Shown: in pieces, positions 1 through 64,000 of the stretch
How the letters are laid out: each line of letters begins with the position of its first letter
How positions within the stretch are numbered: position 1 is the stretch's first letter
Sequence record: OZ346228.1
Direction: 5' to 3' (one strand)
Source of the DNA: a phage
DNA length: 64,000 nt
Notes under the pieces: model-generated
What the model saw: the letters and a program-made list of their open reading frames with translations, nothing else
Told to the model about the DNA's origin: nothing
Databases searched by the model: none
Translations under genes and position numbers: made by a program

Positions 1-1548
1 ATGTCTAAGATTTACGGACCGTGTTCTGAAAAGCAGAAGATGATCCTCGAAAACGATGCAGATATCTTGGTAATCGGCGGTGCCGCAGGGTCTGGCAAGT
101 CGTTCCTCTTGCAGTTGATGCCACTTAAAATTATTGATGACCCCCACAGCTCTGTGGTTATGTTCCGAAGAACAACCCCACAGTTGGAAGGTGAGGGTGG
201 ACTATGGCCTAAAGCAGTAGCTATTTATAGTGATCTGCCTGAAAACATTAAGCCAAAGTTCAGAGAGAAGGATCATAAGTTCATTTTTCCACGGTTTGAT
301 CCGAACACTGGTAAGTGGGATAGAAGCAAAAAGGGAGCTGTTGTAAAATACTGCCATATGGAGTATGTACAAGATAAGCTTAACCATCAGGGGCTTGAGT
401 ACACCATGGTTTGCTTCGATGAGGGCACGCAGTTCGAATGGGAGCAGATAGACTACCTGATGTCTCGTCTGCGATCTCAGTCAAAGTATCCATCAAGAAT
501 GGTTATCAGCTGTAACCCCGATTCAGAACACATGCTTGCCAAACTGGTTAGATGGTGGTTGGACGATGAAGGGTATCCAGATCCGGAGAAATGCGGTAAG
601 AAAAGATATTTTATCCGACGCGACGGTGAATTTATATGGGGAGACTCTAAAGAAGAGTTGATAGAGAAATACACCACGGTTAACGGACTGGGTGTGGAGA
701 TCAAGCCAAGACCGTTGTCATTCTCGTTTATAGGCGCAACAATATTCGATAATCCTGTCTGCTTAAGAGATAACCCAGAATACCTTGCTTTCCTTGAAGG
801 TCTGCCGGAACTGGAAAAAGCTCAGCTTCTTCATGGTAACTGGTTTGCAAAGCCTGAAGGTGCAAACTATTTTCAAAGATCTTTCCTTCGTGATGCCGAT
901 AGAGTACCCCTTGGATCAGTATCTTGCAGGGCATGGGATAAGGCAGGAACCGAGAGAACTTCCGGTAATAAATTTCCTGACTTTACCGCCAGTATTAAGG
1001 TAAGTAAAGATAGCGACGGCTTTTATTACCTGTCCGGTGATTATTGTCCTGAGAACGTGGATGACGGGAGGTATTCCACAGGTCTGGAAGGCAAGTTCTG
1101 TAAAAAGGCTGGTGAACGAGATGTGATCATCAGGAAACAGGCGCAGTTCGATGGTGATGATTGCATAATCGTCTTCTCTGTGGACCCAGGTCAGGCAGGT
1201 AAGAGTGAGTTCTTAACCTCATCCAGATCCTTGCTCGCCGAAGGGTTCAGGGTTGAAGAAGACCCAATGCCTTCCAACAAATCTAAACTGACAAGGTTCT
1301 CACCTTTTGCCAATCTTGCACAACAAGGAATGGTGAGGATTGTAAAATCCAGTTTCCATCCTGATACTCTGGAAGCATTTCTGACTGAACTTGAAAAATT
1401 CAACGGGGAAAGATCAACATTTAACAGAAAAGACGACTGGGCAGACTGTGTAGCTTCTGCGATTAATTTCCTGGAGAAAGAGGAGGTAGCACTTCCTTGT
1501 GTGATTCCATCAATCTCATCACCTTCTATGTTCAAGCGTTTTATCTAA
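1..1548 (+). CDS. terL: terminase large subunit
   Basis: 515-aa ORF; Walker A-like motif VIGGAAGSGKS near N-terminus; first gene of head module, followed by portal-sized gene. Confidence 0.85.
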   Translation: MSKIYGPCSEKQKMILENDADILVIGGAAGSGKSFLLQLMPLKIIDDPHSSVVMFRRTTPQLEGEGGLWPKAVAIYSDLPENIKPKFREKDHKFIFPRFDPNTGKWDRSKKGAVVKYCHMEYVQDKLNHQGLEYTMVCFDEGTQFEWEQIDYLMSRLRSQSKYPSRMVISCNPDSEHMLAKLVRWWLDDEGYPDPEKCGKKRYFIRRDGEFIWGDSKEELIEKYTTVNGLGVEIKPRPLSFSFIGATIFDNPVCLRDNPEYLAFLEGLPELEKAQLLHGNWFAKPEGANYFQRSFLRDADRVPLGSVSCRAWDKAGTERTSGNKFPDFTASIKVSKDSDGFYYLSGDYCPENVDDGRYSTGLEGKFCKKAGERDVIIRKQAQFDGDDCIIVFSVDPGQAGKSEFLTSSRSLLAEGFRVEEDPMPSNKSKLTRFSPFANLAQQGMVRIVKSSFHPDTLEAFLTELEKFNGERSTFNRKDDWADCVASAINFLEKEEVALPCVIPSISSPSMFKRFI

Positions 1549-1551
1549 GTG

Positions 1552-1580
1552 TTGCCAATCTTAATTAGATGTGGTACAAT
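1552..1580 (+). promoter_or_regulatory. sigma70-like promoter, extended -10
   Basis: TTGCCA (1552..1557), 17-nt spacer, TGgTACAAT (1572..1580). Confidence 0.45.
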
Positions 1581-1598
1581 AAAGTAATTGGAGATACT

Positions 1599-1621
1599 AG
1601 CCCTCTGACGAGGGCTATTTT
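1599..1621 (+). terminator. hairpin + U-tract (terminator or 5' UTR structure)
   Basis: AGCCCTC-TGAC-GAGGGCT followed by ATTTT; lies downstream of promoter-like element and upstream of portal start. Confidence 0.4.
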
Positions 1622-1648
1622 GTTATACTGTTTTGAGGGGTAAAGCTT

Positions 1649-3205
1649 GTGTCCAAAAAGAACCGCAGGAAACACAACGCCACAGCCAAAACTGTGAATA
1701 AATCTGGGAACGCAGGCGCACCAACTCATAATGTTCGTATGAGTGAGATCGGTTCTGGCGCACTTTCCCAAATTATGGCAGAATCGCAATCTATGATGGT
1801 TGAGGAATTGCGTTGGCCTCAGCTGATTGCCACAGTGGAGACTATGAAATGTGATTCCACAGTTGCTACTGCCTTAGATACAAAATATGTTTTCATCACG
1901 AAAGCATTCAATGATTTTAAGATCCTTTATAATGTTAAAAGTGAAGACTCTAAGAAAGCTGCCGAGCTTATAGAGTATTCTTTGCGTAATTTGGCAAACC
2001 AACAAACTCTTCGAGATATTGCAAGAAGCGCAGCTACCTTTAACGAGTATGGTTTTTCACTGTTTGAGAAAGTATACCGCAGAGAGAAAGAAGGTAAATA
2101 TGCCGGGATGCTTCTTATTGATAAAATTGCATTCCGACCTCAGGCCAGCCTGTCCAGATCAGAGCCGTTTGTTTTTGACAAGAATAGTAGAACACTGACA
2201 GGTATTTATCAGTCACCTAATGCATTTCTAAACACTCAGAATGCACGCTGGGCTGGACCTCTTGCTGCAATGCCTTCAAAAGGCTTTAATGAGCCTGAAA
2301 TTTTCATCCCTGCTAAAAAGCTTATGCTCATGACCCTGTCAGGAACAGAATCTAACCCTGCAGGTGTGTCACCGATGATAGGTTGCTACAGATCTTTCCG
2401 TGAGAAAGTTCTGATTGAAAACCTTGAGGTTGTTGGCTGTTCCAAAGACCTTGGTGGTGTGCTTGAGCTGAAAATTCCTTCCAATATTTTGAACAAGGCC
2501 AGCATTGACCCGAATTCAATGGAAGGGAGAATGGTTGCAGATCTTATGCTTGACGCAGCAAACGCCCATAGTGGTGAGCAAAGTTTCTTTATACTTCCGT
2601 CTGATAGAGATAAGTCTGGTAAAGAGCTTTACTCCATGACCCTGAAGGGGGTTGACGGTATGGGTAAGCAGTATTCCACTAAAGATTTGATTGATGCCCG
2701 TAAGAAGGCGATTCTTGACCGTTTCGGTGCTGGCTTTATTAACCTCGGTAACGATAACGTTGGATCCTTCTCTCTGTCTGAGTCAAAACAGTCTATCCAT
2801 GGTCATTTTGTTCAGCGTGATATAGATATTATCACTGAAGCCTTCAATAAGGATCTTATTCCACAGCTTCTGGCATTGAATGGTATCATCCTTGAAGATG
2901 ATGATATGCCTAAACTGAAACCTGGTCTGATTGAAGAAGTGGATATGGAGAGCTTCTCCAAGTTTGTCCAGAGGATCGGTGCTGTAGGTTACTTGCCAAA
3001 AACTCCTGCAGTAATTAATAAGATTCTTGAAGTAGGCGGGTTTGATGAAAGATTTGACGAGGACATGGATCAGGAAGAGCTGATGAAGCTCTTGGGCCAG
3101 GACATCAGTAGAGCTGGTGATGGAATGGCTGCAGGATCCACTGGCAACGGCACTTCTAAGATATCATCAACCAGAGATAATTCCATATCCAACATGGAAA
3201 ATTAA
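1649..3205 (+). CDS. portal protein (putative)
   Basis: 518-aa ORF (GTG start) directly downstream of terL and upstream of scaffold/capsid genes; size and position typical of portal. Confidence 0.6.
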   Translation: MSKKNRRKHNATAKTVNKSGNAGAPTHNVRMSEIGSGALSQIMAESQSMMVEELRWPQLIATVETMKCDSTVATALDTKYVFITKAFNDFKILYNVKSEDSKKAAELIEYSLRNLANQQTLRDIARSAATFNEYGFSLFEKVYRREKEGKYAGMLLIDKIAFRPQASLSRSEPFVFDKNSRTLTGIYQSPNAFLNTQNARWAGPLAAMPSKGFNEPEIFIPAKKLMLMTLSGTESNPAGVSPMIGCYRSFREKVLIENLEVVGCSKDLGGVLELKIPSNILNKASIDPNSMEGRMVADLMLDAANAHSGEQSFFILPSDRDKSGKELYSMTLKGVDGMGKQYSTKDLIDARKKAILDRFGAGFINLGNDNVGSFSLSESKQSIHGHFVQRDIDIITEAFNKDLIPQLLALNGIILEDDDMPKLKPGLIEEVDMESFSKFVQRIGAVGYLPKTPAVINKILEVGGFDERFDEDMDQEELMKLLGQDISRAGDGMAAGSTGNGTSKISSTRDNSISNMEN

Positions 3206-3272
3206 AAATTATCAACACAGGGGGTTGCAAAACCTCCTTTGGCGTGATAAAATAATCCACATGGGGAATAAG

Positions 3273-3692
3273 ATGCCACAGGAAGAAATGATTTCCTACG
3301 AAATCATCTACGAGCCTGACACTAAAGATGCTCACGGTGAGTGGATGAGTAAAGACACCATCAAAAAGGCTAAAGATAACTGGGACGCAGCATACGCTGC
3401 AGGCCTAGTTTCTGAAAACCTTTTCCACTTGACCTCTACAGATGCTTTCACTATTGAAAAGACGTGGATTCAAGAAGAGTTTGATGTTGTAGTAATTGGC
3501 ACTGAGCAGGTCATCAAGGCTGGCTCTTGGGTTGCTAAAGTTAAATACAATAATCCTGAATTATGGGAAGCTAAGAAGGCTGGCATTGTTGGTGGCCTAA
3601 GCATTCAGGCAACAGGTAATGTTGATGAAGAAACTGGTGAAATTACCAACGTAAACTTCGGGATCAGTGTTGTAGAAGAGGGCAATGAATAA
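3273..3692 (+). CDS. XkdF-like prohead protease / head maturation protein (putative)
   Basis: ORF between portal and scaffold; ATG at 3273 preceded by GGGGA; N-terminal region resembles XkdF-family proteins; the longer frame from 3117 overlaps the portal gene. Confidence 0.45.
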   Translation: MPQEEMISYEIIYEPDTKDAHGEWMSKDTIKKAKDNWDAAYAAGLVSENLFHLTSTDAFTIEKTWIQEEFDVVVIGTEQVIKAGSWVAKVKYNNPELWEAKKAGIVGGLSIQATGNVDEETGEITNVNFGISVVEEGNE

Positions 3693-4669
3693 TGTCTGAA
3701 AAAACGATTACTATTAAAGAGAAGGGGATTGCCCTGTGCCATAAGGCGCAAGGCTATAGCGCTAACAACAGACCTGTATCTCTTTTGATGAAGAGTGATC
3801 TTAAGCCTGAGCAGTTAACAGACGATATTGTTAAGGCACTTCGCCAAGTTACTGTGGAGCTTAGTTTTGAAGAATACCTGCGTCGTTTCTTCGATATGTG
3901 GTATGATGATGCTAAAGCACTTGCACACATGCTTGGTTTTGAGATTGAAGAGGAGGCTTGGGCTAAAGAGCATCCTGATTGGGAATGGGCGCAAGCTGAC
4001 GCAGAGTCTTGTATTGCATGGCTGGAAGAGCGTTGTGATAACGTGACCATTCATAAGGCTGCAAAAGAAGGCAAGCAGCTTAGTGTGGTAGATCAGTACA
4101 GCCTGTTAAAAACACAACAGATTTTTGAACAAGTAACCGCTGATCTCTTCGATAAAGAAGGGAACCTGATCAAGGCGGTACAGGAACCTGCTGAGGTGGA
4201 TAAAACTACCGAGGTGGATGATGTTGCAAAATCCGCAAATACCGAGGAGAATCCGGTGGACGTAACCAAAACTAAAGAGTATCTGGATCTGCTGAAGCAA
4301 GTAGAAGAGCTGAAAGCAACCCAGAGTAAAGCTGAAGAAATCATCAAGGCCCAGGTTGAAGTTGAAAAAGCTAAAATGCTGACTAAGGCTCAAGCTTTAA
4401 GCTTTGTTGGTGAAGAAGATCATGCAACCCTGGTTGACTTCATGCTGGAAAAAGCTAACGAACCTATCGTAGCTATGCTGGAGAAAGCTCAAGCAAAAAT
4501 TGAAGAGCTGGAAGCAGAGGTGCATAAAACCAAAGAAGAGTTTGCCACCACTGAACATGGTAATGATGGCGAACCTGTTGTGGATGATATTGCAAAATCC
4601 GCAGAAGAAATTCTTGCTGAAAACGTTGCAAAAGCACTTGCTCGTGCACGTGCAGAATCTACCAAATAA
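3692..4669 (+). CDS. capsid scaffolding protein (putative)
   Basis: 325 aa, acidic and helix-rich with repeated DD[IV]AKSA motif; sits immediately upstream of decoration and major capsid genes; start overlaps upstream stop (TAATG). Confidence 0.6.
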   Translation: MSEKTITIKEKGIALCHKAQGYSANNRPVSLLMKSDLKPEQLTDDIVKALRQVTVELSFEEYLRRFFDMWYDDAKALAHMLGFEIEEEAWAKEHPDWEWAQADAESCIAWLEERCDNVTIHKAAKEGKQLSVVDQYSLLKTQQIFEQVTADLFDKEGNLIKAVQEPAEVDKTTEVDDVAKSANTEENPVDVTKTKEYLDLLKQVEELKATQSKAEEIIKAQVEVEKAKMLTKAQALSFVGEEDHATLVDFMLEKANEPIVAMLEKAQAKIEELEAEVHKTKEEFATTEHGNDGEPVVDDIAKSAEEILAENVAKALARARAESTK

Positions 4670-4689
4670 GACATTAACGGGGGAAATAA

Positions 4690-5073
4690 ATGATTACCGC
4701 TCAATATTCTGATATCGTGCTCGGCAAAGTTGATTCTAGCGATGCTGGCTACAATTTTAAAGAGATGGAAATTAAACTGACAGAGCACCATCATGCTGGC
4801 ACGGTTGTGACCGAAGATGGTAGCATTGCCAATCAGGACGGTTCAGACGCCTATGGCGTTCTGGTGGATCGTGCTTTAATTCCAGACGCTGCTGGTAAAG
4901 TACATATCGCTGAACCTCTTGGCACAAAGAAATATAAACTGGTTGTTGCTGTGCGTGGTGTTACTTTTGCCAAGGATAAATTGCTGGCAACTGGTGGTGC
5001 TAAAGCAGAACAGGCTGTGTTAGACAAGCTTGAGGCTCTGGGTAACAAGATTCAGGTCCAGACTCTTGGTTAA
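4690..5073 (+). CDS. head decoration protein (putative)
   Basis: 127-aa ORF between scaffold and major capsid gene, the lambda gpD position. Confidence 0.4.
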   Translation: MITAQYSDIVLGKVDSSDAGYNFKEMEIKLTEHHHAGTVVTEDGSIANQDGSDAYGVLVDRALIPDAAGKVHIAEPLGTKKYKLVVAVRGVTFAKDKLLATGGAKAEQAVLDKLEALGNKIQVQTLG

Positions 5074-5127
5074 GAGTAAGCCATAAATTGTTCGGGAAAA
5101 TATTTAAGTTTTACTTTGGAGAAATAA

Positions 5128-6138
5128 ATGATTACTCGTAAAGATGAATTTGGCATTGTTGATTTAGGTGCTACTCTGGACCTTGTTCCGCGTCAATTCC
5201 GCCTGATTACTGGTATGGATCTGTTCGAAACCCGTCTCGGCACCTCAACAATTGCTCAGATTGAGCGTGTTGATGAAGTTGTAACCGACATTCCGGCACG
5301 CCGTCGTGGTGGTGAGCGTAACTACGTGGGTAGTGAACGTGCTCAGGTTAAAAACCTGAACATCCCGTTCTTCCCTCTGGACAAAGGCATCACCGCAGCA
5401 GATGTTCAGAACTTCCGTCGTTACTTCACCCCTGATGCTCCGAAAACTGTTCAGGACGTAGTAACCCGCGTTGTTCGCCGTATCCGTGTTTCTCATGAAG
5501 CACTGCGTGAGAAAGCGCTGTTCCAGGCTATTCTGGGTAAATCCTATGCACCTGGTGACACAACCTGTCAGTATGACTACTACACTCTGTGGGGCGTAGA
5601 TCAGAAATCTGTAGAAATCGATCCAGCAAAAGCAGATCAGGACCCGATGGAAGTTCTGGAAGACGCTCGTCTGCATATCGCCCTGCAAGCTGGTGACAAC
5701 GCTGCTGGCTACCGTATCGTGGCTCTGTGCTCGCCTGAGTTCTTCAGTGCAATCACTCACCACCCTCTGGTAGAGCTGGCATACACCTACTACGGCTCTG
5801 CTCAGGAACCTCTGCGTCGTCGTCTGGGTGCTGGCGGTCAGGACAGCGTTTATCGTGTGTTCGAACATAAAGGTATCACCTTTATCGAAGATATCTCTGG
5901 CAATATTCCTAAGAAAGAAGCTCGCATTCTGCCGATGGGTATTGATCAGATGTTCCAGCTGCACTTTGCTCCGGCAGACGATGTTAACGAAGCAAATACC
6001 CCAGCACAGGAACTGTATATGTGGTATAAACACTCTGCATACCTGCGTGAAGAGAAGATTGAATCTGAAACTTCTATGCTGGCAGTTAACACCCGTCCAG
6101 AGCTGGTTGTTAAAGTAACTCTGAAAAACGGTGGCTAA
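5128..6138 (+). CDS. major capsid protein
   Basis: 336-aa ORF with strong translational-optimal codon bias (CTG, CGT, GGT), good RBS GGAG, followed by a strong rho-independent terminator; lambda gpE-like size and position. Confidence 0.75.
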   Translation: MITRKDEFGIVDLGATLDLVPRQFRLITGMDLFETRLGTSTIAQIERVDEVVTDIPARRRGGERNYVGSERAQVKNLNIPFFPLDKGITAADVQNFRRYFTPDAPKTVQDVVTRVVRRIRVSHEALREKALFQAILGKSYAPGDTTCQYDYYTLWGVDQKSVEIDPAKADQDPMEVLEDARLHIALQAGDNAAGYRIVALCSPEFFSAITHHPLVELAYTYYGSAQEPLRRRLGAGGQDSVYRVFEHKGITFIEDISGNIPKKEARILPMGIDQMFQLHFAPADDVNEANTPAQELYMWYKHSAYLREEKIESETSMLAVNTRPELVVKVTLKNGG

Positions 6139-6162
6139 TCACTAAGGTGATTCATCCCATAC

Positions 6163-6190
6163 GGGGAGGGGGTTCTCCCCTCCCCTTTTT
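6163..6190 (+). terminator. rho-independent terminator
   Basis: GGGGAGGGGG-TTCT-CCCCTCCCC followed by TTTTT, directly after major capsid gene. Confidence 0.75.
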
Positions 6191-6222
6191 ATTTATTTAT
6201 TAGGGTTTAACAGGAGTGTCCC

Positions 6223-7050
6223 GTGAAGAGAGCCGTATATCCAGTTGAGTATGATCCTCTATTAAGAGTTTTCAACAATCAGTTAAGTTTTTATCAATTT
6301 TTAGCACAATACAATCCAGAAATCAATGTTGGTTTATCAGCTCTTCTGCCACCAACAGAATTCGTTATTGGCAGTGTTCACTATCCATGCAGAACGATTG
6401 TAGACTTCTTCCAGAAGATTGCAAAACACACAGGCCTGCCAATTGATACTGGTATTTCAACTATCCGTATGGGTGTTATTCTTCTGTTCTTCACAGAGAA
6501 CCTTGATGAAAGCACTTTAACACTGCAAAGCGGGGATGTCAATATCACACTAACTCCTTCAGTGTTTAAAGAGGTAGATGCTGCTTTCCAAGTTTCCGTG
6601 GCAGAGGGCCATCTATGGGACCCTGTAGGGATGCCTAAAAAAGTGACCATAAACGATGAGCAATGCAACATTGTTTATGAAGAAGATACCCAAACTTTCA
6701 CCATTGAGTGGCCTAAGAAACGTTCTCAGGTTGTAAATCTTGGACTGGTCTCTACGATAGCTCCACCGCCTGAACCAGAGCCGGAGCCGCCTGTAGGTCC
6801 TACTGAACCTGGTGGTGACGGTGAAGTTACTGTAGCAGATCCGCAAGATGTGACTGTATCCTCTTCCTCATTTGTAGCCATTGAGAATAAGGATGAAATC
6901 CTTAAACAGGCCGCAGCTCTTAACAACGAAGATGACAAAAGTGGTTCAAAAGATGCACTTCAAGCCTTCGCTAAAGAGTACGGTGTTACCTTAAGTAAGG
7001 CAAAAACTTTCCAAAATATGATGAAAGATTTTGAGGCTGCACTGGCATAA
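6223..7050 (+). CDS. virion protein with Pro/Glu-rich linker (head-associated, function unknown)
   Basis: 275 aa, GTG start with RBS CAGGAG; low-complexity PPPEPEPEPPVGPTEP linker; lies between capsid and tail genes. Confidence 0.4.
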   Translation: MKRAVYPVEYDPLLRVFNNQLSFYQFLAQYNPEINVGLSALLPPTEFVIGSVHYPCRTIVDFFQKIAKHTGLPIDTGISTIRMGVILLFFTENLDESTLTLQSGDVNITLTPSVFKEVDAAFQVSVAEGHLWDPVGMPKKVTINDEQCNIVYEEDTQTFTIEWPKKRSQVVNLGLVSTIAPPPEPEPEPPVGPTEPGGDGEVTVADPQDVTVSSSSFVAIENKDEILKQAAALNNEDDKSGSKDALQAFAKEYGVTLSKAKTFQNMMKDFEAALA

Positions 7051-7060
7051 TTTTGTTAAG

Positions 7061-7094
7061 GCCCCTTCCAAATCAGGAATGGGGCTTTATTTTT
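7061..7094 (+). terminator. rho-independent terminator (putative)
   Basis: GCCCC...GGGGC stem with internal pairing, followed by TTTATTTTT. Confidence 0.45.
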
Positions 7095-7109
7095 ACGAGG
7101 TATTTTCAA

Positions 7110-7730
7110 ATGGCATGGTATGAAGATGAAGAGATTATCCCGTCCCCGCCTAACCATGATGGTGTAGTCGATACCCCAGAAGAACCACCAAAAGAAGATC
7201 CTGTACCTCCGGAACCTGATCCAGACCAACCTCTTATTGATATTATGAGGTTATTGCTTGGCAATGTTGATGAGGAAACACTCCCTGACGGAGTAATTAA
7301 AACATTCCTTGACATGGAGAAGCTGAAACTAAATTATCCGGCAGACCCTGATAAGCTACCCCTGCTTAAGTACAATGTGCTTGTGCAGCTTGTGCGGTGG
7401 CTGATGATGCAGGAAGTGTCTAGTGGTAATGCAAGTATAACTTCCCGTTTGGAAAAGATAGGTGATGAGACTATAGAGATCCGTGGTGGATCTTCCTACG
7501 CCCAGTGGAAAGATTTCCTTGATTGGCTGCTGGCACACCCGGACTATGTAGATTCTGAGCTGGATGCTTACAGCAGAATGATTATCATTGGTGGTGTTCG
7601 TGTAGATGAAGGAATTCGGGTTAAATTTAATGAAAACAGCAACGGACCGTTCGATGTCCAGGGGATTACACCTATCAGTGGTCTAAATAACCAACCTCCT
7701 CGCCACCCAAGACGCAAACGCAGTTTTTAA
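7110..7730 (+). CDS. virion/head-tail joining protein (hypothetical)
   Basis: ATG at 7110 within reported ORF 7053..7730; Pro/acidic-rich N-terminus (PEEPPKEDPVPPEPDPDQP). Confidence 0.35.
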   Translation: MAWYEDEEIIPSPPNHDGVVDTPEEPPKEDPVPPEPDPDQPLIDIMRLLLGNVDEETLPDGVIKTFLDMEKLKLNYPADPDKLPLLKYNVLVQLVRWLMMQEVSSGNASITSRLEKIGDETIEIRGGSSYAQWKDFLDWLLAHPDYVDSELDAYSRMIIIGGVRVDEGIRVKFNENSNGPFDVQGITPISGLNNQPPRHPRRKRSF

Positions 7731-7736
7731 AAATTG

Positions 7737-7765
7737 TTGCTTTTGATGTATCTTTGTGGTAAAAT
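7737..7765 (+). promoter_or_regulatory. sigma70-like promoter, extended -10
   Basis: TTGCTT, 17-nt spacer, TGgTAAAAT; upstream of 7787 gene. Confidence 0.45.
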
Positions 7766-7786
7766 ACATTAGTGAGGGATATAATA

Positions 7787-8251
7787 ATGCTAAAGGTTAA
7801 ATGTCAAACAAGGTTCAACCTAAAGCGTTTAGATCGCTTCTACAAAGAACTTGTGAGACTTGAAAGTAAAACAATAACCTACGGCTTTTATGACGAACCT
7901 CACCCGTCAGGCTTAAATATGGCAACATTGGCAGCCATTCACAACTTCGGTTGGAACGGGCTGCCTGTTCGCAATTTCATGGAGACAGCTTTTGCATTTC
8001 ACAGCACTCAACTACAGACCTTGACAGAAAAATTGTTGAGAGCTATGGCTAGAGGATCAAGTGCAGAGGCTATTCTTAAGCAGATGGGGGACACAGGGGC
8101 CAAAGCTATCCAGTTTGTTATTGAGGCTGGTCAGTTTAGTAACCCTACTGTTAGTGAGCAGTGGGCACAAGAGAAGGGCTTCAACGAGGCTATGCGGCAT
8201 TACGATGTGCTGCTGGAATCTGCAACCTTTAAAATTGGACAGCAAAAATAA
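7787..8251 (+). CDS. head-tail joining protein (hypothetical)
   Basis: ATG at 7787 preceded by RBS GAGGG and promoter-like TTGCTT-17-TGgTAAAAT. Confidence 0.35.
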   Translation: MLKVKCQTRFNLKRLDRFYKELVRLESKTITYGFYDEPHPSGLNMATLAAIHNFGWNGLPVRNFMETAFAFHSTQLQTLTEKLLRAMARGSSAEAILKQMGDTGAKAIQFVIEAGQFSNPTVSEQWAQEKGFNEAMRHYDVLLESATFKIGQQK

Positions 8252-8260
8252 GGGGGTTGA

Positions 8261-8686
8261 GTGGCAGCAGGTTATAAGCTGATAGGAAAGAACAGGCTAA
8301 TACCCCGTAAAACATTCAAAGGTCGCCACAGAGTGTATAACAAAACAGTTGGTGGTCCTTTTGCTAACGAGGGGTTAGAACTTGAGTATGAAGAGTTTGA
8401 TGTCTTAGAGTGTGTTGTGCAGCCGTTGACAGGAAGGGCAGCTAAAGATTACTCCTCTCAAATAAATCCAGAAGGTGACAGACAGTACGAGGCTTTTACA
8501 GTTTACTCCTCAACCAAGTTGTATAGTCCAGATGAAGGAACATATGCAATGGCTGATCAAATTCAGCTGCCTGACATCCGTGGTGACTTGAAATGGTTTA
8601 CCGTTTTAAAATGCGATGCATATGTCACGTCTGGTGGTGGAAGATATAGATTTTTTGTGGTAGAAGAGCCTGAAGGAGAAGACTGA
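8261..8686 (+). CDS. head-tail joining protein (hypothetical)
   Basis: 141-aa ORF, GTG start after RBS AAGGGGG; structural-module context. Confidence 0.35.
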   Translation: MAAGYKLIGKNRLIPRKTFKGRHRVYNKTVGGPFANEGLELEYEEFDVLECVVQPLTGRAAKDYSSQINPEGDRQYEAFTVYSSTKLYSPDEGTYAMADQIQLPDIRGDLKWFTVLKCDAYVTSGGGRYRFFVVEEPEGED

Positions 8687-9237
8687 TGGAAGCTTTCGAA
8701 AAAGTTTTTTCTGATCTTGAAACAACCATTGCTAAGCTTGTCAAGGTTGCCACAGGAAGAACTGTAGTTCTGGCAGAAAGCTCTACCATACCGAAGCCGG
8801 AAGGTGAGTTTGTACTTTTACAAACCTTGGCGATCAATCCCACCACTTGGGAAGATAATGAGTTTCAAGATGCGGAGGGTAATGCTTACGTAACACACAG
8901 TTACACTGTTACCTATCTGTTAACAGCTTATCGTGGCAGGGCACATGCTGCACTTAGCAGAGTATTGCAAGCAATAAACCTTCCAATGTTTTATGACAAG
9001 TATTTCCCTCTGGGATCGTGCTTTGCCTACTCTAACAATTCAACAATCTCACCTCAAAGAGTGCCGTTGAATAAGCAGACGTATGAAAATAGAGCCACTG
9101 TGATGCTGACATTTAACGTAAGGTTTGTTGAAACAGACATTGGGGCTTTTGAGGATCTTCAGGGAATTAAGGCTGAAATAACCACACACTTCCCTTCACC
9201 CAATTCTGGTAAAGCGGTTACAGACAGTGGTCAGTAA
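8686..9237 (+). CDS. tail completion / neck protein (hypothetical)
   Basis: 183-aa ORF with start overlapping upstream stop; last gene before putative sheath. Confidence 0.35.
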   Translation: MEAFEKVFSDLETTIAKLVKVATGRTVVLAESSTIPKPEGEFVLLQTLAINPTTWEDNEFQDAEGNAYVTHSYTVTYLLTAYRGRAHAALSRVLQAINLPMFYDKYFPLGSCFAYSNNSTISPQRVPLNKQTYENRATVMLTFNVRFVETDIGAFEDLQGIKAEITTHFPSPNSGKAVTDSGQ

Positions 9238-9253
9238 TCGTTATAATTGTGTA

Positions 9254-9268
9254 GTGTAATGATTACAC
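9254..9268. promoter_or_regulatory. perfect palindrome GTGTAAT-g-ATTACAC (possible operator)
   Basis: 7-bp arms around a single central base in the 72-bp gap upstream of the sheath gene. Confidence 0.3.
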
Positions 9269-9309
9269 TGCGTGTTTGATATCCGTGCACAGATATTAAG
9301 AGGAAACAA

Positions 9310-10686
9310 ATGCCATATTTAGATAAAGTGGTAGATGTTACAGTTAACCTCGGAACCCAGCCTATTGACACTGTAGGTTTCGAAACTCCCCTGTTCATCG
9401 CTATCCACAACAACTTTACTGAGCGAGCTCGCGTATATGCAGAGCTGGATCAGATGGTGGAAGATGGTTTCGCACAAGGCTCTGCAGCGTATGAGTTTGC
9501 AGCAAAAGCTTTTGGTGGTGTATTCCCTCCACAATACGTTATGATCGGCAGACAGGCCAAAGAAAAGACCACTGTAGATTTTAAAGGTATTGCTGCCGCA
9601 GCTGATACCGATGTCGTAATGACTATTGCAAAAGGTAGCTACAATACCTCTTTGATAGTCCCTATCTCTGGTGGAACAGCTGCAACTCAGATTGCAGAGT
9701 CAATGAAGACTAAAATCGAAGCAGATGATAACTTGTACGATATCACTGTAAAGGCTGCTGATGGTGTTATCACCATCACTGGTGACTGTACTGTTGGTTA
9801 CCATACTGGTAACTATACAATCAAAAATATCGCCAATGCTGAAAAACCTTCTACAGTAGTTGATAAGATCAATGCTGAGCGTGACAATTGGTACTTCCTG
9901 TGCCATGAAGACCACACCGACATTGAAGCATGTGCTAAGTGGGCTCAGGCTAACTACAAGCTGCATGTCTACTCTACTGCAGAAGATGTGACTGGTAAAG
10001 ATAATAACATCGCCACCAAACTGAAAGCTGCACAATATGACAGTGTCGGCATGTACGATCCTCGTGCAGATAAGGACTTCCCGGAGGGTGGTATCATAGG
10101 TGCTATGGCATCCAACGATCCGTCTTACGGCGACAGCTTGCACTTAAAACAGATGCCAGGTGTGATTGCACCGTCTCTGACTTTAACTCAGCGTATGGCT
10201 ATTTGGGAAAACCACGTTAACTTCTACAGAATGATTAACGGTGTTGGCGCTTTCTGGGAAGGTAAGTGTGCTTCAGGTCAGTATGCAGACGCTATTCGTT
10301 TTGCACACTGGATCAAGTTCAGATCTGAAGAATCTATGTTTGGGTACATGCATCGTCGCTCCAACATGGGTTTAAGCATGAAGATGTCTGATGATGATCT
10401 TCCGGTTATCAAGTCTGTCCTGATGAACAACCCAATCAACACTGGCATTAAGAATGGTGCGATCCTGACAGGTTTCGACGAAGACAATAATGTATTCTAC
10501 GACCCGATCATCACAGTTCCTAAACGTGCAGAAATCCCAACCAATCAGTTGGCTGCTCGTGTTCTGGAAGGTGTGAAAGTAGAACTGGTGTATAACAACG
10601 CCCTGCACTTCGTTCGTATCCGGATCAACGTTCTTCTGGACAAAGTTGGTTCTAAATCCACCAATGCTGTTGCAATGACTGAATAA
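9310..10686 (+). CDS. tail sheath protein (putative; alternatively major tail protein)
   Basis: 458 aa, strong codon bias, good RBS AGAGGA; followed by 157-aa tube-sized gene, chaperone pair and tape measure; contractile-tail baseplate markers present downstream. Confidence 0.5.
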   Translation: MPYLDKVVDVTVNLGTQPIDTVGFETPLFIAIHNNFTERARVYAELDQMVEDGFAQGSAAYEFAAKAFGGVFPPQYVMIGRQAKEKTTVDFKGIAAAADTDVVMTIAKGSYNTSLIVPISGGTAATQIAESMKTKIEADDNLYDITVKAADGVITITGDCTVGYHTGNYTIKNIANAEKPSTVVDKINAERDNWYFLCHEDHTDIEACAKWAQANYKLHVYSTAEDVTGKDNNIATKLKAAQYDSVGMYDPRADKDFPEGGIIGAMASNDPSYGDSLHLKQMPGVIAPSLTLTQRMAIWENHVNFYRMINGVGAFWEGKCASGQYADAIRFAHWIKFRSEESMFGYMHRRSNMGLSMKMSDDDLPVIKSVLMNNPINTGIKNGAILTGFDEDNNVFYDPIITVPKRAEIPTNQLAARVLEGVKVELVYNNALHFVRIRINVLLDKVGSKSTNAVAMTE

Positions 10687-10696
10687 GGAAGACTAG

Positions 10697-11170
10697 ATGG
10701 AAACTCAAATTTTAACTCCTTATGCGTATGACCCTAAAAAGGTCAAACTGTACCTGATGCAGCAGCGTGTCACTGGCTTCGCTGCTGACACCAAGATCGT
10801 TGTTTCAAGAAACGAAGACAACATCTACCCTCACGTTGGTGTGGATGGCGAAATGTCTGCGGCCCTGTCTCGTAACCAATCTGGTGTTATGACTGTATCT
10901 TTGCAGAACACTTCTGTATGGAACGCTTACCTTTCTGACTGGCAGAAACAGGCATCGATTACTGGTCTGGTATTCTTCCCAGTTCTGCTGGAAGGTAGCC
11001 AGGGTCCTGGTATTTCCACAATTGGTTGGATCCAGAAACAGCCTGACCTGACTTACGGAACCGAAGTAGGTCAGCTGGACTGGGATATCGGTATTCTGGA
11101 TGCATGGCTCAACCGTGATAACATCACTGGTGCTCTTACTGGCCTCGCAGGTCTTGCAGGTATTATCTAA
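10697..11170 (+). CDS. tail tube protein (putative)
   Basis: 157-aa ORF directly after sheath-sized gene; terminator immediately downstream. Confidence 0.5.
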   Translation: METQILTPYAYDPKKVKLYLMQQRVTGFAADTKIVVSRNEDNIYPHVGVDGEMSAALSRNQSGVMTVSLQNTSVWNAYLSDWQKQASITGLVFFPVLLEGSQGPGISTIGWIQKQPDLTYGTEVGQLDWDIGILDAWLNRDNITGALTGLAGLAGII

Positions 11171-11188
11171 GGGCACACTTTAGCATAA

Positions 11189-11214
11189 GCCTCACCTTCG
11201 GGTGGGGCTTTTTG
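11189..11214 (+). terminator. rho-independent terminator
   Basis: GCCTCACC-TTCG-GGTGGGGC then TTTTT, after tube gene. Confidence 0.7.
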
Positions 11215-11260
11215 CTTTTATGGTTTTGACACACGTTCTTGAATTGCTTGAAAGGTTAAA

Positions 11261-11289
11261 TTGACAATGCACCATAATCATGGTAAAAT
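11261..11289 (+). promoter_or_regulatory. sigma70-like promoter, consensus -35 and extended -10
   Basis: TTGACA (11261..11266), 17-nt spacer, TGgTAAAAT (11281..11289); between tube terminator and chaperone gene. Confidence 0.6.
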
Positions 11290-11332
11290 ACACAAATATG
11301 GTGCACAACATGACTAATAAGGATGCTATAAA

Positions 11333-11806
11333 ATGGCTATAAACTTTAGACCTACAACAGAGATTGATTTAGCAGGGCACAACTTTGTGATCACCCACTG
11401 GGGACCGATGAAAGCAATGAAAAACATGCCTAAAATCGGTAAGATTGTGGCTGTCCCGCTAGGTGCTATCGGTGGTTCTATTATCTCTGGTGGTCAGAAT
11501 ATGGCAGAGGTCCTTCCTACTGCTCTGGCTTACCTGTTCCAAGAACTTGATGATAGCTCTATTGAAGAGTTATTTAAAATCTTGTTCGAAGATATTACCG
11601 TAGATGGTGTGGATAAGCTTAACCCAGATGTTGTGTTTGCAGGGCATCTGCTGGAGATGATTAAGCTGGCAGGTAAGGTTCTGGAGGTTAACTACGGCTG
11701 TTTTTTCACACAAGACGGTTTAGGAAGCCTTCTGGAGATGTTACAGCAGATGGGTATGATTCAGCAGGTGAACAACCTGGATCAGACTCCGGAAGAGCAG
11801 GAATAA
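11333..11806 (+). CDS. tail assembly chaperone (zero-frame product)
   Basis: 157-aa acidic protein directly upstream of tape measure; contains slippery heptamer TTTTTTC at 11701..11707. Confidence 0.65.
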   Translation: MAINFRPTTEIDLAGHNFVITHWGPMKAMKNMPKIGKIVAVPLGAIGGSIISGGQNMAEVLPTALAYLFQELDDSSIEELFKILFEDITVDGVDKLNPDVVFAGHLLEMIKLAGKVLEVNYGCFFTQDGLGSLLEMLQQMGMIQQVNNLDQTPEEQE

Positions 11807-12066
11807 GCAAGGTTGTTGTGAGGGCCAGTGAGTGGGCAGCCAAGAACAGTTCACTCAACTGGTTCGACTTTCTTTGGTGCAGGGTGCTCAAGAATTTCAA
11901 AGGGGAAAATTTTGAATCGCTAAATCTTGCAGATATGGCGTATTTTCTGAAGCTCTGTGAGTATCTTGATATCGAAGAATTCCTAGATACCGTCCAAAAC
12001 AGGGAAATGGAGCGGGAGCAGAAGGCTGCCGCAGCTGCTGCGAAAGCTAAGCGCAGGAGAGGATAA
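11333..12066 (+). CDS. tail assembly chaperone, predicted -1 frameshift fusion product
   Basis: -1 frame is open from 11692 to 12066 and spans the slippery site; classic chaperone frameshift arrangement before the tape measure gene. Confidence 0.55.
11701..11707 (+). other. -1 programmed ribosomal frameshift slippery heptamer (T TTT TTC)
   Basis: Zero-frame codons tgT TTT TTC in chaperone gene; -1 frame open 11692..12066. Confidence 0.55.
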
Positions 12067-12071
12067 TCTAA

Positions 12072-12106
12072 GGGCCGGATTCCTTTTCTGGGATCTGGCC
12101 CTTTTT
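12072..12106 (+). terminator. rho-independent terminator (putative)
   Basis: GGGCCGGAT...ATCTGGCCC imperfect stem then TTTTT, between chaperone and tape measure. Confidence 0.5.
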
Positions 12107-12120
12107 ATTATGAGGAAACC

Positions 12121-14457
12121 ATGGCTACAAACAAAATAGTTGCCACAACAGTCAACAAGATTGGCTTTGAGATAGAGAACTCCTCCTACAAAAAAGCTGT
12201 AGAGAAAATTCGCAGTATTGGGAGGGAGTTCAGGAAACTAGGTGAGGATTTTAACTCAGCCAACCCCATGAGCAGATGGCAGGCGGTAGCTGTTAAAACC
12301 CAGCAGACAATGCAGCGGGTTGCCAGACAGCAATCTCAGGCAAATGCTAAGCTGCACAGGGAGAGCGTAGCACAGGCCAAGAAAGAGGCTGCAGTAAGAG
12401 CTGCAATAGAACGTAGGGAGAATGCGAGACGTAAACAAGCTGTAGGTAATCTTACCGCTAAAAATCCAGAAATGGCTAGGATGCGTAAGTTCTACCAGCA
12501 GCAAGCTAAAGAGGCCAAAAAGGCTGCCAAATCTGCACCAGTGTCTTACGGCGGTTATAAGCCACCTAAGGCAAGAGTTCTGGCTAATGCTAAAGCTTTC
12601 AAATATATCCCCAGTAACCCTAATATGGGTGGTGTGGCTTCCGACCCTAATCTTGTGAAAGCTCAGACAGCTGCTATGAATCGTTATCATAGACAGCTAA
12701 GAAGGGACGGTAAAGCTGGTATGGATAATAGGCTTATGTCGGATCGTGAGGCAAGAAGAACCCACCTCTACAACTCCGCGATAAGACTTTCTGCCAAGTA
12801 TGGTGCCGGATTCCGTGGAAGCTTGCCAGGATACTCAGAGTTAGAGTCCAGGTTTGCTCGCGGGGAGATGAAAAAGTCAACCTTTAACGCCCACCTGTCA
12901 GCGCTGCAGTCTGGATTTAAAAGTGCCACCAGCCAAACGCTTACACTAGGCGATGCCATGAGAGACTTACGTAGATCTGTTATTAATGCAACAGCTGCGT
13001 ATACAGCTTTTTCTGGATTTGCTGCGGTTAACAGATCCGGTCACATGATGGAGGGGGCAAGTGCTGCTCTTACTGCTGTTACTGGAGATCCAAACAAAGC
13101 CAACAGTGAGGTTGCGTTTGTCCAGCAAGAGGCTATGCGTCTTGGTTTTGATCTCAAATCTGGTCTTCAAGGTTACGCCCAGATGTCGGTAAACGCCAAA
13201 AACCAGATGACAAATCAGGAAGTGCATGAGTTGTTTTCTGCATACTCCCAGTATGCTGCTGCTTATGGTGCCGATGAGGTAAAATACCAGCGCGGTATTA
13301 TGGCAATCCAACAGATGCTCGGTAAAGGGCAAGTAATGTCCGAAGAACTGAAGCAACAACTTGCTGAAGCATTGCCTGGTGCATACGAACCTTTTATCAA
13401 GGCCACCAAAGAGGCTTTTGGTCTTTCTGAACTCTCCATGGATCAGTTCATGGACATGATGAAGAAAGGTGAGGTTAAAACAGCCAAGATCATGAAGTAT
13501 GTGGCTAAGTACATGAACGAGGCATCTGCAGCTGGTTATGAAAGAATGCAGAAGTCTAACGTGCTGGCAGAAAACAGACTGAAAACCTTCATCGAACTGA
13601 CTCGTCAGAAACTGTTCACCCGTTGGTCTGACGAACTAACAGAGTTCTATTATACACTAATCCGCACTGGTGAGACTCTGCAATTTGTGTGGGATGCCTC
13701 TGGTGATTTTGTTAGCGGGTTTGTGAGAGGCCTTAACTGGGTAGTTGGCGAACTAAACAACACTATAGTCAAGATCCGCATGTTTTTCCTTGAATGGGGG
13801 ATTAAATGGGGATTCATAACAGCTAAGACGAAGGAATATTCTGAAGAGCTTCATGACACCTTTAGCTATGCTAAATGGGCAGGGTTTGCTGCTGCCATCA
13901 TGCTGGTAGTCAATGCCCTAACAAAAGGTTTTGTCATGGCATCCATGCTTGTAAAAACCTTTAAATTCCTTAACTCTTTAAGGGGTGCAGCTGGAGCAGC
14001 GGGTGCCGCTACTACAGAAGGATCTGGTGGTGGAGCTCCGGCAGGAAAAGGTGGGGGTGGCCTCAAGACACCTGGTGGCAAAGTTGGTCTGCTCGGTAAG
14101 CTGGGCATTATCGGTACAATACTAAGCGCTGGGGAATTATTTAATGACCGTTACAACCCACTAAGTGAAAGAAATCAGCAGCTGGATACTATCAGCGATA
14201 TGATTCGCAAAGATATCATATCGGGAGGTAGCGGATTTGTTAATCCTTTGGACACCTTACCGGGCGGGACTCTTCCGTTGCCAGGTGGCCCTGGTTTTGC
14301 TTCTCAATTAAGAACTATGGAAATGCTACCTTTAGAGATCAGTGATGGGAAAATCACGATTTCAATAGATGAGGGTGAGTTTAACAAAATATTTGATGCA
14401 AAACTTGAGTGGGAGAACAATAAAGATATCAACTTCATGTCTACCGACCTTTGGTAA
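12121..14457 (+). CDS. tail tape measure protein
   Basis: 778 aa, helical and Ala/Gln/Lys-rich with Gly-rich segment GAAGAAGAATTEGSGGGAPAGKGGGG; follows chaperone pair. Confidence 0.8.
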   Translation: MATNKIVATTVNKIGFEIENSSYKKAVEKIRSIGREFRKLGEDFNSANPMSRWQAVAVKTQQTMQRVARQQSQANAKLHRESVAQAKKEAAVRAAIERRENARRKQAVGNLTAKNPEMARMRKFYQQQAKEAKKAAKSAPVSYGGYKPPKARVLANAKAFKYIPSNPNMGGVASDPNLVKAQTAAMNRYHRQLRRDGKAGMDNRLMSDREARRTHLYNSAIRLSAKYGAGFRGSLPGYSELESRFARGEMKKSTFNAHLSALQSGFKSATSQTLTLGDAMRDLRRSVINATAAYTAFSGFAAVNRSGHMMEGASAALTAVTGDPNKANSEVAFVQQEAMRLGFDLKSGLQGYAQMSVNAKNQMTNQEVHELFSAYSQYAAAYGADEVKYQRGIMAIQQMLGKGQVMSEELKQQLAEALPGAYEPFIKATKEAFGLSELSMDQFMDMMKKGEVKTAKIMKYVAKYMNEASAAGYERMQKSNVLAENRLKTFIELTRQKLFTRWSDELTEFYYTLIRTGETLQFVWDASGDFVSGFVRGLNWVVGELNNTIVKIRMFFLEWGIKWGFITAKTKEYSEELHDTFSYAKWAGFAAAIMLVVNALTKGFVMASMLVKTFKFLNSLRGAAGAAGAATTEGSGGGAPAGKGGGGLKTPGGKVGLLGKLGIIGTILSAGELFNDRYNPLSERNQQLDTISDMIRKDIISGGSGFVNPLDTLPGGTLPLPGGPGFASQLRTMEMLPLEISDGKITISIDEGEFNKIFDAKLEWENNKDINFMSTDLW

Positions 14458-14468
14458 TAAACTGTGCA

Positions 14469-14492
14469 GGGGGCTCCGGCCCCCTTTATTTT
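14469..14492 (+). terminator. rho-independent terminator
   Basis: GGGGGC-TCCG-GCCCCC then TTTATTTT, after tape measure gene. Confidence 0.7.
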
Positions 14493-14499
14493 ATCGGTG

Positions 14500-14528
14500 T
14501 TGTAAAAACGGCTATTTTATGATACAAT
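14500..14528 (+). promoter_or_regulatory. sigma70-like promoter, extended -10
   Basis: TTGTAA, 17-nt spacer, TGaTACAAT; after tape-measure terminator. Confidence 0.45.
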
Positions 14529-14561
14529 ATCTAGATGGTATCGGAGTGTCCTGGAGAGGTT

Positions 14562-15446
14562 ATGCCAAGCAATATAGTTGATGAAAAAGACCTGTACAAG
14601 CCTCAAGAGGTTAAATCTCCAAAGGCTGAAAAGGCAGAACAGCAAACTGAAAGCGATGTAAAGTACACTATGTTTGTCAGCGGTCTTAACTATGGTGGTC
14701 GCAATACGGAGATGAAGGGTAAAAACTTTACTAACGATCTTGCCATCATCTTCGATCAGGTTGAGAATTACTCTTTCAAACATTCTGTTGATAAGACTGG
14801 GTTTGCGGTGGAAGATAAATCTACCCTGTCAGACCACGCTGTAATTAAAGATGGTGTATTTTCTTTTACTGGTAGGGTAAATACATCACCACATATAATC
14901 TATGAGCAAAACTACATTGACAGGAATACTGACTCTAAAAACCCTGCAGCGTCTATGCGACCAGGCGCTGCACTGGAGGCTTTGACTGAGATCATTAATA
15001 AGCGCCAGTTGGTTTCTTTGGTTACCGAGGAGAGACTCCTTGAGAACTACATCATAACCAGCCTTTCTGCCAACAAGTCTGTTGGTGAAGGTGCTGCGAT
15101 GGTGTTTGATGTAGAACTTACAGAGTTCCGCACATTCTACTTGAACAAGGTTGTTAATGCAACTGTATACAGCAACCCTAAGAAAGTAGGCAAGACCCAG
15201 CAAAAAGGTGCTGTCAACGACTGTAAGAATGGCAGTAACGTAGGTAACAAGAGGGACACAGGGGCATTTGCAGACACTGCATCCACAAATGCCGCAGAAG
15301 AGTGGCAGCCCTACAAATCTATGATGTGGACGGATGAAAACGGTGTTACTCAATCTGCTGCGGATTGGTATTATCAGGAATATGGAAGACCTTCTACCAT
15401 AGTCCCATCTGAGCAGGGAAACTACAACAAAGTTAACGGAAAATAA
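14562..15446 (+). CDS. tail/baseplate protein (hypothetical)
   Basis: ATG at 14562 after RBS GGAGAGG and promoter-like TTGTAA-17-TGaTACAAT; first gene after tape measure. Confidence 0.4.
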   Translation: MPSNIVDEKDLYKPQEVKSPKAEKAEQQTESDVKYTMFVSGLNYGGRNTEMKGKNFTNDLAIIFDQVENYSFKHSVDKTGFAVEDKSTLSDHAVIKDGVFSFTGRVNTSPHIIYEQNYIDRNTDSKNPAASMRPGAALEALTEIINKRQLVSLVTEERLLENYIITSLSANKSVGEGAAMVFDVELTEFRTFYLNKVVNATVYSNPKKVGKTQQKGAVNDCKNGSNVGNKRDTGAFADTASTNAAEEWQPYKSMMWTDENGVTQSAADWYYQEYGRPSTIVPSEQGNYNKVNGK

Positions 15447-15458
15447 GGGGAGCGTGTA

Positions 15459-15839
15459 ATGGAACTTAAAGATTGGTGCATAATCACCTTTGTGTGGGAC
15501 ATTGACGGCTTTCCTGATCAAACCATGCGTGTTGTTTTAGACAATGAGACGTATGAAATGCGTATGCAATGGAATGAGAGGGATGAGTCCTGGTGGTTAT
15601 CTCTTGGTCCGGTAGGTGACAGCCCTTTAGTAACCAGAAAAGTAACAGCTTGTCAAGATATTTTAGACGGACTGCATTACAGAGACGATTTACCGAAAGG
15701 TAGATTGATGGCGCTGTCGTTTAAAGACGATCAATATTGGGGCAGGGTTGGAAGATATAACCTTGGGGCGAGATCTGAGCTACAACTTGTATACGGCACC
15801 CCGGTTGATCTTTACAAGGAACAGCAAGGGTTAGAATAA
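15459..15839 (+). CDS. tail/baseplate protein (hypothetical)
   Basis: 126-aa ORF, RBS AAGGGGAG; tail-module context. Confidence 0.35.
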   Translation: MELKDWCIITFVWDIDGFPDQTMRVVLDNETYEMRMQWNERDESWWLSLGPVGDSPLVTRKVTACQDILDGLHYRDDLPKGRLMALSFKDDQYWGRVGRYNLGARSELQLVYGTPVDLYKEQQGLE

Positions 15840-16843
15840 TGGCAGAGTACAGACGTAGAACATGGCGATTATTGTTTGGTCGTCCTGTAGAACATGGCGG
15901 TAAATCAAAAACCAATATCCCAAAATCTGTTGAAAAGAAAGGGGAGAGTGATTCCGGAGTTTATGAAGTTAGCTCAGACACTGGTGCTGCCAATGTAGAG
16001 TTTGACATACAAAAGGACAATACCAAAGAGCCAAACAAAGGTTATGTGACAGTTTACAACCTGTCTGACGATACAGTTAACTATCTGGATATGCATCAGG
16101 CTGATGCCCTTGCAGTTATGTTTGAAGCTGGCTATGATAATGAGAACCAGTTGATATTCTCCGGAACTGTGGAGTTTGTTGAAGACAGGTGGGAAGGTCC
16201 GACCAGAAAAACTAAGTTCATCTTTGGGGATGGCACTGAGAACATCATTAAGTGCCAAAGCACAAGATCTTATCAGAAAGGTACACCTCTGAACTCTGTG
16301 CTTAATGACCTACTGAAGGATATGAACTTGCCAAAAGGTAGGGTTGTTGGTTTTGGAAACCAGACTTTGCAATACTCTATGGCTTTCTCTGGAAACACTG
16401 CAGAGAACCTCCGCAGGTTTGCAAGGCTGACCAACTCAACATTTAGCGTTCAGGATGGGGCTTTGTATTGGACCAAGGTTGGAAAAAGGTTCAAAGACTC
16501 TGTGTTTGAAATAAGTGCAGAGTCTGGGATGCACGGATCTCCTACCCCTAAAAACCCAGAACCTGCTAAAAAACGAAAAGCTAAAGCTGCTGCCAAAGGT
16601 GGTTCGACATCTAAAAAGAAAAAGAAAAACCCGAGAGAGGATGTTGGCCTTACTGTAACCACATGCCTTAACGGAGCTATCCTCCCAGAGTCCACTATTT
16701 ATCTTAAAAGCAAGCAATATACAGGCTTCTATAAGGTGATCACGGTGCATCATAAGGGCACCATAGAAGGTGGTGATTACACTACAGAGCTTGGTCTTGG
16801 GGAAACAGTGGGTGGAGTTGTTGACAAAACTGAGGAGGTATAA
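15839..16843 (+). CDS. baseplate hub-like protein (putative)
   Basis: 334 aa; overlapping start; contains unusual Lys-rich stretch KKRKAKAAAKGGSTSKKKKKN; lies upstream of spike-like and gp25-like genes. Confidence 0.35.
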   Translation: MAEYRRRTWRLLFGRPVEHGGKSKTNIPKSVEKKGESDSGVYEVSSDTGAANVEFDIQKDNTKEPNKGYVTVYNLSDDTVNYLDMHQADALAVMFEAGYDNENQLIFSGTVEFVEDRWEGPTRKTKFIFGDGTENIIKCQSTRSYQKGTPLNSVLNDLLKDMNLPKGRVVGFGNQTLQYSMAFSGNTAENLRRFARLTNSTFSVQDGALYWTKVGKRFKDSVFEISAESGMHGSPTPKNPEPAKKRKAKAAAKGGSTSKKKKKNPREDVGLTVTTCLNGAILPESTIYLKSKQYTGFYKVITVHHKGTIEGGDYTTELGLGETVGGVVDKTEEV

Positions 16844-17520
16844 TGGCAATAAATAGGAAAGATGCTGCTGTAAGATCTTTTATAGAAAAAATAATGAGGG
16901 ACTACCACACCAGTATCAGGGCCAGAGTTGTCAGTGTAGACTACAGTATACCTTCTGCAGCCGTGCAGCCAATAGCTGAAACTACGTTTGATGACGGAGA
17001 TGTGGAGAGATACCCTCTTATCTATGACGTTCCAATTCAGGTGATGTCTGCAAACAGCGGAAAGGCAAGGTTAACACTCCCTATTAAGGCTGGAGATGTT
17101 GTAGGATTGCAGTTTTCAGAGAGAAATGAAAACAATAACGACGATCAACAAACTCACGGCCTGTTTCCAGGGTGGGCAATCACCTCTGTTCATTCAGACT
17201 CAAACGCCTTACAGATCGATCCTGATAACGTAGAGTTATGGAATGATAGGGTTTATTTTAAACTGACACCTTCTGGCGATTTTGAGCTTCAAACACCTGG
17301 TGGGACATTACGGTGCGACAGCAGCGGGGAGTTTTCTTTCACTAACGGGGCTGCCAATTTGCGAGCTGCTGTGGATGGGAATATCAGAATGAATGGTGCT
17401 ACAATAGACCCATCTGGTAGAATTATAACTGCTGCTGGCGTGGATTTGGATTCATTCTATGCAGAATATAAAGGTCATACCCACTCTTGCCCTGATGGCG
17501 AGACAAGTGGACCGCACTAA
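16843..17520 (+). CDS. baseplate central spike-like protein (putative)
   Basis: 225 aa; His/Cys-containing C-terminal tip HTHSCPDGETSGPH; immediately upstream of gp25-like gene. Confidence 0.4.
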   Translation: MAINRKDAAVRSFIEKIMRDYHTSIRARVVSVDYSIPSAAVQPIAETTFDDGDVERYPLIYDVPIQVMSANSGKARLTLPIKAGDVVGLQFSERNENNNDDQQTHGLFPGWAITSVHSDSNALQIDPDNVELWNDRVYFKLTPSGDFELQTPGGTLRCDSSGEFSFTNGAANLRAAVDGNIRMNGATIDPSGRIITAAGVDLDSFYAEYKGHTHSCPDGETSGPH

Positions 17521-17532
17521 TAGAGGGCTTTC

Positions 17533-18249
17533 ATGGCTACGCTTTATAGTGATATATTGATGGACCCGCAGACAGGCGATTTGGCGATAGACAAAGGTCT
17601 TGAGTTGATAGATTCAAACCAGGTAAGTCTGCGCCAGCGCTTGTGGATGAGGTTTAATACGTGGAAGGGGAGCTGGTACTTTGACGAGCTGTTTGGCTTC
17701 CCTTATATGGACTTTCTCAGCAAGAAGGTCATGAAGACTGTTCTTGATAACAAGATCATGGAAGTGGCAAGACAAGAGCCGGATGTGCTAAACATCATAA
17801 ACTTCCAGTCTACCATGGACCGAAGATCGAGAACATACCAAGCGTTCTTCGAGGTTGTTACCAAAGAGAACGAGATTGTAAGGCTGGCTTTCGTAGGTCT
17901 TGATCAGTTCACCTACCCACAGCCTGATTCTGGGACAACCTCTCTCTGTGATGATGAGGGTTGGATTAAGTGGGCTAATAAACTGTACTATCTGATCAAC
18001 TTCAGATTGCCTAGAACAGGAGATGCCACATGGTGGAACCAGTATGCTGGCCCTGAGATGGAAAACCCGATCCCTGTAGGCTCTCTGTTGACTCAGGATA
18101 AAGATCTGCTGATGACTGAGGCAGAACAAACCATTAACCGCAATACCTGGACGCTTGCTCCAGATGAGCGCGAATACTCTGGTGTTATTGCTACCTCCAA
18201 TGATGAGGCTATTGCCAACCAGTCTGGTCGTGCTATTGATGTTAACTAA
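17533..18249 (+). CDS. baseplate wedge protein, gp25/gpW-like N-terminal domain
   Basis: N-terminus TLYSDI..SLRQRL..NTWKGSWYFDELFG matches T4 gp25 pattern KLYSDI..T.KGSRPFDPEFG recalled from memory; 238 aa is longer than typical gp25. Confidence 0.6.
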   Translation: MATLYSDILMDPQTGDLAIDKGLELIDSNQVSLRQRLWMRFNTWKGSWYFDELFGFPYMDFLSKKVMKTVLDNKIMEVARQEPDVLNIINFQSTMDRRSRTYQAFFEVVTKENEIVRLAFVGLDQFTYPQPDSGTTSLCDDEGWIKWANKLYYLINFRLPRTGDATWWNQYAGPEMENPIPVGSLLTQDKDLLMTEAEQTINRNTWTLAPDEREYSGVIATSNDEAIANQSGRAIDVN

Positions 18250-18258
18250 GGAGAAATC

Positions 18259-18927
18259 ATGGCTGTAGCTTATCCTACAATACCAATTCCAGATCTTGAA
18301 GATGCAGAAACAGTCCTGAGTGATGACTTCTTGGTTGTCAACCAGACTGATGGGACAAGAAAGGCTAAGATTGACGATGTTGTCAACGATCTTAGTATTA
18401 CTAAGATAGTCTATTTCACAGAGGGTGGTTATCTTAAGAGCAAGAAGGACTTTGCTTATGACCCAGAGACTAAGCGCTACTACACGTGGAACGGGGATTA
18501 TCCTAAAATAATCCTCCCAGACTCCACCGTAGAGGGTGCTGGGGGCGTGTCTGCAAATGCCTGGTCTGTTTTTGGTGAGCTTGCTGCAACTTCTTCTGGC
18601 AGAATAGTTGATTACGGATCTATCGGTGGTCAGCTTGATATGGATCTTGAAGTTGCGGATACCTTTAAGGTTCGACTAACTTCAAATACCACAATCTCTT
18701 TTGAAAATCAAACAGAAGGTCTTGAAGGGGTGGCGAGAACTATAACCGTATGCATTACTCAGACCTCTGGCGGCAACAAAGTCTATTGGCCTGGTAATGT
18801 TAAATGGTCCTACGGAAGAGATCCTATCCTAACATTTACAGCTGGTGCAACAGATATTTTCAAGTTGGAAACCTACGACAACGGGTTAACTTGGTACGGG
18901 GCACTGATTATCGCAGGAGCTATCTAA
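18259..18927 (+). CDS. receptor-binding protein anchor-domain protein (putative)
   Basis: 222 aa; N-terminal region is paralogous to N-terminus of 21562..22713 (DD.LVV.Q.D.TR.KI.DVV ... EGG.L ... FAY). Confidence 0.45.
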   Translation: MAVAYPTIPIPDLEDAETVLSDDFLVVNQTDGTRKAKIDDVVNDLSITKIVYFTEGGYLKSKKDFAYDPETKRYYTWNGDYPKIILPDSTVEGAGGVSANAWSVFGELAATSSGRIVDYGSIGGQLDMDLEVADTFKVRLTSNTTISFENQTEGLEGVARTITVCITQTSGGNKVYWPGNVKWSYGRDPILTFTAGATDIFKLETYDNGLTWYGALIIAGAI

Positions 18928-18928
18928 G

Positions 18929-21526
18929 ATGCGTATTCAACATAACATTGATAACGTATTTCAGATGATTGAGGGGCACAGGAAGTGCCTCGATAACAAC
19001 ACAGGTATTACCAACACCTCTACACAAAATAAGCTAGTAAACCCTGATGGTCTTATAGCTGCAGGGTGGGCAGGTAATAAGATAAATAATGATTGGGCAA
19101 TGCATGAGTCCCAAGCTGTGTTGATTCTGGGATACATTGAAGCATATAGGGCATCGAAAAGCGATTTCTATCTGGATAGGGCAAAAGATGCTTGGGAAGC
19201 TTACAATAGTCATCTTCTGGGTACATATGCAGTAGAAAGTAAAATGCAAAGATTGTCCCACTACCCTCTATCCACAGATGGGGTTCCATCACATGGTGGG
19301 TTTAAAGATGTGGTGGTGTCTTTTACCAACGGTAGAGGAAAAATCCCAGCTGGATCTCCGACATGGGGGGAATACCTTGACAAGGCATTCCAAGCGTATA
19401 ACGGTGTGTTAGGAAGAAACACTGTAGACTCTGATGTTTACGGTGGCACAGATGCTAACCCAGATTGGACAACATCCGGATTAAGTTGGTGGGTTGAGTG
19501 GTACATAGCATGGGATGGTAACCGCTATTGGGCTAACGGTAGCATAGCCGACAGTGGTCATACGTCTGTAGAGTTCGGCACAATCCAATTACAAGATAAG
19601 GGTGTTACAGGCAGCCACAAGGTAACCTATTGTGTAAGATTACCTCAAGAGCAGGGCGGATCGGTGATACCTGCTGGATCCCCTGTAATTGTAAATCCTA
19701 TAAACGTGGTTGCAGATAATCAGGCCCCAGAGTTGGACGGGGAAGAAATGTGGTGTGACGCTTGTTATCAACTCTACACCTTGACAGGTGAGGAAAAGTA
19801 TTACACCGCATTTAAACAGTCTTACAACAAGTTGCTTAATTTCAGTGATATAAACGCCTACGACAAGCTGTTTAGAAAGACCACGTTGATTAAGGCACCG
19901 TTTACAGACGGTACTTGTCTTGTTGCAGGAACAGTTCCTGTCATGAGCAGAGACAGTGACGGGTATATCAACTTTAGAATGAACGCACGCCAGCCTTGCG
20001 AAATAATTCAAAAAGGGACTACATACAAAATAGGCAGAGATGCTGAAATTGTTATGAATTTCGGAGGAGAAGGGGTTCTGTTCCAGCCACATTTCATCCT
20101 TAATGATGGCAACAATAACAAAAAACAGTACAGGATAGGGGTTCCTTTTGGAGGGGCAGAGGTAACAGAAATAGTTGCCAAGGTTACTGATTTCGTAGAG
20201 GTAGTTGGTAAAGACGGTAATCCGTACCTTTTACCTAAAGAGGAAAACATTGCCGTGAGCGGTGGTGCCAGTGTTAGTATGCAGTACGCTACTGACATTT
20301 ACAACCACTCTGACAACTTCACCCGTTGTAATATAGCAAGAGGCAAAGTAACTTTCAATTTTGGAAGAGAGATTTCTTTAAACTCAGTAACTTATCGATC
20401 AGATGATGAGATGGTAAGGGTCAAATTTCTTGACAAAGACAGGTGGTTATGGTATGCTGATCTATATGCCACTAATGGACAATGGATAACAGAAACTCTT
20501 ACTCTAGGAGATTTCAAACTAGATCCGACACAACCTCATCACACTGAAGAAGAGATTAAACCTTTCTTTGCTAATCCTAAGGGACTCACCTCTGTAGATT
20601 TCACCCTAAGCGACAGGCAGATAGGTAATGGCTTGTTTGATCTATATTGCGTCAACACACTGCCGCAATTCTATATTGCAGATAGGGATGCTTATCTAAT
20701 CTGGTTTAGCGTATGGATGGCAAGCAAGACAGAATCAACCGCTAAGGTTGGTGATTGCTATGTCAGAAACTACAAGCAAGGTGCATACAGGCACACACCA
20801 GGTGTGTTCCCTGCCGGAAAGGTGATAGATAAGGAAAACTATCTCTTAGAGGAAAGGCCAAATTGGCCCTACCCAGGCATGCAATACCCAGCAGTCTACT
20901 GCATGGGTGCAGAAAACATAGATCGCCATAGATTGTCAAATACAATAGGCTTTCTGTATGACGCTCAAGTCTGGTATAATAATACATTTAAGACAGAGGG
21001 TCCAGTTGCCTCACGTTATGTATGGCAGAGAGGTAATGAAGGGTTGACTGGTTGGTGGGAGATGGTAGATAACTCTAAGCTCCAGTCAAGATCTTTTGTT
21101 GCTGCGTGCCGCACAATATATGAGCTCAAGAAACATAAAGAACCTGTTGATGAAAGACTGTTCCTGTTCTGCCAGAAATGGGCATGGTTCCTCAACAGAT
21201 TCCAGTCATCTCATTCAGGAAATCTGCCTACAGACTTTAACACCTCTGGGGGATACTCTTATCAAGACAGAGGGGACAGGATGTGGGTGGTAGGTGAATG
21301 GCTTGCAGGTTGCTGCTGGCTAGGTCTGTGCGGGTATTCAGAGACAATACCCCAAATAGATATTGTTGTAGAAGCCTGTGTGAAGCTACTGCAAAAGCAC
21401 CACTTCATTAATGGGGATAATGTTTTAAACGGCTGCTGGGCAGTTTCTGATCCGGTAGGCTATCACTCTGGCGAAATCCTTCGCGGTCTGGGCCTCTATG
21501 CTCAATACCGTGGATTGTACCTTTAA
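18929..21526 (+). CDS. tail spike-like protein with putative polysaccharide-degrading domain
   Basis: 865 aa; Trp/Tyr-rich with alpha/alpha-barrel-like glycoside hydrolase flavour; start 2 nt after stop of anchor-domain gene. Confidence 0.4.
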   Translation: MRIQHNIDNVFQMIEGHRKCLDNNTGITNTSTQNKLVNPDGLIAAGWAGNKINNDWAMHESQAVLILGYIEAYRASKSDFYLDRAKDAWEAYNSHLLGTYAVESKMQRLSHYPLSTDGVPSHGGFKDVVVSFTNGRGKIPAGSPTWGEYLDKAFQAYNGVLGRNTVDSDVYGGTDANPDWTTSGLSWWVEWYIAWDGNRYWANGSIADSGHTSVEFGTIQLQDKGVTGSHKVTYCVRLPQEQGGSVIPAGSPVIVNPINVVADNQAPELDGEEMWCDACYQLYTLTGEEKYYTAFKQSYNKLLNFSDINAYDKLFRKTTLIKAPFTDGTCLVAGTVPVMSRDSDGYINFRMNARQPCEIIQKGTTYKIGRDAEIVMNFGGEGVLFQPHFILNDGNNNKKQYRIGVPFGGAEVTEIVAKVTDFVEVVGKDGNPYLLPKEENIAVSGGASVSMQYATDIYNHSDNFTRCNIARGKVTFNFGREISLNSVTYRSDDEMVRVKFLDKDRWLWYADLYATNGQWITETLTLGDFKLDPTQPHHTEEEIKPFFANPKGLTSVDFTLSDRQIGNGLFDLYCVNTLPQFYIADRDAYLIWFSVWMASKTESTAKVGDCYVRNYKQGAYRHTPGVFPAGKVIDKENYLLEERPNWPYPGMQYPAVYCMGAENIDRHRLSNTIGFLYDAQVWYNNTFKTEGPVASRYVWQRGNEGLTGWWEMVDNSKLQSRSFVAACRTIYELKKHKEPVDERLFLFCQKWAWFLNRFQSSHSGNLPTDFNTSGGYSYQDRGDRMWVVGEWLAGCCWLGLCGYSETIPQIDIVVEACVKLLQKHHFINGDNVLNGCWAVSDPVGYHSGEILRGLGLYAQYRGLYL

Positions 21527-21530
21527 CATA

Positions 21531-21550
21531 GGGGGCTGTTTGCCCCCTTT
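21531..21550 (+). terminator. weak hairpin (possible attenuator)
   Basis: GGGGGC-TGTTT-GCCCCC followed by only TTT. Confidence 0.3.
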
Positions 21551-21561
21551 CAGGAGAAAGA

Positions 21562-22713
21562 ATGGCTGATATTAAAGTTGTCAGAATTGAATCTCTTCCT
21601 GCCACTACCGCAGTGACAGAGGATGATTACCTGGTTGTTCAACAACCAGACCTGACCCGTCGTGTAAAAATTGGCGATGTTGTCCATGTTGATGGGACTG
21701 TTTCTCATGTAATCTCCTTTAAGGAAGGTGGTAAGTTAAACGGCCCAATGGATTTTGCCTACTTCGAAGAGGAAGACCTCTACCTGCGTTGGAAAGGCGA
21801 ATTTCCACACACTGTTCCTGCACTGTCTTCACCGTACTCCGATGGTGGGATTACTGACGCTGCATGGATGGTATATACTGACCCGTCCTTAAGGGAGGAG
21901 CTGGAATCTACCATTGGCGCATCTATGATCATGACAGCCGAAGGGCAGTCTGTCCAGGATGTAATGGATGTTACTGTTCAGACAGCTAACGATGCCAAAG
22001 CACTTGCACAGCGTGTAGATTTTGGTACAGTGCACACTGTAGGCGATGTTATTCACCTTGATAACTTTGTTGGCCCTGCAGTTATTGAAGAGGGAAGAAC
22101 TACCAACTACCCTTCTGTAGCAGCTGGTGAAAAATTTCTGAACGGTGTGGTATCTCGTCGTGATACTACAACTGTTGATGGTATTTTCCGTGGCGCTACC
22201 ACCGGAGCCATGTACACCATTGCAGTAACCAACGGTGTAGCAACAACGAAAAGAATAGCACTTCGTGATGAATTTAAACGCCTAGAGGCAAACAACCCAA
22301 CAAGAACAGTTATCCGTGCTGGAGATGATTTAAATACGGCAGGGTACTTGCAGCTTGATGCAACAGGCCGTTGGGGTATGTGGAACCAACAAACAGCTTC
22401 GTGGCAACCTCTTGCTATAGAGCAAGGCGGCACAGGGGCTACAACTTTAGCATATGCTCAGAATCTGTTCAAAGTTCCTATAGCAGCAGGTGTAAAAGAC
22501 TTCTTAACACTGCCAAGAACTGCAGGAATGGAAGATGGGAAATACTACCCAATCATCGTTAGAACAGATCCGTATTACGCCCCTTCGACAGGTACAGATA
22601 TTACTATAGTCACCAGGTCTTCATCTGGAAATGACCCTATGAACTGTGCCACCCTGCAGTGTCACTATAGAACTGGCGGCTGGACGGGCAGGGGGACTCT
22701 TTCTACGGGGTAG
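21562..22713 (+). CDS. tail fibre/spike protein with shared N-terminal anchor domain
   Basis: 383 aa; N-terminus paralogous to 18259..18927; RBS CAGGAG. Confidence 0.45.
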   Translation: MADIKVVRIESLPATTAVTEDDYLVVQQPDLTRRVKIGDVVHVDGTVSHVISFKEGGKLNGPMDFAYFEEEDLYLRWKGEFPHTVPALSSPYSDGGITDAAWMVYTDPSLREELESTIGASMIMTAEGQSVQDVMDVTVQTANDAKALAQRVDFGTVHTVGDVIHLDNFVGPAVIEEGRTTNYPSVAAGEKFLNGVVSRRDTTTVDGIFRGATTGAMYTIAVTNGVATTKRIALRDEFKRLEANNPTRTVIRAGDDLNTAGYLQLDATGRWGMWNQQTASWQPLAIEQGGTGATTLAYAQNLFKVPIAAGVKDFLTLPRTAGMEDGKYYPIIVRTDPYYAPSTGTDITIVTRSSSGNDPMNCATLQCHYRTGGWTGRGTLSTG

Positions 22714-22748
22714 TAAATTTCTACCAGAATGAAAAAGCACTTCTTGGG

Positions 22749-25157
22749 ATGGTTGCTCCAACAAGGGGTAAACAAGAGTATGTTGCTTTCTATGCAGAGG
22801 CTCGTGCTTTCCCTGTCAGCATATACGCAAGTAGAAATGTTGTCGAAGTGTTTACCAGAGAGCAAGATTATCAAGTCGGCTCTGTAACAAACAATCAGAA
22901 TGGGGTTAAGTTCGTTGCACCTCTTCAATCAGCAGATTTGAATCTTGCTATTCTTGGATATAACAACACCAATACCAGACCTATTGTTGACTTCAAAGGT
23001 ACTTCAGGATTCTACACTGGTGGCGGCACACAGTGGCACTATATAGGTTCTGCTGAACGCTATGCTGTGATGAGCAAAATGAATATGCCAAAAGTCGAGC
23101 TATGGGCAGACGGTCTTGACTATTTGTGCTACGGCAGTCCTAGAAAGGCGTTATTCTCTAATGCAGGATTCCAGTGTGCATCCGATGGGACAGAGGATCT
23201 GACTAACGGTACGTTTACCTCTAAATGCGGTAATGGTGCTGGTCTCAAAGGTCAGGCAGAGTTCAGATCTACTCCGGAAGCGGGTCAAGTTATTGTTCGC
23301 GATGTTGTAGGCACAGCTCATAGATTCTACAACTTCAACAAGGATGGTACTTTCTCAGCACCAGGTGGTTTTGTATGCCACACAGGTGCAGACTGGAACA
23401 ACCAGTTCGGGAATAACAACCCTTCTAAAATAATGGCAGGCAATGTCAACGGACCTGAAGGATCGATGGTTGTTGGTGGGTTGTCTGTGGCATTTTCTGG
23501 AAACTACGCTTTCCAGATGGCAGGTCGTTTAGATCAGCTGTACACTCGTTCCATAGAGCAGGGAAACCACAGAGCGTGGAACAAAGTTATTCAGCACCGT
23601 GGTCAAGGGTTGGGAACTAATGACCTTAACGACTACAAGGCAGATCGTGAAGGGATTTACCATCAAGAGGCAAATGCCAACGCCACAGCGGAAAGAAATT
23701 ACCCACCAGGGCAGCAGATGGCTGGTACGCTGATCGTTCTTAGGAACTCCGCTAACGAAGGAACAGGTTGTATCCAGATATATAAAATGTATCTTGGTGG
23801 AACATGGGAAAGGTATTACAATAACCTTGGCAGCGGAATGGCTTGGAGCCCTTGGAAGAGAACAAGCTTCCCAGAAAACACCACCGCTCCAGGTATGCCT
23901 GACTTGTGGTTGCCTTTAACCTCTAACCTAAAACCTGCACTGGGTGAAGGTGAGATGGTCTTCTCCAGACCTTCTACAGCAACCTATTTCACTAAGCGTG
24001 GTGTTATGGCTGTTGCACAAGCAAACCAACCACGTTTTGAAAGAGATGGTCTGCTTATTGAAGGGCGAAGGACAAACCTAATGCTTAACAGTGAAGACCC
24101 TAGTAAATGGGGAGCCAGTCAACTGATTACTGTTGGTGGTACTGTGACAAACACCAACGGCACAAAAGGTGCAAGATTTACAGTAAACACTGCATCCGGT
24201 GTGGAAACAACAGCGTTAAACCTTGCTACAGTTCCAGCCACCAGAGGTGCCGATGTAACAGGTGCTGAGAAATTCTGTACTGGGTCTATTATTGCAAGGG
24301 GAGGTAAAGCGAACCAGAGATTACGTATAAGATTCGACATGTACGACGGATCCACCACAACATTTCAAGGTGATGCTTATGTTAACCTGTCAACACTTGA
24401 AGTTAAAACAACAGGTGTTGCAGCGGGGAGAATTAAAGTAAAAGCTGAGAGATGGCAAACAGCCGGACCTGCTTGGATAAGGGTTGTTGCTACGTTTGAG
24501 GCAGTGTCCTCTGACAGGAATATCGGTTGCCAGTTCCAGATTGCCCCGCCGGAGAGTTCTCAACATGCCGTAGGGGATTGGGTTGACGTTGCAATACCTC
24601 AGTTTGAGTTGGGATCTTGTGAGTCCTCGTTTATCCCTACAGGGTCTTCACCTGTAACCAGGGCGGCAGATCTTTGTAAATTCCCAATGACGGATAACCT
24701 AGCGCCCAGACCATTCACTATCGCCGCTACGGTTGATGCCAACTGGAGAGGCTGGGGCAAAGCTCCTAACGCAGCCCCTAGGGTTATTGATACAGAGGGT
24801 CATCAATCCGGTGCTGCATTTATCATGGGGTTTGGCTCTGCAACAAATATTGCGGAGGACGGTCATCCATACTGTGATATTGGAGGGTCAAACAGACGTG
24901 TTTACGAGATGGCTAAAGCCCGTAAATTGAAAATTGGGTTCAGGATAAAAGATGACGGTAAAACCTGCTCTTTTGCTAACGGACTGGTGAGCACGGAAAC
25001 GCAGTCTTCTTGGGAATTCCTAGCAGGAGGCGCTTTCATCCGCATTGGTGGTCAAACGGCGACAGGTGAAAGACACTTATTTGGTCATATTAAGGACATA
25101 AGAGTTTGGAACTCTGCACTGACAGACACCCAGCTTATGATGGAGAGTGTTGAATAA
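22749..25157 (+). CDS. tail fibre protein with knob-like and lectin (LamG-like) C-terminal domain (putative)
   Basis: 802 aa; Gly/Asn/Thr-rich fibre-like composition; C-terminal motif HLFGHIKDIRVWNSALTDTQL resembles concanavalin-like lectin domains. Confidence 0.45.
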   Translation: MVAPTRGKQEYVAFYAEARAFPVSIYASRNVVEVFTREQDYQVGSVTNNQNGVKFVAPLQSADLNLAILGYNNTNTRPIVDFKGTSGFYTGGGTQWHYIGSAERYAVMSKMNMPKVELWADGLDYLCYGSPRKALFSNAGFQCASDGTEDLTNGTFTSKCGNGAGLKGQAEFRSTPEAGQVIVRDVVGTAHRFYNFNKDGTFSAPGGFVCHTGADWNNQFGNNNPSKIMAGNVNGPEGSMVVGGLSVAFSGNYAFQMAGRLDQLYTRSIEQGNHRAWNKVIQHRGQGLGTNDLNDYKADREGIYHQEANANATAERNYPPGQQMAGTLIVLRNSANEGTGCIQIYKMYLGGTWERYYNNLGSGMAWSPWKRTSFPENTTAPGMPDLWLPLTSNLKPALGEGEMVFSRPSTATYFTKRGVMAVAQANQPRFERDGLLIEGRRTNLMLNSEDPSKWGASQLITVGGTVTNTNGTKGARFTVNTASGVETTALNLATVPATRGADVTGAEKFCTGSIIARGGKANQRLRIRFDMYDGSTTTFQGDAYVNLSTLEVKTTGVAAGRIKVKAERWQTAGPAWIRVVATFEAVSSDRNIGCQFQIAPPESSQHAVGDWVDVAIPQFELGSCESSFIPTGSSPVTRAADLCKFPMTDNLAPRPFTIAATVDANWRGWGKAPNAAPRVIDTEGHQSGAAFIMGFGSATNIAEDGHPYCDIGGSNRRVYEMAKARKLKIGFRIKDDGKTCSFANGLVSTETQSSWEFLAGGAFIRIGGQTATGERHLFGHIKDIRVWNSALTDTQLMMESVE

Positions 25158-25489
25158 TGAATACTTTTACCCTTGGGTTTACTGACAGGGAGGATTTTAA
25201 CGGTTTCATGGACGAAATCGGCTTTTACGAGAATGAGGTGTTGCAAAACACCCTTCTTGTAGAGGTTGTCGGGTTCATTTACACAGAGACTGGAGACACT
25301 TATGAGGCCGAAGATGAATTTGGCAACATGGTTGTCTACCCGGTTTGCGAGAAAAGTGAATTGTTTTATGTTAACGTTCTGGCTCTGGACGAGGATGCAG
25401 AAAACATCGTCTCTAAAAGCGGAAAAGTTGTAGATCCGATAAGGTTGAACATGTTCGACCCATCAGTATCCACCTTGGAAGCACTTTAA
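25157..25489 (+). CDS. hypothetical acidic protein (possible fibre chaperone)
   Basis: 110 aa, start overlaps upstream stop (TAATG); followed by terminator. Confidence 0.3.
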   Translation: MNTFTLGFTDREDFNGFMDEIGFYENEVLQNTLLVEVVGFIYTETGDTYEAEDEFGNMVVYPVCEKSELFYVNVLALDEDAENIVSKSGKVVDPIRLNMFDPSVSTLEAL

Positions 25490-25495
25490 AGTATT

Positions 25496-25521
25496 GCCCT
25501 CGCTTCGGCGGGGGCTTTTTG
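25496..25521 (+). terminator. rho-independent terminator
   Basis: GCCCTCGC-TTCG-GCGGGGGC then TTTTT. Confidence 0.7.
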
Positions 25522-25527
25522 TTTGTA

Positions 25528-25556
25528 TTGCGTATTAACTTAAAATCTGGTAAAAT
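25528..25556 (+). promoter_or_regulatory. sigma70-like promoter, extended -10
   Basis: TTGCGT, 17-nt spacer, TGgTAAAAT. Confidence 0.45.
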
Positions 25557-25587
25557 AACTATCATGATTGTTTAACCTGGAGGCACA

Positions 25588-26178
25588 ATGTTTTTATGGG
25601 AAAGGCCTAGATACCTTCCGGATATTAGATTGGAGCTGCTGGCAGATATTGTTACGTTTAAAAGTCCGTTTACAGGTAAAACGCAAAAAGTAACCTATGC
25701 CACACCTAATTGGAAAGGCACTTTGACAGTTTCCAATATCAGCGAGTCACAGTTGCTGGAGCTTAAGAGCTTTGTTGATCAGGTGTATAGAGATGGAAAC
25801 ATCTTTCTTATTAAAACTTACGGTCACTCAGTTACAGCTAATGAGCCAATCGCCCTTGGGCCTACTGGTAACGACGATTTTTTGAAGACGGTTGGGTGGG
25901 AGCCAAACAGAGACATAGCTAGAGCTGGGGATAAAATATCTGTCAATGATGAATTGAAAGTGGTAACAGCTCCAGTGCGTAGCGATGGTGTTGGGTCTGC
26001 TGTTATAAGCATATCTCCAAGACTTAGAAAACCTATTGCCGCAGGTGACACTATGAAGATAATAACTCAATCCCCGAAGGGTAGGTTTCATATCAGAGAT
26101 ATTTATAAAATTAAGCAAAAAGTCGATGCTATGCAAAAAGGTGATAATATAGTTATCAACTTCTTTGAGGATTTCTAA
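25588..26178 (+). CDS. tail tip/minor tail protein (hypothetical)
   Basis: 196 aa after promoter TTGCGT-17-TGgTAAAAT and RBS GGAGG; upstream of NlpC/P60 and J-like genes. Confidence 0.35.
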   Translation: MFLWERPRYLPDIRLELLADIVTFKSPFTGKTQKVTYATPNWKGTLTVSNISESQLLELKSFVDQVYRDGNIFLIKTYGHSVTANEPIALGPTGNDDFLKTVGWEPNRDIARAGDKISVNDELKVVTAPVRSDGVGSAVISISPRLRKPIAAGDTMKIITQSPKGRFHIRDIYKIKQKVDAMQKGDNIVINFFEDF

Positions 26179-26179
26179 G

Positions 26180-26731
26180 ATGATCAGAGCGCCATTAGAT
26201 AATTTATTTCTTGAAAAGCTGGAGCTTGATGGTGTTGAGATCTTAATTGCTGCAAAGCTGGAGCTACCGACAGGAACTGTCAGGGTGTGCTCAGGCACTG
26301 GTGTTGTAGTAATTGAGGGGCAACATTTTATAGGGATAGGTGGATCAGCAACGTTAACTGCTGTGTCTGAGAAAGATGCCACCAACTTCGGATCTGTGGT
26401 AGCGACATTGAACGGGTTTGATCCTAAGTATGTGGGTGATCTGCTAAAGACTGAGTATTCTGGTTGTCGTGCCACGTTGTACATTACCGCTATGGAGAAT
26501 GGTCTGCCTGTTACAACTAATGGCTTGTTTGACGGCCTTATAACAGATATGGCTATTCAGACAGGTGAGAATAGCGCTTTGTCCATATCCATCTCTTCCA
26601 TCTTTAACAGTTGGTTAAGAGGTTTTCCTTATCGGTACACGGAGGAAAGCCACAGCTCAAGAAACGATAATGACAGATTTTTTAAATATGTGGATCAGGT
26701 GGCGAGCCGCCCGATCATTTGGGAGGTTTAA
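26180..26731 (+). CDS. tail tip/minor tail protein (hypothetical)
   Basis: ATG 26180 two nt after upstream stop; lambda gpL-position relative to K-like and J-like genes. Confidence 0.35.
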   Translation: MIRAPLDNLFLEKLELDGVEILIAAKLELPTGTVRVCSGTGVVVIEGQHFIGIGGSATLTAVSEKDATNFGSVVATLNGFDPKYVGDLLKTEYSGCRATLYITAMENGLPVTTNGLFDGLITDMAIQTGENSALSISISSIFNSWLRGFPYRYTEESHSSRNDNDRFFKYVDQVASRPIIWEV

Positions 26732-27156
26732 TGAGCACACACCCTCGTTTAGTGGATTGGCAAGAAAGATTGTGGAAAGTGTTTGACGAAGAGGCCACCA
26801 TACCTTTTGAATGGGGATTCCACGATTGCTGCACCTTTGCAGCTAAGTGTGTTGATGCCCAATACGGAACAGATTTTCTTTCTAACTTCGAAGGAACGTA
26901 TAAAACAGAGTTGGAAAGCAAAAGATGGTGCATGCTCCGTTTCAAAACCACACACCTGCCTACTATTTTTGATCTCTTTATGACTCGACTAGATACTCCT
27001 AAACAGGTTCAGCGTGGCGATATTGTTATCTTCGAAGGTCTGAACGGGCTCACCGCTGGTGTGTTCTGGAACAACCAGATTTGGGCGAAAGGTGATAAAG
27101 GGGTCTTTATGTTCGACATGAAAGATTCTATAGTTGTTGATGTCTGGAGGTATTAA
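26731..27156 (+). CDS. NlpC/P60-family tail protein (lambda gpK-like)
   Basis: 141 aa; Cys-containing motif FHDCCTFAAKCVDAQYG resembling NlpC/P60 catalytic region; immediately upstream of J-like gene. Confidence 0.5.
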   Translation: MSTHPRLVDWQERLWKVFDEEATIPFEWGFHDCCTFAAKCVDAQYGTDFLSNFEGTYKTELESKRWCMLRFKTTHLPTIFDLFMTRLDTPKQVQRGDIVIFEGLNGLTAGVFWNNQIWAKGDKGVFMFDMKDSIVVDVWRY

Positions 27157-30100
27157 TGCCAATTGCAATGATTGATAACATCGTTGCTTCTGCAAGATCT
27201 TCAAGTTATGACTGGAACGCATCCAAGGCAGCTCTGGCTGACAGCCTGAACACTGTTACCACCAGAACTCTGGATAAGATTTTTGAGGGCAACAAATCTT
27301 ACAGAAGTCAGCAAGATAGACAAAAGCTTCTCAGATCTTCTGCTGCACCCTGCTCTGTAGTGTATGGGAAGACACGCACATCCGGATTGCTTGCGTTTTT
27401 GGAGCAGGATAGCGACAGAACTCTCCATTGTGCTATTGTTCTTGCCAATCACCCTCTGGAAGGTATAGAAGATATACTTATCGACGGTAATCCTATTTCC
27501 TCGTATGGAGATCTGGTATCGTGGGAGCTACATAACGACAGAAAAACATCTGATCCTTTCATGGGTACACACTGCCCATCATGGTCACCCGACATGATAG
27601 GTAGAGGGATCAGTTGGCTACGTGCCAGCTTCAGGTTTGACCCTAACAAGTTTCCTTTTGGGTTGCCAAACGTTACACTTGTCAAGGTTGGTAAAAAATG
27701 CTATGATCCTCGTATCAGTAAAGAGGTGTATACCAATAACGCGGCCTTGGTGATCCTAGACTATTTAAGAACGTACCTTAAATGTCCTGACGAAACCATT
27801 AACTGGGAGTCCTTCAAGGAGGCTGCCAACATATGCGACGAGGCGGTAAAAAACGCTGACGGAACCAGTGAGCGACGTTACACCATTAACGGTGAGTTTG
27901 ACATGGATGAGGCCCCAGCAAGCATTATGGCAGAAATGCTGAAAGCTTGTGGTGCAGATCTCAGCTATGTAGCTGGTAAGTATGGTTTGCTGGTTGGTGC
28001 ATACTATGGCCCGGCAACAATGACACTGAGTGAGGATTGTGTCTGTGGTGAGGTCAAGATCTATCCGGAAGCCTCATTTGACAAAAGATCCAACACAATA
28101 ACTGGCAGATTCACCAGTCCTACCAAAGGGTATTCTGAAACAGATTTTCCATCAGTGTTTGTCCCAGAGTGGATAGAGAAGGATGGAGAAAGAAAGATAA
28201 TCGATATAGACTATCGCTTTGTTACCAGTCCTTATCAAGCTCAGCGTGTTTCTGCAATCTTCCTAAGACGTGCCAGAGCTGGCAGGATTATTGAAGTCAC
28301 CTGCAATATGCGAGGTTTCAAATTTAAACCTGGTCGTTACGTTACAATGGACCTCCCAAGTATTGGTATAGTGGGCCAAGAAATGAGGGTTCTTGAATGG
28401 GAGTTCACCAAAAAGGGCGGTGTCAAGGTAAAACTTCGTCAAGATGCTAAAGAGTGGAATGATGCCACAGGGCAACTTCCGGATTCCGGCGATGTAGATA
28501 TTCCGATATCCCCGTCCGGTGTAGCTCAGCCGCAAAACTTCAGATACTCCGTTCTCCAAGCTGGGGAAGTAACTCACGGTGTTTTGGCTTGGGACAACGT
28601 TGGAACTTACGCTCAAAATATTGTGCAGGTAAGAAAGAACGGAGAGATTGTTTGGACAGCACAGACAGTTGAGCAGTTTGTCAAAGTAGAAGGCTTGACC
28701 AAAGGGTCATACACAGCAACCGTGGTTGCAACATCTTATAAAGGTGGTGTATCTCCGGAAGCATATTGTGAGTTCAACATTCAGGCACCTGAAGCTCCTG
28801 TTTCTGTGGAGGTTAAACAGGGATACTTTGCTATTACCCTGATCCCGCACAGCAGAGACTTGGCTAGTGTAAGCACCCAGTACGACTTTTGGACATCTGG
28901 GATGACAAGATTGCCAGATACCAGTGATGCAACCGTTACTTCAAAAGCCACTCGTATGGGTGTTGGTTCAACTTGGACATCTGAAGGTCTGCAGAACGAT
29001 AAGATTTATTACTGGTATATCAGGACAACAAATGCTTTTGGTTCATCTGCTTTTGTGGAGTGTGCAGCCCACTGTTACACATCCATAGAAGATCTTATGC
29101 CACAGATTGATGCTGAGTTCAAAAAGACAGAGACTTATAAAGAGCTTACCGCCAATCTTGATAATGCAGTCAAGGAAATGGATAAAAATGTTGGTGCAGT
29201 CAATGACCGTGTTACTAGCATTTTTGAAGAGCTTGGGGATACAATAGAGGGTGTTGTCAGAGAGACGACAGAAAAATTTACAGGGGTTAATGGAGAAATT
29301 TCTGCCCTTAACAGTAAGCTGGTAGCAGCTCAGCAATCATTTGACGATAAACTTGCAGCAGAGTCTGGTAGGCTTGGGTCACTAATCGAGACAACAAATA
29401 GATCAACCGTTGATCTTGTTAATCGTAAAACTCAAGCATTGAGTGAGCAAATAACTGCAACTCAAGGTACTCTGCGGGAAGAGTTGAAGAACACTGAGAG
29501 CAAACTTAACTCCTCTATTCAAGAAACCAACAAGGCAACAACAGATCTGCTAAATAAGACAACGGAAGCTATTAAGCAGGATCTGGTGGCAGCTACAGGG
29601 AAGATCACCAAGCTGGAAGATGATGTGCAGAAAGAGGTTGCCAATCTGCAAGCATCTATTCAAGAAACTAACAGTACAACAGTTGATCTTGTTAATAATA
29701 CAGCCACAGCGATCCGTCAAGAACTTACCTCTGCAAAACAAGAAATTGTTGACGAAATGGGTAATATTGATGAGCTCAGGGCTACAGTATCTAATACCTC
29801 TAAAGCTGTAACAACACTTGAGGGTAAAATAAATGCTCAGTGGGGAGCTAAGATTCAGGTAGACTCTGCAGGGAATAAGTATGTTGCAGGTATCCAGCTA
29901 GGCATGGAGGGGTCTGGAGGACAAGTTCAATCCTACTTCATGGTTAGTGCAAACAATTTTGCGGTATACAACCCTGGAAATGGAACAGCAACCCTTGCTT
30001 TCGCAATCAAGAACAACCAAGCGTTCTTGAAAGACGCTTTTATAGAGAATGGCACGATCTCCTCTGCCAAGATCGCACAAGAAATTTCGTCAAACAACTA

Positions 30101-30755
30101 CGATGGCAACGGGTACCATAAATACGGTTGGTACATTAACAAGAACGGGCACGCCCAATTTATGGATGTGTGGGTGAAAGGCAACATCAACGCCAGTTCT
30201 GGTAACTTCACAGGGGCAGTTAACGCCACCAGTGGTACCTTCCGTGGAGATGTTTATGCCAATAATGGTAACTTTAGGGGTACCATAGATGCAACTGGAG
30301 GTACCTTCCGTGGGCGTGTAGAAGCTTCTGTTATCCGTGCTAACCAGTTCGAAGGTGCAATAGTTGCACACAGAACCTACGGTGACTGTCCTCCAGTATA
30401 CAACTCGCAGCAGAGGGTTTGCCGTTGGAGGTGGAGATATGTGGACAACGTTTCAGGACAAGGTAAGAACGTAACATTCTTCTTTAAACTAAACGGAACA
30501 TTGTCTGGCTCCCAGCTTAACGTTTGGATAGCCGGACATCAAATCCTTGCAGGTAAGAAGTACGGAAACGACAACAACGGCATGTGTGCGGTAGGGATAA
30601 CTGGTCTAGGTGAACAAACTATAGACATTATTGTCGAGATTTACACACCGTGGTCAACGTCTAGCGTGACAGGTGTCACAATCTCCTGTCCCACTGTGAT
30701 CGTTAGTCGTTCTAACTCAAGCTTCCAGGGACCTTGGAACGAGTCTCACGACTAA
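27156..30755 (+). CDS. host specificity protein, lambda gpJ-like
   Basis: 1199 aa; segments APEAPVSVEV.QGYFAITLIPH..YDFW..YYWYIRTTNAFGSSAFVE and AGIQLGMEG..FMVSANNFAVYNPGNG match lambda J regions as recalled; internal coiled-coil repeats. Confidence 0.7.
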   Translation: MPIAMIDNIVASARSSSYDWNASKAALADSLNTVTTRTLDKIFEGNKSYRSQQDRQKLLRSSAAPCSVVYGKTRTSGLLAFLEQDSDRTLHCAIVLANHPLEGIEDILIDGNPISSYGDLVSWELHNDRKTSDPFMGTHCPSWSPDMIGRGISWLRASFRFDPNKFPFGLPNVTLVKVGKKCYDPRISKEVYTNNAALVILDYLRTYLKCPDETINWESFKEAANICDEAVKNADGTSERRYTINGEFDMDEAPASIMAEMLKACGADLSYVAGKYGLLVGAYYGPATMTLSEDCVCGEVKIYPEASFDKRSNTITGRFTSPTKGYSETDFPSVFVPEWIEKDGERKIIDIDYRFVTSPYQAQRVSAIFLRRARAGRIIEVTCNMRGFKFKPGRYVTMDLPSIGIVGQEMRVLEWEFTKKGGVKVKLRQDAKEWNDATGQLPDSGDVDIPISPSGVAQPQNFRYSVLQAGEVTHGVLAWDNVGTYAQNIVQVRKNGEIVWTAQTVEQFVKVEGLTKGSYTATVVATSYKGGVSPEAYCEFNIQAPEAPVSVEVKQGYFAITLIPHSRDLASVSTQYDFWTSGMTRLPDTSDATVTSKATRMGVGSTWTSEGLQNDKIYYWYIRTTNAFGSSAFVECAAHCYTSIEDLMPQIDAEFKKTETYKELTANLDNAVKEMDKNVGAVNDRVTSIFEELGDTIEGVVRETTEKFTGVNGEISALNSKLVAAQQSFDDKLAAESGRLGSLIETTNRSTVDLVNRKTQALSEQITATQGTLREELKNTESKLNSSIQETNKATTDLLNKTTEAIKQDLVAATGKITKLEDDVQKEVANLQASIQETNSTTVDLVNNTATAIRQELTSAKQEIVDEMGNIDELRATVSNTSKAVTTLEGKINAQWGAKIQVDSAGNKYVAGIQLGMEGSGGQVQSYFMVSANNFAVYNPGNGTATLAFAIKNNQAFLKDAFIENGTISSAKIAQEISSNNYDGNGYHKYGWYINKNGHAQFMDVWVKGNINASSGNFTGAVNATSGTFRGDVYANNGNFRGTIDATGGTFRGRVEASVIRANQFEGAIVAHRTYGDCPPVYNSQQRVCRWRWRYVDNVSGQGKNVTFFFKLNGTLSGSQLNVWIAGHQILAGKKYGNDNNGMCAVGITGLGEQTIDIIVEIYTPWSTSSVTGVTISCPTVIVSRSNSSFQGPWNESHD
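29385..29790 (+). repeat. three imperfect tandem repeats (about 132-141 bp) within J-like gene
   Basis: Repeated protein unit IQETN[KS].T.DL[LV]N..T.AI+Q[DE]L at about 44-47 aa spacing; DNA units begin near 29385, 29517 and 29657. Confidence 0.6.
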
Positions 30756-30762
30756 CCTTTAA

Positions 30763-30789
30763 AGCCCCGCTTCGGCGGGGTTTATTTTT
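30763..30789 (+). terminator. rho-independent terminator
   Basis: GCCCCGC-TTCG-GCGGGG then TTTATTTTT, after J-like gene. Confidence 0.7.
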
Positions 30790-30798
30790 ATGCTCAGA

Positions 30799-30827
30799 TT
30801 GACTATTGTTACAAAATTTGGTAAAAT
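30799..30827 (+). promoter_or_regulatory. sigma70-like promoter, extended -10
   Basis: TTGACT, 17-nt spacer, TGgTAAAAT; after J-like gene terminator. Confidence 0.55.
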
Positions 30828-30860
30828 ACCTTGTAGAGATTTTCATACCGGAGGAGTGAC

Positions 30861-32351
30861 GTGGCTAAGTATGGATTGACAGAGGCTGGTTTCGTTATAC
30901 CAACCCTAAATGACCTAATCGTTGAAACTAAGCAAAGCCTGATCCGTGCTTTTGGCGAAAACTTCAACGTACAGAGTAACTCCGTTGCAGATAAGCTGAC
31001 CACTATCTTCAACGAGCGAGAGTATCAACTTATTCTTATGGCAGCATCTGTATACGCATCACAGACGCTGTATGGGGCAGAAGGTATCTACCTAGATGAG
31101 CTTCTTGGAAGACAGGGTATTTACCGAAGAGGCCGTTCTAAATCATCAGGTACCTGCCAGTTGACAATCAACACAACTGTGCCGTACAATATGATTTATG
31201 ATTCCAAAACTTATACGCTGGACAGTGGCAACTTTGTTCTTAGCAACGATGTGCAAGTAGCAGGGAATCTTATTGCTCACAGAATAAATGCTCCAGACCT
31301 AAGGATTGGGAAATACAACTTCCAAATTACCAACCAGACAGATGGAAGTATCAAAACAAAAAGCCTGGTTTTAACAGATAAATCTCTGGACTCTTCTGAT
31401 TTGCCAAGCTTTTACGGAGAGATTAAGCAATTCATTGTCGATAATACAACCCTGTTGAACGACGATTTGATTCAGATCGATATGTTGACAGGAACGTTGT
31501 GGATAGGGTACAATTCGAATCTTAATCAAGTTGGACTTAACAGTAGGGTAGATTTCAGAGTATCCCCGATTGTAGGGGAAAGAACTATCACACTGGATGT
31601 TATCGCTAACGAGGCTGGTGAGCTGTCAAGAGAAGCAGAAACCGTGACAACAATGTCACCTACTCCTAGTGGATTTATCAAGCTTACCAACCGAGAAAGA
31701 TTCAATGAGGGCAGGGATGTTGAGAAAGACTCAGAGTATCGCTTAAGAGCTTCCAGCACAAAACAGTTAACATCTAAGGCTACCCGTCCTGCAATCCTTA
31801 GCGCTGTAAGCGAGGTGAAAGGTGTTGAGAAAGTGAGAGTGTTCTCCAACAACACCGATAAAACTGATGCTAAAGGTATACCTCCTTACAAGTTCCAAGT
31901 GGTTGTGTTTGGTGGTGCAACGGAAGACATTTGCCAAGCACTTTACCAAACTATAGCCTGTACGAACAGGACTTATGGTAATATTTTCTACGATGTCACT
32001 ACATCTGACGGTCAAACTGAAAGAATTTATTACTCCAAGGCAAACACCTACCGCCTAGATGTAAGAATTACCTACTCCGGTGCTGCGCTTTCTACAACCG
32101 AAAAAGATGCCATTATAGAGGCTCTTTTGCAGGTTGTTAACGGACTGGATGTTGCAGATACGTTGTATAATATCCAATTGGTAGGTGCTGCATCTGCTGC
32201 TGTGTCAATAGGCAGATTTAATAGGCTGGTAATTCAAGTTAAATCCGTAGGAGCTTCTGATGAAGCTTACACTACAAACGATATTGTTGCGAACATGACC
32301 GAGGTGTTTGACCTCGACGAAAGTAATATAACTTTCCAACAAACTATTTAA
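30861..32351 (+). CDS. baseplate J-like wedge protein (P2 gpJ / T4 gp6 family, putative)
   Basis: 496 aa, GTG start after RBS GGAGG and promoter TTGACT-17-TGgTAAAAT; segment EKDSEYRLRASS..SKATRPAILSAVSEVKGVEKVRV resembles P2 gpJ ESDTDYRLRIQ..GLSVAGSVGAY. Confidence 0.5.
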   Translation: MAKYGLTEAGFVIPTLNDLIVETKQSLIRAFGENFNVQSNSVADKLTTIFNEREYQLILMAASVYASQTLYGAEGIYLDELLGRQGIYRRGRSKSSGTCQLTINTTVPYNMIYDSKTYTLDSGNFVLSNDVQVAGNLIAHRINAPDLRIGKYNFQITNQTDGSIKTKSLVLTDKSLDSSDLPSFYGEIKQFIVDNTTLLNDDLIQIDMLTGTLWIGYNSNLNQVGLNSRVDFRVSPIVGERTITLDVIANEAGELSREAETVTTMSPTPSGFIKLTNRERFNEGRDVEKDSEYRLRASSTKQLTSKATRPAILSAVSEVKGVEKVRVFSNNTDKTDAKGIPPYKFQVVVFGGATEDICQALYQTIACTNRTYGNIFYDVTTSDGQTERIYYSKANTYRLDVRITYSGAALSTTEKDAIIEALLQVVNGLDVADTLYNIQLVGAASAAVSIGRFNRLVIQVKSVGASDEAYTTNDIVANMTEVFDLDESNITFQQTI

Positions 32352-32362
32352 GGCGGCGAGAT

Positions 32363-33049
32363 ATGGCAGAGATTAAGTCGGATGTTAACCACATCCACAC
32401 TCTGCCAGATTTTGTTCAGGGAGGTCTTGACTACCTGCCTGGAGATTTTCTGGCTGAGAAGGTTAATTTAGTCACATTCTTAACCGTATACCTTAAAAGG
32501 TTGGAGGATGTTGATAAGATGCTGGTAGGTTTGGCTGAAGGAAGATTGCTTAACAATGCCAGCGGAAGATACCTTGACGAAGTTGGTAATCAACTTGGTA
32601 TTCTTAGGAATGGACTTTCAGATGCTGATTTTCGTGCCACACTAATTATTCAGCAGGCCGCAGCATCAATGGGCGGGACTCGCGAAGATGTCATCTCCAC
32701 CTTGCGACAATTGTTCGGAAGAGACAATTTCGATACGTGGAAAGGAGACAACTTCAGGTTTGACATAAATATTAGAAAAACTTGCTTTGACATATTGCAG
32801 TCTATCGATCAGATCTTAGATATGCTACCATTGCCTTGTCATTTGCGTCTTACAGAATCGCAAGGGCAAGCTTTTGGTTTTGAAGGGGACTCTACAGCTC
32901 TTGGCTTCGGATCAGTATGGGAAGAAAACCAGTTTGGAGTTGGTGGACTGGCTACTTTGCTGTATGTTCCTGACGTAAGACCTGATTGGGACACCACAAC
33001 CATTTATTGTGAAAGTATTACAGTAAACGCAACTAGACAGGAGGGTTAA
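32363..33049 (+). CDS. baseplate/tail protein (gpI-position, hypothetical)
   Basis: 228-aa ORF directly downstream of Baseplate-J-like gene. Confidence 0.35.
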   Translation: MAEIKSDVNHIHTLPDFVQGGLDYLPGDFLAEKVNLVTFLTVYLKRLEDVDKMLVGLAEGRLLNNASGRYLDEVGNQLGILRNGLSDADFRATLIIQQAAASMGGTREDVISTLRQLFGRDNFDTWKGDNFRFDINIRKTCFDILQSIDQILDMLPLPCHLRLTESQGQAFGFEGDSTALGFGSVWEENQFGVGGLATLLYVPDVRPDWDTTTIYCESITVNATRQEG

Positions 33050-35121
33050 TGGCAACAGCTGTTTTTAAACCTTACCGTGATTACTCTACAATGGCTGCAC
33101 GGTTTCATTACCGAACAGTTCAGGATACTGCCGTTCCTGGTAGGGATTATGATCATGTTGAGGGCGATGTAACTATCCCAGTTGGGGCAACCAGTATTGA
33201 GATCCCCGTGGAAATTGTTGACAAATTACCCAACAGGTTGCCAAGAAGCTTCTTTATGGAGTTTTCATCAAAATCTCAAGGGGTGATGATTGGAACACAA
33301 AGGGCGAAATGTACAATAGTTTCAGATGAGAATCTTGACAGGATATCTTGGGATACTGTTGAGGAGAGAATGTTTCACCCAAGATATTGGGTTACAACCA
33401 CTCAGCAGACTGAAAGTACCTGTATTGTTGCAGATAACAACTGTTGTATTAACCGTTTAGTGTCAAGAACATATGGAGGTATGGCTGGGTGCATTTGGGA
33501 AACAGTTGACAAGTATGACCATTTCGGTATTGGGTTTGATGATCACTATGAGATGAGAAACACCAAGCTTTGGTTCAGAATGTCAATAACCAACGCCAGC
33601 AACTTCTCCACTCCTGAAAAGATGATTATGACTGTAGACCTTGTTGATGGCACAATCATCTATGTTCCTTTAGCTCAATATGCTGTCAGCATCTCAGAGG
33701 ATAAGAATGTTGCAGAAATTCATATTGATTTTGAGGACTGCGTCGGGATGGACCAGAACAACAACATGATGGGTGTTGATCCTCGGCAGGTGAGAAGGAT
33801 TTTAATACCGCTTATGCCTAAAGACTGGGTAAGTAATAGCACAGACCCGAGAACGGAAAATGTAAAGTGTGAGTTGCGCCTAGATCTGCTTCAGCCAGAC
33901 ACAGGCTGGAAAATGATGCAACTTAACAATATCCAGGTGAGAGAGCACGATGTTGGGATCTGCACCGCATATGACGATATGTGGAACGTGTCTCCTTTAA
34001 GGGTGTTGAACAATATCAAGCGTCTGGGCTATACCGGAACCATAAACCATTATGTTGGTATGAGTCATTATTATGACTACACATGGTCAGGAACCCAATG
34101 GTCTATAAACAGAACAGGAGCGCTAAACGCTGCAGCTTATAAATGGCATGATGATTTTATGTACAATGCCAAACGACATAACTTCGACGTTATGCAATCT
34201 GTAAGTTTTGAGCTTTTCAGCGATGCCTGCCCGTTGGAATGGACCCAAAGAGACTGGAACGATAACTACGCTAAAACAGGGTATACACCTTGTAGCTACC
34301 TCCTGTCTCCAACCATTGAAGAGGGTATGAATTTCCTTACTGCAGTATTTAAGAATTTTGCATCAGCCGCTATGAGAAACAACCTGCCAGTGATTATGCA
34401 GGTTGGTGAACCGTGGTGGTGGTACAATACCGATACTCGTAGACCTTGTATTTATGATTACCCTACAAAACAGGCGTTTTATGATGAGACAGGCGAGTAT
34501 GCATTAGATATTGGGACTATTGACGATCCTAAAACTGGCGGTGTTTACGATAAGTATGTAGCATTTTGTCGTGGTAAGCTTGGCGCTCGTATTGCGGCTA
34601 TTTCAAAGGCAATAAAGGCACACGCTGCATCAGCTCAGATGACAGCTCTGCTGTTTTTCCCAACCATTATGGAAACCGAGCTTACGCAAAAGCTTAACCT
34701 TGCTGACCAATATAAAAAGGAAGCAGGTGCTCTTGATTTCTTCTGCACCGAGTGCTACGATTGGGTGATGCAGGGAGGTATTGAAAAGGCAAAAGAGTCT
34801 GTAAACATACCTATCGTTAAGTTAGGTTGGCAACCGTCTGAAATACAATACCTTGCAGGGTTCGTTCCTAGTAAAGAGCTTGCTCCGGTATATGGCTACG
34901 ACCCAACCAGGAATTACCAAGAATTTTTATGGAGATGTATCTGCGGAAACATGGCAACCATAGAGTATAGATACCCTGAGGTAAAACAGTATGTGTGGGC
35001 ATACCCGCAAGTAATGTCTGACAGCATCACTGTTACAGCCAGAGATTCTACCGTGCTTCATATGGGGCAGGTTGCTCTGAAAGGGTATGTAGAAGATGTT
35101 GTCCCTCCAGACTTCTCATAA
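33049..35121 (+). CDS. tail protein with Calx-beta-like N-terminal domain (putative)
   Basis: 690 aa; N-terminal GRDYDHVEGDVTIPVGATSIEIPVEIVDK resembles Calx-beta motif; Trp/Tyr-rich body. Confidence 0.3.
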   Translation: MATAVFKPYRDYSTMAARFHYRTVQDTAVPGRDYDHVEGDVTIPVGATSIEIPVEIVDKLPNRLPRSFFMEFSSKSQGVMIGTQRAKCTIVSDENLDRISWDTVEERMFHPRYWVTTTQQTESTCIVADNNCCINRLVSRTYGGMAGCIWETVDKYDHFGIGFDDHYEMRNTKLWFRMSITNASNFSTPEKMIMTVDLVDGTIIYVPLAQYAVSISEDKNVAEIHIDFEDCVGMDQNNNMMGVDPRQVRRILIPLMPKDWVSNSTDPRTENVKCELRLDLLQPDTGWKMMQLNNIQVREHDVGICTAYDDMWNVSPLRVLNNIKRLGYTGTINHYVGMSHYYDYTWSGTQWSINRTGALNAAAYKWHDDFMYNAKRHNFDVMQSVSFELFSDACPLEWTQRDWNDNYAKTGYTPCSYLLSPTIEEGMNFLTAVFKNFASAAMRNNLPVIMQVGEPWWWYNTDTRRPCIYDYPTKQAFYDETGEYALDIGTIDDPKTGGVYDKYVAFCRGKLGARIAAISKAIKAHAASAQMTALLFFPTIMETELTQKLNLADQYKKEAGALDFFCTECYDWVMQGGIEKAKESVNIPIVKLGWQPSEIQYLAGFVPSKELAPVYGYDPTRNYQEFLWRCICGNMATIEYRYPEVKQYVWAYPQVMSDSITVTARDSTVLHMGQVALKGYVEDVVPPDFS

Positions 35122-35133
35122 TCAGGAGATAAA

Positions 35134-36174
35134 ATGTCAAAACCTAGTTTTCCATTAGAGATTTGGGCAGAGGAGGATCAGGTTCTGCCTAACACCCACA
35201 GACAGAACAGGCTACGCCCGATCGATGATTTGTGGAGAAAAGGTTGGGATCTTGGTCAAAAGCCATCCTGTGAAGAACTTAACTATATTTTCAATATGCT
35301 CGGAACTTGGGCAAAATACATTGCTGACGAGCAGATCCCCGCTCAAGAAGGCCGTTATCTGGTACGTGATAATAACTTGAGCGATCTTTTGAACATCCCT
35401 GTTGCCCGTAGAAACCTTGGGATTATCACTAAGGAAGAGGCAGACGCCAGGTATGTAAAAGTTACAGGTGATACAATGACAGGCCCCTTGGGGTTGCAAC
35501 GTATCAACTTTAAAGCTGCCGAGACAGATAAGGCTTGGATAGAGACAACTATTGGCCCAGATAAGACAACTCTCGACTTTGGGTTAAGTGATAATACCGG
35601 GTCGTTTGATGATGGTGGTACATCTACAGTGGATGCGTTTCGTTGGAGATTCCAGCCAACTCAGCCGGATATTAATCCAGAGTTCACTTTGATGTACCTT
35701 AACGCGATCACGGCTAATCGTGCGCTGTTGAAAGTGGTAGGCAATGTTGAAGTTGTCGATAACATGAGGTGCAATAACCTTACTATCAGCAATACAGCAA
35801 CATTCACCAACTGTAATGTGGCTAGTCAGTTGACGGCTGGGTCAGTATATGTTAATGGTGGTGCAAGTTGTGACAGTATGGTTGTAAGAAGCCAGCACTG
35901 TGTTGTCGGTAACAGAAATGTGGTGCGCTCCGTGAATGGAGTGACGGCTAACGGTAACGGTGATGTAACGATCACTATCCCGCAGACAGGTGTGCAAGAC
36001 ATCAGAATCGGTGCAAGACTTGTGGACGGCGTTTCTGAATCTCCAATCCGCAACGGCTACGTTGTCACAGGCTGGCATTTCGGTGACAAAAAAGAGATGC
36101 GTGGTTCAACCTACTGGGCAGGACCCTTACAAAAACTTGTAAATGGTCAATGGATCACTGTTAATTATGCATAG
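35134..36174 (+). CDS. tail fibre protein (copy 1)
   Basis: 346 aa; followed by Tfa-type assembly gene; N- and C-termini paralogous to 37187..38230 (ends GPLQKLVNGQWITVNYA). Confidence 0.65.
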   Translation: MSKPSFPLEIWAEEDQVLPNTHRQNRLRPIDDLWRKGWDLGQKPSCEELNYIFNMLGTWAKYIADEQIPAQEGRYLVRDNNLSDLLNIPVARRNLGIITKEEADARYVKVTGDTMTGPLGLQRINFKAAETDKAWIETTIGPDKTTLDFGLSDNTGSFDDGGTSTVDAFRWRFQPTQPDINPEFTLMYLNAITANRALLKVVGNVEVVDNMRCNNLTISNTATFTNCNVASQLTAGSVYVNGGASCDSMVVRSQHCVVGNRNVVRSVNGVTANGNGDVTITIPQTGVQDIRIGARLVDGVSESPIRNGYVVTGWHFGDKKEMRGSTYWAGPLQKLVNGQWITVNYA

Positions 36175-36188
36175 ATCGGAGGACTAGC

Positions 36189-36773
36189 ATGAAAATACTT
36201 CAAGAGTTTAAACTTTACCAACCAGGATCTGGCGAATACCACTCCAACAAGGAAACCAAGGAGCTGACCCCTCAAGAGGTAGAGGATTACACCGCATACA
36301 CTGGGTATTTTTTACGTAATGATGATGGTGATTGGTATGTGCAGTCACGAACATTACGACAAGAAAATCCAGGGTGTATCTTCCTACTTGTTGACGAGAA
36401 GGGAATTCTTAAGACATCTACAGAAGAACCTGATGCCTTATGGCCTGCTCCAGGTCTTCGTGTGGTTATCGCCAAAAAAGAAGAGGTACCAGAAAACATT
36501 ATGCTTCACCACGACGCTTTGCGTTTAGTTGGTGATGAATTTGTCACAGACAATGAATTCTTTGTTCAACAGGCAGAGGGTGTCATAGAGACAGAACTTG
36601 CTTGGGCTACTGCTAGAATTGGTGCCTATCAAGACATGATTGACCTTGAATATGATCTTACTGATGACCAGAAACGTAACATCAGAGATTTGAAAATGTA
36701 CAGGGTAAAACTTCTTGAAATAGATACATCTAAAGCCCCTGACATTTTCTTCCCAGAGCGACCTACCCTCTAA
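36189..36773 (+). CDS. tfa: tail fibre assembly protein (Tfa family)
   Basis: 194 aa; C-terminal signature YRVKLLEIDTSKAPDIFFPERP typical of lambda Tfa / P2 gpG; immediately downstream of fibre gene. Confidence 0.75.
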   Translation: MKILQEFKLYQPGSGEYHSNKETKELTPQEVEDYTAYTGYFLRNDDGDWYVQSRTLRQENPGCIFLLVDEKGILKTSTEEPDALWPAPGLRVVIAKKEEVPENIMLHHDALRLVGDEFVTDNEFFVQQAEGVIETELAWATARIGAYQDMIDLEYDLTDDQKRNIRDLKMYRVKLLEIDTSKAPDIFFPERPTL

Positions 36774-36784
36774 GAGGAGGTGTT

Positions 36785-37099
36785 GTGGAGTTGGATTTGG
36801 CGGCATTGTACGGTATCTGCATGGGTACCGTTGTCCCGATCTGTGTATGGGCTTTCAACCAGTGGCACACCAAATGGAAAGACATTTCCAAGAGGTTGGA
36901 TGAGCTGGAGAAAGACCTCATCTTAGTGAAAAACAGTATGGTTACAAAAGATAAACTTGATTCCGTTATAGAGACCCGGTTAAGCAAGCTAGAGGCCGAT
37001 ATTAACGACCTTAAGCAGGATGTCAGGACAGATGTCTCCGGCATCAGAGCCGATGTACAAAAGATTTTGCACATGCTCGTAGAGCATAGTAAAAGGTAA
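36785..37099 (+). CDS. small membrane-anchored coiled-coil protein (hypothetical)
   Basis: 104 aa, GTG start after RBS AGGAGG; hydrophobic N-terminus LAALYGICMGTVVPICVWAF followed by heptad-like helix. Confidence 0.35.
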   Translation: MELDLAALYGICMGTVVPICVWAFNQWHTKWKDISKRLDELEKDLILVKNSMVTKDKLDSVIETRLSKLEADINDLKQDVRTDVSGIRADVQKILHMLVEHSKR

Positions 37100-37127
37100 A
37101 CAAAGGTCAGAACGGAAAGGACTCCTC

Positions 37128-37156
37128 TTGCATTTTGTTCCCTAAAGTGTTAAAAT
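37128..37156 (+). promoter_or_regulatory. sigma70-like promoter, extended -10
   Basis: TTGCAT, 17-nt spacer, TGtTAAAAT; upstream of second tail fibre gene. Confidence 0.5.
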
Positions 37157-37186
37157 AGTCCTAAGGAATTTTCTCAGGAGAACGTG

Positions 37187-38230
37187 ATGACTAAACCAGT
37201 TATCCCTCTTGATATTTGGGCCAATCAGGATGTTGTGCTTGAAAATACGGGAGAGTTGAATAAGTCTCAACCAAAAAAAGAAGAGAGATTGAAAGGTTGG
37301 GATATGACACAAAGAGTGGCATGTGAAGTTGTTAACTTTGAACTTCACATGCTTTCTGCGTGGTTAAAGCATTTAACAGAAGATGTTGTCCCAGGATGGG
37401 ATAATAGATTCTTAAGGGTCACTAATAATCTAGCAGACGTTCCAGACAAAGCTGCTGCACGTCAAGTTCTCAATGTATACTCGCCTGAAGAAATGGACGA
37501 TCTGTATGTTGACAAGTCTGGAGACATAATGACTCAGACTCAAACTTTAGGCCTTCAAAGAATCGAGTTTGCATCTGCGTCAACAGACAATGCGGCAATA
37601 TATACCACCATAACTCCAGACAAGACGACGATGGACTTCTGGATTATGGACAACATCGGTGGTGCTGACGGCACAGACCTTGATGATCCTTCTCACCAAA
37701 TAGACGGGTTCCGTTGGAGATTTCAACCTTCTGGTGGGCAGCCTGTGTTTTCGGCTATGAAGCTCAATGCTATAACTGCCAACCGTGCAAGACTGGCTAT
37801 CCAAGGAAATCTTGAATGCAACGATGCAAAAAGTTCCTCTGCAAATGCCAATGCGGTCACGATACCAAGAGCCACTGTTAACGGACAACAATCCTGCGGA
37901 AGCGCTCAAATAGGTGGAAGAGTTGATTGTAACGATGAAACCGTTAGAGGCCAATATGCAACCGTTGGTGGAAGAAACGTGGTCCGCAGGGTAAACGGTA
38001 ACAGCGCAGACGGTAGTGGTAACCTTACTGTCCCTATGCCCAGTAGAGGGGTTGACGATGTAAGGATAGCGAACCGTTTCAAAACCACCTACAGAGAGTC
38101 AAGGGTCTACCCTGGACATGTGATGTGCTCTGGTAACTACGCTTATAAACACCCTTATCAAGGTGATTACTGGACAGGTGCTATCCAAAAACTTGTAAAC
38201 GGTCAATGGATCACTATATCTTATGCTTAA
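37187..38230 (+). CDS. tail fibre protein (copy 2, paralog)
   Basis: ATG 37187 after RBS CAGGAG and own promoter TTGCAT-17-TGtTAAAAT; N-terminus PLDIWA and C-terminus GAIQKLVNGQWITISYA shared with copy 1. Confidence 0.6.
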   Translation: MTKPVIPLDIWANQDVVLENTGELNKSQPKKEERLKGWDMTQRVACEVVNFELHMLSAWLKHLTEDVVPGWDNRFLRVTNNLADVPDKAAARQVLNVYSPEEMDDLYVDKSGDIMTQTQTLGLQRIEFASASTDNAAIYTTITPDKTTMDFWIMDNIGGADGTDLDDPSHQIDGFRWRFQPSGGQPVFSAMKLNAITANRARLAIQGNLECNDAKSSSANANAVTIPRATVNGQQSCGSAQIGGRVDCNDETVRGQYATVGGRNVVRRVNGNSADGSGNLTVPMPSRGVDDVRIANRFKTTYRESRVYPGHVMCSGNYAYKHPYQGDYWTGAIQKLVNGQWITISYA

Positions 38231-38241
38231 AAAGAGGGTAA

Positions 38242-38508
38242 ATGAAACTAACTCAGTTTTTATGGGGACTGGTTGCGGAATCTGATGACCCTACGAAAGT
38301 ATCCCAATCTAAGCTATGGTCGAACATAGGCATGGTGGTGATGACTGGGGTGTTTATTCATATGGGGTATAATGATACGCTTCCTGAATGGTATGCGTGG
38401 ATATATGCACCTTCAGTAGCCTGCCCCCAGCTTATTAGCAAATTCATCTCGCTCCGGTGGGGTTGCCAGCACCCTGACCACGTTAAAAACGAAGAGCAAA
38501 AAGCTTAA
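38242..38508 (+). CDS. small hydrophobic protein (hypothetical)
   Basis: 88 aa with central hydrophobic segment NIGMVVMTGVFIHMG; follows second fibre gene. Confidence 0.3.
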   Translation: MKLTQFLWGLVAESDDPTKVSQSKLWSNIGMVVMTGVFIHMGYNDTLPEWYAWIYAPSVACPQLISKFISLRWGCQHPDHVKNEEQKA

Positions 38509-38517
38509 GGAGAAATC

Positions 38518-40263
38518 ATGGCGCAAGACATGACAAGCTTCGAGCAGGCGGTAGATCAAGTAATTGTTGATTCTGAACGTTTGCACTTGATTGTCAACGG
38601 TAACGCTGTGGATGAAGTTGTCGTAGAGGATGGGACCACTATCCCTACGGTACGAAAAGCCATGCTTGACACCCTTTATTTTAAAACGCCACCAATCCCT
38701 TGGGCGTATGGTGCATCCACAACAGTTTTTAACCAGTTGTATGAGTTTAAAGGGGATACAGGCACTCAGTGGTGGTACGCCCCAGCAGCATCAAAATCTA
38801 ACCCGGTTAGAATGCCAGCAGATCCTTCACAATCTCCAAACTGGAGATTATACACCGACTCTGCAGTAATGGCAAAATACTACGCAAAACTTAACAGCCC
38901 AAGGTTCGAAGGTGACCCGCGAGTACCTACACCTCCAATGGACGATAAGTCAGAGTCCATAGCAAACACAGAGTTTGTTGTTGACTATGTTGATAGCATA
39001 TTTAAAGCCATGGAGGGGATGAAAGTTACTGTAGGATCTTTGGTGGTAAAAGGTCTTACAGAACTCGCTAACACTATAGTTGGTGGCACCCTTACCTTAC
39101 ATGGACCTGTTAATGGGGCAGATTCTACTGCACGCTTTAGGAATCTAATCCTCACGGCAAATACTTCTACACTTACTTTTGCGTGGAGCGATCCTAAGCA
39201 TGCAGACTGGAGAAGTACAGAGCTGCAACCTCATGAAGTGTCCACCCACAGGGTTATAGCTGACACTATAACTTCTGGGAAACCAGTGGCTAATAATAAC
39301 GATGTGCATTTTGATGGTCTGGGTAATAACTTTTTTGACTACGTGTACATTCGTGGTAATGCCATGAAGGCAGCAACCGAACCGACATTGCAGGTAGATG
39401 GGACCACCAGGGTTAAGAACCTTGAGGTGACAGGTACCGTTACAGGGATAACATACTCTGTCGATGGCACCATGATCTACCCTAGCTATATTGAAAGCAC
39501 TGGTGATGCATTGATAAATGGCGATTTGGAGGTTGGCGGGTCTGTAGTTATTCGAGGTACGGCCTCTATCCAAAACATAGCTCTGAATACCTTAAGAGTC
39601 AATGAGCGTGCAACTTTTGAAGGAGAAGGGCTTACAGCCAACAAAGGTGTAATTACCGAGCTGACAACAACCACTTTAACTGCAACAGCTGCAAACTCTG
39701 AAAACTGCAACGTTACCCGCAACTTGCAGGTAAATGGAGATGTCAGTTTAAACGCAGCAGGGCCTGGCACCACCTCTGTTCACAACCTTGAAATATCCGG
39801 CACGGTGACTGGGTGGTTGCCTGACTTCTCTAATGTCACCTTTGTCTGTAATGGCATTAACTCCAGTGGCAAGATAACCACCTCTCAAGAAATTGAGGCG
39901 GGTAAAACCATTACTGCCCCTACTTTCCACGCAGGAAAGGTAGATTTTGATTTAGAGGAGGTTGACGCGTCCAGTGGGACATGGACACCTAACGGGCAGG
40001 CCAGTATGTATGTTGTTCACGCGAAAGGGGATTTTACAATAGGACAGTGGCCTGGGACATCAGCGGAAGATAAACCTTATCCATTCACTGCGGTTATCTA
40101 TGTAATTCAGGATGCTGTAGGTCACAACGTGACTTTGCACGATAAGTATGCTATCCTGTCGGCAACACCTGTTATTAACAACAAGGCTAACAGTGTTACC
40201 TTGCTGCAATTAACGTATTGTGGTGTTGGTGATATCGTAGACGTAGTAATTGCACAACGTTAA
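38518..40263 (+). CDS. tail fibre protein (beta-structure rich)
   Basis: 581 aa; Thr/Gly/Val/Asn-rich repetitive segments typical of fibre shafts; RBS TAAGGAGAA. Confidence 0.5.
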   Translation: MAQDMTSFEQAVDQVIVDSERLHLIVNGNAVDEVVVEDGTTIPTVRKAMLDTLYFKTPPIPWAYGASTTVFNQLYEFKGDTGTQWWYAPAASKSNPVRMPADPSQSPNWRLYTDSAVMAKYYAKLNSPRFEGDPRVPTPPMDDKSESIANTEFVVDYVDSIFKAMEGMKVTVGSLVVKGLTELANTIVGGTLTLHGPVNGADSTARFRNLILTANTSTLTFAWSDPKHADWRSTELQPHEVSTHRVIADTITSGKPVANNNDVHFDGLGNNFFDYVYIRGNAMKAATEPTLQVDGTTRVKNLEVTGTVTGITYSVDGTMIYPSYIESTGDALINGDLEVGGSVVIRGTASIQNIALNTLRVNERATFEGEGLTANKGVITELTTTTLTATAANSENCNVTRNLQVNGDVSLNAAGPGTTSVHNLEISGTVTGWLPDFSNVTFVCNGINSSGKITTSQEIEAGKTITAPTFHAGKVDFDLEEVDASSGTWTPNGQASMYVVHAKGDFTIGQWPGTSAEDKPYPFTAVIYVIQDAVGHNVTLHDKYAILSATPVINNKANSVTLLQLTYCGVGDIVDVVIAQR

Positions 40264-40311
40264 TATATCTAACCGCTCCTGACGGGGCGGTTTTCTTATC
40301 TGGAGAACACA

Positions 40312-43300
40312 ATGCTTCCAATCCCTTTGCTAAAACTTGGTCGTCATTTCCTCGATAAGAGGGGTGGAATTAAGGAACTTGCTGTTCTGTCATACCCAAT
40401 AGACAACAGTGATGGTACAAGCAACACAGTATCCTATGTAAATAGCTTAGCTATACTTTTTGATGATGGTCAGCTTAATATTACTGGCTATAACAAGTTC
40501 GGAGAGTGCCGCACTGGGGATCGTAGCCCTATAAACTATCCGAGCGAAACAGCCTGGAATGTTGATCATGTGTGGAGAGCAGACCGCGCGTTTGTGATCC
40601 GGACTTTTGATAACCAGTTTTTCTACATCGGCTGCACTGCAGGTCTTATCGGATCCACTGCGGCAGGCGGTAATGATGTTTGCGTAAACGAGTGGACACC
40701 ACTCCCAGAGCAGATTGTTAAAGGATTGCACCTTGACACCCACCCAGAACGCCTTATTGAGGTGATGGGCGGTATTAACAACACTGTCTGGGTTATTGCA
40801 GAGGCAGAAGGTACTGGCATACTTAACCTGTATGGATCTGGTAACAACACCTACGGATCTTTGCATGTAGATAAAAATCAGCATGCAACCCCTGTAAAGA
40901 TTGGTGAGACATCGGAAAATCCTGAAACAGGCCCTTGGAAAAACCCAAGCATCAACTGTGAGGTGCATGACAACTCTGTTATTTTCGGTGGTCCTAGGGG
41001 TTTCTGGATTGCTGGATACGACTTTCTGAGAAATAACAGTAGAAACGACCTTGTTTGGCCTCCTGTGCAGATTACTCGTAACGATTTGAGGGGCATTCCT
41101 GCAGATGAGGAGTGGAAAGGGTTTATGTGTGGTCCTAACGGGGCAGTAATTGCTACACAGAGGATGCATAGACCCGATGACCAGCAGCTTGTTAACGTAT
41201 TTTATGGTCAAAACATTTGGGGAGATGATACATGGCGGGAACTGAATATCACCTACACCCATGAGGTAATGATGGCTCGTGGGTACGGCACAAGTGGCAT
41301 TTTCTTCAATAATGGCACTAAGCAGTATCGTGGGTTCTCTCGCAACTTATGTAATGATATTGGTGCACAATCTGCAAACAATAGTCCTAGGGCCGATTTT
41401 ATCCACTATCAAGCTCTTGCTACAGCTAAATATGTTGAGCAACGCCTGCCAGTCAGCTGGACAGAGAGTGTTTATTTCCAAGGCATCCACAGAGAAGGTT
41501 TCTTAGGGACCTTTACTGTTGTTAATGGTAAACTTTGGTGGTCAGGTATCCCAAGGGGAAGTTTTACAGGCTCTAATAACCTGTTTGGCGGCAGACTTAA
41601 TAGTCAGGGGTTCACAGAGGTTCCTGAGAATTGGTATAAAAATGTCCCAGTAGACAGTTGGGGCGTTGATGATATTTTCGACGTTAATGGTGTTAGCAGT
41701 GTTAGCAATATCTACATTGGTGACACGGTCAAGATGAAATTGAAGCCTCAGCCAGAGGGAGCTACGTTCATCATTGACAAGATTGAACTGGTGAATGCTG
41801 CAGGTACGGTTGTTACAGATGCAAATTACCAATTCTCCACCAACTGGAACCACGGCGGGGCCAACGAAGTTGTTGTTACCCAGTATAACAGAAATGTTAA
41901 CAGACGTGGCCTGTACTCTGTAAAAATAACCTATCATGACAAGCATGGCACAGGCAGAACTCACACGACAAGGACTTTGAACTGGAACACCATAGTTCCT
42001 GCGTATCCGTCCAACGGCAAGTGGCATACCGTTGGTAGAAACAAGCAGTTCCATGTTAACGATACTGTATACTTTGGGCTGAATGGGACCCAGCCTGCAG
42101 TAGAAGGGGATACATCGTATATGGTCAGACTCCACAGAATGGATGCTGGATCAGTCACTTATGATGTGACCCAAGAGATCTACGATCAAAGACGCGCCAC
42201 GTATGACAATATTGTGAAAACACAAGCCTTGTGGGAGTTCAATCCTAATGGCAAGGGTGGTAAAATGTTGCAGGTTAATGAGCAGAACGGAACGTCGTTG
42301 ACTGTTCACGAACACCCAGACCCTTGGCCTGATCCTGGAAAACCTCACCCGGGAGCTCGTACACTGAAAATTGTCAGCCATGATGCAGGATATTTCGGAA
42401 TACGCTGGGAAGCTACAGTAAGATATGTCGACGGGACAACAAACAACATAGGGATTACACTTGGCGGCACTAGTGAAGATAGCTCGCTGAAAATTGCCTA
42501 CACGCCCAGAGGTATCTCTATTGATAATATGGATGTTGTTCGCAATGGTTACGGCGATGTGAATGTCAAAGTTACTCTTGGCGAACATCTTGGTGGGGAA
42601 AGGATCATCATGTATGCCTTTGATCATGATCCACGCACCAATGGAACTTATGCAAATCAGGCATGGAGTTACCTGATAAATGCACCTGAGCCGAATACTA
42701 AAGAGTTCTACTATGGCATGAAGCGAGATGTGTGCAAGAAAACAGGAACACATGACTGGATTGCTATCTGCGTTAAAGATGAGCGCACAGCTTGGGATGA
42801 GCCTGTTAACAGATGGTTCATAGGTATTCCTACCAGAAGTGATAAGTATGTCGCAGAATATATTGTATGCATGGGCGGTACCAACCTAAACATGTGTTGG
42901 AACGAAGATGTAAACAAATACTCTGATTATGACTATATGAGGGATTACTCTTGTAATTTGTGGTTTAACCAAACTACAGGTTACCCTCCAAGACAGGCGA
43001 GAGTAAACCCTGCAATCTTCACAGACACGCAGGTTTTCTTGACAAAACAGGCCAACGAGGTTCAGACCTTCAAGAATAAATACGATCCTAACAAGTGGTT
43101 CTACAACTGTTACGGCGCATTTTTCTGGGGACCTGGTGAGTTACCTGGTGGTGGATCTTGCTTGAATGAGGCAACTTACGCAAGTGACTACATCATGGGG
43201 CAGGTCAAGAAGTATAAGATAATCCCCGGTCCTGAGACTTTGGGCAATGCCGTTGACCCTTATATCATCATGACTGCACTGAGATCAAACATGGATGGGA

Positions 43301-45948
43301 CATCCATGTCCATGCAAATTCCGGTAACAAACGGATACAAACGTGTTGTGATGATCATTAAGTGCGACCTGATAGGTAAACAAGTTCTTGCAGAAAACGG
43401 GACATCCACACATCCTTTTGAGATCGCTCTGCACTATCAGTTTGCTGACTCACCTTTTGCAGGGGATAAGAGAATATCTGATACAGACGCACAGCGTTGT
43501 AAGAAAGTATTGTTGGGTGCAGGTTGGTGGTGGTATGAGTTTGATTTAACAGACAAATTCACCGACACGTCTAAAGTTGTAACAGGACTTCGTCTAGACC
43601 TTGGCGAGAACATGCACAAAGCTGTTTGTGATGGCACCTATGGTGACCCTACAATATACCTAAAATATGTTTCTTTTGAGCATCCGGAAGATGTTGTCTA
43701 CGGTCCAAAACTGAGATTGTTTGGCAGCTGGATTGCAAAAGATAGGGTAGGCATGGGTAAGAAGGTAAGAGGGTTCTTGGTTGATGCAGGAACAGAAGAC
43801 ATGCTGGTTAATGCAGTATGGCCTGAATTACCTGGGACTCAGTGGGACAACTCAGCCAAATCTATAAACTGGTTTAACATTCATAGGGCCATGTGGACCA
43901 CTAACTGCTACTTGTGGAGAGAGCTTAACGATCAGGCCTTTGGATTCAGCGAGGGTAGAAGGATGGCGATCATTTGCTGGACAACACTGCAAAGATGTTA
44001 TGACCATGACTATGAGATTGGGGGCAGGGCATGGAAAAATATCAGGGATAGAATCATAACCAATTTTGCAGACGACAACGGTGGTGGAGCACATAACTTT
44101 GGCACAAGCCGACTCATCCATTTGAACGGATCCTCAGCCTACAAGAAAGAAGGTTACTCTGGGTCTATGATCGAGCGGGGTCTGGTGAAAGATGCTCGCG
44201 TATTGATGGGCCAGCAACTTGCTGCCGCAGTAGGTCCCAGCGCAGTGCAGTCGGTTAAACCAGCGTGGTTCGATATTCCATTGTGGTCACCCGGAACACC
44301 GGGAACTGCTGCAATCAACCCTACCACTGGGGATCTGGAAATCTCCTGGGAAGACCTGAAGCAGGTCGGTGGTTGGGACAAAACAGGGTATCAGGTTCAA
44401 TGGTGGAGGGCTGACGGATCTTTAGCCGCTGATGAGTTTGTTAAGGACAATTTCTACACTATGTCCTCTGCAAAAGCACAGCAATTATTTGGTCAGGCAA
44501 CTCCGTCAACGATCACCATGTCTATGTGCTGTAAAGACAACAGGACTGGAGCTTTGGGGCCAAGGGTTGCTAAAGTTTTCTCAGGTATTAAATGGAATCT
44601 ACCTGTCCAAAGTATTTCATGGAAGCAAATAGGTGATAACAAGCTGCTGGTTACCCCTGCCTGTCAGTTCAACGCAACTCTTAACGTTGATCCTGCTGTT
44701 GCGGCAAACTCAGCTAAAGCTTCTGACTTCTCTGTGTCTAACACTGCTATGGCAGATGTGAGGAAGATTGACACGCTGAACGCCAGAATTACCTGTAAAA
44801 ACACTTATGGCACATTCCAAATCATCAACAACTTCACAGATGCTGATTCTAAGGTAGTGAGGACAGCAAGCCAGACTCTGAGTTTAGGAACTCTGGCCTA
44901 TGCGGCCCTGATCACCGAACAGTCGGCAACACTCCAAGGAGGTGGTGTAGGCAAGTCCATTACAACACCTGTGTGGAAGCCAAATGAGTGGGTTGTGTTT
45001 GATTTGACTGTGGACTTCTCCAGCGATAATAACTGGACATGGGTAAGGAATTGTTTGTCACAGTTGATGGGCGGTCCAAGCTCCGTTAGTGATAGTCACG
45101 ACTCTACTGACCCGAGTGTGTTCCAGGTAGGTAAAACTCACCCAGAGACTGGAGAAACGTTGCCTGACAGGAAGTATGCTTTGGTTTGCATCTCTTACGG
45201 GAAGGCAGATGTCGCCTTCTCAGGGACACACACTTATAACGGAACCTACAACTTCTCAAGGAAGTATAGTCTCAAAGCAGGGAACATTATAGACGAGGTT
45301 GGTGCGCTGTATAATCCGGGCAACGGCATAGGGATTGTTGGTGGTAAACTGCAGATGCAGGAACCTTCTATTACCCCTTCCAACGTATCCGGGATTAGAA
45401 AGACTTGGGAAAGTAGTAATACCAACATTGCAACAGTGGATGCCACCACAGGACTGGTAACATTTAAAGCTACTGGGAATGTCACCATAAAGTTTGTAGT
45501 TACTGATGATGTAGGGCGCAAAACGTCTTCAACATCTTTTACTGTCAAACAGATGGCACCACAGTGGAGAATGTGGATAGGTACAGCAACAAACGGGGCA
45601 TACCCTAATCCGTCAGGTACTTCTGGTATGAAGACTTTCTCTACAAGCAAACCGATGGAGTACGGCAGCGGTCCTAAGGTAGGGCAGATGGTGTACTTTG
45701 GTGCGTATATTCCTGAAATTATAGGGCTTCCTAGAAGTCAGCTTCAGTTGCTGTTTGGGGCTGGTGTTGACGATCTTGCCACTTTCGGGTATAGCGACAA
45801 CATCGAGGCTGCAAGGAGTTCAGGATGGGTAGGGTTCAGAATGGAGTCTGGAAAGGAAGGCAGGATTCTAGGGACAGCCTCTATAGGTGTTATGTTCCCT
45901 GGTGACCAGCAGTATCGTCTAGAAGCCTACGCAACCTTTTCTCGTTAA
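40312..45948 (+). CDS. giant virion-associated protein with Ig-like domain(s)
   Basis: 1878-aa uninterrupted ORF; C-terminal region contains bacterial Ig-like motif (SNVSGIRKTWESSNTNIATVDATTGLVTFKATGNVTIKFVVTDDVGRKT); ends at bidirectional terminator. Confidence 0.5.
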   Translation: MLPIPLLKLGRHFLDKRGGIKELAVLSYPIDNSDGTSNTVSYVNSLAILFDDGQLNITGYNKFGECRTGDRSPINYPSETAWNVDHVWRADRAFVIRTFDNQFFYIGCTAGLIGSTAAGGNDVCVNEWTPLPEQIVKGLHLDTHPERLIEVMGGINNTVWVIAEAEGTGILNLYGSGNNTYGSLHVDKNQHATPVKIGETSENPETGPWKNPSINCEVHDNSVIFGGPRGFWIAGYDFLRNNSRNDLVWPPVQITRNDLRGIPADEEWKGFMCGPNGAVIATQRMHRPDDQQLVNVFYGQNIWGDDTWRELNITYTHEVMMARGYGTSGIFFNNGTKQYRGFSRNLCNDIGAQSANNSPRADFIHYQALATAKYVEQRLPVSWTESVYFQGIHREGFLGTFTVVNGKLWWSGIPRGSFTGSNNLFGGRLNSQGFTEVPENWYKNVPVDSWGVDDIFDVNGVSSVSNIYIGDTVKMKLKPQPEGATFIIDKIELVNAAGTVVTDANYQFSTNWNHGGANEVVVTQYNRNVNRRGLYSVKITYHDKHGTGRTHTTRTLNWNTIVPAYPSNGKWHTVGRNKQFHVNDTVYFGLNGTQPAVEGDTSYMVRLHRMDAGSVTYDVTQEIYDQRRATYDNIVKTQALWEFNPNGKGGKMLQVNEQNGTSLTVHEHPDPWPDPGKPHPGARTLKIVSHDAGYFGIRWEATVRYVDGTTNNIGITLGGTSEDSSLKIAYTPRGISIDNMDVVRNGYGDVNVKVTLGEHLGGERIIMYAFDHDPRTNGTYANQAWSYLINAPEPNTKEFYYGMKRDVCKKTGTHDWIAICVKDERTAWDEPVNRWFIGIPTRSDKYVAEYIVCMGGTNLNMCWNEDVNKYSDYDYMRDYSCNLWFNQTTGYPPRQARVNPAIFTDTQVFLTKQANEVQTFKNKYDPNKWFYNCYGAFFWGPGELPGGGSCLNEATYASDYIMGQVKKYKIIPGPETLGNAVDPYIIMTALRSNMDGTSMSMQIPVTNGYKRVVMIIKCDLIGKQVLAENGTSTHPFEIALHYQFADSPFAGDKRISDTDAQRCKKVLLGAGWWWYEFDLTDKFTDTSKVVTGLRLDLGENMHKAVCDGTYGDPTIYLKYVSFEHPEDVVYGPKLRLFGSWIAKDRVGMGKKVRGFLVDAGTEDMLVNAVWPELPGTQWDNSAKSINWFNIHRAMWTTNCYLWRELNDQAFGFSEGRRMAIICWTTLQRCYDHDYEIGGRAWKNIRDRIITNFADDNGGGAHNFGTSRLIHLNGSSAYKKEGYSGSMIERGLVKDARVLMGQQLAAAVGPSAVQSVKPAWFDIPLWSPGTPGTAAINPTTGDLEISWEDLKQVGGWDKTGYQVQWWRADGSLAADEFVKDNFYTMSSAKAQQLFGQATPSTITMSMCCKDNRTGALGPRVAKVFSGIKWNLPVQSISWKQIGDNKLLVTPACQFNATLNVDPAVAANSAKASDFSVSNTAMADVRKIDTLNARITCKNTYGTFQIINNFTDADSKVVRTASQTLSLGTLAYAALITEQSATLQGGGVGKSITTPVWKPNEWVVFDLTVDFSSDNNWTWVRNCLSQLMGGPSSVSDSHDSTDPSVFQVGKTHPETGETLPDRKYALVCISYGKADVAFSGTHTYNGTYNFSRKYSLKAGNIIDEVGALYNPGNGIGIVGGKLQMQEPSITPSNVSGIRKTWESSNTNIATVDATTGLVTFKATGNVTIKFVVTDDVGRKTSSTSFTVKQMAPQWRMWIGTATNGAYPNPSGTSGMKTFSTSKPMEYGSGPKVGQMVYFGAYIPEIIGLPRSQLQLLFGAGVDDLATFGYSDNIEAARSSGWVGFRMESGKEGRILGTASIGVMFPGDQQYRLEAYATFSR

Positions 45949-45966
45949 CAAGGGGATAAATAAAAA

Positions 45967-45991
45967 GGGGCCAAACGGCCCCTTTCTTTTT
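45967..45991. terminator. bidirectional rho-independent terminator
   Basis: GGGGCC-AAAC-GGCCCC flanked by A-run upstream and T-run downstream, between convergent operons. Confidence 0.7.
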
Positions 45992-45995
45992 ATAG

Positions 45996-46196
45996 TTAGT
46001 AATACTCCCAACATGCCCCATCTTCAGACGGCTTGACGCGCTTACCTTTATGGTCAACATAGGTATAGCCACAACCTTCACAAATAACAGGTGCTGCATA
46101 GCCTTCCTTCCACTGATCCTCAGTGATCAGACCTTCCAAATCTTTGCAGTCAAAGCCAAACAACTCTTCAGAGCAATCTTTACAAAAATCAGCCAT
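45996..46196 (-). CDS. small Cys-rich zinc-ribbon-like protein
   Basis: 66 aa with paired Cys motifs (CKDC, CEGCG); last gene of reverse-strand island before the bidirectional terminator. Confidence 0.4.
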   Translation of the reverse strand: MADFCKDCSEELFGFDCKDLEGLITEDQWKEGYAAPVICEGCGYTYVDHKGKRVKPSEDGACWEYY

Positions 46197-46199
46197 TTC

Positions 46200-46664
46200 T
46201 CAGTCCTCGCATTTAACAAATTTTTCTATAGATCCACCAAGCACAGCTTGTTGTTTGATGGCACTTTCTTCATCATAGTGGATAGACTTATGTTCCGTAC
46301 CTCCAAACTTACCTGTGTGGAAGGTGTGCACCCAAATCTCTTTAGGAAGGGATTTATTCTCTTCCTCCACCAACTCCCACATACCCCACAAGTGATCTGT
46401 GATATCTCTGATGAAATATCCCTCGCCGAGGTTTGTATTCACACTGTAAGCTGATTCGTGATCTCCGCAAATATAACGGAAGGCAGTGTACTCTTTACCT
46501 GGTGTGAAGTGAGTATCCATTAGTATGGCTGTTAAAGAATAAGGGTCTCGAAAGCCCAAGAACTTTAGTTTAACAATTTCGACATTTACATCTGCAAGAT
46601 TATCCATGACGATCTCCTCTGTTTGGTTGGTGAGAATTATATATAGATCTGGTGGTGGCGTCAA
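46200..46664 (-). CDS. hypothetical protein
   Basis: 154-aa ORF, tightly spaced with neighbours on the reverse strand. Confidence 0.4.
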   Translation of the reverse strand: MTPPPDLYIILTNQTEEIVMDNLADVNVEIVKLKFLGFRDPYSLTAILMDTHFTPGKEYTAFRYICGDHESAYSVNTNLGEGYFIRDITDHLWGMWELVEEENKSLPKEIWVHTFHTGKFGGTEHKSIHYDEESAIKQQAVLGGSIEKFVKCED

Positions 46665-46768
46665 GCTTAATTTTAAGAGATCTGAGAGGGTATTTTATTC
46701 AGGAAGGCAATCGCACAGGGTGGAGAAATTTATGAAGGCACAGGCCTCGTTTGAGGCCTTAAATTCTA

Positions 46769-47149
46769 TTATGACACTTTGACATAGCGCTCTGACAAAG
46801 CTGGGAAGCCAAAAGTAGTGCCTATACTACCATAGGCTATCCACCATTGGAGTTCATCGTGACACCATTTTCCGATCAGGAAGGTGCTGGGATAGCGGGT
46901 CAGTATTTTGGCATAAGCTTTAGGATCTGCATCTTCTGGGATAATGATGCTTGGAATATCTTTGTTATGACCACAGCAGCAGTTTAGCGTTTTCAAACCT
47001 GCTGCCCACAAACTCATGATAGGCTTAGCCATACACTTATCAAGGCACACACGTTTTTTGCCGTCACGAAGATTTTTAGGCACATCAACGATAACATTTG
47101 GATGCTTGGCACCTTTTACTTTCCAATTATAGGATTTACACTTGCACAT
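46769..47149 (-). CDS. Cys-rich hypothetical protein
   Basis: 126 aa with CKCK and NCCCGH clusters suggesting metal binding. Confidence 0.4.
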   Translation of the reverse strand: MCKCKSYNWKVKGAKHPNVIVDVPKNLRDGKKRVCLDKCMAKPIMSLWAAGLKTLNCCCGHNKDIPSIIIPEDADPKAYAKILTRYPSTFLIGKWCHDELQWWIAYGSIGTTFGFPALSERYVKVS

Positions 47150-47199
47150 TTAATCAGTCTCCGTCTAGAAAGCCGCACTATACGTTTTTGAGGTATACT

Positions 47200-47370
47200 T
47201 TACTTAAAGTCTTTATCACCTGCCACGATTGCATGAATCCACTCATTGTGATGCTCAATAGCGGTGAGATGTAACATGATGTAGTGATCGTCATTGCCAA
47301 ACATGATATGATAGGCTTTGGCAGCATTTTGATATAACTTCCACATCAGGTAATGATATCTTCGCCTCAT
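47200..47370 (-). CDS. small hypothetical protein (56 aa)
   Basis: ORF below the 60-aa track cutoff, read from reverse complement (MRRRYHYLMWKLYQ...GDKDFK); fills an otherwise gene-free 226-bp gap. Confidence 0.25.
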   Translation of the reverse strand: MRRRYHYLMWKLYQNAAKAYHIMFGNDDHYIMLHLTAIEHHNEWIHAIVAGDKDFK

Positions 47371-47375
47371 GGCTC

Positions 47376-47846
47376 TTACTCCGGTTCAGGATCTGGGTAA
47401 TCTTCAATAATAAAGGGCCATCCGTTCCGCTTAGCCTCAGACTTATACTCAATCTCCTTCATTGCAAACTCTAACTGATTCTTAGCCGGAATACATGCCG
47501 GAGAATCATCAATCCAGATATCTGGGTAGATATCAAACTGCGCCAGGTAGGCTGCCTTCTGAACACCACCTGTGTAGAACACACCAACATCGAGCTCCTT
47601 GCGCCAATACTCAATGTCTACATTGTCTTGAGTAATGAATCGGAAAGTCACAAGGTAGACTGTCCACCCCTCCTTCTTCAGATCCCTGATCAGGCGGGAG
47701 AAGATGAAAGGGCTCGCATTAAACGTTCCATCAAAGTCGATGGCAATGATGTGCGTGCCGTGGCGAGTCTCATATGGATTGCTCGTGGTAAGATTGCTGT
47801 AATTAAAAGGGACTTCTTCCCCGCAGTAGCTGTAGTCCATATTCAC
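47376..47846 (-). CDS. HAD-superfamily phosphatase-like protein
   Basis: 156 aa; HAD motif I IAIDFDGT and motif IV-like IWIDDSP. Confidence 0.55.
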   Translation of the reverse strand: MNMDYSYCGEEVPFNYSNLTTSNPYETRHGTHIIAIDFDGTFNASPFIFSRLIRDLKKEGWTVYLVTFRFITQDNVDIEYWRKELDVGVFYTGGVQKAAYLAQFDIYPDIWIDDSPACIPAKNQLEFAMKEIEYKSEAKRNGWPFIIEDYPDPEPE

Positions 47847-48118
47847 ACCTTCTCGTTGATAAATTTACGGGCGGTTTGGTGAGTTGTTTCTGCTGTCTTC
47901 AGAATGATATTAATTTTATCGTCAAGATCATTCATCTCGGCAGTTAATTCAGGAATCTCTCCGGCATGCATGGTGAAATCATACATAGACATGCCCAAGA
48001 TCTCATTGATGCGGCGGTTGCATTCTGCAGCACGCTGGTTCATTTTCCAAGCTAACACCAAAGCCTCCTGCGTAGCCTCTAGTGCAAAATCTAATACGTC
48101 GGCCTCTTCTTTCGTCAT
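47843..48118 (-). CDS. hypothetical helical protein
   Basis: 91 aa; start overlaps upstream stop; RBS AGGAGAG on reverse strand. Confidence 0.4.
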   Translation of the reverse strand: MTKEEADVLDFALEATQEALVLAWKMNQRAAECNRRINEILGMSMYDFTMHAGEIPELTAEMNDLDDKINIILKTAETTHQTARKFINEKV

Positions 48119-48175
48119 CTTAGTCTCTCCTGTTGTATTGTTGGTAGGTGTATGAATACCTTATAACTCACCTTT

Positions 48176-48742
48176 TTATTCAAACTGCAATAGTAAGTCC
48201 ACCACCGCGCTAGGTCTGTCAACAAATTCCCCAGGTCCACATGCCCACAGAGGGTATCCGTCTACATACCGCCAAATCCAACCTGCAGTGTGGAGTTCGA
48301 GCAGGGCAGTACCGTCCTTACTGTCAACCACTCTTTCCCACAGTGTCGGGCAGCGAAGCTTGAGGATCGGATCCCCTCCCTTATACCCATCCATGTAGAT
48401 ACCCATTGCAAAGTTCAGCATCATCTTTTTGTGCACTGATCTTTTACTGAGGGTACTCATCACTTCCTCTTTGTGAATGTTTGTAAGCTTCTCCTTGGCT
48501 ACCCGCAGATCGTTGCAACCATTGTTCAGCAGATCTTCCAGACACTTGATCCGAAGGTCGTGAATGTCTTTGTCGTGTACCGTTGGCACAGGGTCGTAGC
48601 GGTATAGCACTGTTGATACAAGGTTGCTCGGGTGTGGGTCTGACAGCAACCCATAACCCCAATACTCTTCTGTATCTGAAAGGACAAGACACCCAATGTC
48701 TCTGTCAAGCTTTCCTGTGTTGTAAGCCACATTGACCGCCAT
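48176..48742 (-). CDS. hypothetical protein
   Basis: 188-aa ORF within reverse-strand operon. Confidence 0.4.
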   Translation of the reverse strand: MAVNVAYNTGKLDRDIGCLVLSDTEEYWGYGLLSDPHPSNLVSTVLYRYDPVPTVHDKDIHDLRIKCLEDLLNNGCNDLRVAKEKLTNIHKEEVMSTLSKRSVHKKMMLNFAMGIYMDGYKGGDPILKLRCPTLWERVVDSKDGTALLELHTAGWIWRYVDGYPLWACGPGEFVDRPSAVVDLLLQFE

Positions 48743-48744
48743 GA

Positions 48745-48990
48745 CTATAGCTCCACTAGCAAAGTGCTTTCAAAGTGACGTTCATGCAGACCGTTGTAAG
48801 GGACCACTTCCACAACGCCATCACGGACATATGGGGCCATCATGGTGGTATAATCTCCAAACGGGTTGGTATTGTCACTAACCACAACCACCTTCTGCCC
48901 TTCCTTGGCAGAGTGCCAAATAGATCTGCACTTCATCAGGTGTTCGAGAGCCCCAGGTAAAATTTTGTTACGTTCTTTACGGGTCTTCAT
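48745..48990 (-). CDS. small hypothetical protein (possibly related to the small paralog family)
   Basis: 81 aa; contains G-x-KVVVV..D hydrophobic beta-like core similar to the 49453..50480 paralogs. Confidence 0.35.
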   Translation of the reverse strand: MKTRKERNKILPGALEHLMKCRSIWHSAKEGQKVVVVSDNTNPFGDYTTMMAPYVRDGVVEVVPYNGLHERHFESTLLVEL

Positions 48991-49436
48991 AACAGGTATA
49001 GCTCCTTATGAAAGTGATCTTTTAATTTCTCACTGAGAAACTTCTTGATACCTTCCTCTAAAGTGTTTTCGATGTAGTCCAGCTTAACTGCTTCGATGGA
49101 CATATCATAGATCGCCAGCTCTAAGCTGTCAAGTCCCATCATAGCATGAACCATAAGATTTTCATCTTCAGATACATTCAGGGGACTTCCTATAACATCT
49201 GGAGGCAGAATAGTTTCCCAATTATTCTGGGTGGTAGTTCTCCCTCCCTCTACTTTACGGCGCAGTTCGAATGTGTTCTTAGTGTAGAACACTTCATAAG
49301 AAACGATACGACTGTCGCTCTCGTAATAAACGAAGTTCAGGTAGGAGCCTAGCCGCAGTCGGCAAACTTCTACCCCAAACCATTGTTTCTTATAAGAATT
49401 CAGGCTAATGCTGTCGCATTCACGTTTGCTCAACAC
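48987..49436 (-). CDS. hypothetical protein
   Basis: 149-aa ORF overlapping neighbour by 4 nt. Confidence 0.4.
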   Translation of the reverse strand: MLSKRECDSISLNSYKKQWFGVEVCRLRLGSYLNFVYYESDSRIVSYEVFYTKNTFELRRKVEGGRTTTQNNWETILPPDVIGSPLNVSEDENLMVHAMMGLDSLELAIYDMSIEAVKLDYIENTLEEGIKKFLSEKLKDHFHKELYLL

Positions 49437-49452
49437 GGCTCTCTCCTTTTTG

Positions 49453-49689
49453 TTAATCTTCGTAAATCAGGATTTCTGCTTTAGGTTTTCGTGCTTTCAT
49501 GTCCAGCTCTATCCAGTGCACCATAGCTGTTTCAAGAAAAACAGCCTGGATGCATCCGTCCTCAGCAGCGTGTCCTAGCAGCATAACAAGATCTTCTCCT
49601 TCGTCATCTGCACCACGAACATACAGAATCTCCCCGGGTTCAAAATCTTTAACAACCTGATTGTTGGATAATTTACGAATTTTCGCCAT
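49453..49689 (-). CDS. small paralog family member 4
   Basis: 78 aa; shares K-rich N-terminus, PG[TE]-hydrophobic motif (EPGEILYV) and acidic C-terminus with the three upstream 87-aa genes. Confidence 0.5.
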   Translation of the reverse strand: MAKIRKLSNNQVVKDFEPGEILYVRGADDEGEDLVMLLGHAAEDGCIQAVFLETAMVHWIELDMKARKPKAEILIYED

Positions 49690-49690
49690 A

Positions 49691-49954
49691 TTAGAAACCC
49701 TCTAAAAAGCTCTTGTAGAAAATAATTTCAGTATCTACACCAGTCACGATCTTATCGTTCCTGATTTCATCTGTAAGGTAGGTGTCAAAACGCAGAACCT
49801 GTGTGGTGTTGTCACACATCCACTCAGCTGTGACCATTGCGAAAATCTTAGCATCTTCATTATCTGGTGTGAATGTTACCACCTCACCGCACTTAAACTT
49901 TTCGATAGGCTGAGTGTTAGCTTTCGGTTCTGCGATAGTGATTTTTGTGGTCAT
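49691..49954 (-). CDS. small paralog family member 3
   Basis: 87 aa; motif KCGEVVTF; tandem with members 1, 2 and 4. Confidence 0.5.
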   Translation of the reverse strand: MTTKITIAEPKANTQPIEKFKCGEVVTFTPDNEDAKIFAMVTAEWMCDNTTQVLRFDTYLTDEIRNDKIVTGVDTEIIFYKSFLEGF

Positions 49955-50217
49955 TATTCTCCTCCTTCTTTTGAATAGCTTGTCTCTCCAAGGATGGTAA
50001 TTTTGGTGTCAAGCTCTGTAACTTTCATGTTTGGCGGCAGATCGTACAACTCATTATTTTCTAAATCGAACCCCCACACACAATGTTCTCCTGTTTTGAC
50101 AATCATAACTATGTTTTGAATGCCGTCTCCGTCGCAACTTACCACAGTCCCACACGGAAAGCTGTCTGCACGCTTTTTGTTCTTCACCTTAGAATTGAAT
50201 ACAATGCTGGTAGCCAT
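49954..50217 (-). CDS. small paralog family member 2
   Basis: 87 aa; motif PCGTVVSC; stop/start overlap with neighbours. Confidence 0.5.
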   Translation of the reverse strand: MATSIVFNSKVKNKKRADSFPCGTVVSCDGDGIQNIVMIVKTGEHCVWGFDLENNELYDLPPNMKVTELDTKITILGETSYSKEGGE

Positions 50218-50480
50218 TATTGTTCCTCCACCATAACTTCGCCAATAATTTCTATGCAGGCATCCATTTCTGTAACAACCAAACTGTGAGGTAGTTCTAC
50301 AAACACCTTTCTGAACAGGTCAAATACCCCAACATATATGTTTGCAGGATGTGATTTTACAACAAGTGCTGTATTCACATCCCCAAGTTCATCAACAAAC
50401 ATCACCACAGTGCCTGGAGCTACTGAGGACAGATACTTCTTAGTTTTACGGTTTGATGCAAATTTTAACTCTGTTGCCAT
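50217..50480 (-). CDS. small paralog family member 1
   Basis: 87 aa; motif APGTVVMFVD; first of four tandem same-length genes directly downstream of the metallopeptidase-VWA gene. Confidence 0.5.
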   Translation of the reverse strand: MATELKFASNRKTKKYLSSVAPGTVVMFVDELGDVNTALVVKSHPANIYVGVFDLFRKVFVELPHSLVVTEMDACIEIIGEVMVEEQ

Positions 50481-50495
50481 AAATAACCTCCTCTC

Positions 50496-51977
50496 TTACT
50501 TAGCGTACTCGATTAATTCCACAGTTTTACCAAAGCTCGGGATATAATTTTTATTATACCCCTCAGTGAGGACCCATAGAGTATCGTACTTTTTCCACTT
50601 GTTGTCAACAACCTTTTGTTCAAAGTTATGCTCAAAGTATAGGTCGGTCAGGACGATGACATCTTTTGCATTAGGTATGTTGGCATCCAGATACTCGAAC
50701 ACGCAAGCAGCTGTTGTGCCCCATGTTGAGTGGACCTCATAGTTGATCATCTCGTCTATGTTGCCGCGAGTGTATACTTTAACCTCTCCAACCTCAGTTG
50801 ACCAACAGAACATTGTAACCTTAAACTCTTTATACAGATTGCACAATCCGGTGATTTCATTGAACATTTTCTTTAAAGTTCTTTGAGAGATCGAGCCAGA
50901 AACGTCTAAAGCCACCACAATATCTATAGTGTTTTCCGGATTACGACCAGGAACAATAACGTGCTGGTTCTTGTTTATAGCCCCAACTTTTCGCATTGTG
51001 CTGGTCAAAGACCCAGATCGGCGACCAGGTTTTCTGTAGGTCAGTTCGGCCTTTCTTTTAGACAACATACGTTGCTTAATGATGTCTATATAGTTGATTA
51101 CAGGCTTACCTCTGTTCTTGACAAACTCACGCACCGCCTCAGGGCAACGGCCTCCGGACGCTTGCATTGCTGCCTCCAGCATATCACCAGAGTCCTGCAT
51201 GGCCTGATCTTTATCAGATTGGCTGATTACAGGTTGTGGCTGATCATACCCCATAGCCTTTCCAAGATTATCACTGGTGCCACCGTTCCCACTCATGTGA
51301 TCATCGGTTTGTCGCTTATCACTTTGAGAGTTCTCACCTTTACCGTTCTTACTTTTACCGTTATTCTGATCTCTTTGCTTATCAAGAACTGCATAAACGT
51401 TCTCAGCAATCCATCCATGAAACTTCATGTCGCAGTAGCAGCTGGCTAAGAAGCCAAAAGGCTTACCTTTCATGAACGTAGTGCTTTTCCCCTTCGGGAA
51501 GAAAACACAAGGGGGTTTGCTAAAGTCAACCACAAGGCCTGTGTTGATAACGTGATCACAAGCAATATTGAACAGTTCCGGCTCAAAGCTTTTACCACGG
51601 ACTAGGTGATCACAGATAATATGCCCCACCTCATGTGACAGAAGGAAGGCCACCTCTTTCACAGATTTTGGGGAATAGAAAACTTCAGCCATCTCAAACT
51701 GCTCGTCAGTTAGAGAAGCCTTAAGAATAGCCTTGCGCTCATCAGCCAATCCCATAATGAACTCAGGACTGTAATAGATGCGTTTATGGTCGGTTGCCAT
51801 GGTGGAGCACCATGTGTGGTTTTCTACGAACTGCAACCCTGACAGTAGTGTGCCATAAAACGGCAGCTTTTCAAGGAGATACATACGTGCAGCCTGCAAC
51901 ATTCTCAGGGCATCATCTTTCTGCGAGGCAATGATTTCTGAACTTCTGCTATCCATTAAAACTCCAGAAGGGGCCAT
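50496..51977 (-). CDS. putative zinc metallopeptidase domain + von Willebrand factor A (VWA) domain protein
   Basis: 493 aa; HExxH motif (HEVGHIICDH) in N-terminal half, Gly/Ser/Asp-rich linker, C-terminal MIDAS-like motif DIVVALDVSGS. Confidence 0.7.
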   Translation of the reverse strand: MAPSGVLMDSRSSEIIASQKDDALRMLQAARMYLLEKLPFYGTLLSGLQFVENHTWCSTMATDHKRIYYSPEFIMGLADERKAILKASLTDEQFEMAEVFYSPKSVKEVAFLLSHEVGHIICDHLVRGKSFEPELFNIACDHVINTGLVVDFSKPPCVFFPKGKSTTFMKGKPFGFLASCYCDMKFHGWIAENVYAVLDKQRDQNNGKSKNGKGENSQSDKRQTDDHMSGNGGTSDNLGKAMGYDQPQPVISQSDKDQAMQDSGDMLEAAMQASGGRCPEAVREFVKNRGKPVINYIDIIKQRMLSKRKAELTYRKPGRRSGSLTSTMRKVGAINKNQHVIVPGRNPENTIDIVVALDVSGSISQRTLKKMFNEITGLCNLYKEFKVTMFCWSTEVGEVKVYTRGNIDEMINYEVHSTWGTTAACVFEYLDANIPNAKDVIVLTDLYFEHNFEQKVVDNKWKKYDTLWVLTEGYNKNYIPSFGKTVELIEYAK

Positions 51978-51989
51978 CGGCCCCTGTCA

Positions 51990-53030
51990 TTATTTAACGT
52001 GTTTGAAAATACCTGCCAACTCGGTCATTGTCATGCGGGTGGTCTTCATAAGATCTGTCATAGCTTTCTCCATAATTGGAGATACTACCATAAAGTTTCC
52101 TTTAGTGAAACCTTTATTCCAGTCGGTCACCAACAGGGGTTTAAGTCCAGCTCCAAGACGTTCACCAGTTAAAGCACAGCATTTGCGAATATACGAACTC
52201 TTAAATTGGCTGAACGACAGATCAACTTTCATACCTACATCGTAGAACGTTTGACAATAGAAAGTGTAAGCTTTGGCAATCTCAACATCATCAGGTAGTG
52301 CAGGAACCTCTTCTGTAAGCTCCTCTTCGACCTCCTGAGTCTCTTTTTCCTCTTCATGCACCTGTTGCGTCATTTCTTCAATCTCTTCTGTGATAGGCTC
52401 GTTTACAATGTCGGAAATGTGCTTCTTGGGTGCACGATAAGTAACTTTAGACATCGGTAGCATATCTTCCTCCTCTTCTTCGTCAAAGAGTGCTAGTTTA
52501 TCCTCTTCCGTTCCATATTGCAAGATGAAATCTTCAAAAGTATAATCACCTTTCAATTTCTCCATACGCTCTTCGCTCAGGTGGAGCATCATCTGCTGGA
52601 CAATTTTTCGATCAGTTTCGTCTTTAATCAAGACTGCAGTCTTTTTATCTACCAGACAGTCCTTTAGAGAGTTGCATCTCAATCCCACCACACAACAGTT
52701 ATCAACCGCATAAGGACCTTCATCATCTATCCGCTCCAGAGATGGGTAGAAAGGATTCCCCAGCCCGTTTTCATCTGTGTGCATGTCAAAAGGTATAAGG
52801 GTATAGTCGCATACTCCATCTCCTAAAAGTTTTTTACCAAATAGGAGGTATTCTTCCCATGACAGGTCGAACTCTATATCTCGTTTCCGTGCGTTATTCT
52901 GTTTGCGTCTATATTTTTTGAGCAAGCGCTCTAACTCTTCTGGTGTATAATATTTTTCAAGATTCATGAGTCGTCTCTCGTGCTCTGTAAGTGAAGAAAT
53001 CGTATCAATTGTCTCAACAGATGTCAACAT
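51990..53030 (-). CDS. tandem His-Me-finger (HNH-like) endonuclease-domain protein
   Basis: ATG at 53030 (track starts at TTG 53033); first domain C.Y..PSLERIDDEGPYAVDNCCVVGLRCNSLK; degenerate second copy ALTGERL..LLVTDWNKGFTKGNFMVV; acidic linker between. Confidence 0.45.
   Translation of the reverse strand: MLTSVETIDTISSLTEHERRLMNLEKYYTPEELERLLKKYRRKQNNARKRDIEFDLSWEEYLLFGKKLLGDGVCDYTLIPFDMHTDENGLGNPFYPSLERIDDEGPYAVDNCCVVGLRCNSLKDCLVDKKTAVLIKDETDRKIVQQMMLHLSEERMEKLKGDYTFEDFILQYGTEEDKLALFDEEEEEDMLPMSKVTYRAPKKHISDIVNEPITEEIEEMTQQVHEEEKETQEVEEELTEEVPALPDDVEIAKAYTFYCQTFYDVGMKVDLSFSQFKSSYIRKCCALTGERLGAGLKPLLVTDWNKGFTKGNFMVVSPIMEKAMTDLMKTTRMTMTELAGIFKHVK
52431..52459. repeat. 29-bp inverted repeat, left copy (reverse complement of TACCGATGTCTAAAGTTACTTATCGTGCA)
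   Basis: Reverse complement of 52431..52459 matches 54293..54321 exactly; lies in linker of tandem-HNH-like gene. Confidence 0.85.
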
Positions 53031-53040
53031 CAAAAACGTG

Positions 53041-53069
53041 TTGACTTTACTCTAACTCCACAATATAGT
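53041..53069 (+). promoter_or_regulatory. sigma70-like promoter for + early operon
   Basis: TTGACT, 17-nt spacer, TATAGT; in divergent region between 53030 (-) and 53110 (+) gene starts. Confidence 0.5.
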
Positions 53070-53109
53070 GCACCCATTCGAAAGAAAACTAACATAGGAG
53101 CACTTACTT

Positions 53110-54009
53110 ATGGCAAATCTTAACAGTTTTAGTACGCGGTGGAAACAGGACATAACAACCAATCTTTCAGCTGGGGACATCCTTTCTGCAATTTACGAGG
53201 CTTTAGATGATAAAGCTACTTCAAAAGCGGTTTGTACCAACCCATTAATTCCTATAGTGATGAAGGTTATTGAGCGTAGATTGGTATCTGGGTCTGATAA
53301 GTGGACATATTTAGATAATGAAGGACACACCTATTCCAATGGGTATGTCGATATAAAAGTAGAATACGCGGTATCATACCGCCGGAGCGGTTCTGTAACT
53401 TTCAACTTCTCTGGAGGTTTTCGATCTCTGGCTACCTCACCTTTTGTTTCCTCAGAGGAGAAGTATGAGCTGCCATTTCTTTGGATGATGGCTAACGCGA
53501 CAGGAAAAACCCCCGTTAGCATCCGAGTAAAATACAACTACAACGGATCTAGTAAGATCTATGCCGAAAGTGTCTCAGCAAGTTTTTATTTTGTGATGGG
53601 GGATGGAATCCTCAAACATATAAAGATGTGCGATATGCATGATGTTATAAATGAAGTGACTGATAAGAATGTTCTAGTGAAAGACCTCAACAATTTTTAT
53701 ACACCTGGAGACTATTACGTCAGCCGTCCACTGTGCATCTTTAATGCCGCACACCCTCTAGGTGAGTATTTGATCGCCAATAGCGATATTGCCAATAACC
53801 GCTTCGAGGTAGCAAGAGTTCAGAATGAGGTATTGACATCTTGCAAGAGCGGTGATAAGTTTACCGAAGAAGAGATGGGTGTTTTAGAAATGATGGGATA
53901 TAAGTGTAGCCTTTGGGTAGATGAGGTGTTTAATGATTGCATCTATGGACAGGATATTTACCCATTAAAGAAGTATACTGATACAAGTTTAATTTATGCG
54001 AGGGTTTGA
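53110..54009 (+). CDS. hypothetical early protein
   Basis: 299 aa; first gene after divergent promoter TTGACT-17-TATAGT; RBS AGGAG. Confidence 0.45.
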   Translation: MANLNSFSTRWKQDITTNLSAGDILSAIYEALDDKATSKAVCTNPLIPIVMKVIERRLVSGSDKWTYLDNEGHTYSNGYVDIKVEYAVSYRRSGSVTFNFSGGFRSLATSPFVSSEEKYELPFLWMMANATGKTPVSIRVKYNYNGSSKIYAESVSASFYFVMGDGILKHIKMCDMHDVINEVTDKNVLVKDLNNFYTPGDYYVSRPLCIFNAAHPLGEYLIANSDIANNRFEVARVQNEVLTSCKSGDKFTEEEMGVLEMMGYKCSLWVDEVFNDCIYGQDIYPLKKYTDTSLIYARV

Positions 54010-54011
54010 CT

Positions 54012-54284
54012 ATGATGAAGGCATGTGGTAATGTATATTACGTCGGTGAACATGTTCAGGCAGACAGTGTGTGGAAATCTATTAAGTCCACCACTGACGA
54101 TGCCCTTCTGAGTGGACTATGTTTCCCCAATCCGGGAGACATCCTCCCTCATCCTGGAGATTTTGTTGTCAACAAGATGGACGGTTATACCGTGTGCCTG
54201 ATGGTTGAAAAAATCTTTTTAGACACTAGACACAATCACCGTCTTGTGTTAAAATTTCAAGAATGTAAAATGACAATTGCCTAA
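54012..54284 (+). CDS. small hypothetical protein
   Basis: ATG at 54012 (track start TTG 54006 overlaps upstream stop). Confidence 0.4.
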   Translation: MMKACGNVYYVGEHVQADSVWKSIKSTTDDALLSGLCFPNPGDILPHPGDFVVNKMDGYTVCLMVEKIFLDTRHNHRLVLKFQECKMTIA

Positions 54285-54292
54285 GGAGACCT

Positions 54293-54321
54293 TACCGATG
54301 TCTAAAGTTACTTATCGTGCA
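54293..54321. repeat. 29-bp inverted repeat, right copy (TACCGATGTCTAAAGTTACTTATCGTGCA)
   Basis: Contains ATG start of 54298 gene; exact inverted match to 52431..52459. Confidence 0.85.
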
Positions 54322-54654
54322 GCTATTTACTGCAATGAACACCCAATCAATAATGATGGTCACTGCCTTTTTAAAGAAAATCAATTGGGCTGTATTGTCC
54401 TCCCTGATGAAGGGGAAGGTTATCTGATTGCATTGACAGGGTTTGAACCTGAGGCTCTGGAAGCCAATCTGGACTACCTGGTAGAAGAGGGTGCTGCAGA
54501 CCTGGTTGCCAATGGCCTCTCCATAAGCCTTGACGAAGTAGAGCGCTTCATGGGCAATTACCGTGTAGTGCGTGAGTTTACTATCGAGGTGGAAACTCCC
54601 GAGTGGAGTAGCCATGAAACTAATGCCGAAGAAAAAGAAGAGGAGGTAGAATAA
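54298..54654 (+). CDS. hypothetical acidic protein
   Basis: ATG 54298 after RBS AAGGAG; N-terminal codons MSKVTYRA lie inside the 29-bp inverted repeat. Confidence 0.45.
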   Translation: MSKVTYRAAIYCNEHPINNDGHCLFKENQLGCIVLPDEGEGYLIALTGFEPEALEANLDYLVEEGAADLVANGLSISLDEVERFMGNYRVVREFTIEVETPEWSSHETNAEEKEEEVE

Positions 54655-54911
54655 TGAAAGTGCAGATCTTGACTAATGCCGAGAAGATGTTTATTGAAGA
54701 TACACCTTTTGAAGCTGGTGAGCTACAGTTCGTTTATTTTGTTGACTTAGATAAGGTGTTTCCTGCACTGAATCTAGGTTTGGATGAAGTTCCTCATAAG
54801 GTTTTGTGCCAAGTTGTTCGTGCCTTAGCGGCAGAGGGGGAGTTCCACACCCTTCAAGATGTCCAGACCTACGGGTATCTTGAACTACAACGAGAAGAAG
54901 AGGTGGACTGA
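54654..54911 (+). CDS. small hypothetical protein
   Basis: 85 aa; start overlaps upstream stop. Confidence 0.4.
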   Translation: MKVQILTNAEKMFIEDTPFEAGELQFVYFVDLDKVFPALNLGLDEVPHKVLCQVVRALAAEGEFHTLQDVQTYGYLELQREEEVD

Positions 54912-54913
54912 TA

Positions 54914-55294
54914 ATGGCTCAGTGGAAGACGACAGTTGACCTTCATGATCAGTGGTTAGGACGCATCACTGAAGACGGGAAGCTAGTGGAGTGGGACAAT
55001 AAGCATGTTAGCGAGTTGGCAAGTATTGTGGCTGGCAAGTTACGCTCCAAGTTCCCTGAACAACTGGATCCTGATAGTTCAAAGTTCGATCCTGAGTTGG
55101 AGGATGTTGTATACTACTTCGATACCGTGGATGACTACGATGCGTGGTTTGCAGCACGGGAGCTTTACCCACAAGGCTCTGCTATGCGCCAGATGGAAGA
55201 AGATTATCCTCCGTGTGAGCAATTCAATAGTGCAATGACTTGCCTCTATGATTGGGCAGATAAGAACCTTGTCTGGATTCGGACTGCATTTTAG
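54914..55294 (+). CDS. hypothetical protein
   Basis: 126-aa ORF in tightly packed + operon. Confidence 0.4.
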   Translation: MAQWKTTVDLHDQWLGRITEDGKLVEWDNKHVSELASIVAGKLRSKFPEQLDPDSSKFDPELEDVVYYFDTVDDYDAWFAARELYPQGSAMRQMEEDYPPCEQFNSAMTCLYDWADKNLVWIRTAF

Positions 55295-55338
55295 TGGGCA
55301 GGAATGGCGGCAAGGATGCCGCTTAAGGAGTAGTAGAG

Positions 55339-55608
55339 ATGTTATACCAGCAATATGAACTTCGTGCAGAAAAAGAGTTAAATTTTGACAAAGATATTCA
55401 CAGATATTATTATGGGAAAGTTAGAGGGCAAGCAAGAAAGTGTACTCCAACACTCTTTTATGCCAGCAGACGACTAGCGCCAGAAGAGGCAACAGCAGAA
55501 AGGGTTGCGTACAACTGGAGAGTCACGTATGATATTGACAGATTCGATGTGATATCTGTTTTGGAAAACTTTGAAAACACTTACACACAAGTAGAGGACT
55601 TTTACTAA
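55339..55608 (+). CDS. small hypothetical protein
   Basis: 89 aa; RBS AAGGAG. Confidence 0.4.
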   Translation: MLYQQYELRAEKELNFDKDIHRYYYGKVRGQARKCTPTLFYASRRLAPEEATAERVAYNWRVTYDIDRFDVISVLENFENTYTQVEDFY

Positions 55609-56792
55609 TGTCAAGAAACGTATTCGAAAGTGGTCAAATCACTGTCCGTGAGTTGCCAGCTATTATTCAGTTTGCCCAACGTCATAGCCGATCTGTCCTA
55701 ATTTTGGGACCAATGGGTGTGGGTAAAAGCCAGGTGATGAAGCAGATCGCTGATAATATGTTCGGTGAGCGAGATGACAACCTTGTTGACGTGCGACTGT
55801 CAGATAAAGATCCTGCCGACTTATCTGGGCTACCTATCCCTGTAGAAGCGGATGGAACTACACGTACAGTGTTTGCAATTCCAGAATTTTGGCCTGCGGA
55901 TCCTGACTGGAGCGGAATTATCTTTCTGGATGAGCTCACTCATGCAGATAACTACCTGCAAAAGGTTGCAATGCAAATTATGCTTGACCACAAGTGCGGC
56001 ACCTATGCATTCCCTAAGGGTTCTGTTTTTGTGGCTGCGGGTAACCGTTCTACAGATGGTGCGGTTCTTTCGGCGCTCGAAGCCCCTCTGGCTAACCGTT
56101 TTATCATTGTAGAGGTTACAAGCAATGCAGAGGTGTTTATTGAGGACTACGCATTCCTCAACGGGGTTCACTCCTCTGTAATTGGGTATCTGAAAAGAGT
56201 TCCATCAGCTATTGATAATTATGAGGCTATGGCTGAGATTAATTGTCCATCTTTTGCCACACCACGATCTTGGGTTGCTGCATCTGACATCTTGCACGAT
56301 TTTGACAGCGGTATTATTTCTGACGCTATGGCCCGTGTTCTTCTGCAAGGTGCTATTGGTCACACTGCAGCGGTAGAGATCTGGACATACCACACCAAGA
56401 AACGCAATTTACCGGAAATCGGTCGGATTATGGCAGGTGGCTGCAAAGAATACGTAGGCCCTAAGCAGCCAGACATTTTGTGGATTCTTGGATCTGAAGG
56501 TTGTATCGCTATTCGTAATATGATGGAAAATGCAAGTATCTCAGACGAAGATCTTGTCAGCTGTGTGGCAAACTTCCTCGATTTCCTTTGGGAAAACTTC
56601 AAGGACGAGAACCGAGATTTTGTATTCTCAGTCTTTATGGCGATGATGAAACCTAATGCCTTAGGAAATGCCTTGCTTATCGGTAAAGGGCGTGACAAGA
56701 TTGTTGCTCAGCTGATCAAAGCATACCCAAACCTGATGAAGATTGTAAAAGAGTTTGGTGAAGAGTTTAGCGCCATTTTGGCTAAAGCTTAA
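55608..56792 (+). CDS. MoxR-like AAA+ ATPase
   Basis: 394 aa; Walker A GPMGVGKS, Walker B IIFLDELTHAD, sensor-like AAGNRS; MoxR/CbbQ-type architecture. Confidence 0.7.
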   Translation: MSRNVFESGQITVRELPAIIQFAQRHSRSVLILGPMGVGKSQVMKQIADNMFGERDDNLVDVRLSDKDPADLSGLPIPVEADGTTRTVFAIPEFWPADPDWSGIIFLDELTHADNYLQKVAMQIMLDHKCGTYAFPKGSVFVAAGNRSTDGAVLSALEAPLANRFIIVEVTSNAEVFIEDYAFLNGVHSSVIGYLKRVPSAIDNYEAMAEINCPSFATPRSWVAASDILHDFDSGIISDAMARVLLQGAIGHTAAVEIWTYHTKKRNLPEIGRIMAGGCKEYVGPKQPDILWILGSEGCIAIRNMMENASISDEDLVSCVANFLDFLWENFKDENRDFVFSVFMAMMKPNALGNALLIGKGRDKIVAQLIKAYPNLMKIVKEFGEEFSAILAKA

Positions 56793-56802
56793 GGGGGGTT
56801 GT

Positions 56803-57183
56803 ATGGCTAAAGTAGGTAAGCGGGGAAACTACCTGGTGGTATTGACCGAGGAGCCGGAGAAGGAGTACGAATGCAGCTCCACTTGCGTGATCGATATCCG
56901 AGAAAAAGATGTAGATGAAATCTGGTTTAAAATATTGGACGCTTGCGATAGCAGTGATTATTTCTTCATTTATGTCAACGATAAGGCTGGATTCTTCCAT
57001 GACGACGGAGAGTTGCCGTATGAAATCTATGAACTTGTAGAGGCTTGCCATCGTGGAGATGCGGAGTTGTTTGGCCTACGGCTGAAAAGCGGTAAATTCT
57101 TCTATCAAGATGAGTGCATGAATCTTCATAACTTTGTAGAGGGAACTTGCAACGATGGAGAGATTTTGGCACACTACGATTAA
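56803..57183 (+). CDS. hypothetical Cys-containing protein
   Basis: ATG 56803 after RBS AAGGGGGG; followed by terminator. Confidence 0.4.
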   Translation: MAKVGKRGNYLVVLTEEPEKEYECSSTCVIDIREKDVDEIWFKILDACDSSDYFFIYVNDKAGFFHDDGELPYEIYELVEACHRGDAELFGLRLKSGKFFYQDECMNLHNFVEGTCNDGEILAHYD

Positions 57184-57196
57184 TTTCTAAGACCTC

Positions 57197-57223
57197 CCCC
57201 GCTTCGGCGGGGATTTTCTATTT
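57197..57223 (+). terminator. rho-independent terminator
   Basis: CCCCCGC-TTCG-GCGGGG then TTTTCTATTT. Confidence 0.65.
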
Positions 57224-57232
57224 GGAGTCATT

Positions 57233-57733
57233 GTGAAAATTAAGATCTTTGCTATTATTTTGAGCGCACTTTTATCGCTGCCTGTTGTTGCAGCACCAAA
57301 ACAAAAAGTATATCATACTTGCAAGCCCTCAGATACTAAGGAAAACATTCTGGCATGCAATATCTACAGGGAGGCTAGAGGGGATGGCACGATGGGTATG
57401 CTGGCATCAGGGTTTGCCACACTAAACAGGAAATCTCACCCCAAATACCCAGACACTATAAGAAAGATTGTCTACCAACCTAACCAGTTTTCGTGGACAA
57501 ACCACGGCAAAACTTTTAAGGTGACAGAAAAAGATTCATGGGATCACGCTAAAAGTCTTGCAAAGATGCTTCTAAAGGTCTATAATAACAACCATGTTGC
57601 ATACATGGCTATGGACATAACAGGTGGAGCAACACACTACCATACAACCAAAGTACGACCGAAATGGGCAAAAAAGATGCAGAGGACAGCTCAATTCGGG
57701 AGTCATATCTACTACAAGGAGCGCAATAAATGA
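57233..57733 (+). CDS. SleB/CwlJ-family cell wall hydrolase with signal peptide (candidate endolysin)
   Basis: 166 aa, GTG start; N-terminal signal-like MKIKIFAIILSALLSLPVVAAP; motifs NIYREARGDG, LNRKSHPKYPDTIRKIVYQPNQFSW. Confidence 0.7.
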   Translation: MKIKIFAIILSALLSLPVVAAPKQKVYHTCKPSDTKENILACNIYREARGDGTMGMLASGFATLNRKSHPKYPDTIRKIVYQPNQFSWTNHGKTFKVTEKDSWDHAKSLAKMLLKVYNNNHVAYMAMDITGGATHYHTTKVRPKWAKKMQRTAQFGSHIYYKERNK

Positions 57734-58275
57734 TTGTAAACAGTAATGAAACTAAAGCAGTACTAACCGGAAATATGGAGGTCACCAGGGGCTCAATTTC
57801 TCTGAACAAAGAGACTTTTGGGCTAATCATTAAAGGGATTTACGAAGATAAGGTGCTGGCAAGCTGCCGTGAACCAATCTTCAATGCTGTGGACTCCCAT
57901 GTTGAGTCTGGACGGGGTGATGTACCGATCATCATTCACTCTCCTACAGACCTTGAACCATACTTCTTTGTGCAGGACGTTGGATTGGGCATGTCGGAAG
58001 AGATGGTCCGCAACACTTTCATGAACCTCGGGGAGTCAACCAAGCGCAACAGCAACGCTCTGGTAGGTAATAAAGGTGTAGGTTCAAAGGCCCCGTTCAG
58101 CATGGTGGACACTTTCGATGTGATCAGTGTGCCATACCAACACAACAGTGCTAAGTGCCGTGCATGCCGCTACGAAATAGTAGCAGCACCGGAATCACGC
58201 AAAGATGGCGATCCGATTGAATACGTAGTTGACCGTGATGGTAACATCATCGACATTATCTACGAGGAGGCGTAA
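57730..58275 (+). CDS. GHKL-type ATPase-like domain protein (putative)
   Basis: 181 aa; Bergerat-fold-like motifs EPIFNAVD (N box), DVGLGM (G1 box), GNKGVGSKA (G2 box). Confidence 0.4.
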   Translation: MIVNSNETKAVLTGNMEVTRGSISLNKETFGLIIKGIYEDKVLASCREPIFNAVDSHVESGRGDVPIIIHSPTDLEPYFFVQDVGLGMSEEMVRNTFMNLGESTKRNSNALVGNKGVGSKAPFSMVDTFDVISVPYQHNSAKCRACRYEIVAAPESRKDGDPIEYVVDRDGNIIDIIYEEA

Positions 58276-59645
58276 TGGAAAAAGGGCAGTATGACGTAGG
58301 CACAGATGCTGCCCTCATTGCAATCATGAGTGGTGAGAATGTCTTCGTTTCAGGACCTGCAGGTTGTGGGAAGACGTATCTCATCAACATGATCCAGTCA
58401 ATGTATGGAGACTCTTGCATAACGGTTGCCCCGACAGGGGTAGCCGCTTTAAACGTTAATGGAGCAACAGCACACCGAACATTCGATCTTGCAGCAGGTG
58501 TGAGCATGGAGTCGGACTGGACCGCAATAAGGGCAAAAACAGCAAAGCCTTTGAAAAGCAAGGCATTTACCATCCTAATTATCGATGAAATCTCTATGAT
58601 CCGTGCTGATAAGTTTATAGAGATGGATAGGAAACTCCGCTTCCTTCGAAAAAATGACAAACCTTTCGGAGGCATACAGGTCATATTGTTTGGCGATTTT
58701 TACCAGGCACCTCCTGTTGTCTCTTCTATGGAGAAGGAAGCCTACTTCAACTTCTACCATACGGACCTGTGTTGCTACACCGAATCTTGGAAAGAGCTTG
58801 ACCTCCACAACATAGCCCTAATAGATCAGTTCCGACAGGAGTCTATTCGATTTGCCACAATGCTTAACTGTGTTCGTGAGGGTCGTCGCATAAAAGAGGT
58901 TGTAGCAGAACTTAATGCTCGCTGTTACAAAGGTGGTGTACCAACAGATGCTCTCACAATTTGCGCCACCAACAAACAAGCAGAGGAAGTAAACAGAAGG
59001 TTCTATGATGCCATCAACGCCCCAGAGAAGGTATACACTGGTGAAATGAAGGGTAAGTTTCCCTCCACCCTGCCAGTTGAGCAGGAGATGAAGTTGAAAA
59101 TTGGCATGAAAGTTATGATAACCGCCAACGATGTTGACCCGACGCACAAAGTACCTTATTATGTTAACGGAACACGTGCCACAATTGTTAAATTTAAGAA
59201 CAAGGCGGTGGTGGTAGAGCTTGAAGATGGAACACAGGTTGACATAGAGCAGAGGTTGTGGGAGAATAACGAGTATAAGCCCTCTCAGAGATACAACATT
59301 GCAGAAAGGAAGATGGAGAAGTTTATAGAGAGGGTAGTGATTGGGTCATACAAGCAACTTCCTCTGAAATCTGGGTACGCCGTAACATCTCATAAAAGTC
59401 AAGGACTTACGCTAGATTGTTACAACCTAGACCTTGGAAAGAACGGAGCTTTCTCTCCTGGGATGACGTATGTCGCTTTGAGTAGAGTTAAGACAATACA
59501 AGGAATAAACTTGTTGCGTCCCCTAAGAGAAGTTGACATTATTGTTGACCCGCGAGTAGTAGAGTTTTACAATACAACATTCCCTGACTTAGACAAAATT
59601 GTCAGGAAAGATTTTGAAACCAGAGCAGAAGAGGGGGACGTATGA
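58275..59645 (+). CDS. PIF1/RecD-like DNA helicase
   Basis: 456 aa; Walker A GPAGCGKT, Walker B LIIDEISM, C-terminal helicase motifs VTSHKSQGLT and YVALSRV. Confidence 0.8.
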   Translation: MEKGQYDVGTDAALIAIMSGENVFVSGPAGCGKTYLINMIQSMYGDSCITVAPTGVAALNVNGATAHRTFDLAAGVSMESDWTAIRAKTAKPLKSKAFTILIIDEISMIRADKFIEMDRKLRFLRKNDKPFGGIQVILFGDFYQAPPVVSSMEKEAYFNFYHTDLCCYTESWKELDLHNIALIDQFRQESIRFATMLNCVREGRRIKEVVAELNARCYKGGVPTDALTICATNKQAEEVNRRFYDAINAPEKVYTGEMKGKFPSTLPVEQEMKLKIGMKVMITANDVDPTHKVPYYVNGTRATIVKFKNKAVVVELEDGTQVDIEQRLWENNEYKPSQRYNIAERKMEKFIERVVIGSYKQLPLKSGYAVTSHKSQGLTLDCYNLDLGKNGAFSPGMTYVALSRVKTIQGINLLRPLREVDIIVDPRVVEFYNTTFPDLDKIVRKDFETRAEEGDV

Positions 59646-59983
59646 GTTTGTGGAGAAATATCGTTAACTACGTGTGTGGCAATCCGACTCCTGAAGAGAA
59701 GGATGTTGTGATTCACGATTTTACTAAAAGATCTCGTGAAAAAGATCTACTGCTAACAAAGGTGACTGATAAAGATCCTGCAGTAGGGGACTGGGCAGGT
59801 TTTGCGTTTACATCGGACAAATACACCTTTAACAAAGGTGACTACCTTGTTGTGGATTTTAACGAAGACATTGAGGGTGCTGAACCTTACTATCAAACCC
59901 TTATTGTTGCAGGGTGTGTTAATCTCTCTGCAGGTATGCACAGTTTGATTCTTTTTGAGCTTGACTCTGAAGACCTTGAGTAG
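59642..59983 (+). CDS. hypothetical protein
   Basis: 113-aa ORF overlapping helicase stop. Confidence 0.4.
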   Translation: MSLWRNIVNYVCGNPTPEEKDVVIHDFTKRSREKDLLLTKVTDKDPAVGDWAGFAFTSDKYTFNKGDYLVVDFNEDIEGAEPYYQTLIVAGCVNLSAGMHSLILFELDSEDLE

Positions 59984-60044
59984 TAAGATGTGAGTATAAA
60001 GGGGAGGCACTCCTCCCCACAAAAACTAAGGAGAGCACCAAACG

Positions 60045-61370
60045 ATGAGTAAAACCAAATTAGAACTAACCTGGATAGGTAAAAACGAGCGCAAAAAGTT
60101 AGAGCCGCACATTTTGTTAGAAGATTCTAGCAAGTCTTACCACAGCCAGAAAGTGACCGAAAACGATATTTTTGATAATAAACTGATTTTTGGAGATAAC
60201 TTATTAGCATTGAAGGCGCTAGAGCAAGAGTATGCAGGCAAAGTGAAGTGTGTTTACATAGACCCGCCATTCAATACCGGGAGGGCTTTTGAGCACTACG
60301 ATGATAGCCTGGAGCATTCCATTTGGCTGGGCTTAATGAGGGATAGGTTAGAAATAATTCGTAATCTTCTAAGTGATGATGGGGTAATATTCGTTCACTT
60401 AGATGATTGCGAAATGGCGTATTTAAAAGTTTTGATGGACGAGATTTTTGGTCGTGCAAATCAGTTAAATACCATATCGATGACCACAAATTCCCCTTCG
60501 GGATTTAAGGCAACAGGAGCCACAGTTTTCTCCACAGCAAACTTTTTGCTTGTATATGCAAAAGATCGCACCCAGAAACCGCTTAATAAAATCTATATAC
60601 CTAAAGGGTACGATACAGGATATAACAAATACCTATTAAACCCGGATGACCATTATAAAAATTGGACGTGGTGCAGTATTGCCGATGCGTTTGCAAAGGC
60701 CAATGGCTATAAGGATGCAAAAGAAGCCAAGAAAAAACTGCCTGACACATTCGATGATGAATTAGCACAATTCGCAATTGATAATGCAGAACGTGTATTT
60801 CAATCTGTTGCAATTGGTGGTGGTGCTAAAATAAAGAGAAAAGAAACTATCGAGAAGTCAAAGAAAGATAGGGATAAGGTTTATGTACATCCAAATGAGG
60901 ATGTTGAAGGATTTTATATCGCAAATGGTAGGCAAATGGTCTTTTACTCCAATAGGCTTTTGGAAATTGACGGTGAGATGCAACCTGCGGAACTAATAAC
61001 TGATGTTTGGACAGACATTAGTTGGAATGGAATAGCAAATGAAGGCGGCGTTAGTTTCAAAAATGGGAAAAAACCAGAAGCGCTTTTGAAGCGGATTTTC
61101 GAAATGTGTACGCGAGAAGGCGATTTGGTATTGGATTCATTCGGTGGTTCGGGAACTACTGCTGCTGTAGCTCACAAGATGAAAAGACGTTGGATCTCAA
61201 TCGAGCTAGGTGATCATTGTCATACCCATATTATTCCGCGCTTGGAAAAAGTGATCGATGGCGAAGATCAAGGTGGTATTTCTAAGTCTGTAAGCTGGCA
61301 AGGTGGTGGTGGCTTCCGTTATTACAAACTCACCCCGGCCTTAGTTGCGAAAGATAAGTCTGATCAATAA
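60045..61370 (+). CDS. DNA methyltransferase (beta-class, probable N6-adenine)
   Basis: 441 aa; motif IV DPPF (VYIDPPFNTG) precedes motif I FGGSGTT, the order typical of beta-class amino-methyltransferases. Confidence 0.75.
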   Translation: MSKTKLELTWIGKNERKKLEPHILLEDSSKSYHSQKVTENDIFDNKLIFGDNLLALKALEQEYAGKVKCVYIDPPFNTGRAFEHYDDSLEHSIWLGLMRDRLEIIRNLLSDDGVIFVHLDDCEMAYLKVLMDEIFGRANQLNTISMTTNSPSGFKATGATVFSTANFLLVYAKDRTQKPLNKIYIPKGYDTGYNKYLLNPDDHYKNWTWCSIADAFAKANGYKDAKEAKKKLPDTFDDELAQFAIDNAERVFQSVAIGGGAKIKRKETIEKSKKDRDKVYVHPNEDVEGFYIANGRQMVFYSNRLLEIDGEMQPAELITDVWTDISWNGIANEGGVSFKNGKKPEALLKRIFEMCTREGDLVLDSFGGSGTTAAVAHKMKRRWISIELGDHCHTHIIPRLEKVIDGEDQGGISKSVSWQGGGGFRYYKLTPALVAKDKSDQ

Positions 61371-61383
61371 AGAGTACAATCAA

Positions 61384-61689
61384 ATGATGAAACGTTATAA
61401 ACCATACACTTTTGAAATCGATTTCGAACTTGACGATATGTTCACTGTGGAAGCTCAGGCAGTTGTCCAGTTGCCAGACCCAGAGTGTCGTGATTCTGAT
61501 GTTGACTATTATGGATTTAGACAGATCACTGATGTGCATGTTTACCACAACGGTGAAGAGGTGGACTTCCACCAATTGCCAAACGATATGCGCCACTCAA
61601 TTTACAAACGTGCAGCCCGTGAACTAGAGTCCTATCTGGATGCAGCGACGACAGCAGCTGCATTTGCTGAAGAAGTGGGAGGTTTCTGA
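61384..61689 (+). CDS. hypothetical protein
   Basis: ATG 61384 within reported ORF 61345..61689 that otherwise overlaps the methyltransferase. Confidence 0.4.
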   Translation: MMKRYKPYTFEIDFELDDMFTVEAQAVVQLPDPECRDSDVDYYGFRQITDVHVYHNGEEVDFHQLPNDMRHSIYKRAARELESYLDAATTAAAFAEEVGGF

Positions 61690-62084
61690 TGATTACAGGT
61701 GTGAAGATTATCCAATACCACTTAACCAAATTGGAAGATGCTGAAAAAGAGCTTGCAGAAGTTCTAAATAGTGGATATACTTTGCTATCATGCGCCTGCT
61801 CAGACACCTACGCTGTGTGGACACTTATCCGGAAGGAGGAGCCTGCAGGGATCTTGGTGCCAAACCCTAAGATTATCAGTGAAGTGGATGACTGCTCTCA
61901 GGACGGCCTGTCAGAAGACTGGGAAGCATGGGAAGGTGGTGAAAACCCTGCACCAGGTAAGTGGGTAAAATACAAACTACGTAGCGGTGCACAGCACGCT
62001 GGATACTCTGATAACCTGGACTGGAGTCATTCTTCACCGGAATCATTGGTAAGTGCATATGATATCGTTGCTTTTCAGGAATAA
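61689..62084 (+). CDS. hypothetical protein
   Basis: 131 aa; RBS GGAGG. Confidence 0.4.
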   Translation: MITGVKIIQYHLTKLEDAEKELAEVLNSGYTLLSCACSDTYAVWTLIRKEEPAGILVPNPKIISEVDDCSQDGLSEDWEAWEGGENPAPGKWVKYKLRSGAQHAGYSDNLDWSHSSPESLVSAYDIVAFQE

Positions 62085-62096
62085 GGAGAGAGTGTT

Positions 62097-62579
62097 ATGT
62101 CAGATTTTATGTGGAAAGTAGGTTATGCCTCTCCTGAAATGTGCGAGGCTTGCTTTGTAAAAATAGGCCGCGAGGATATTGACAAAGTGATCTTTAAGTT
62201 TCGTGATGTATCTGTGATCGGCAACCGAGTGCTTAAGCACTTAAAGAATCTGAAGCTCACCAAAAAGAAGTTCTTCGGACTTTTCGAAGAGAAAGTTGAT
62301 GCTTGGACCCATTGCATTCAGGAAGCTAAATCTCACTACAGTGCTATCGTTACCCCAGAACGGGTAGCCAAGATGGAAGGATTCATCAACAGCACAGAGT
62401 TTGAGTGCCTAAAGGCTGCCCTTAATAGTTATCCAAAGTGCCTCAAACACCTTGACAAGTATGTAGAAAAGGATGGGGAAATGTATCTCACCCTGGACGC
62501 ATATTATGAGATGCAAGAAATTTTAAATTTAGATTTGACATTGGTATCCACCGAGTATACAATAGGTATCCGGGTTTAA
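62097..62579 (+). CDS. hypothetical protein
   Basis: 160 aa; RBS AAGGAGAG; followed by terminator. Confidence 0.4.
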   Translation: MSDFMWKVGYASPEMCEACFVKIGREDIDKVIFKFRDVSVIGNRVLKHLKNLKLTKKKFFGLFEEKVDAWTHCIQEAKSHYSAIVTPERVAKMEGFINSTEFECLKAALNSYPKCLKHLDKYVEKDGEMYLTLDAYYEMQEILNLDLTLVSTEYTIGIRV

Positions 62580-62585
62580 CACTAG

Positions 62586-62612
62586 GCCCTGCCCGAAAGG
62601 GTGGGGCTTTTT
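62586..62612 (+). terminator. rho-independent terminator
   Basis: GCCCTGCCC-GAAA-GGGTGGGGC then TTTTT; overlaps probable start region of the C5-MTase-like gene. Confidence 0.6.
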
Positions 62613-62630
62613 GCATTAGGAGACAGCAAA

Positions 62631-63395
62631 TTGAAATTTATCTACAAAGAACACTACCACAAAGGTGTTGTGTGGAGTCTATTTGACGGGTCTGGTGGTG
62701 CAGTCATTGACTGGGCAAAAGCTGGGTACCTGTGCCTGTGCTTTAATGCAGAAGGCGCTGATCACGGCAGTTATGCAGAGGTTATAACCGATCATCCCAA
62801 CATTCACTATGTGGATTATTGGATTGACCCATGGTTCCCTCAGGAAACTTTTTGCATGTACCCAGCTCCAGACTTTATTCTTGCATTTCCTCCGTGCACG
62901 CATTTAGCGGTATCAGGTGCTGCACATTTTAAGAAAAAGCTGGCTAAGGACCCTCTGATCCAAATTAATGCCGTAAAGGATGCTCGGGTTGCGGAAGAGC
63001 TGGGAGAGATTTACGATTGCCCGTGGCATGTAGAGAATCCTGTGGGTGTTATGTCCACACTGTGGCGCAAACCTGATTACCGTTTTCATCCTTCTGACTA
63101 TGGTGGGTATTTACCGGAGGATGATGTAAACCCTTGGTTTCCTGAATTTATAGCTCCACGTGATGCCTATCCAAAAATAACTTGCGGCTGGATAGGTAAT
63201 GGATTTATAATCCCGCCCACAAAACCTGTCCCGCAAATAGTTGACGCGGTTAGCGGGTATTCTATGCAACACGCCAAGCTGGGTGGAAAGAGTGCAAGAA
63301 CGAAGATGATTCGAAGTCTCACACCACGTGGCTGGGCAAAAGCCGTATTCTTAGCAAACGAGCCTGTAGTAAGGAGCAGAATTAATGGGAAGTAA
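62631..63395 (+). CDS. C5-cytosine methyltransferase-like protein (minimal, putative)
   Basis: Probable TTG start 62631 after RBS AGGAG; motifs FDGSGG (motif I-like), FPPCTHLAVSGA (PC motif IV-like), HVENPVG (ENV motif VI-like); about 254 aa, short for this family. Confidence 0.4.
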   Translation: MKFIYKEHYHKGVVWSLFDGSGGAVIDWAKAGYLCLCFNAEGADHGSYAEVITDHPNIHYVDYWIDPWFPQETFCMYPAPDFILAFPPCTHLAVSGAAHFKKKLAKDPLIQINAVKDARVAEELGEIYDCPWHVENPVGVMSTLWRKPDYRFHPSDYGGYLPEDDVNPWFPEFIAPRDAYPKITCGWIGNGFIIPPTKPVPQIVDAVSGYSMQHAKLGGKSARTKMIRSLTPRGWAKAVFLANEPVVRSRINGK

Positions 63396-64000
63396 ATTTA
63401 TGGCATCTGCATACAACCGTTTCGGTGAGCCAAACCCGAAAGCAACTAAGTATAAAAGTGGGGGGAGTGTGAAACGAGACTATCGTGATGAAAAAGAAGT
63501 TGAAACTGTAGAGACTGTTTTAGAAAATACTAAAATTGTCCCTGTCCCACAACAAAATATCGGTCTGATGGCTGCACAATATTTTGGTGTGCGATCAGCA
63601 TTGTCCCAAGAAGACGGTGTGACAGTCACTGCAACATATTTCCCATATTACGACCGCTACGGAAATCTGTCTGGTTTCAAAAAGCGTGACTGGACTATTC
63701 CTAAAGAGCAAAGGGGCCATTTCTCCGTTGTTGGCATCGTAAAGGCCAACTCCCAGATGTTTGGTCAAAAGCTGTGTGCATCTTCCAACAACCGTAAGCA
63801 GATTAATGTTTGTGAGGGAGAAGGTGATGTTATTGCAGCATGGCAGGCTGCATATCAAATACAAGTAAAAGGGATTCTCACCAACGCTAAAGCCCCGGCA
63901 AAGGTGAAACAGTGGGCTAAAGAGGTCCAGGACGGGATCGATGCAGTTATCAACGGGGGTGATTTGGCAGGAAAACCCTGCCTGCCTTTTGTTGGAATTA
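63385..64000 (+). CDS. DNA primase, TOPRIM-type (partial, 3' end outside window)
   Basis: ORF runs off window end; TOPRIM-like acidic motif INVCEGEGDVIAAWQA; follows helicase and methyltransferase genes. Confidence 0.5.
   Translation, partial: MGSKFMASAYNRFGEPNPKATKYKSGGSVKRDYRDEKEVETVETVLENTKIVPVPQQNIGLMAAQYFGVRSALSQEDGVTVTATYFPYYDRYGNLSGFKKRDWTIPKEQRGHFSVVGIVKANSQMFGQKLCASSNNRKQINVCEGEGDVIAAWQAAYQIQVKGILTNAKAPAKVKQWAKEVQDGIDAVINGGDLAGKPCLPFVGI

Follow-up and report, generated by a model that had tools for sequence, protein, structure and literature searches.

The locus examined here raises a simple question: what does a phage do with two related tail fibre genes, lying on the same strand, and a single gene for a tail fibre assembly chaperone (Tfa)? 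We analysed the two fibre genes (STF1 and STF2) and their neighbours in the window, i.e. the whole stretch of 64,000 nucleotides, together with the corresponding loci of related phages.

Results

The locus belongs to a known type

The window is 99.5% identical in nucleotide sequence to Escherichia phages naswa and magaca and 98–99.5% identical to many Vequintavirus (rV5-like coliphage) genomes, and 114 phage records span at least 80% of the region. By these matches, the window comes from an rV5-like E. coli myovirus (Vequintavirus), and the region is its locus for short tail fibres; gene order, gene sizes and sequence agree with the rV5 gp33/gp32/gp30 locus, with no material difference. All open reading frames (STF1, Tfa, the 104-aa gene, STF2 and the 88-aa gene) were recovered at the coordinates given (Table 1).

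In rV5, gp33 and gp30 are 42% identical (Kropinski 2013, PMC3606486), and the virion proteomics proposed earlier as a check is already published: mass spectrometry of rV5 virions detected gp33, gp30 and the chaperone gp32 (PMC3606486). As the two-paralogue arrangement has been described for the genus (PMC3606486; Maffei et al. 2021, PMC8594841), paired fibres with a single chaperone are no discovery; they are a real, ordinary and known feature of Vequintavirus. The same two papers (PMC3606486, PMC8594841) make no mention of the replacement of a 157-aa gene, a promoter conserved ahead of STF2, fibre 3′ ends that evolve in concert or a shift of the STF2 docking domain. Our additions (the gene replacement, the promoter of STF2, and 3′-end conversion with lineage-specific tract lengths) are modest and do not define a new type of system.

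Table 1. Features of the short tail fibre locus, with positions in the window.
Feature	Position	Strand	Remarks
Baseplate wedge protein, rV5 gp35	32363..33049	+	Probable docking platform for short tail fibres
STF1, short tail fibre paralogue 1, rV5 gp33 orthologue, 346 aa	35134..36174	+	phrog_4465 tail fibre, E 1.8e-171
STF1 30-nt tip tract, encodes QKLVNGQWIT	36130..36159	+	29/30 nt identical to STF2 tract
Tfa, tail fibre assembly chaperone, rV5 gp32 orthologue, 194 aa	36189..36773	+	PF02413 Caudo_TAP
104-aa protein, N-terminal TM segment and coiled coil, rV5 gp31	36785..37099	+	phrog_5345 (unknown function), E 4e-48
Predicted sigma-70 extended −10 promoter of STF2	37128..37157	+	TTGCAT, 17 nt, TGtTAAAAT(A)
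STF2, short tail fibre paralogue 2, rV5 gp30 orthologue, 347 aa from ATG	37187..38230	+	phrog_4465, E 5.4e-166
STF2 30-nt tip tract	38186..38215	+	29/30 nt identical to STF1 tract
88-aa membrane protein, rV5 gp29	38242..38508	+	phrog_1322 membrane protein, E 5.6e-32

The two fibres are old paralogues

STF1 and STF2 are 43% identical across their full length (BLASTP, E 2e-95), far above chance. The N-terminal (PLEIWA/PLDIWA) and C-terminal strings from which shared ends had been claimed are present exactly as given. The picture of shared ends around a different interior needs correction: the genes align end to end, and conserved blocks (LGLQRI, PDKTT.DF, FRWRFQP, LNAITANRA and GxRNVVRxVNG) occur all along both fibres. 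Similarity is lowest in the C-terminal head (codons 288–332, 40% nucleotide identity), directly 5′ of the tip tract, where the head core of STF2 (CSGNYAYKHPYQGD) is unlike that of STF1.

Nucleotide identity in the body of the genes is 50–54% and synonymous sites are saturated; the split between the paralogues is old. Both genes evolve under purifying selection (pN 0.09–0.14 vs. pS 0.82–0.83), and neither frame is interrupted in 116 rV5-like records or five diverged lineages; non-synonymous evolution of STF2 is 1.7–4 times faster than that of STF1. In a phylogenetic tree, STF1 and the single-copy fibres from other genera of Vequintavirinae form a group with 100% bootstrap support; the STF2 branch falls outside all single-copy fibres, a position that long-branch attraction could have made too deep. 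Saturated synonymous sites and this branching together rule out a recent tandem duplication. Given possible long-branch attraction, an old duplication with acceleration and an acquisition from a distant relative are inseparable here as the origin of STF2.

STF2 occupies the slot of a membrane-protein gene

The observation that Tfa follows only the first fibre holds: the Caudo_TAP gene (PF02413 at residues 121–192, E 9e-12; phrog_136, E 2.2e-36) adjoins STF1, and tblastn with the Tfa protein found no further copy anywhere in the 64-kb window. The first-pass annotation had also set the pair of STF1 and Tfa against that of STF2 and an 88-aa hydrophobic protein; the adjacency is correct, but the contrast is misleading, as the 88-aa gene belongs to an ancestral block. 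In all single-fibre relatives, three genes for membrane proteins, the 88-aa orthologue among them, form a conserved block 3′ of Tfa. The gene for the 104-aa protein, whose N-terminus is hydrophobic, is kept directly 3′ of Tfa in Avunavirus, Seunavirus, Mydovirus, Henunavirus and Certrevirus, and is an ancestral neighbour of Tfa. STF2 sits where all single-fibre relatives have a 157-aa membrane-protein gene, after which their 88-aa orthologues come; STF2 was inserted into the block in place of the 157-aa gene. Because STF2 lies in that slot, the 88-aa protein is an ancestral neighbour rather than a partner of STF2.

The 157-aa product is a polytopic membrane protein (phrog_7451) encoded between the 104-aa and 88-aa genes in single-fibre phages and absent from rV5-like phages. 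A tblastn search for it elsewhere in the window gave a best E of 0.065; the gene occurs in 107 phage records, and none of the 40 records listed is a Vequintavirus. Only 16 records with the 157-aa gene bear an Escherichia name, whereas 97 of the 117 records that match the rV5-type locus do. The window search and the record survey rule out relocation of the gene.

The 88-aa protein was considered as a chaperone of STF2 and rejected: it has no Caudo_TAP similarity (Pfam), contains a hydrophobic segment, and is found in single-fibre phages that have Tfa. Its phi92-like homologue (37% identity, E 3e-19) is encoded upstream of the wedge genes and adjoins no fibre gene. Pfam gave no match for STF1, STF2, the 88-aa protein or the 157-aa protein.

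Docking domain and head of the fibres

Searches of the PDB with phmmer matched STF1 residues 1–108 to the phiTE short tail fibre (9cuy_c, E 1.4e-19) and STF2 residues 1–83 to the same fibre (E 2e-8); both proteins have an N-terminal domain homologous to the wedge-docking domain of phiTE (residues 3–92), which in phiTE attaches the fibre to Wedge 1 (PMC11972413). The wedge protein gp35 encoded upstream matches the phiTE “Wedge 1 protein” (9mjn_dh, E 1.6e-66; phmmer, PDB) and also Phi92_gp146. A family profile matched the N-terminus of the phiTE fibre (E 2e-25) and the C-terminus of Mu gpS (residues 438–502, E 1.5e-10). STF1 residues 286–343 match residues 440–501 of Mu gpS (5yvq, E 1.7e-6); STF2 alone gave no significant phmmer match to Mu gpS in the PDB, and the assignment of its head type therefore rests on its alignment with STF1.

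STF1 and all single-copy fibres from five genera have 26 invariant columns in the docking domain; the STF2 clade has other residues in 13 of them, and these replacements are conserved inside that clade. Positions at which the paralogues differ include P19, I30, W34 and Y51 in STF1, which are E19, K30, R34 and F51 in STF2. STF1 lies directly 3′ of the wedge genes save for an extra gene, gp34, as in Avunavirus, and is followed by Tfa; STF2, encoded 3′ of the 104-aa gene and without its own Tfa, departs from this placement between wedge genes and Tfa. A Caudo_TAP chaperone is encoded beside the fibre, in one copy for the two fibres. An AlphaFold2 model of STF2, made as a monomer of a trimeric fibre and from a nine-sequence alignment, had a pLDDT of 31 and a pTM of 0.21 and was uninformative.

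A conserved predicted promoter precedes STF2

The earlier suggestion that fibre 2 has its own promoter is plausible: a putative extended −10 site with a recurrent and conserved motif lies upstream. It consists of TTGCAT (37128–37133), a 17-nt spacer and TGtTAAAAT (37148–37156), and lies 30 nt upstream of the STF2 ATG. The window has seven sites with the motif TGNTAAAATA, every one of them on the + strand, where 0.89 are expected; five of the seven are intergenic (outside open reading frames of at least 80 aa), each with a TTG −35 element at matching distance. Upstream of STF2, TTGCAT and TGcTAAAATA are kept in four diverged lineages despite a diverged intergenic spacer, and the predicted motif agrees with the rV5 late-gene motif TggTAaAAtA (PMC3606486). 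A generic promoter scanner found no + strand site; it missed this one because only three of the six positions of its −35 hexamer match, and the promoter was recognised only via the recurrent TGnTAAAATA motif. STF2 heads a transcription unit that contains 581-aa and 1878-aa fibres.

The 3′ ends of the fibre genes are kept alike

The 30-nt tip tracts of the two genes, identical at 29 positions in the window, are identical at all 30 in rV5 and CarlMeissner, and in a diverged lineage (L011/L012) both carry the same synonymous variants. In rV5-like phages, identity between the paralogues reaches 86–88% in the tip, against the lower value in the body; in an uncultured sister lineage (L013–L015), it is 79–89% across the head, including about 90 identical nt in L015. 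Within a genome, both fibres share synonymous variants. On this nucleotide evidence, the 3′ ends of STF1 and STF2 evolve in concert, over the tip tract in rV5-like phages and over the whole head in the sister lineage, a pattern that fits a single chaperone serving both fibres. The tips resemble each other in part through a motif common to the whole family, Q-K-x-(V/I)-N-G-x-W-x-(T/V), which the phiTE short tail fibre and Mu gpS also have. This motif is partly structural; identical amino acids in the tips are not in themselves evidence of a common chaperone.

Discussion

We consider it likely that the locus encodes two old paralogues served by one Tfa, with a separate promoter for STF2, 3′ ends kept alike and, probably, two LPS-core epitopes as targets: STF1 and STF2 would be trimeric fibres of the Mu gpS type, both built into the virion; each would combine an N-terminal domain of the wedge-docking type with a Mu gpS-like C-terminal head that needs Tfa; the single Tfa encoded after STF1 would serve both, recognising a C-terminal region that recurrent gene conversion and selection keep similar in the two genes; and STF2 would additionally be transcribed from its conserved extended −10 promoter. 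Mu Tfa, as summarised in PMC9608196, binds the fibre C-terminus through its N-terminal domain. As the heads differ in rV5-like phages, the two fibres probably recognise the terminal receptor, the LPS core, at different epitopes. A more specific proposal, which we put forward tentatively and with less confidence than the general one, is that one chaperone, conversion of 3′ ends from STF1 to STF2 that maintains compatibility, and a shifted docking of STF2 together allow both fibres to be mounted at different sites of the baseplate.

The dual-fibre arrangement proposed at the outset agrees with the data: both genes are intact, lie on the same strand and are under purifying selection, and both rV5 orthologues are found in virions (PMC3606486). 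A role in alternative host range, also suggested at the outset, is hypothetical. That one copy might instead be a decaying pseudogene, or a recent tandem duplicate without a function of its own, is extremely improbable; only the duplication itself speaks for this, and it is already refuted by the conservation data, namely the intact frames in the 116 rV5-like records and the five diverged lineages and a pN far below pS, with which the saturated synonymous sites between the paralogues and the presence of both proteins in virions (PMC3606486) agree. Equally improbable is an invertible or phase-variable switch of the Mu G-segment or P1 C-segment type, in which STF1 and STF2 would be alternative forms. 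The fibres and the chaperone are indeed homologous to Mu GpS/GpU, but both genes lie on the same strand, an orientation that suffices to refute a switch; long flanking inverted repeats are lacking (the longest has 19 nt at 74%), none of nine proteins scanned between 30861 and 40263 has an invertase or recombinase domain, and the arrangement is fixed in all relatives. The first-pass annotation was right to set a Mu-type switch aside.

Two further explanations concern what STF2 does. It is possible, though we think it rather unlikely, that STF2 does not compete as a second receptor-binding fibre for the same site but has been neofunctionalised: this copy would dock at another place on the baseplate, or serve as an adaptor for the lateral fibres gp28 and gp27 encoded downstream, with which it would have a common promoter. 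The clade-conserved replacement of half of the 26 invariant docking columns, the non-synonymous rate 1.7–4 times that of STF1, the branching outside all single-copy fibres, the place of STF2 at the head of the unit containing the 581-aa and 1878-aa fibres, and a cryo-EM report of unassigned density attached to another fibre (PMC12143355) all point this way. However, STF2 retains a Mu gpS-like head and the tip, and its N-terminus still matches the wedge-docking domain of phiTE (E 2e-8); moreover, in the sister lineage its head has repeatedly been overwritten by the STF1 head, as expected of a tip that binds receptor or chaperone and not of an adaptor interface. Less likely still is that STF2 makes no use of Tfa and folds alone or with another factor, such as one of the adjacent small membrane proteins: no Tfa gene lies 3′ of STF2, its head core differs from that of STF1, and record OR062943.1 labels the 88-aa gene “tail fiber assembly protein” by similarity to phi92 gp144. 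Against a role of the 88-aa protein stand the absence of Caudo_TAP similarity, its hydrophobic segment and assignment to the phrog_1322 membrane proteins, its presence in single-fibre phages that already have Tfa, and its location in phi92-like phages away from any fibre gene; against independence from Tfa in general stands the similarity of the fibre 3′ ends, which extends even to synonymous sites.

The evolutionary details sharpen the question to the position of the second fibre on the baseplate, which lies beyond the reach of cryo-EM at 7–9 Å: in maps of rV5-like baseplates (Bas49/Bas54) at that resolution, each wedge has a single density assigned to a short tail fibre, which could be either paralogue (PMC12143355). 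All rV5-like phages of the BASEL collection share an identical dependence on the LPS core (PMC8594841), and no phenotype therefore yet separates STF1 from STF2. The short tail fibres of rV5-like phages are thought to form the last, irreversible contact with the LPS core; if both fibres are mounted, at different sites, the phage would have a constitutive double specificity for its terminal receptor without a switch. Such phages infect many E. coli O-types and are for that reason frequent in collections for therapy and biocontrol. For host-range engineering it is useful that both paralogues are conserved, under selection and probably dependent on one chaperone; a head swap would need to retain the shared tip.

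Among known systems, the single-fibre Vequintavirinae and the phi92-like phages (phiTE gp236, PDB 9cuy; phi92 gp147 “fiber III”, PMC13450770) share with the present locus a homologous docking domain, the QKxxNGxW end and a Tfa gene directly 3′. The single-fibre loci also have the same neighbours, with wedge genes upstream and membrane-protein genes and a phiTE_241-type fibre downstream; they differ in having one fibre, six trimers per baseplate and the 157-aa gene, and the fibre of phiTE, a flagellotropic phage, differs further by a long coiled coil and Ig-like domains. With Mu GpS/GpU (PDB 5yvq), the fibres share a homologous C-terminal head and part of the shaft, and a Caudo_TAP chaperone; as in the Mu G segment (S/U and S′/U′), one genome would encode two alternative fibre specificities. 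In Mu, however, every fibre variant has its own chaperone, and DNA inversion determines which single pair is expressed, whereas here the genes are fixed, the chaperone gene is single, and both fibres are co-expressed and, in rV5, present in the virion. The resemblance to T4 gp12, which is attached to the baseplate and binds irreversibly to the LPS core, is a functional analogy drawn in the literature: Kropinski et al. 2013 (PMC3606486) reported similarity by HHpred, and no gp12 chain was among the phmmer matches of STF1 or STF2 in the PDB at E up to 1. T4 also differs in having one gp12 and an unrelated chaperone, gp57A.

Results

The first-pass annotation had described duplicated tail fibre genes with a tail fibre assembly chaperone (Tfa) after the first only, and this observation was correct: the ORFs lie where they were placed, the two short tail fibre paralogues STF1 and STF2 can be aligned end to end (43% identity, E 2e-95), and the 194-aa protein is assigned to Caudo_TAP. 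No second Tfa was found in the window. The accompanying description of shared ends with a different middle was not fully accurate: conserved blocks span the entire alignment; similarity is lowest in the C-terminal head (codons 288-332, 40% nucleotide identity), directly after which the near-identical tip follows.

Both fibres belong to phrog_4465. STF1 matches two solved structures: through residues 1-108 the N-terminus of the phiTE short tail fibre (E 1.4e-19), and through residues 286-343 the head of Mu gpS (E 1.7e-6); the sole structure match of STF2 is the phiTE N-terminus (E 2e-8), and the fibre family profile matches both structures (E 2e-25 for phiTE, E 1.5e-10 for Mu gpS). Upstream of the fibres lies a homologue (E 1.6e-66) of phiTE Wedge 1, the protein bound by the phiTE fibre (PMC11972413). 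The 690-aa protein (rV5 gp34) carries a Calx-beta domain and two domains known from the N4 non-contractile tail sheath protein, the N-terminal one and the TIM barrel (PF23844, PF23845, E 4e-80). In the literature, this protein is linked to N4 glycan receptor binding. Its gene is present in Vequintavirus and Avunavirus loci and not in Seunavirus loci.

Features of the two-fibre locus and of related sequences (window coordinates unless a contig is named)
Feature	Position	Strand	Basis or remark
Wedge 1 homologue	32363-33049
690-aa protein	33049-35121
STF1 (fibre 1), 346 aa	35134-36174	+	ORF
Tfa, 194 aa	36189-36773	+	Caudo_TAP PF02413, E 9e-12
104-aa protein, block gene 1	36785-37099	+	ORF; TM + coiled-coil; weak similarity to Rz-like spanin/lipoprotein PHROGs
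157-aa polytopic protein, block gene 2			phrog_7451, Pfam Phage_phiTE_239; lost in rV5-likes
STF2 (fibre 2), 347 aa	37187-38230	+	counted from ATG preceded by good AGGAG ribosome-binding site
88-aa protein, block gene 3	38242-38508	+	ORF; phrog_1322
1878-aa fibre gene	40312-45948
Intergenic promoter-like sites	7757-7766, 11281-11290, 25548-25557, 30819-30828, 37148-37157	+	TTGnnn - ~17 nt - TGnTAAAATA
Further motif site	3245-3254	+	inside long ORF
Extended 88-aa homologues	L013 7076-7432; L014 6024-6404; L015 7067-7447

Many Vequintavirus (rV5-like) E. coli myoviruses share 98-99.5% identity with the 3.6-kb region, and 114 of the 117 phage records that match it cover at least 80% of its length. 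The same five genes are gp33, gp32, gp31, gp30 and gp29 in rV5, and are annotated in BASEL phage CarlMeissner, in order, as short tail fiber protein, tail fiber chaperone, hypothetical, short tail fiber protein and hypothetical. Between 16 and 21 records named "Campylobacter phage" (host C. jejuni; MG065672.1, MG065639.1 and others) carry rV5-like or phi92-like coliphage sequence. Their fibre shows 99.7% identity, so these may be coliphages that were mislabelled or present as contaminants.

Searching a large protein collection with STF2, followed by contig look-ups, recovered further two-fibre lineages with the gene order kept: contigs L011/L012, with an STF2 78% identical to that of the window, and contigs L013-L015, with 46-49% identity. 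The latter (Logan SRR24653873 and SRR32732957; ENA ERZ28596771; 14-135 kb) represent a Vequintavirus sister lineage with the same two-fibre locus, one of whose STF2 clusters at 90% identity (P0005) holds 172 member sequences. In the fibre body (codons 1-287), nucleotide identity between paralogues is 50-54% in every genome, whereas orthologues share 68-90%; STF1 and STF2 use the same codon at only about one third of identical residues; and a neighbour-joining tree places the STF2 clade (97% bootstrap) outside STF1 and all single-copy Vequintavirinae fibres (100% bootstrap). Together, these three patterns indicate that the split between STF1 and STF2 is old. The pair could have arisen by an old duplication with acceleration or by acquisition from a distant relative, two origins that long-branch effects render inseparable. 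STF2 evolves faster than STF1 at non-synonymous sites, with both fibres under purifying selection (pN 0.09 and 0.14, pS ~0.82, window vs. L011). The STF2 of L013-L015 has no relative in GenBank phage records closer than the rV5-like phages (best 49.2%).

The 3' ends of the two genes show concerted evolution. Against a background of ~50%, paralogue identity rises to 86-88% over the last 14 codons in the window and L011, and the tract CAAAAACTTGTAAATGGTCAATGGATCACT (36130-36159 and 38186-38215) is identical at 29 of 30 positions in the window and at all 30 in rV5 and CarlMeissner. In L011/L012, the synonymous variants GTC and CAG, which set this lineage apart from rV5-likes, are common to both paralogues. 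In L013-L015, the similarity extends over the whole head (codons 288-332), where the paralogues share 79-89% identity, with ~90 nt of perfect identity in L015, and lineage-specific amino-acid changes are common to both fibres within each genome. The STF2 heads of this lineage group with STF1 in a C-terminal tree (95% bootstrap), which indicates that conversion ran from STF1 to STF2. Because the tip motif is also conserved more broadly in the family, Mu and phiTE among its carriers, amino-acid identity alone is of little weight, and it is the nucleotide pattern that carries the argument.

We compared the locus with single-fibre genera, namely Avunavirus (Av-05, 24-2-1), Seunavirus (GAP31, NINP13076), Mydovirus (KPP-1), Henunavirus (Hena1) and Certrevirus (phiTE). 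In every such genus the order is fibre, Tfa, 104-aa membrane/coiled-coil protein, 157-aa polytopic membrane protein, 87-91-aa membrane protein (annotated at 55 aa in Hena1) and phiTE_241-type fibre (581-600 aa where the gene is seen whole). The rV5-likes lack the 157-aa gene, absent also from the window, and have an 87-nt spacer followed by STF2 in its exact place. The 157-aa protein occurs in 107 phage records; no Vequintavirus is among the 40 listed, and only 16 are Escherichia-named, against 97 of the 117 matching the rV5-type locus.

The position of its orthologue in single-fibre relatives marks the 88-aa protein as an ancestral neighbour rather than an STF2 partner. In phi92-like phages the homologue (37% identity, E 3e-19) has no adjoining fibre gene. 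The protein is labelled "tail fiber assembly protein similar to phi92-like gp144" in OR062943.1 (85767-86033; 3445-3711 of locus L017); we rejected such a function, as Caudo_TAP similarity is absent. The Vequintavirinae tail fibre operon holds a conserved block of small membrane proteins (104-aa and 88-aa genes in the window; 5638-6701 of L002, the locus of a relative, and equivalents), whose placement is reminiscent, by analogy only, of T4, where holin gene t follows gene 38. In the uncultured two-fibre lineage L013-L015, the 88-aa homologue has a C-terminal extension of 30-38 residues rich in RYSD/YSD repeats.

The spacer before STF2 contains TTGCAT (37128-37133), 17 nt and TGtTAAAAT (37148-37156), ending 30 nt ahead of the ATG. 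Both hexamers are conserved in four diverged lineages while the remaining spacer has changed, and prediction and conservation both support the earlier proposal that STF2 has its own (predicted) promoter. The window contains seven copies of the motif TGNTAAAATA, all on the + strand, where 0.89 would be expected; five sites lie outside ORFs of at least 80 aa, and each of these has a suitably spaced TTG -35 element and the next ORF start ~15-43 nt downstream. It is the same motif as TggTAaAAtA, described for rV5 late genes in their upstream regions (Kropinski et al., PMC3606486), and the sites look like plain sigma-70 extended -10 promoters.

In the docking domain (residues 1-70), STF1 and the single-copy fibres of five genera agree without exception at 26 columns. 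At 13 of these the STF2 clade carries substitutions that are conserved within the clade (P19 to E/D, W34 to R/Q and Y51 to F, for example), and elsewhere it retains 8 of 12, 12 of 17 and 4 of 5 invariant columns. The sequence pattern suggests an altered attachment interface in STF2.

Discussion

The two-fibre arrangement is the short tail fibre locus already documented for rV5-like phages, a known feature of the genus. The first-pass reading of a dual-fibre, non-invertible arrangement is correct. In rV5, gp30 and gp33 share 42.3% identity and both resemble T4 gp12 by HHpred; the virion proteomics proposed as a check on that reading is already published, with gp30, gp32 and gp33 among the proteins detected by mass spectrometry (Kropinski et al. 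2013, PMC3606486). Maffei et al. (PMC8594841) found allelic variation almost absent at the short tail fibres of rV5-like BASEL phages, all of which required the LPS core (waaC, waaG), and LL12 genetics (PMC7229145) are consistent with this requirement.

A modest further angle lies in the probable use of one chaperone for two fibres, upheld by gene conversion, and in where on the baseplate the second fibre is placed. Tfa proteins of the Mu type use their N-terminal domain to bind the fibre at its C-terminal region (summary in PMC9608196); on the simplest reading, both fibres would depend on the single Tfa, and their tips would be kept compatible with it. The relatives phiTE and phi92, which have a single fibre, carry six trimers docked at the wedge periphery (PMC11972413; PMC13450770). 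STF2 may either occupy another place on the baseplate or compete for the six Wedge 1 sites with STF1. In 7-9 A maps of two rV5-like phages, RBPseg saw density for a short tail fibre whose C-terminus is Mu-like and could not distinguish the paralogues (PMC12143355).

Outside the locus, GC and AT skew change sign at about 46000-53000 of the window, where the long + strand structural operon ends behind the 1878-aa fibre gene and a block of - strand genes lies, as in rV5, which has a bidirectional terminator between gp26 and gp27.

Follow-up and report, generated by a model that had tools for sequence, protein, structure and literature searches.

We tentatively propose, with a probability that we put at roughly 0.35, that the small protein encoded at positions 36785..37099 (plus strand) acts as a trimer in the inner membrane, as partner or regulator within a conserved set of late membrane proteins that probably controls the timing of lysis. 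The DNA analyzed here (the window) is a stretch of 64,000 nucleotides from phage sequence record OZ346228.1, and the protein is referred to as gp31 after its orthologue in phage rV5. On this reading, gp31 would be a late, bitopic inner-membrane protein that is absent from the virion and consists of an acidic N-terminal tail of four residues, one transmembrane (TM) helix and a stalk of ∼75 residues. In all rV5-like myophages the putative set comes directly after the short-tail-fibre/chaperone gene pair; it comprises a gp31-like protein, a polytopic protein of 128-157 aa that has been lost in Vequintavirus, and a gp29-like protein of ∼88 aa. We suggest that these three proteins constitute the lysis-timing module of rV5-like phages, in which holes would be formed by the gp29-like protein and modulated in antiholin fashion by the dispensable polytopic protein, with the gp31 trimer as a holin-accessory or antiholin-type partner or regulator of hole formation, acting via its membrane helix and cytoplasmic stalk.

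The 3.6 kb surrounding the open reading frame (ORF) are 98-99.5% identical to >100 Vequintavirus genomes, placing the window by sequence among these rV5-like myophages of E. coli. The ORF is a genuine gene, a chance ORF being excluded. It starts with GTG, encodes 104 aa and is preceded at a distance of 4 nt by the Shine-Dalgarno motif AGGAGG (36775..36780, plus strand), as read from the sequence; a comparable motif lies ahead of the equivalent start in every homologue examined. The protein is 98% identical to rV5 gp31 (YP_002003533), encoded at the same genomic position, and its residues 1-104 match the full length of the 104-position PHROG 5345 profile (E = 4.2e-48). The ORF and rV5 gp31/PHROG 5345 are the same gene without differences, and no function has been assigned to the family. 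When the protein and its divergent homologues were scanned against Pfam, NCBIfam and PHROGs, PHROG 5345 was the sole match, with everything else being sub-threshold coiled-coil noise. A tail-fibre chaperone (Caudo_TAP) assignment finds no match to PF02413 or a related PHROG in the 104-aa protein, the domain belonging to the upstream gene, and a “DUF2746” label carried by one homologue was not reproduced with Pfam. Two ORFs that overlap the gene, one antisense (36763..37074, minus strand) and one in the same direction (36780..36926, plus strand), were judged spurious because the annotated frame is under purifying selection. In existing catalogues gp31 is a conserved hypothetical membrane protein: BASEL and RefSeq annotate it as hypothetical, the KP12 paper kept its homologue peg.101 as hypothetical, and the 2013 description of rV5 entered it as “membrane protein, 1 TMD” on the basis of TMHMM/Phobius (PMC3606486, Table S3).

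The gene is under strong purifying selection. Relative to a divergent but collinear lineage of Vequintavirus, the protein is 84% and the DNA 78% identical, corresponding to a dN/dS of ∼0.04, an approximate value as dS is saturated. Homologues that share 23-35% identity are present in 226 phage records, and the homologues form ∼130 protein clusters, all on contigs of ∼115-160 kb. Scanning 1.8 billion representative proteins with HMMER recovered full-length relatives in about a dozen small clusters (92-115 aa throughout), beyond which the matches were of the repeat coiled-coil type, without informative relatives. Among the enterobacterial genera the sole difference in length (104 aa elsewhere) is an insertion of seven residues in the Certrevirus-type members; such an exact change by one heptad is as expected if the heptad register must be maintained. 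Distant members from Aeromonas phages and IMG/VR have an additional 4-residue insertion and a 4-residue deletion. The annotation table of OY978784.1 was out of register and was left out.

A preliminary description made from the sequence had given gp31 one N-terminal hydrophobic helix, a long heptad-like helix and a strong ribosome-binding site in addition to its length of 104 aa, and this anatomy is borne out in all its parts. The sole strongly hydrophobic stretch spans residues 5-23 (Kyte–Doolittle 19-mer mean of 1.9; summed Hessa scale of ∼1.5-2 kcal/mol across 17-19 residues), in agreement with the single TMD predicted for the rV5 orthologue. Preceding it is the tail MELD (36785..36796, plus strand), which is free of K and R and, according to alignments and charge counts, has an acidic D or E at position 4 in every homologue examined. 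The membrane helix predicted from hydropathy (residues ∼5-27; 36797..36865, plus strand) leads into a K/R-rich flank formed by K30, K32, K36 and R37. The same charge bias is found in 131 of 132 gp31-family members, in which K and R are more numerous in the 15 residues after the helix (mean 3.1) than in the N-terminal tail (mean 0.07). Combined with the positive-inside rule, this bias predicts an N-out/C-in topology with the stalk in the cytoplasm. The N-terminus has neither the positively charged n-region of a Sec signal peptide nor a Cys in a lipobox.

The stalk comprises two coiled-coil segments joined by a short signature. Residues 28-51 (36866..36937, plus strand) form the first segment, with I34, L38, L41, L45 and V48 as its heptad core, and residues 59-104 (36959..37096, plus strand) the second. 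Hydrophobic residues recur every 3.65 positions in residues 55-104, a periodicity equalled by 0.15% of shuffles, and an AlphaFold2 (AF2) monomer consists of two long helices (residues 2-53 and 55-103; mean pLDDT 76) separated by a break and a dip in pLDDT at residue 54; both observations agree with the coiled coil expected from the preliminary description. The linking signature, M52-V-T-K-D-K-L58 (36938..36958, plus strand), has the general form MVTK(D/E)x(L/I) and is present in 119 of 132 gp31-family members, at residue 52 in 103. In terms of register, V48 (d) is followed by K-N-S (e, f, g), M-V-T, K-D-K (e, f, g) and L58 (a), which amounts to a six-residue insertion between heptads. As Hartmann et al. 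showed (eLife 2016; PMC4786415), trimeric coiled coils with parallel chains form a beta-layer where a hexad or nonad of this kind is inserted. According to the same study, the beta-layer consensus is [aliphatic]-A-T-K-[polar]-[DE], a MATKDD insert between GCN4 heptads forms a beta-layer, known beta-layer proteins are nearly all homotrimers with the exception of the SLH domain, and the membrane-anchored stalk proteins of the DUF1640 family have the motif as their hallmark (PMC4786415). M-V-T-K-D-K (residues 52-57) of gp31 fits this consensus, with V in place of A at the central position. In a comparison of the gp31-family profile with all PDB sequences, 6h9l_A ranked first (E = 7.6e-4) and the GCN4-MATKDD constructs 5apw and 5apx came next (E = 0.08), with motif placed against motif in the alignments; all are marginal coiled-coil matches. 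Because the motif fits the consensus, the PDB constructs align on it and the AF2 helix breaks at residue 54, the stalk most likely forms an alpha/beta coiled coil of three identical, parallel chains, whose single beta-layer lies at M52-V-T54.

The top-scoring structure, 6h9l, is presumably the bacterial CCDC90B/MCUR1-type protein of Adlakha et al. (2019). DUF1640/CCDC90B-MCUR1 proteins and gp31 have in common a single membrane anchor and a coiled-coil stalk with an x-(A/V)-T-K-x-(D/E) motif. They differ in that the anchor is N-terminal in gp31 and C-terminal in DUF1640, and in that gp31 has one predicted beta-layer, no head domain and a phage context, whereas DUF1640 proteins have a series of beta-layers. 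No Pfam match to DUF1640 (PF07798) was obtained for four gp31-family members at E values up to 1. The resemblance is one of structure and not necessarily of homology.

The genes surrounding gp31 were assigned by profile matches and comparison with relatives. Upstream are short tail fibre 1 (rV5 gp33; 35134..36174, plus strand) and the tail-fibre assembly chaperone Tfa (rV5 gp32; 36189..36773, plus strand), which has a Caudo_TAP domain (PF02413, E = 9e-12) and always lies directly upstream of the gp31-family gene. Downstream, the spacer between gp31 and STF2 contains a late-promoter motif with a GTGTTAAAATA core (37135..37171, plus strand), 36 of whose 37 nt are identical to rV5 P030 (PMC3606486, Table S4). 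It is followed by short tail fibre 2 (STF2; rV5 gp30; 37184..38230, plus strand; phrog_4465, E = 5e-166) and by an 88-aa membrane protein with holin-like features (rV5 gp29; 38242..38508, plus strand; phrog_1322). The gene thus lies between a Tfa gene and a second fibre gene, as had been described. In rV5, late promoters and terminators flank the gp31 block (PMC3606486), and gp31 is evidently expressed late.

Outside Vequintavirus, the conserved order is baseplate wedge, baseplate protein, short tail fibre, Tfa, gp31-like, polytopic membrane protein (phrog_7451), gp29-like (phrog_1322) and a fibre with a gp28-like N-terminus. This order was found in Seunavirus, Certrevirus, Serratia phage(s), Mydovirus, Henunavirus, phage A73, a 117-kb IMG/VR contig and the Aeromonas Plateaulakevirus, in which the polytopic gene is unannotated. 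Vequintavirus is the exception, as a duplicated short-tail-fibre gene, the paralogue STF2, occupies the slot of the polytopic gene and is preceded by the P030-type late promoter. Conservation of gp31 at the same position, which the preliminary description had proposed to check in relatives, therefore extends far beyond the genus, to Aeromonas phages. The same description called the position within a structural operon unusual; the position stands, but “unusual” is an overstatement given known precedents. In T4, chaperone gene 38 is directly followed by holin gene t, whose product T carries a large periplasmic domain; in T7, fibre gene 17 is directly followed by holin gene 17.5, and the spanin genes adjoin the terminase genes, as they do in rV5-like phages; and in P2, holin Y and the four-TMD antiholin LysA are encoded inside the late morphogenetic operon. 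Like gp31, the products of T4 t, T7 17.5 and P2 Y/lysA are small late membrane proteins encoded after fibre or chaperone genes or inside a late operon. They have no sequence similarity to gp31, and the likeness is positional only.

A lysis-timing set is favoured because the holin and lysis genes of T4, T7 and P2 occupy such positions. The gp29-like protein has an amphipathic N-terminal helix, a TM helix and then a kinked hydrophobic helix with invariant prolines, and its conserved hydrophobic core is followed by a hypervariable, highly charged C-terminal tail of 0-50 residues, features that are typical of holins (the AF2 model of gp29 has a pLDDT of 59). Pfam gave no family assignment for it, a “DUF2644” label on a homologue was not reproduced, and a literature search found no mention of “DUF2644”. 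PHROGs places phrog_1322 in the category “moron, auxiliary metabolic gene and host takeover”. The rV5-like group has no validated holin: gp129 was proposed in rV5 (PMC3606486), CB7_82 in the CB7 paper and bas48_0115 in BASEL, and these three proteins are mutually unrelated, each having been picked only for its TM helices. Like holins of any class, gp31 is small, has a TMD and ends in a hydrophilic, charged C-terminus, a combination that is generic rather than discriminating. Searches of Pfam, NCBIfam and PHROGs revealed no holin-family match and no significant similarity of gp31 to a characterized holin, antiholin or lysis regulator, with every lysis-related match scoring far under the threshold. 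The endolysin gene (rV5 gp89) is located elsewhere in the genome, not beside gp31, which counts against a role in lysis. In a CRISPRi-ART study, the rV5-like phage EdH4 was targeted only for capsid and rII genes.

In the one lineage that lost the polytopic neighbour, the divergence of the gp31 membrane helix greatly exceeds expectation. Among lineages with the polytopic gene the TM segment is 35% identical (minimum 26%), and between these lineages and Vequintavirus 14% identical (maximum 22%), with coiled-coil identity matched at ∼31% in both comparisons. Because the TM segment diverged in the lineage that lost the polytopic gene, a helix–helix contact between gp31 and the polytopic protein is suggested, weakly, as the loss is a single event.

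Two alternatives would assign gp31 to known components of the phage. It could be a minor constituent of the virion, for example a small trimeric adaptor of the fibre network with its hydrophobic N-terminus buried in a protein interface, in line with a trimeric coiled coil of the fibre kind, with the label “tail fiber protein” that the gene bears in some GenBank records, and with the detection of its neighbour Tfa gp32 in rV5 virions. This is very improbable given that a 20-residue hydrophobic helix with a K/R flank is typical of a membrane anchor and that gp31 is missing from the available particle data. The rV5 table lists no mass spectrometric evidence for gp31 (PMC3606486, Table S3), although gp32 was detected; mass spectrometry of CB7 virions found CB7_31, 36 and 37, with 32-35 absent; and the 2026 cryo-EM component list of phi92 does not include the small proteins encoded after the chaperone gene (PMC13450770). 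These data are supportive rather than conclusive of gp31 being absent from the particle, as small hydrophobic proteins are easily missed by mass spectrometry. Lower still, with a probability close to vanishing, we place the proposal that gp31 is an i-spanin, the subunit that resides in the inner membrane in those two-component spanins by which the inner and the outer membrane are fused at lysis. Rz-type i-spanins (lambda Rz and bas48_0001/rV5 gp67) likewise consist of an N-terminal TM helix followed by a helical coiled coil of similar length, and gp31 produces weak matches to Rz-like PHROG families (phrog_7686, E = 0.064; phrog_739, E = 0.02 for the CR3 homologue). However, a canonical i-/o-spanin pair already adjoins the large terminase gene terL in rV5-like phages (PMC7344957), annotated in BASEL as bas48_0001/0002, with an o-spanin lipobox of LLLCGC. 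In the genuine i-spanin of the group (bas48_0001) R10, R12 and K16 precede the TMD, the opposite of the arrangement in gp31, whose N-terminal flank is without positive charge and whose charge bias predicts a C-in orientation. Moreover, in 11 lineages the gp31-like gene neither contains nor overlaps a lipobox ORF and none comes after it, and the downstream neighbour is a fibre or polytopic protein. The spanin-like candidacy raised in the preliminary description was rejected on these grounds: a separate canonical pair, no o-spanin partner ORF and the opposite predicted orientation. Its remark that the window contains no spanin pair is correct, but this is an edge effect, because the window begins exactly at the terL ATG and the pair lies directly upstream of its first base, as seen in the near-identical phage CarlMeissner. 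Membership in XhlA (PF10779) was also rejected, the match covering 20 residues at 14.7 bits (E = 0.036) compared with a cutoff of 34.7 bits. XhlA is a membrane-associated coiled-coil lysis protein of PBSX-like Gram-positive phages, small and with one TM helix, encoded after the fibre genes and before the holin. Its TM helix is C-terminal and that of gp31 N-terminal, and the type of host differs.

The other alternatives retain the membrane anchor and change its purpose. Doubtful in our view, and the most serious of the rivals, is that gp31 acts as a membrane tether or assembly platform, whose cytoplasmic trimeric stalk holds or templates the fibre/chaperone complex or the baseplate and which is left out of the particle. 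A gp31-like gene directly follows the Tfa gene in every lineage, including the phi92-like phages in which the gp29-like gene is displaced; the predicted trimer matches the trimeric fibres; absence from virions is chaperone-like; and weak profile matches were obtained to fibritin (also as a PHROG), a short tail fibre and reovirus sigma-1. T4 gp57A and fibritin are coiled-coil fibre chaperones, and we know of no precedent for a membrane-anchored one, which weighs against a tether. The solved beta-layer proteins, in turn, are mostly phage fibres and spikes (PMC4786415). Against this reading, the fibres differ strongly between genera whereas the gp31 signature is constant, the TM segment covaries with the polytopic membrane neighbour and not with the fibre, and synteny within a conserved late operon is weak evidence of function. 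A bolder version, which we consider unlikely, is a membrane-anchored trimeric stalk that would tether or template trimeric STF/chaperone complexes, or baseplates, on the cytoplasmic side of the inner membrane; its milder counterpart would be that the gp31-like, polytopic and gp29-like proteins make up a new three-part holin system of an rV5/phi92 superfamily. Improbable, too, is superinfection exclusion or envelope modification, in which gp31 and its membrane neighbours would alter the envelope and block the entry of related DNA or stop progeny from adsorbing to debris. Comparable genes often adjoin receptor-binding genes, as do T5 llp, cor and the seroconversion genes beside tailspikes; the set is made of small membrane proteins; and the PHROGs category of phrog_1322 includes moron and host takeover functions. 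Of the preliminary description's candidates, a lysis accessory in the wider sense of a holin partner or regulator and a fibre-associated membrane factor are both more plausible, and exclusion is nevertheless ranked below them because the gene belongs to a late structural operon; its location between late promoters is too late for classical exclusion. Furthermore, its universal conservation at a low dN/dS is unlike that of accessory morons, this conservation spans phages of Aeromonas and of Enterobacterales, whose receptors differ, and a stalk located in the cytoplasm, as predicted, would be out of reach of incoming phage components. The probability left over from these readings we assign to something else.

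What is new, to our knowledge, is the signature of a beta-layer and trimer, the orientation predicted for the protein, how far the three-gene membrane set extends and how it was remodelled in Vequintavirus, and the exclusion of a spanin function; the finding itself will not surprise a specialist. The beta-layer signature provides a concrete structural prediction for a protein labelled “hypothetical”. If the set is a lysis clock, the annotation of several hundred genomes would be improved; if gp31 is instead a membrane-bound fibre-assembly factor, it would represent a new step in myophage morphogenesis, undescribed for any phage. A conserved late set of non-virion membrane proteins encoded after short fibre and chaperone genes lends itself to knock-down as an obvious target and at little cost, and rV5-like and phi92-like phages count among the coliphages isolated most often and are ingredients of cocktails for therapy and biocontrol.

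In the phi92-like phages a protein of 113 aa, bas60_0034 (phrog_15210), is encoded after the chaperone gene and is the positional analogue of gp31. It has the same slot and build, with an acidic N-terminal tail, a TM helix and a coiled coil, and contains a beta-layer-type motif, Y-A-T-K-A-E; it differs from gp31 in having no polytopic neighbour. The protein is annotated as a “lipoprotein” but has no lipobox, so this label is unsupported. The local alignment of its TM segment with that of Vequintavirus gp31 scores no better than the alignment of the latter with the Seunavirus homologue. Reciprocal PHROG matches between the two proteins (E = 8e-4 to 2e-3) and an hhalign comparison (E = 3.7e-4, 36% probability) suggest that they may be homologous. 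The gp29-like gene of the phi92-like phages lies ∼4 kb away from the gp31 analogue, which stays with the chaperone gene, an arrangement that fits a fibre-linked role at least as well as one in lysis.

The window carries two paralogous short-tail-fibre genes (35134..36174 and 37184..38230), which have in common a single gene for the Tfa tail-fibre assembly chaperone (36189..36773), and a late-promoter motif at 37135..37171 (rV5 P030) belongs to the second of them. In relatives, the slot of this second fibre gene is taken by a gene for a polytopic membrane protein of 128-157 aa (phrog_7451), which forms a three-gene set after the chaperone gene with homologs of gp31 (the 104-aa protein under study) and of rV5 gp29. 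In the annotation of Aeromonas phage 2L372X (NC_048770.1), the gp31-like and gp29-like genes are separated by an apparent gap, which we found to be occupied by an unannotated 146-aa polytopic ORF (3496..3936 of the extracted locus). The three-gene membrane set is thereby complete in a genus outside the Vequintavirinae.

In the gp29-like membrane protein of the window phage (88 aa; 38242..38508, + strand; phrog_1322), residues 1-74 make up a conserved hydrophobic core, which is followed by a charged, hypervariable C-terminal tail of 0-50 residues, frequently with RR at its end. We found it in 374 phage records, among them those of phi92-like, phAPEC8-like, and Aeromonas phages. The protein has a holin-like appearance, but no family is assigned to it, and its AF2 model is of low confidence (pLDDT 59).

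In phi92-like phages, the position after the chaperone gene encodes a 113-aa protein (PaulScherrer bas60_0034, 8933..9274 of the extracted locus; phrog_15210) with a counterpart in the same slot of phage muut (JR322_gp031). This protein has the same build as gp31, namely an acidic N-terminal tail, a transmembrane helix, and a coiled coil, the last bearing a Y-A-T-K-A-E motif, and it lacks a lipobox cysteine despite being annotated as a lipoprotein.

Position 1 of the window is exactly the ATG of terL, the terminase large-subunit gene. In phages of this type, including the near-identical CarlMeissner (MZ501054.1 1-683), the genes for the i-spanin and the o-spanin directly precede terL, which places them outside the window.

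Upstream of the first fibre gene, the rV5 gp34 orthologue (33049..35121, + strand) contains a Calx-beta domain together with PF23844 and PF23845 (E 4e-80); the BASEL collection describes it as a lateral fibre carrying glycosidase and deacetylase domains. The two Pfam families are named as N-terminal and TIM-barrel domains of a "non-contractile tail sheath protein," although the phage itself is contractile-tailed.

Between 16 and 21 GenBank entries (MG0656xx) described as "Campylobacter phage" with Campylobacter jejuni as host share ∼98% identity with E. coli rV5-like phages in the region of the gp31 gene, and the stated host looks doubtful. For Klebsiella phage K18PH07C1 (OY978784.1 37223-42534), the annotation table does not match the sequence at the locus and appears to be out of register, placing endolysin, thioredoxin, and RNR genes over the tail-fibre and gp31-like region, with every feature flagged as partial or pseudo.

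Follow-up and report, generated by a model that had tools for sequence, protein, structure and literature searches.

The 1878-residue protein gp27 at the end of a Vequintavirus tail-fibre cluster: a candidate accessory adhesin with a predicted RCC1-like propeller

Phages of the rV5 type are broad-host-range candidates for therapy and biocontrol, and the assignment of genes to parts in their fibre apparatus is still unsettled according to the BASEL paper. Their known receptors have been assigned to other fibre proteins than the one considered here. What, then, is made by the very long open reading frame (ORF) at 40312..45948 (+ strand) in the stretch of phage DNA under analysis (sequence record OZ346228.1, 64,000 nt, hereafter the window)? 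The ORF is complete, starts with ATG and encodes 1878 aa (~208 kDa), the largest protein encoded at this locus. It is the orthologue of rV5 gp27 (rv5_gp027, YP_002003529; family phrog_15684) and is called gp27 below. In the literature searched, no study of the function or structure of gp27 or a homologue came up, and deposited orthologues carry labels as different as 'Ig-like domain-containing protein', 'structural protein with Ig domain' and 'lateral tail fiber protein with intimin domain'.

The gene is real and already catalogued. Its translation passes through 1878 codons with zero internal stops, an outcome with a chance near e^-90 given about 3 stop codons per 64, and the single uninterrupted 5.6-kb ORF of the preliminary description is thereby confirmed for the window. 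The window belongs to a Vequintavirus and is 99.9% identical to phage naswa over the gp27 gene. Nucleotide identity of the gene is 99.7% to Murica and ~89% to rV5 (643 mismatches, no indels), whose orthologue likewise has 1878 aa and the same position. The gene was found in more than 100 deposited genomes, and nothing material separates the window copy from its Vequintavirus orthologues. A full-length search of a 5.8-billion-protein collection returned only 15 gp27 clusters at 90% identity; when it was repeated with a profile of these clusters, the same 15 were recovered and nothing more distant. Compared with the rV5 orthologue, the whole-gene dN/dS is 0.063, which marks the ORF as a gene under purifying selection. 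Values of 0.03-0.12 were obtained in seven of eight gp27 regions, and the C-terminal region gave 0.30 on almost no substitutions (dS 0.011). The dS along the gene spans 1.5 to 0.01, indicating a recombination mosaic.

Intact in the window, gp27 is interrupted in at least seven deposited isolates. Nonsense alleles occur in nomine (W82*) and phita32 (Q1439*, at the boundary of the variable segment listed below). The frame is disrupted by a 2-nt deletion in ime, by 1-nt indels in naswa, Alma and YP-6, and by multiple deletions in V18; some of the 1-nt indels sit in short homopolymers, where sequencing error is possible. Three of these phages (naswa, ime and nomine) are recorded with E. coli K-12 MG1655 as host. 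Among 60 sampled gp27 records ~8 were split, whereas a control tail gene of 3.6 kb was split in 2 of 60; the excess for gp27 is small and annotation-dependent. The natural null alleles in plaque-forming isolates argue that gp27 is dispensable in culture. A decaying pseudogene was considered and rejected, with dN/dS at 0.06 and more than 90% of copies intact. Interruption of the ORF on resequencing, which the preliminary description had named as evidence against its reading, is thus found in several sister isolates and not in the window, and it speaks for dispensability rather than for a pseudogene.

The gene is enclosed by two hairpins, and its start and end are marked by the following features:

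40271..40292, + strand: intrinsic-terminator-like hairpin followed by UUUUCUU, between the upstream tail-fibre gene and gp27
40302..40307, + strand: ribosome-binding site GGAGAA, 4 nt 5' of the ATG, read off the sequence
45964..45985, both strands: bidirectional intrinsic terminator common to the convergent - strand genes, with a fold and U-runs on both sides

The downstream hairpin folds at -18.4 and -20.6 kcal/mol (z -2.9 and -4.0) on the two strands, and the rV5 RefSeq record annotates a matching terminator pair 3' of gp27. With the GC skew flipping at ~46000 and the ORFs beyond gp27 lying on the - strand, its earlier placing as the last + strand gene before a bidirectional terminator was correct. 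On the other side, the upstream tail-fibre gene stops at 40263 and the hairpin folds at -14.9 kcal/mol (z -3.5). A hairpin is found at the equivalent spot in phAPEC8 (as an annotated terminator), in phage Alma and at the locus of a distant homologue (L003), and is kept in three genera. Only ~20 nt lie between the hairpin and the ATG, which leaves no space for a promoter of gp27's own. The gp27 gene is the final gene of the tail-fibre cluster in CarlMeissner, rV5, phAPEC8 and L003, and its neighbour in that cluster, gp28, is a member of phrog_4549.

The terminator-bounded position, together with the dispensability and the unreliable mass spectrometry (MS) of rV5 virions for gp27, would suit a late non-virion protein acting on or within infected or lysed cells, for instance by binding debris or envelope glycans. 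We regard this as very unlikely: gp27 is contiguous and co-oriented with the fibre genes and lacks its own promoter, the N-terminus read by eye contains no signal peptide or transmembrane segment, and a related RCC1-like family is MS-confirmed in virions of phage W70. Moreover, PVP-SE1 gp040 appears in a structural-protein table that marks only some entries as MS-confirmed, and it is taken here as a table entry, not as an MS detection.

A new domain map of gp27, consisting of a candidate RCC1-like anchor, an orphan core and a variable tip, was drawn up as follows:

40312..41646, + strand: predicted RCC1-like beta-propeller, aa 1-445, from phrog_4219, homology to phAPEC8 gp086 and a family profile; the best-conserved part of gp27
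41656..42825, + strand: about three Ig-like or PKD-like beta-sandwiches, aa 449-838, all-beta in AF2 models and moderately conserved
42826..44304, + strand: orphan region, aa 839-1331 (~500 aa), with no homologue outside the family among 1.84 billion proteins
43126..43683, + strand: beta-sandwich (jelly-roll) within the orphan region, possibly like a carbohydrate-binding module (CBM), aa 939-1124
44305..44583, + strand: FN3-like beta-sandwich, aa 1332-1424
44599..45075, + strand: variable beta-rich segment, aa 1430-1588, replaced in more distant homologues
45076..45558, + strand: two Ig-like domains, aa 1589-1749, the second being Pfam Big_2
45559..45945, + strand: C-terminal beta domain, aa 1750-1878, with two allele groups within the genus

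The N-terminal ~445 aa are predicted from sequence comparison to form an RCC1-like beta-propeller, a fold newly recognised here for gp27. The segment directly matches phrog_4219, 'regulator of chromosome condensation' (E = 3.8e-7). In Pfam it stays below the thresholds (WD40_RLD, E = 2e-4, 21.2 bits vs 150; RCC1_2, 13.2 vs 22). Taken alone, the N-terminus had no PDB sequence match, a search with the N-terminal 450 aa returned only near-identical fragments, and a BLAST of the domain against itself detected no internal repeats. The similarity to RCC1-like repeats (Pfam RCC1 PF00415, RCC1-like domain PF25390 class) is significant through profiles and a homologue. phAPEC8 gp086 shares 42% identity with gp27 over aa 1-197 (E = 7e-29), is alignable to ~aa 445, clears the Pfam RCC1 cut-off (24.0 bits vs 21.7) and, among PDB entries, matches RPGR, HERC2 and UVR8. 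A profile of the joint family, with the window sequence included, matched UVR8 (5e-16), HERC1 (4e-12), HERC2 (2e-8) and RPGR (4e-8) among PDB sequences. The domain length of ~425 aa and about seven G-x-N-x-x-G-x-L-type motifs, found by eye, are as for a seven-blade propeller. The AF2 model, built on a 16-sequence alignment, has pLDDT mostly below 50 for aa 1-445 and a mean of 44.9 for aa 1-960.

Propeller identity to homologues is ~0.75-0.8, and the propeller is the only part common to the Vequintavirus, Phapecoctavirus and Seunavirus homologues. The existence of shorter propeller-bearing homologues suggests a common anchoring or core module to which other modules were added. We infer that the propeller end is the virion-attachment end. 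The reverse orientation could also apply, with the conserved N-terminus binding a conserved host ligand and the C-terminus sitting on the virion.

Behind the propeller, AF2 modelled aa 449-565 and 735-838 as all-beta (pLDDT 50-79), and Pfam gave a weak PKD_4 match at aa 485-553 (E = 0.076). The orphan region that follows contains conserved Trp- and Cys-rich segments (aa 839-938 and 1125-1331), predicted to be helical, on both sides of the 939-1124 beta-sandwich. No PDB sequence match was obtained with a mid-region profile, and no Pfam, NCBIfam or informative PHROG match was found; an exhaustive hmmsearch, in which 1.84 billion representative sequences were scanned with a profile covering aa 800-1440, retrieved the gp27 family only. 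Trp accounts for 2.98% of gp27 residues and reaches 4 per 50 aa in three clusters (401-450, 1151-1200 and 1551-1600), which bears out qualitatively the Trp-rich regions described at the outset. AF2 models of aa 900-1878 had a mean pLDDT of 57.3, with confident Ig domains and values of 22-38 in the helical orphan part.

Several properties of the orphan region would be expected if gp27 were an enzyme-carrying virion protein, in which a new glycan-degrading or glycan-modifying domain is targeted to surface polysaccharide by the Ig and CBM-like modules. Conservation here is well above that of the neighbouring segments (0.69 at aa 901-950 and 0.70 at aa 1151-1200). The invariant acidic, His, Arg and Trp residues include E1162, D1163, H1191, R1192, E1235, E1280 and E1288, about 11 helices are predicted in ~320 aa around the CBM-like insert, and other fibre proteins of rV5-like phages bear glycosidase or deacetylase domains. 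However, no catalytic family was recognisable anywhere in gp27 in Pfam, NCBIfam, PHROGs or PDB sequences, nor was one reached among the 1.84 billion proteins. The low pLDDT of the helical part precludes fold comparison, and Trp and acidic residues would be conserved just as readily in a binding site or in a structural core. An enzyme is therefore decidedly unlikely, and this part of the preliminary description found no support, even if aa 839-1331 leave room for one.

In the C-terminal half, AF2 models and fold comparison suggest a string of Ig-like and CBM-like beta-sandwiches. The expectation of one or more bacterial Ig-like domains towards the C-terminus was borne out by Pfam Big_2 (PF02368) at aa 1682-1738 (nt 45355-45525; E = 3.5e-8, 33.7 bits vs a cut-off of 22.8), with a score of 36.7 bits when the C-terminal piece was scanned. 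Both Ig domains (aa 1589-1749) were modelled at pLDDT 75-93 and matched intimin and Sap Ig domains in the PDB. They were the only parts matched in PDB sequence searches with the whole protein and a whole-family profile. In the BLAST map, homology with homologues P0003-P0014 ends at ~aa 1433 and resumes at ~aa 1585, identity within the segment being 0.21-0.29. Overall, conservation drops from the N- to the C-terminus, a pattern known from receptor-binding proteins, and the C-terminal part varies and recombines from phage to phage; aa 1750-1878 probably form the distal, ligand-facing tip.

The placement of gp27 on the virion is indirect. The MS data set of rV5 is shallow and contains three gp27 peptides, which are non-tryptic or semi-tryptic, with 1-2 Da mass errors and low ranks and scores, no better than the rIIA matches in the same data. 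These data were initially counted as weak support for gp27 in the virion and were dropped once the peptides had been inspected. In the text of the rV5 paper, gp27 is absent from the named detected structural proteins. Thin 70-nm tail fibres are occasionally visible in rV5 micrographs and are compatible with gp27, to which they have not been linked. No gp27 homologue is placed in the cryo-EM studies of phi92 and phiTE or in the cryo-EM papers on Sf14 and Pa223. Two other leads proved unrelated: phi92 gp151, and gp52 of Pa223, which forms a trimeric beta-helix spike on the capsid.

A head location, as a Hoc-like decoration fibre of head or neck or as a protein packaged in the virion, draws on the C-terminal 290 aa, which match phrog_215 (E = 2e-48), a 'structural protein with Ig domain' that PHROGs file under head and packaging. 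Hoc-like proteins were also among the many Foldseek matches to viral models, the genes for the W70 RCC1-like virion proteins lie apart from the tail module, a capsid role having been suggested speculatively by the authors of that work, and gp27 shares its dispensability with Hoc. The phrog_215 category, however, is an annotation label and not a test. The gp27 gene lies at the tail-fibre cluster end, far from the head genes, in rV5, phAPEC8 and L003; its variable part is the C-terminus, while the capsid is conserved within the genus; and head fibres have not been reported for rV5. We consider a place on the head highly improbable.

Another candidate is a lateral tail fibre of the trimeric kind, which would belong to one of the three fibre sets that rV5-like and phi92-like phages carry and would be required on some hosts. 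The BASEL genomes annotate gp27 as 'lateral tail fiber protein with intimin domain', and the BASEL paper counts its gene as the last of the large lateral tail-fibre genes and notes a moderate variation between alleles. The adjoining gp28 is a true fibre protein (its family, phrog_4549, is represented in W70 by a fibre protein abundant in the virion), the N-to-C fall in conservation would fit, and phi92 fibre II is still without an assigned gene. The sequence of gp27 argues against this: neither a coiled coil nor a triple beta-helix, neither collagen repeats nor a Peptidase_S74 chaperone at the C-terminus were detected in Pfam, PHROGs or predicted secondary structure, the last showing discrete beta-sandwich units and a single helical region, and fibre motifs including a parallel beta-helix were absent in Pfam, PHROGs, NCBIfam and low-confidence models, a search of limited power. 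A string of single-chain Ig, FN3 and CBM beads behind an RCC1-type propeller, whose fold is typically found in monomers, is an architecture of monomeric surface proteins. The 'intimin domain' is just Big_2, as NCBIfam intimin_all scored 24.6 bits vs a cut-off of 1400, with ~40 residues of one Ig domain aligned. Furthermore, phages with natural null alleles still plaque, and eighteen 208-kDa copies should dominate proteomics, whereas the admittedly shallow rV5 MS gave essentially nothing reliable. A trimeric fibre is accordingly unlikely, and 'intimin domain' and 'lateral tail fibre' are misleading labels that are corrected here.

Among the roles proposed in the preliminary description (large fibre, tail-associated adhesin or enzyme-carrying virion protein), the tail-associated adhesin is thus favoured, in view of the fibre-cluster end, the shared N-terminal module, the N-to-C fall in conservation and the Ig/CBM-like string, and the large fibre in its trimeric sense is not. 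We give a probability of roughly one half to gp27 being a glycan adhesin on the virion, attached through its N-terminus and dispensable. It would most likely be a very large, low-copy accessory adhesin at the periphery of the tail or baseplate. In the proposed mechanism, the conserved propeller end would dock on a conserved virion partner, and about a dozen domains in a chain would extend outward by a few tens of nanometres. At the distal end, Ig-like and CBM-like modules may make weak, reversible contacts with surface polysaccharides, which would make encounter and adsorption faster on natural hosts and on those with a capsule or O-antigen. On E. coli K-12, gp27 would not be needed, as the NGR/ECA glycan would be served by the deacetylase fibre and the LPS core by the short tail fibres, and these would be enough. 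Transcription only by read-through of the hairpin at 40271-40292 would keep the copy number low.

A more specific form of this reading is rather improbable: a single-chain 'fishing line' of ~50-70 nm, with the propeller on the baseplate and a glycan-active orphan domain, catalytic or binding, of new fold, held at substoichiometric amounts by expression through terminator read-through and useful only on natural hosts or in mucus. Such a restricted need, if true, would explain the repeated loss in laboratory isolates. The natural null mutants nomine, phita32, ime and naswa allow direct adsorption and host-range tests of gp27. If the orphan region proved to be enzymatic or to have a glycan-binding fold of a new kind, engineering could make use of it; otherwise gp27 would be an ordinary accessory adhesin.

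Compared with known systems, gp27 differs from the intimin/invasin adhesins in having no outer-membrane beta-barrel anchor, LysM domain or C-type-lectin tip. The PDB intimin match covers 48 residues (E = 0.0035); by these sequence comparisons gp27 falls outside the intimin/invasin family, and the 'intimin domain' label overstates the relation. T4 Hoc, a capsid protein of 376 aa, has no propeller and is presumed to mediate weak carbohydrate adhesion and dispensable in the laboratory. Like Hoc, gp27 carries tandem Ig-like domains on a structural-module protein and is dispensable in laboratory culture, but it has five times the size, a gene within the tail-fibre cluster and the orphan region; the likeness seen is a generic similarity of Ig arrays, of the kind found on accessory virion proteins with Ig-like domains (Fraser et al. 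2006). According to the BASEL paper, lateral fibres attach to surface glycans and make adsorption faster, and they are not required on K-12 strains that lack O-antigen. The L-shaped fibres of T5 are trimeric, beta-structured and folded with the help of a chaperone, features not detected in gp27, and offer a functional analogy as non-essential, glycan-binding structures.

Closer relations exist at the N-terminus. The MS-confirmed virion proteins W70_237-239 (phrog_4219) of phage W70 (Vequintavirinae) belong to the same RCC1-like propeller family, but occur as separate proteins of 40-43 kDa with genes outside the tail module, whereas gp27 fuses the propeller to ~1400 further residues. The jumbo phage phAPEC6 encodes eleven RCC1-like proteins, a class to which the gp27 N-terminus is assigned as well. 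The Seunavirus homologues (PVP-SE1 gp40, 4MG_038, SSE121 and GEC_vB_MG; 567-604 aa) share the N-terminal RCC1-like homology and are annotated as tail, Ig-domain or hypothetical proteins, their Ig domain resting on annotation and alignment to the Ig part of phAPEC8 gp086. In these proteins and their phAPEC8 counterpart (567-891 aa), the additional Ig-like domains of gp27 are missing, as are its orphan region (aa 839-1331), its FN3-like domain and the C-terminal module found in Vequintavirus. phAPEC8 gp086 itself ('tail protein', phrog_11922, Phapecoctavirus, 891 aa) continues from the homologous propeller into Big_2 domains and a further C-terminal part, and its gene, as that of gp27, is the final one of the tail cluster, with a terminator hairpin just upstream.

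Translation of the window and the ORF listing established 40312-45948 (+ strand) as a single 1878-aa ORF with an ATG start and zero internal stops, encoding the orthologue of gp27 of phage rV5. Megablast assigned the window to Vequintavirus, the genus of the rV5-like coliphages; the ORF was 99.9% and 99.7% identical to its counterparts in phages naswa and Murica, and at least 80% of its length was covered in 108 phage records. The preliminary description, of an uninterrupted last + strand gene before a bidirectional terminator, with Trp-rich regions and a bacterial Ig-like domain near the C-terminus, proved accurate: the GC skew changes sign at ~46000, the downstream ORFs lie on the - strand, Trp makes up 2.98% of residues in local clusters, and Pfam recognized a Big_2 domain.

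Features around the gp27 gene (window coordinates)
40271-40292, + strand: terminator-like hairpin, followed by UUUUCUU (-14.9 kcal/mol, z -3.5)
40302-40307, + strand: ribosome-binding site GGAGAA, upstream of the gp27 ATG
40312-45948, + strand: gp27
45964-45985, both strands: bidirectional GC-rich terminator hairpin with U-runs on both sides, from folding (-18.4 kcal/mol, z -2.9 on the + strand; -20.6 kcal/mol, z -4.0 on the - strand)

The rV5 protein was reported as a 'conserved hypothetical protein' of 1878 aa and 208,334 Da with Big_2 (Kropinski et al. 2013, Table S3; PMC3606486), RefSeq names it 'Ig-like domain-containing protein', and its own PHROG, phrog_15684, bears the function label unknown. 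Being annotated in more than 100 genomes, the gene as an object is thus already catalogued; our literature search found no paper testing its function. Three - strand ORFs inside it (40447-41262, 41542-42135 and 42151-42753; 271, 197 and 200 aa) are most likely by-products of + strand codon composition. Furthermore, 15-20 GenBank MG0656xx 'Campylobacter phage' records with C. jejuni as host carry a gene ~93% identical to that of gp27 in genomes of rV5-like size; the recorded host looks wrong, or the preparations contaminated.

Comparison with rV5 revealed 643 nucleotide differences and no indels. Whole-gene dN/dS (Nei-Gojobori) was 0.063; seven of eight regions lay at 0.03-0.12, and the C-terminal value of 0.30 comes from almost no substitutions (dN 0.003, dS 0.011). 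gp27 is a real gene under constraint. Along its length dS varied ~100-fold, from ~1.5 in aa 1-450 and 1125-1331 to 0.01 in aa 1750-1878, indicating a mosaic of segments exchanged by recombination among Vequintavirus lineages. Only 15 homologous clusters were found among 5.8 billion protein clusters (40-96% identity, 1711-1976 aa), on longest contigs of 15-142 kb, of which seven span 110-142 kb. The BLAST map delineated a conserved core (aa 1-1433; 53-59% identity in the more distantly related group), a segment that has been replaced (aa 1435-1585) and a C-terminal module (aa 1585-1860; ~36% identity) absent from two clusters. Mean identity per 50-aa window was ~0.75-0.8 over aa 1-450, ~0.55 over 450-830, 0.4-0.7 over 830-1430 and 0.2-0.4 over 1450-1878. 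The last 294 aa form two allele groups within the genus, ~95-99% and ~80% identical, and sequence search gave no match to them in any other phage genus. A 96%-identical homologue (P0001) has a precomputed Pfam assignment, PF26918.1, which the local Pfam scan of that protein and of gp27 did not return; this family could be recent and based on a portion of gp27.

An interrupted ORF had been named as a sign against the preliminary description. The gene is intact in the window, whereas seven deposited relatives carry inactivating lesions. In several deposited genomes gp27 is annotated as at least two ORFs, and alignment to the window identified a different lesion in each.

Lesions in gp27 of deposited rV5-like phages
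nomine: W82*, TGG to TAG
phita32: Q1439*, CAA to TAA
ime: 2-nt deletion at nt 3155
naswa: 1-nt deletion at nt 2284
Alma: 1-nt deletion at nt 624
YP-6: 1-nt insertion at nt 1188
V18: multiple deletions

The annotation is also split in EPFV3-03/2025 and APECc02. Among evenly sampled records, ~8/60 had a split gp27 versus 2/60 for a 3.6-kb J-like control tail gene, an excess that is suggestive only. That control gene is annotated normally in naswa, ime and nomine, whose recorded host is E. coli K-12 MG1655. Sequencing error is an unlikely source of the two nonsense substitutions and of the 2-nt deletion, and from these natural lesions we infer that the phages can probably form plaques on laboratory E. 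coli without gp27. Published receptor assignments to other fibres are consistent with this: the deacetylase-domain fibre binds the NGR/ECA glycan, and the short tail fibres are assigned the LPS core.

The N-terminus links gp27 to other phage groups. By tblastn, aa 1-197 were common to phAPEC8 gp086 of Phapecoctavirus (891 aa, 'tail protein', ~41% identity), to the Seunavirus proteins PVP-SE1 gp40, 4MG_038 and one of SSE121, and to a protein of Cronobacter phage GAP31. phAPEC8 gp086 is likewise the last tail-cluster gene, with terminators on its flanks, and consists in Pfam of an RCC1-like domain (WD40_RLD E = 6e-11; RCC1 24.0 bits versus a cut-off of 21.7), two Big_2 stretches and a C-terminal part; its first 420 aa match RCC1-like propellers in the PDB (RPGR 3e-6, HERC2, UVR8, HERC1, RCC2). 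gp27 alone reached WD40_RLD at E = 2e-4, under threshold, and its N-terminus had no PDB sequence match, but matched phrog_4219, 'regulator of chromosome condensation', at 3.8e-7. gp27, its rV5 orthologue, a 40%-identical metagenomic homologue, phAPEC8 gp086 and three Seunavirus proteins aligned colinearly from residue 1 to ~445, and their joint profile matched UVR8 (5e-16), HERC1 (4e-12), HERC2 (2e-8) and RPGR (4e-8). Leaving the blade count aside in a region where the AF2 model is poor, we conclude from these matches that aa 1 to ~445 probably form an RCC1-like beta-propeller. The Seunavirus homologues reach only 567-604 aa; their N-terminal homology comes from the alignment and joint profile, and their Ig domain from record annotations and from alignment with the part of phAPEC8 gp086 that carries Ig domains. 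The family core thus looks like 'propeller plus Ig', with ~1000 residues apparently added in Vequintavirus.

phAPEC8 gp086 (12001-14676 of its locus, L002) is itself mosaic: aa 1-584 are common within Phapecoctavirus and Seunavirus, aa 411-891 are found again inside a lateral tail-fibre protein, larger in size, from a phi92-like phage, and its Ig domains reappear in phi92 gp152 and in the major tail proteins of siphoviruses. Separately, a 'hypothetical protein, partial [Eggerthella lenta]' (P0018) on a 955-bp contig, 98% identical to part of the gp27 N-terminus, probably reflects contamination of a bacterial assembly with DNA of an rV5-like phage.

gp27 was modelled by AF2 as two segments from a shallow 16-sequence alignment (mean pLDDT 44.9 for aa 1-960 and 57.3 for aa 900-1878).

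Predicted domains of gp27 beyond the N-terminus (residues)
~449-565: Ig-like domain (AF2)
939-1124: beta-sandwich (AF2, pLDDT 55-87)
1332-1424: FN3-like domain (AF2)
1589-1749: two Ig domains (AF2, pLDDT 75-93)
1682-1738: Big_2 Ig-like domain (Pfam, 33.7 bits versus a cut-off of 22.8)
1750-1878: C-terminal beta domain (AF2)

The predicted helices of aa 1125-1331 (pLDDT only 22-38) are uninformative. Searched against 1.84 billion representative proteins, a profile of aa 800-1440 matched the family alone, and it had zero matches in PDB sequences. Within this stretch, which holds the orphan region (aa 839-1331), aa 839-950 and 1151-1250 are conserved above their surroundings and contain many invariant residues (Trp, Cys, acidic, basic), as might befit a novel enzyme carried by gp27; Pfam, PHROGs and NCBIfam detected no catalytic family anywhere in the protein, and we consider such a role quite unlikely.

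The upstream hairpin fills the gap between the fibre-gene stop (40263) and the gp27 ribosome-binding site, leaving no room for a promoter, which suggests that gp27 would be expressed only through terminator read-through, at a lowered level. Equivalent hairpins occur in phAPEC8 (L002 11964-11990, annotated as a terminator), in Alma and at the locus of the 40%-identical homologue (L003 9973-9995).

In the rV5 mass spectrometry file, which identified 19 proteins in total, gp27 is represented by 3 peptides (9 spectra, 3.1% coverage). Each of the peptides is non-tryptic or semi-tryptic; their mass errors are 1-2 Da and their Sp ranks 1, 9 and 14, and they are no better than the matches that this file lists for rIIA, a non-structural protein. 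These data neither confirm nor refute gp27 in the virion. Indirect support comes from the phrog_4219 RCC1-like proteins, abundant and MS-confirmed in virions of W70 (Vequintavirinae; 141-233 spectra), and from PVP-SE1 gp040, an entry in that phage's structural-protein list, where bold type sets the MS-confirmed members apart. A non-virion gp27 is improbable in our estimate, and we rate a head or neck decoration or a packaged protein equally low. The cryo-EM studies of phi92 and phiTE placed no gp27 homologue, and each leaves one fibre without assignment. The upstream 581-aa gene (38518-40263, rV5 gp28) belongs to phrog_4549, whose W70 member is an abundant virion tail-fibre protein, and its L003 homologue has Pfam Phage_phiTE_241_N and Phage_phiTE_241_C; gp28 might sit next to gp27 in the virion or act as its partner.

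The most economical reading, to which we give about even odds (0.5), is that gp27 is a low-copy, dispensable, virion-associated accessory adhesin, close to the tail adhesin among the roles first proposed. The RCC1-like end, common across genera, would attach to a conserved partner; about a dozen beta-sandwich modules would reach outward; and the C-terminal tip, Ig-like and CBM-like, variable and recombining, would touch surface polysaccharides. rV5 virions occasionally show thin 70-nm tail fibres, the length expected for such a chain; nothing ties them to gp27. New here are the RCC1-like assignment, missed by standard annotation of gp27, the delimited orphan region, and the evidence for read-through expression and for dispensability. 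These findings are unlikely to greatly surprise phage specialists. Nevertheless, the role of gp27, which exceeds every other protein of the rV5 fibre locus in size, is directly testable with existing natural mutants.

The hand-curated BASEL genomes name gp27 'lateral tail fiber protein with intimin domain'. The first half of that name would suit a true trimeric lateral fibre; Pfam, PHROGs and NCBIfam detected no trimeric-fibre motif anywhere in gp27, and we regard this alternative as doubtful. The second half is corrected here: likeness to intimin is limited to ~40-48 residues of one Ig domain, scoring 24.6 bits against the NCBIfam intimin cut-off of 1400 and E = 0.0035 against PDB intimin.
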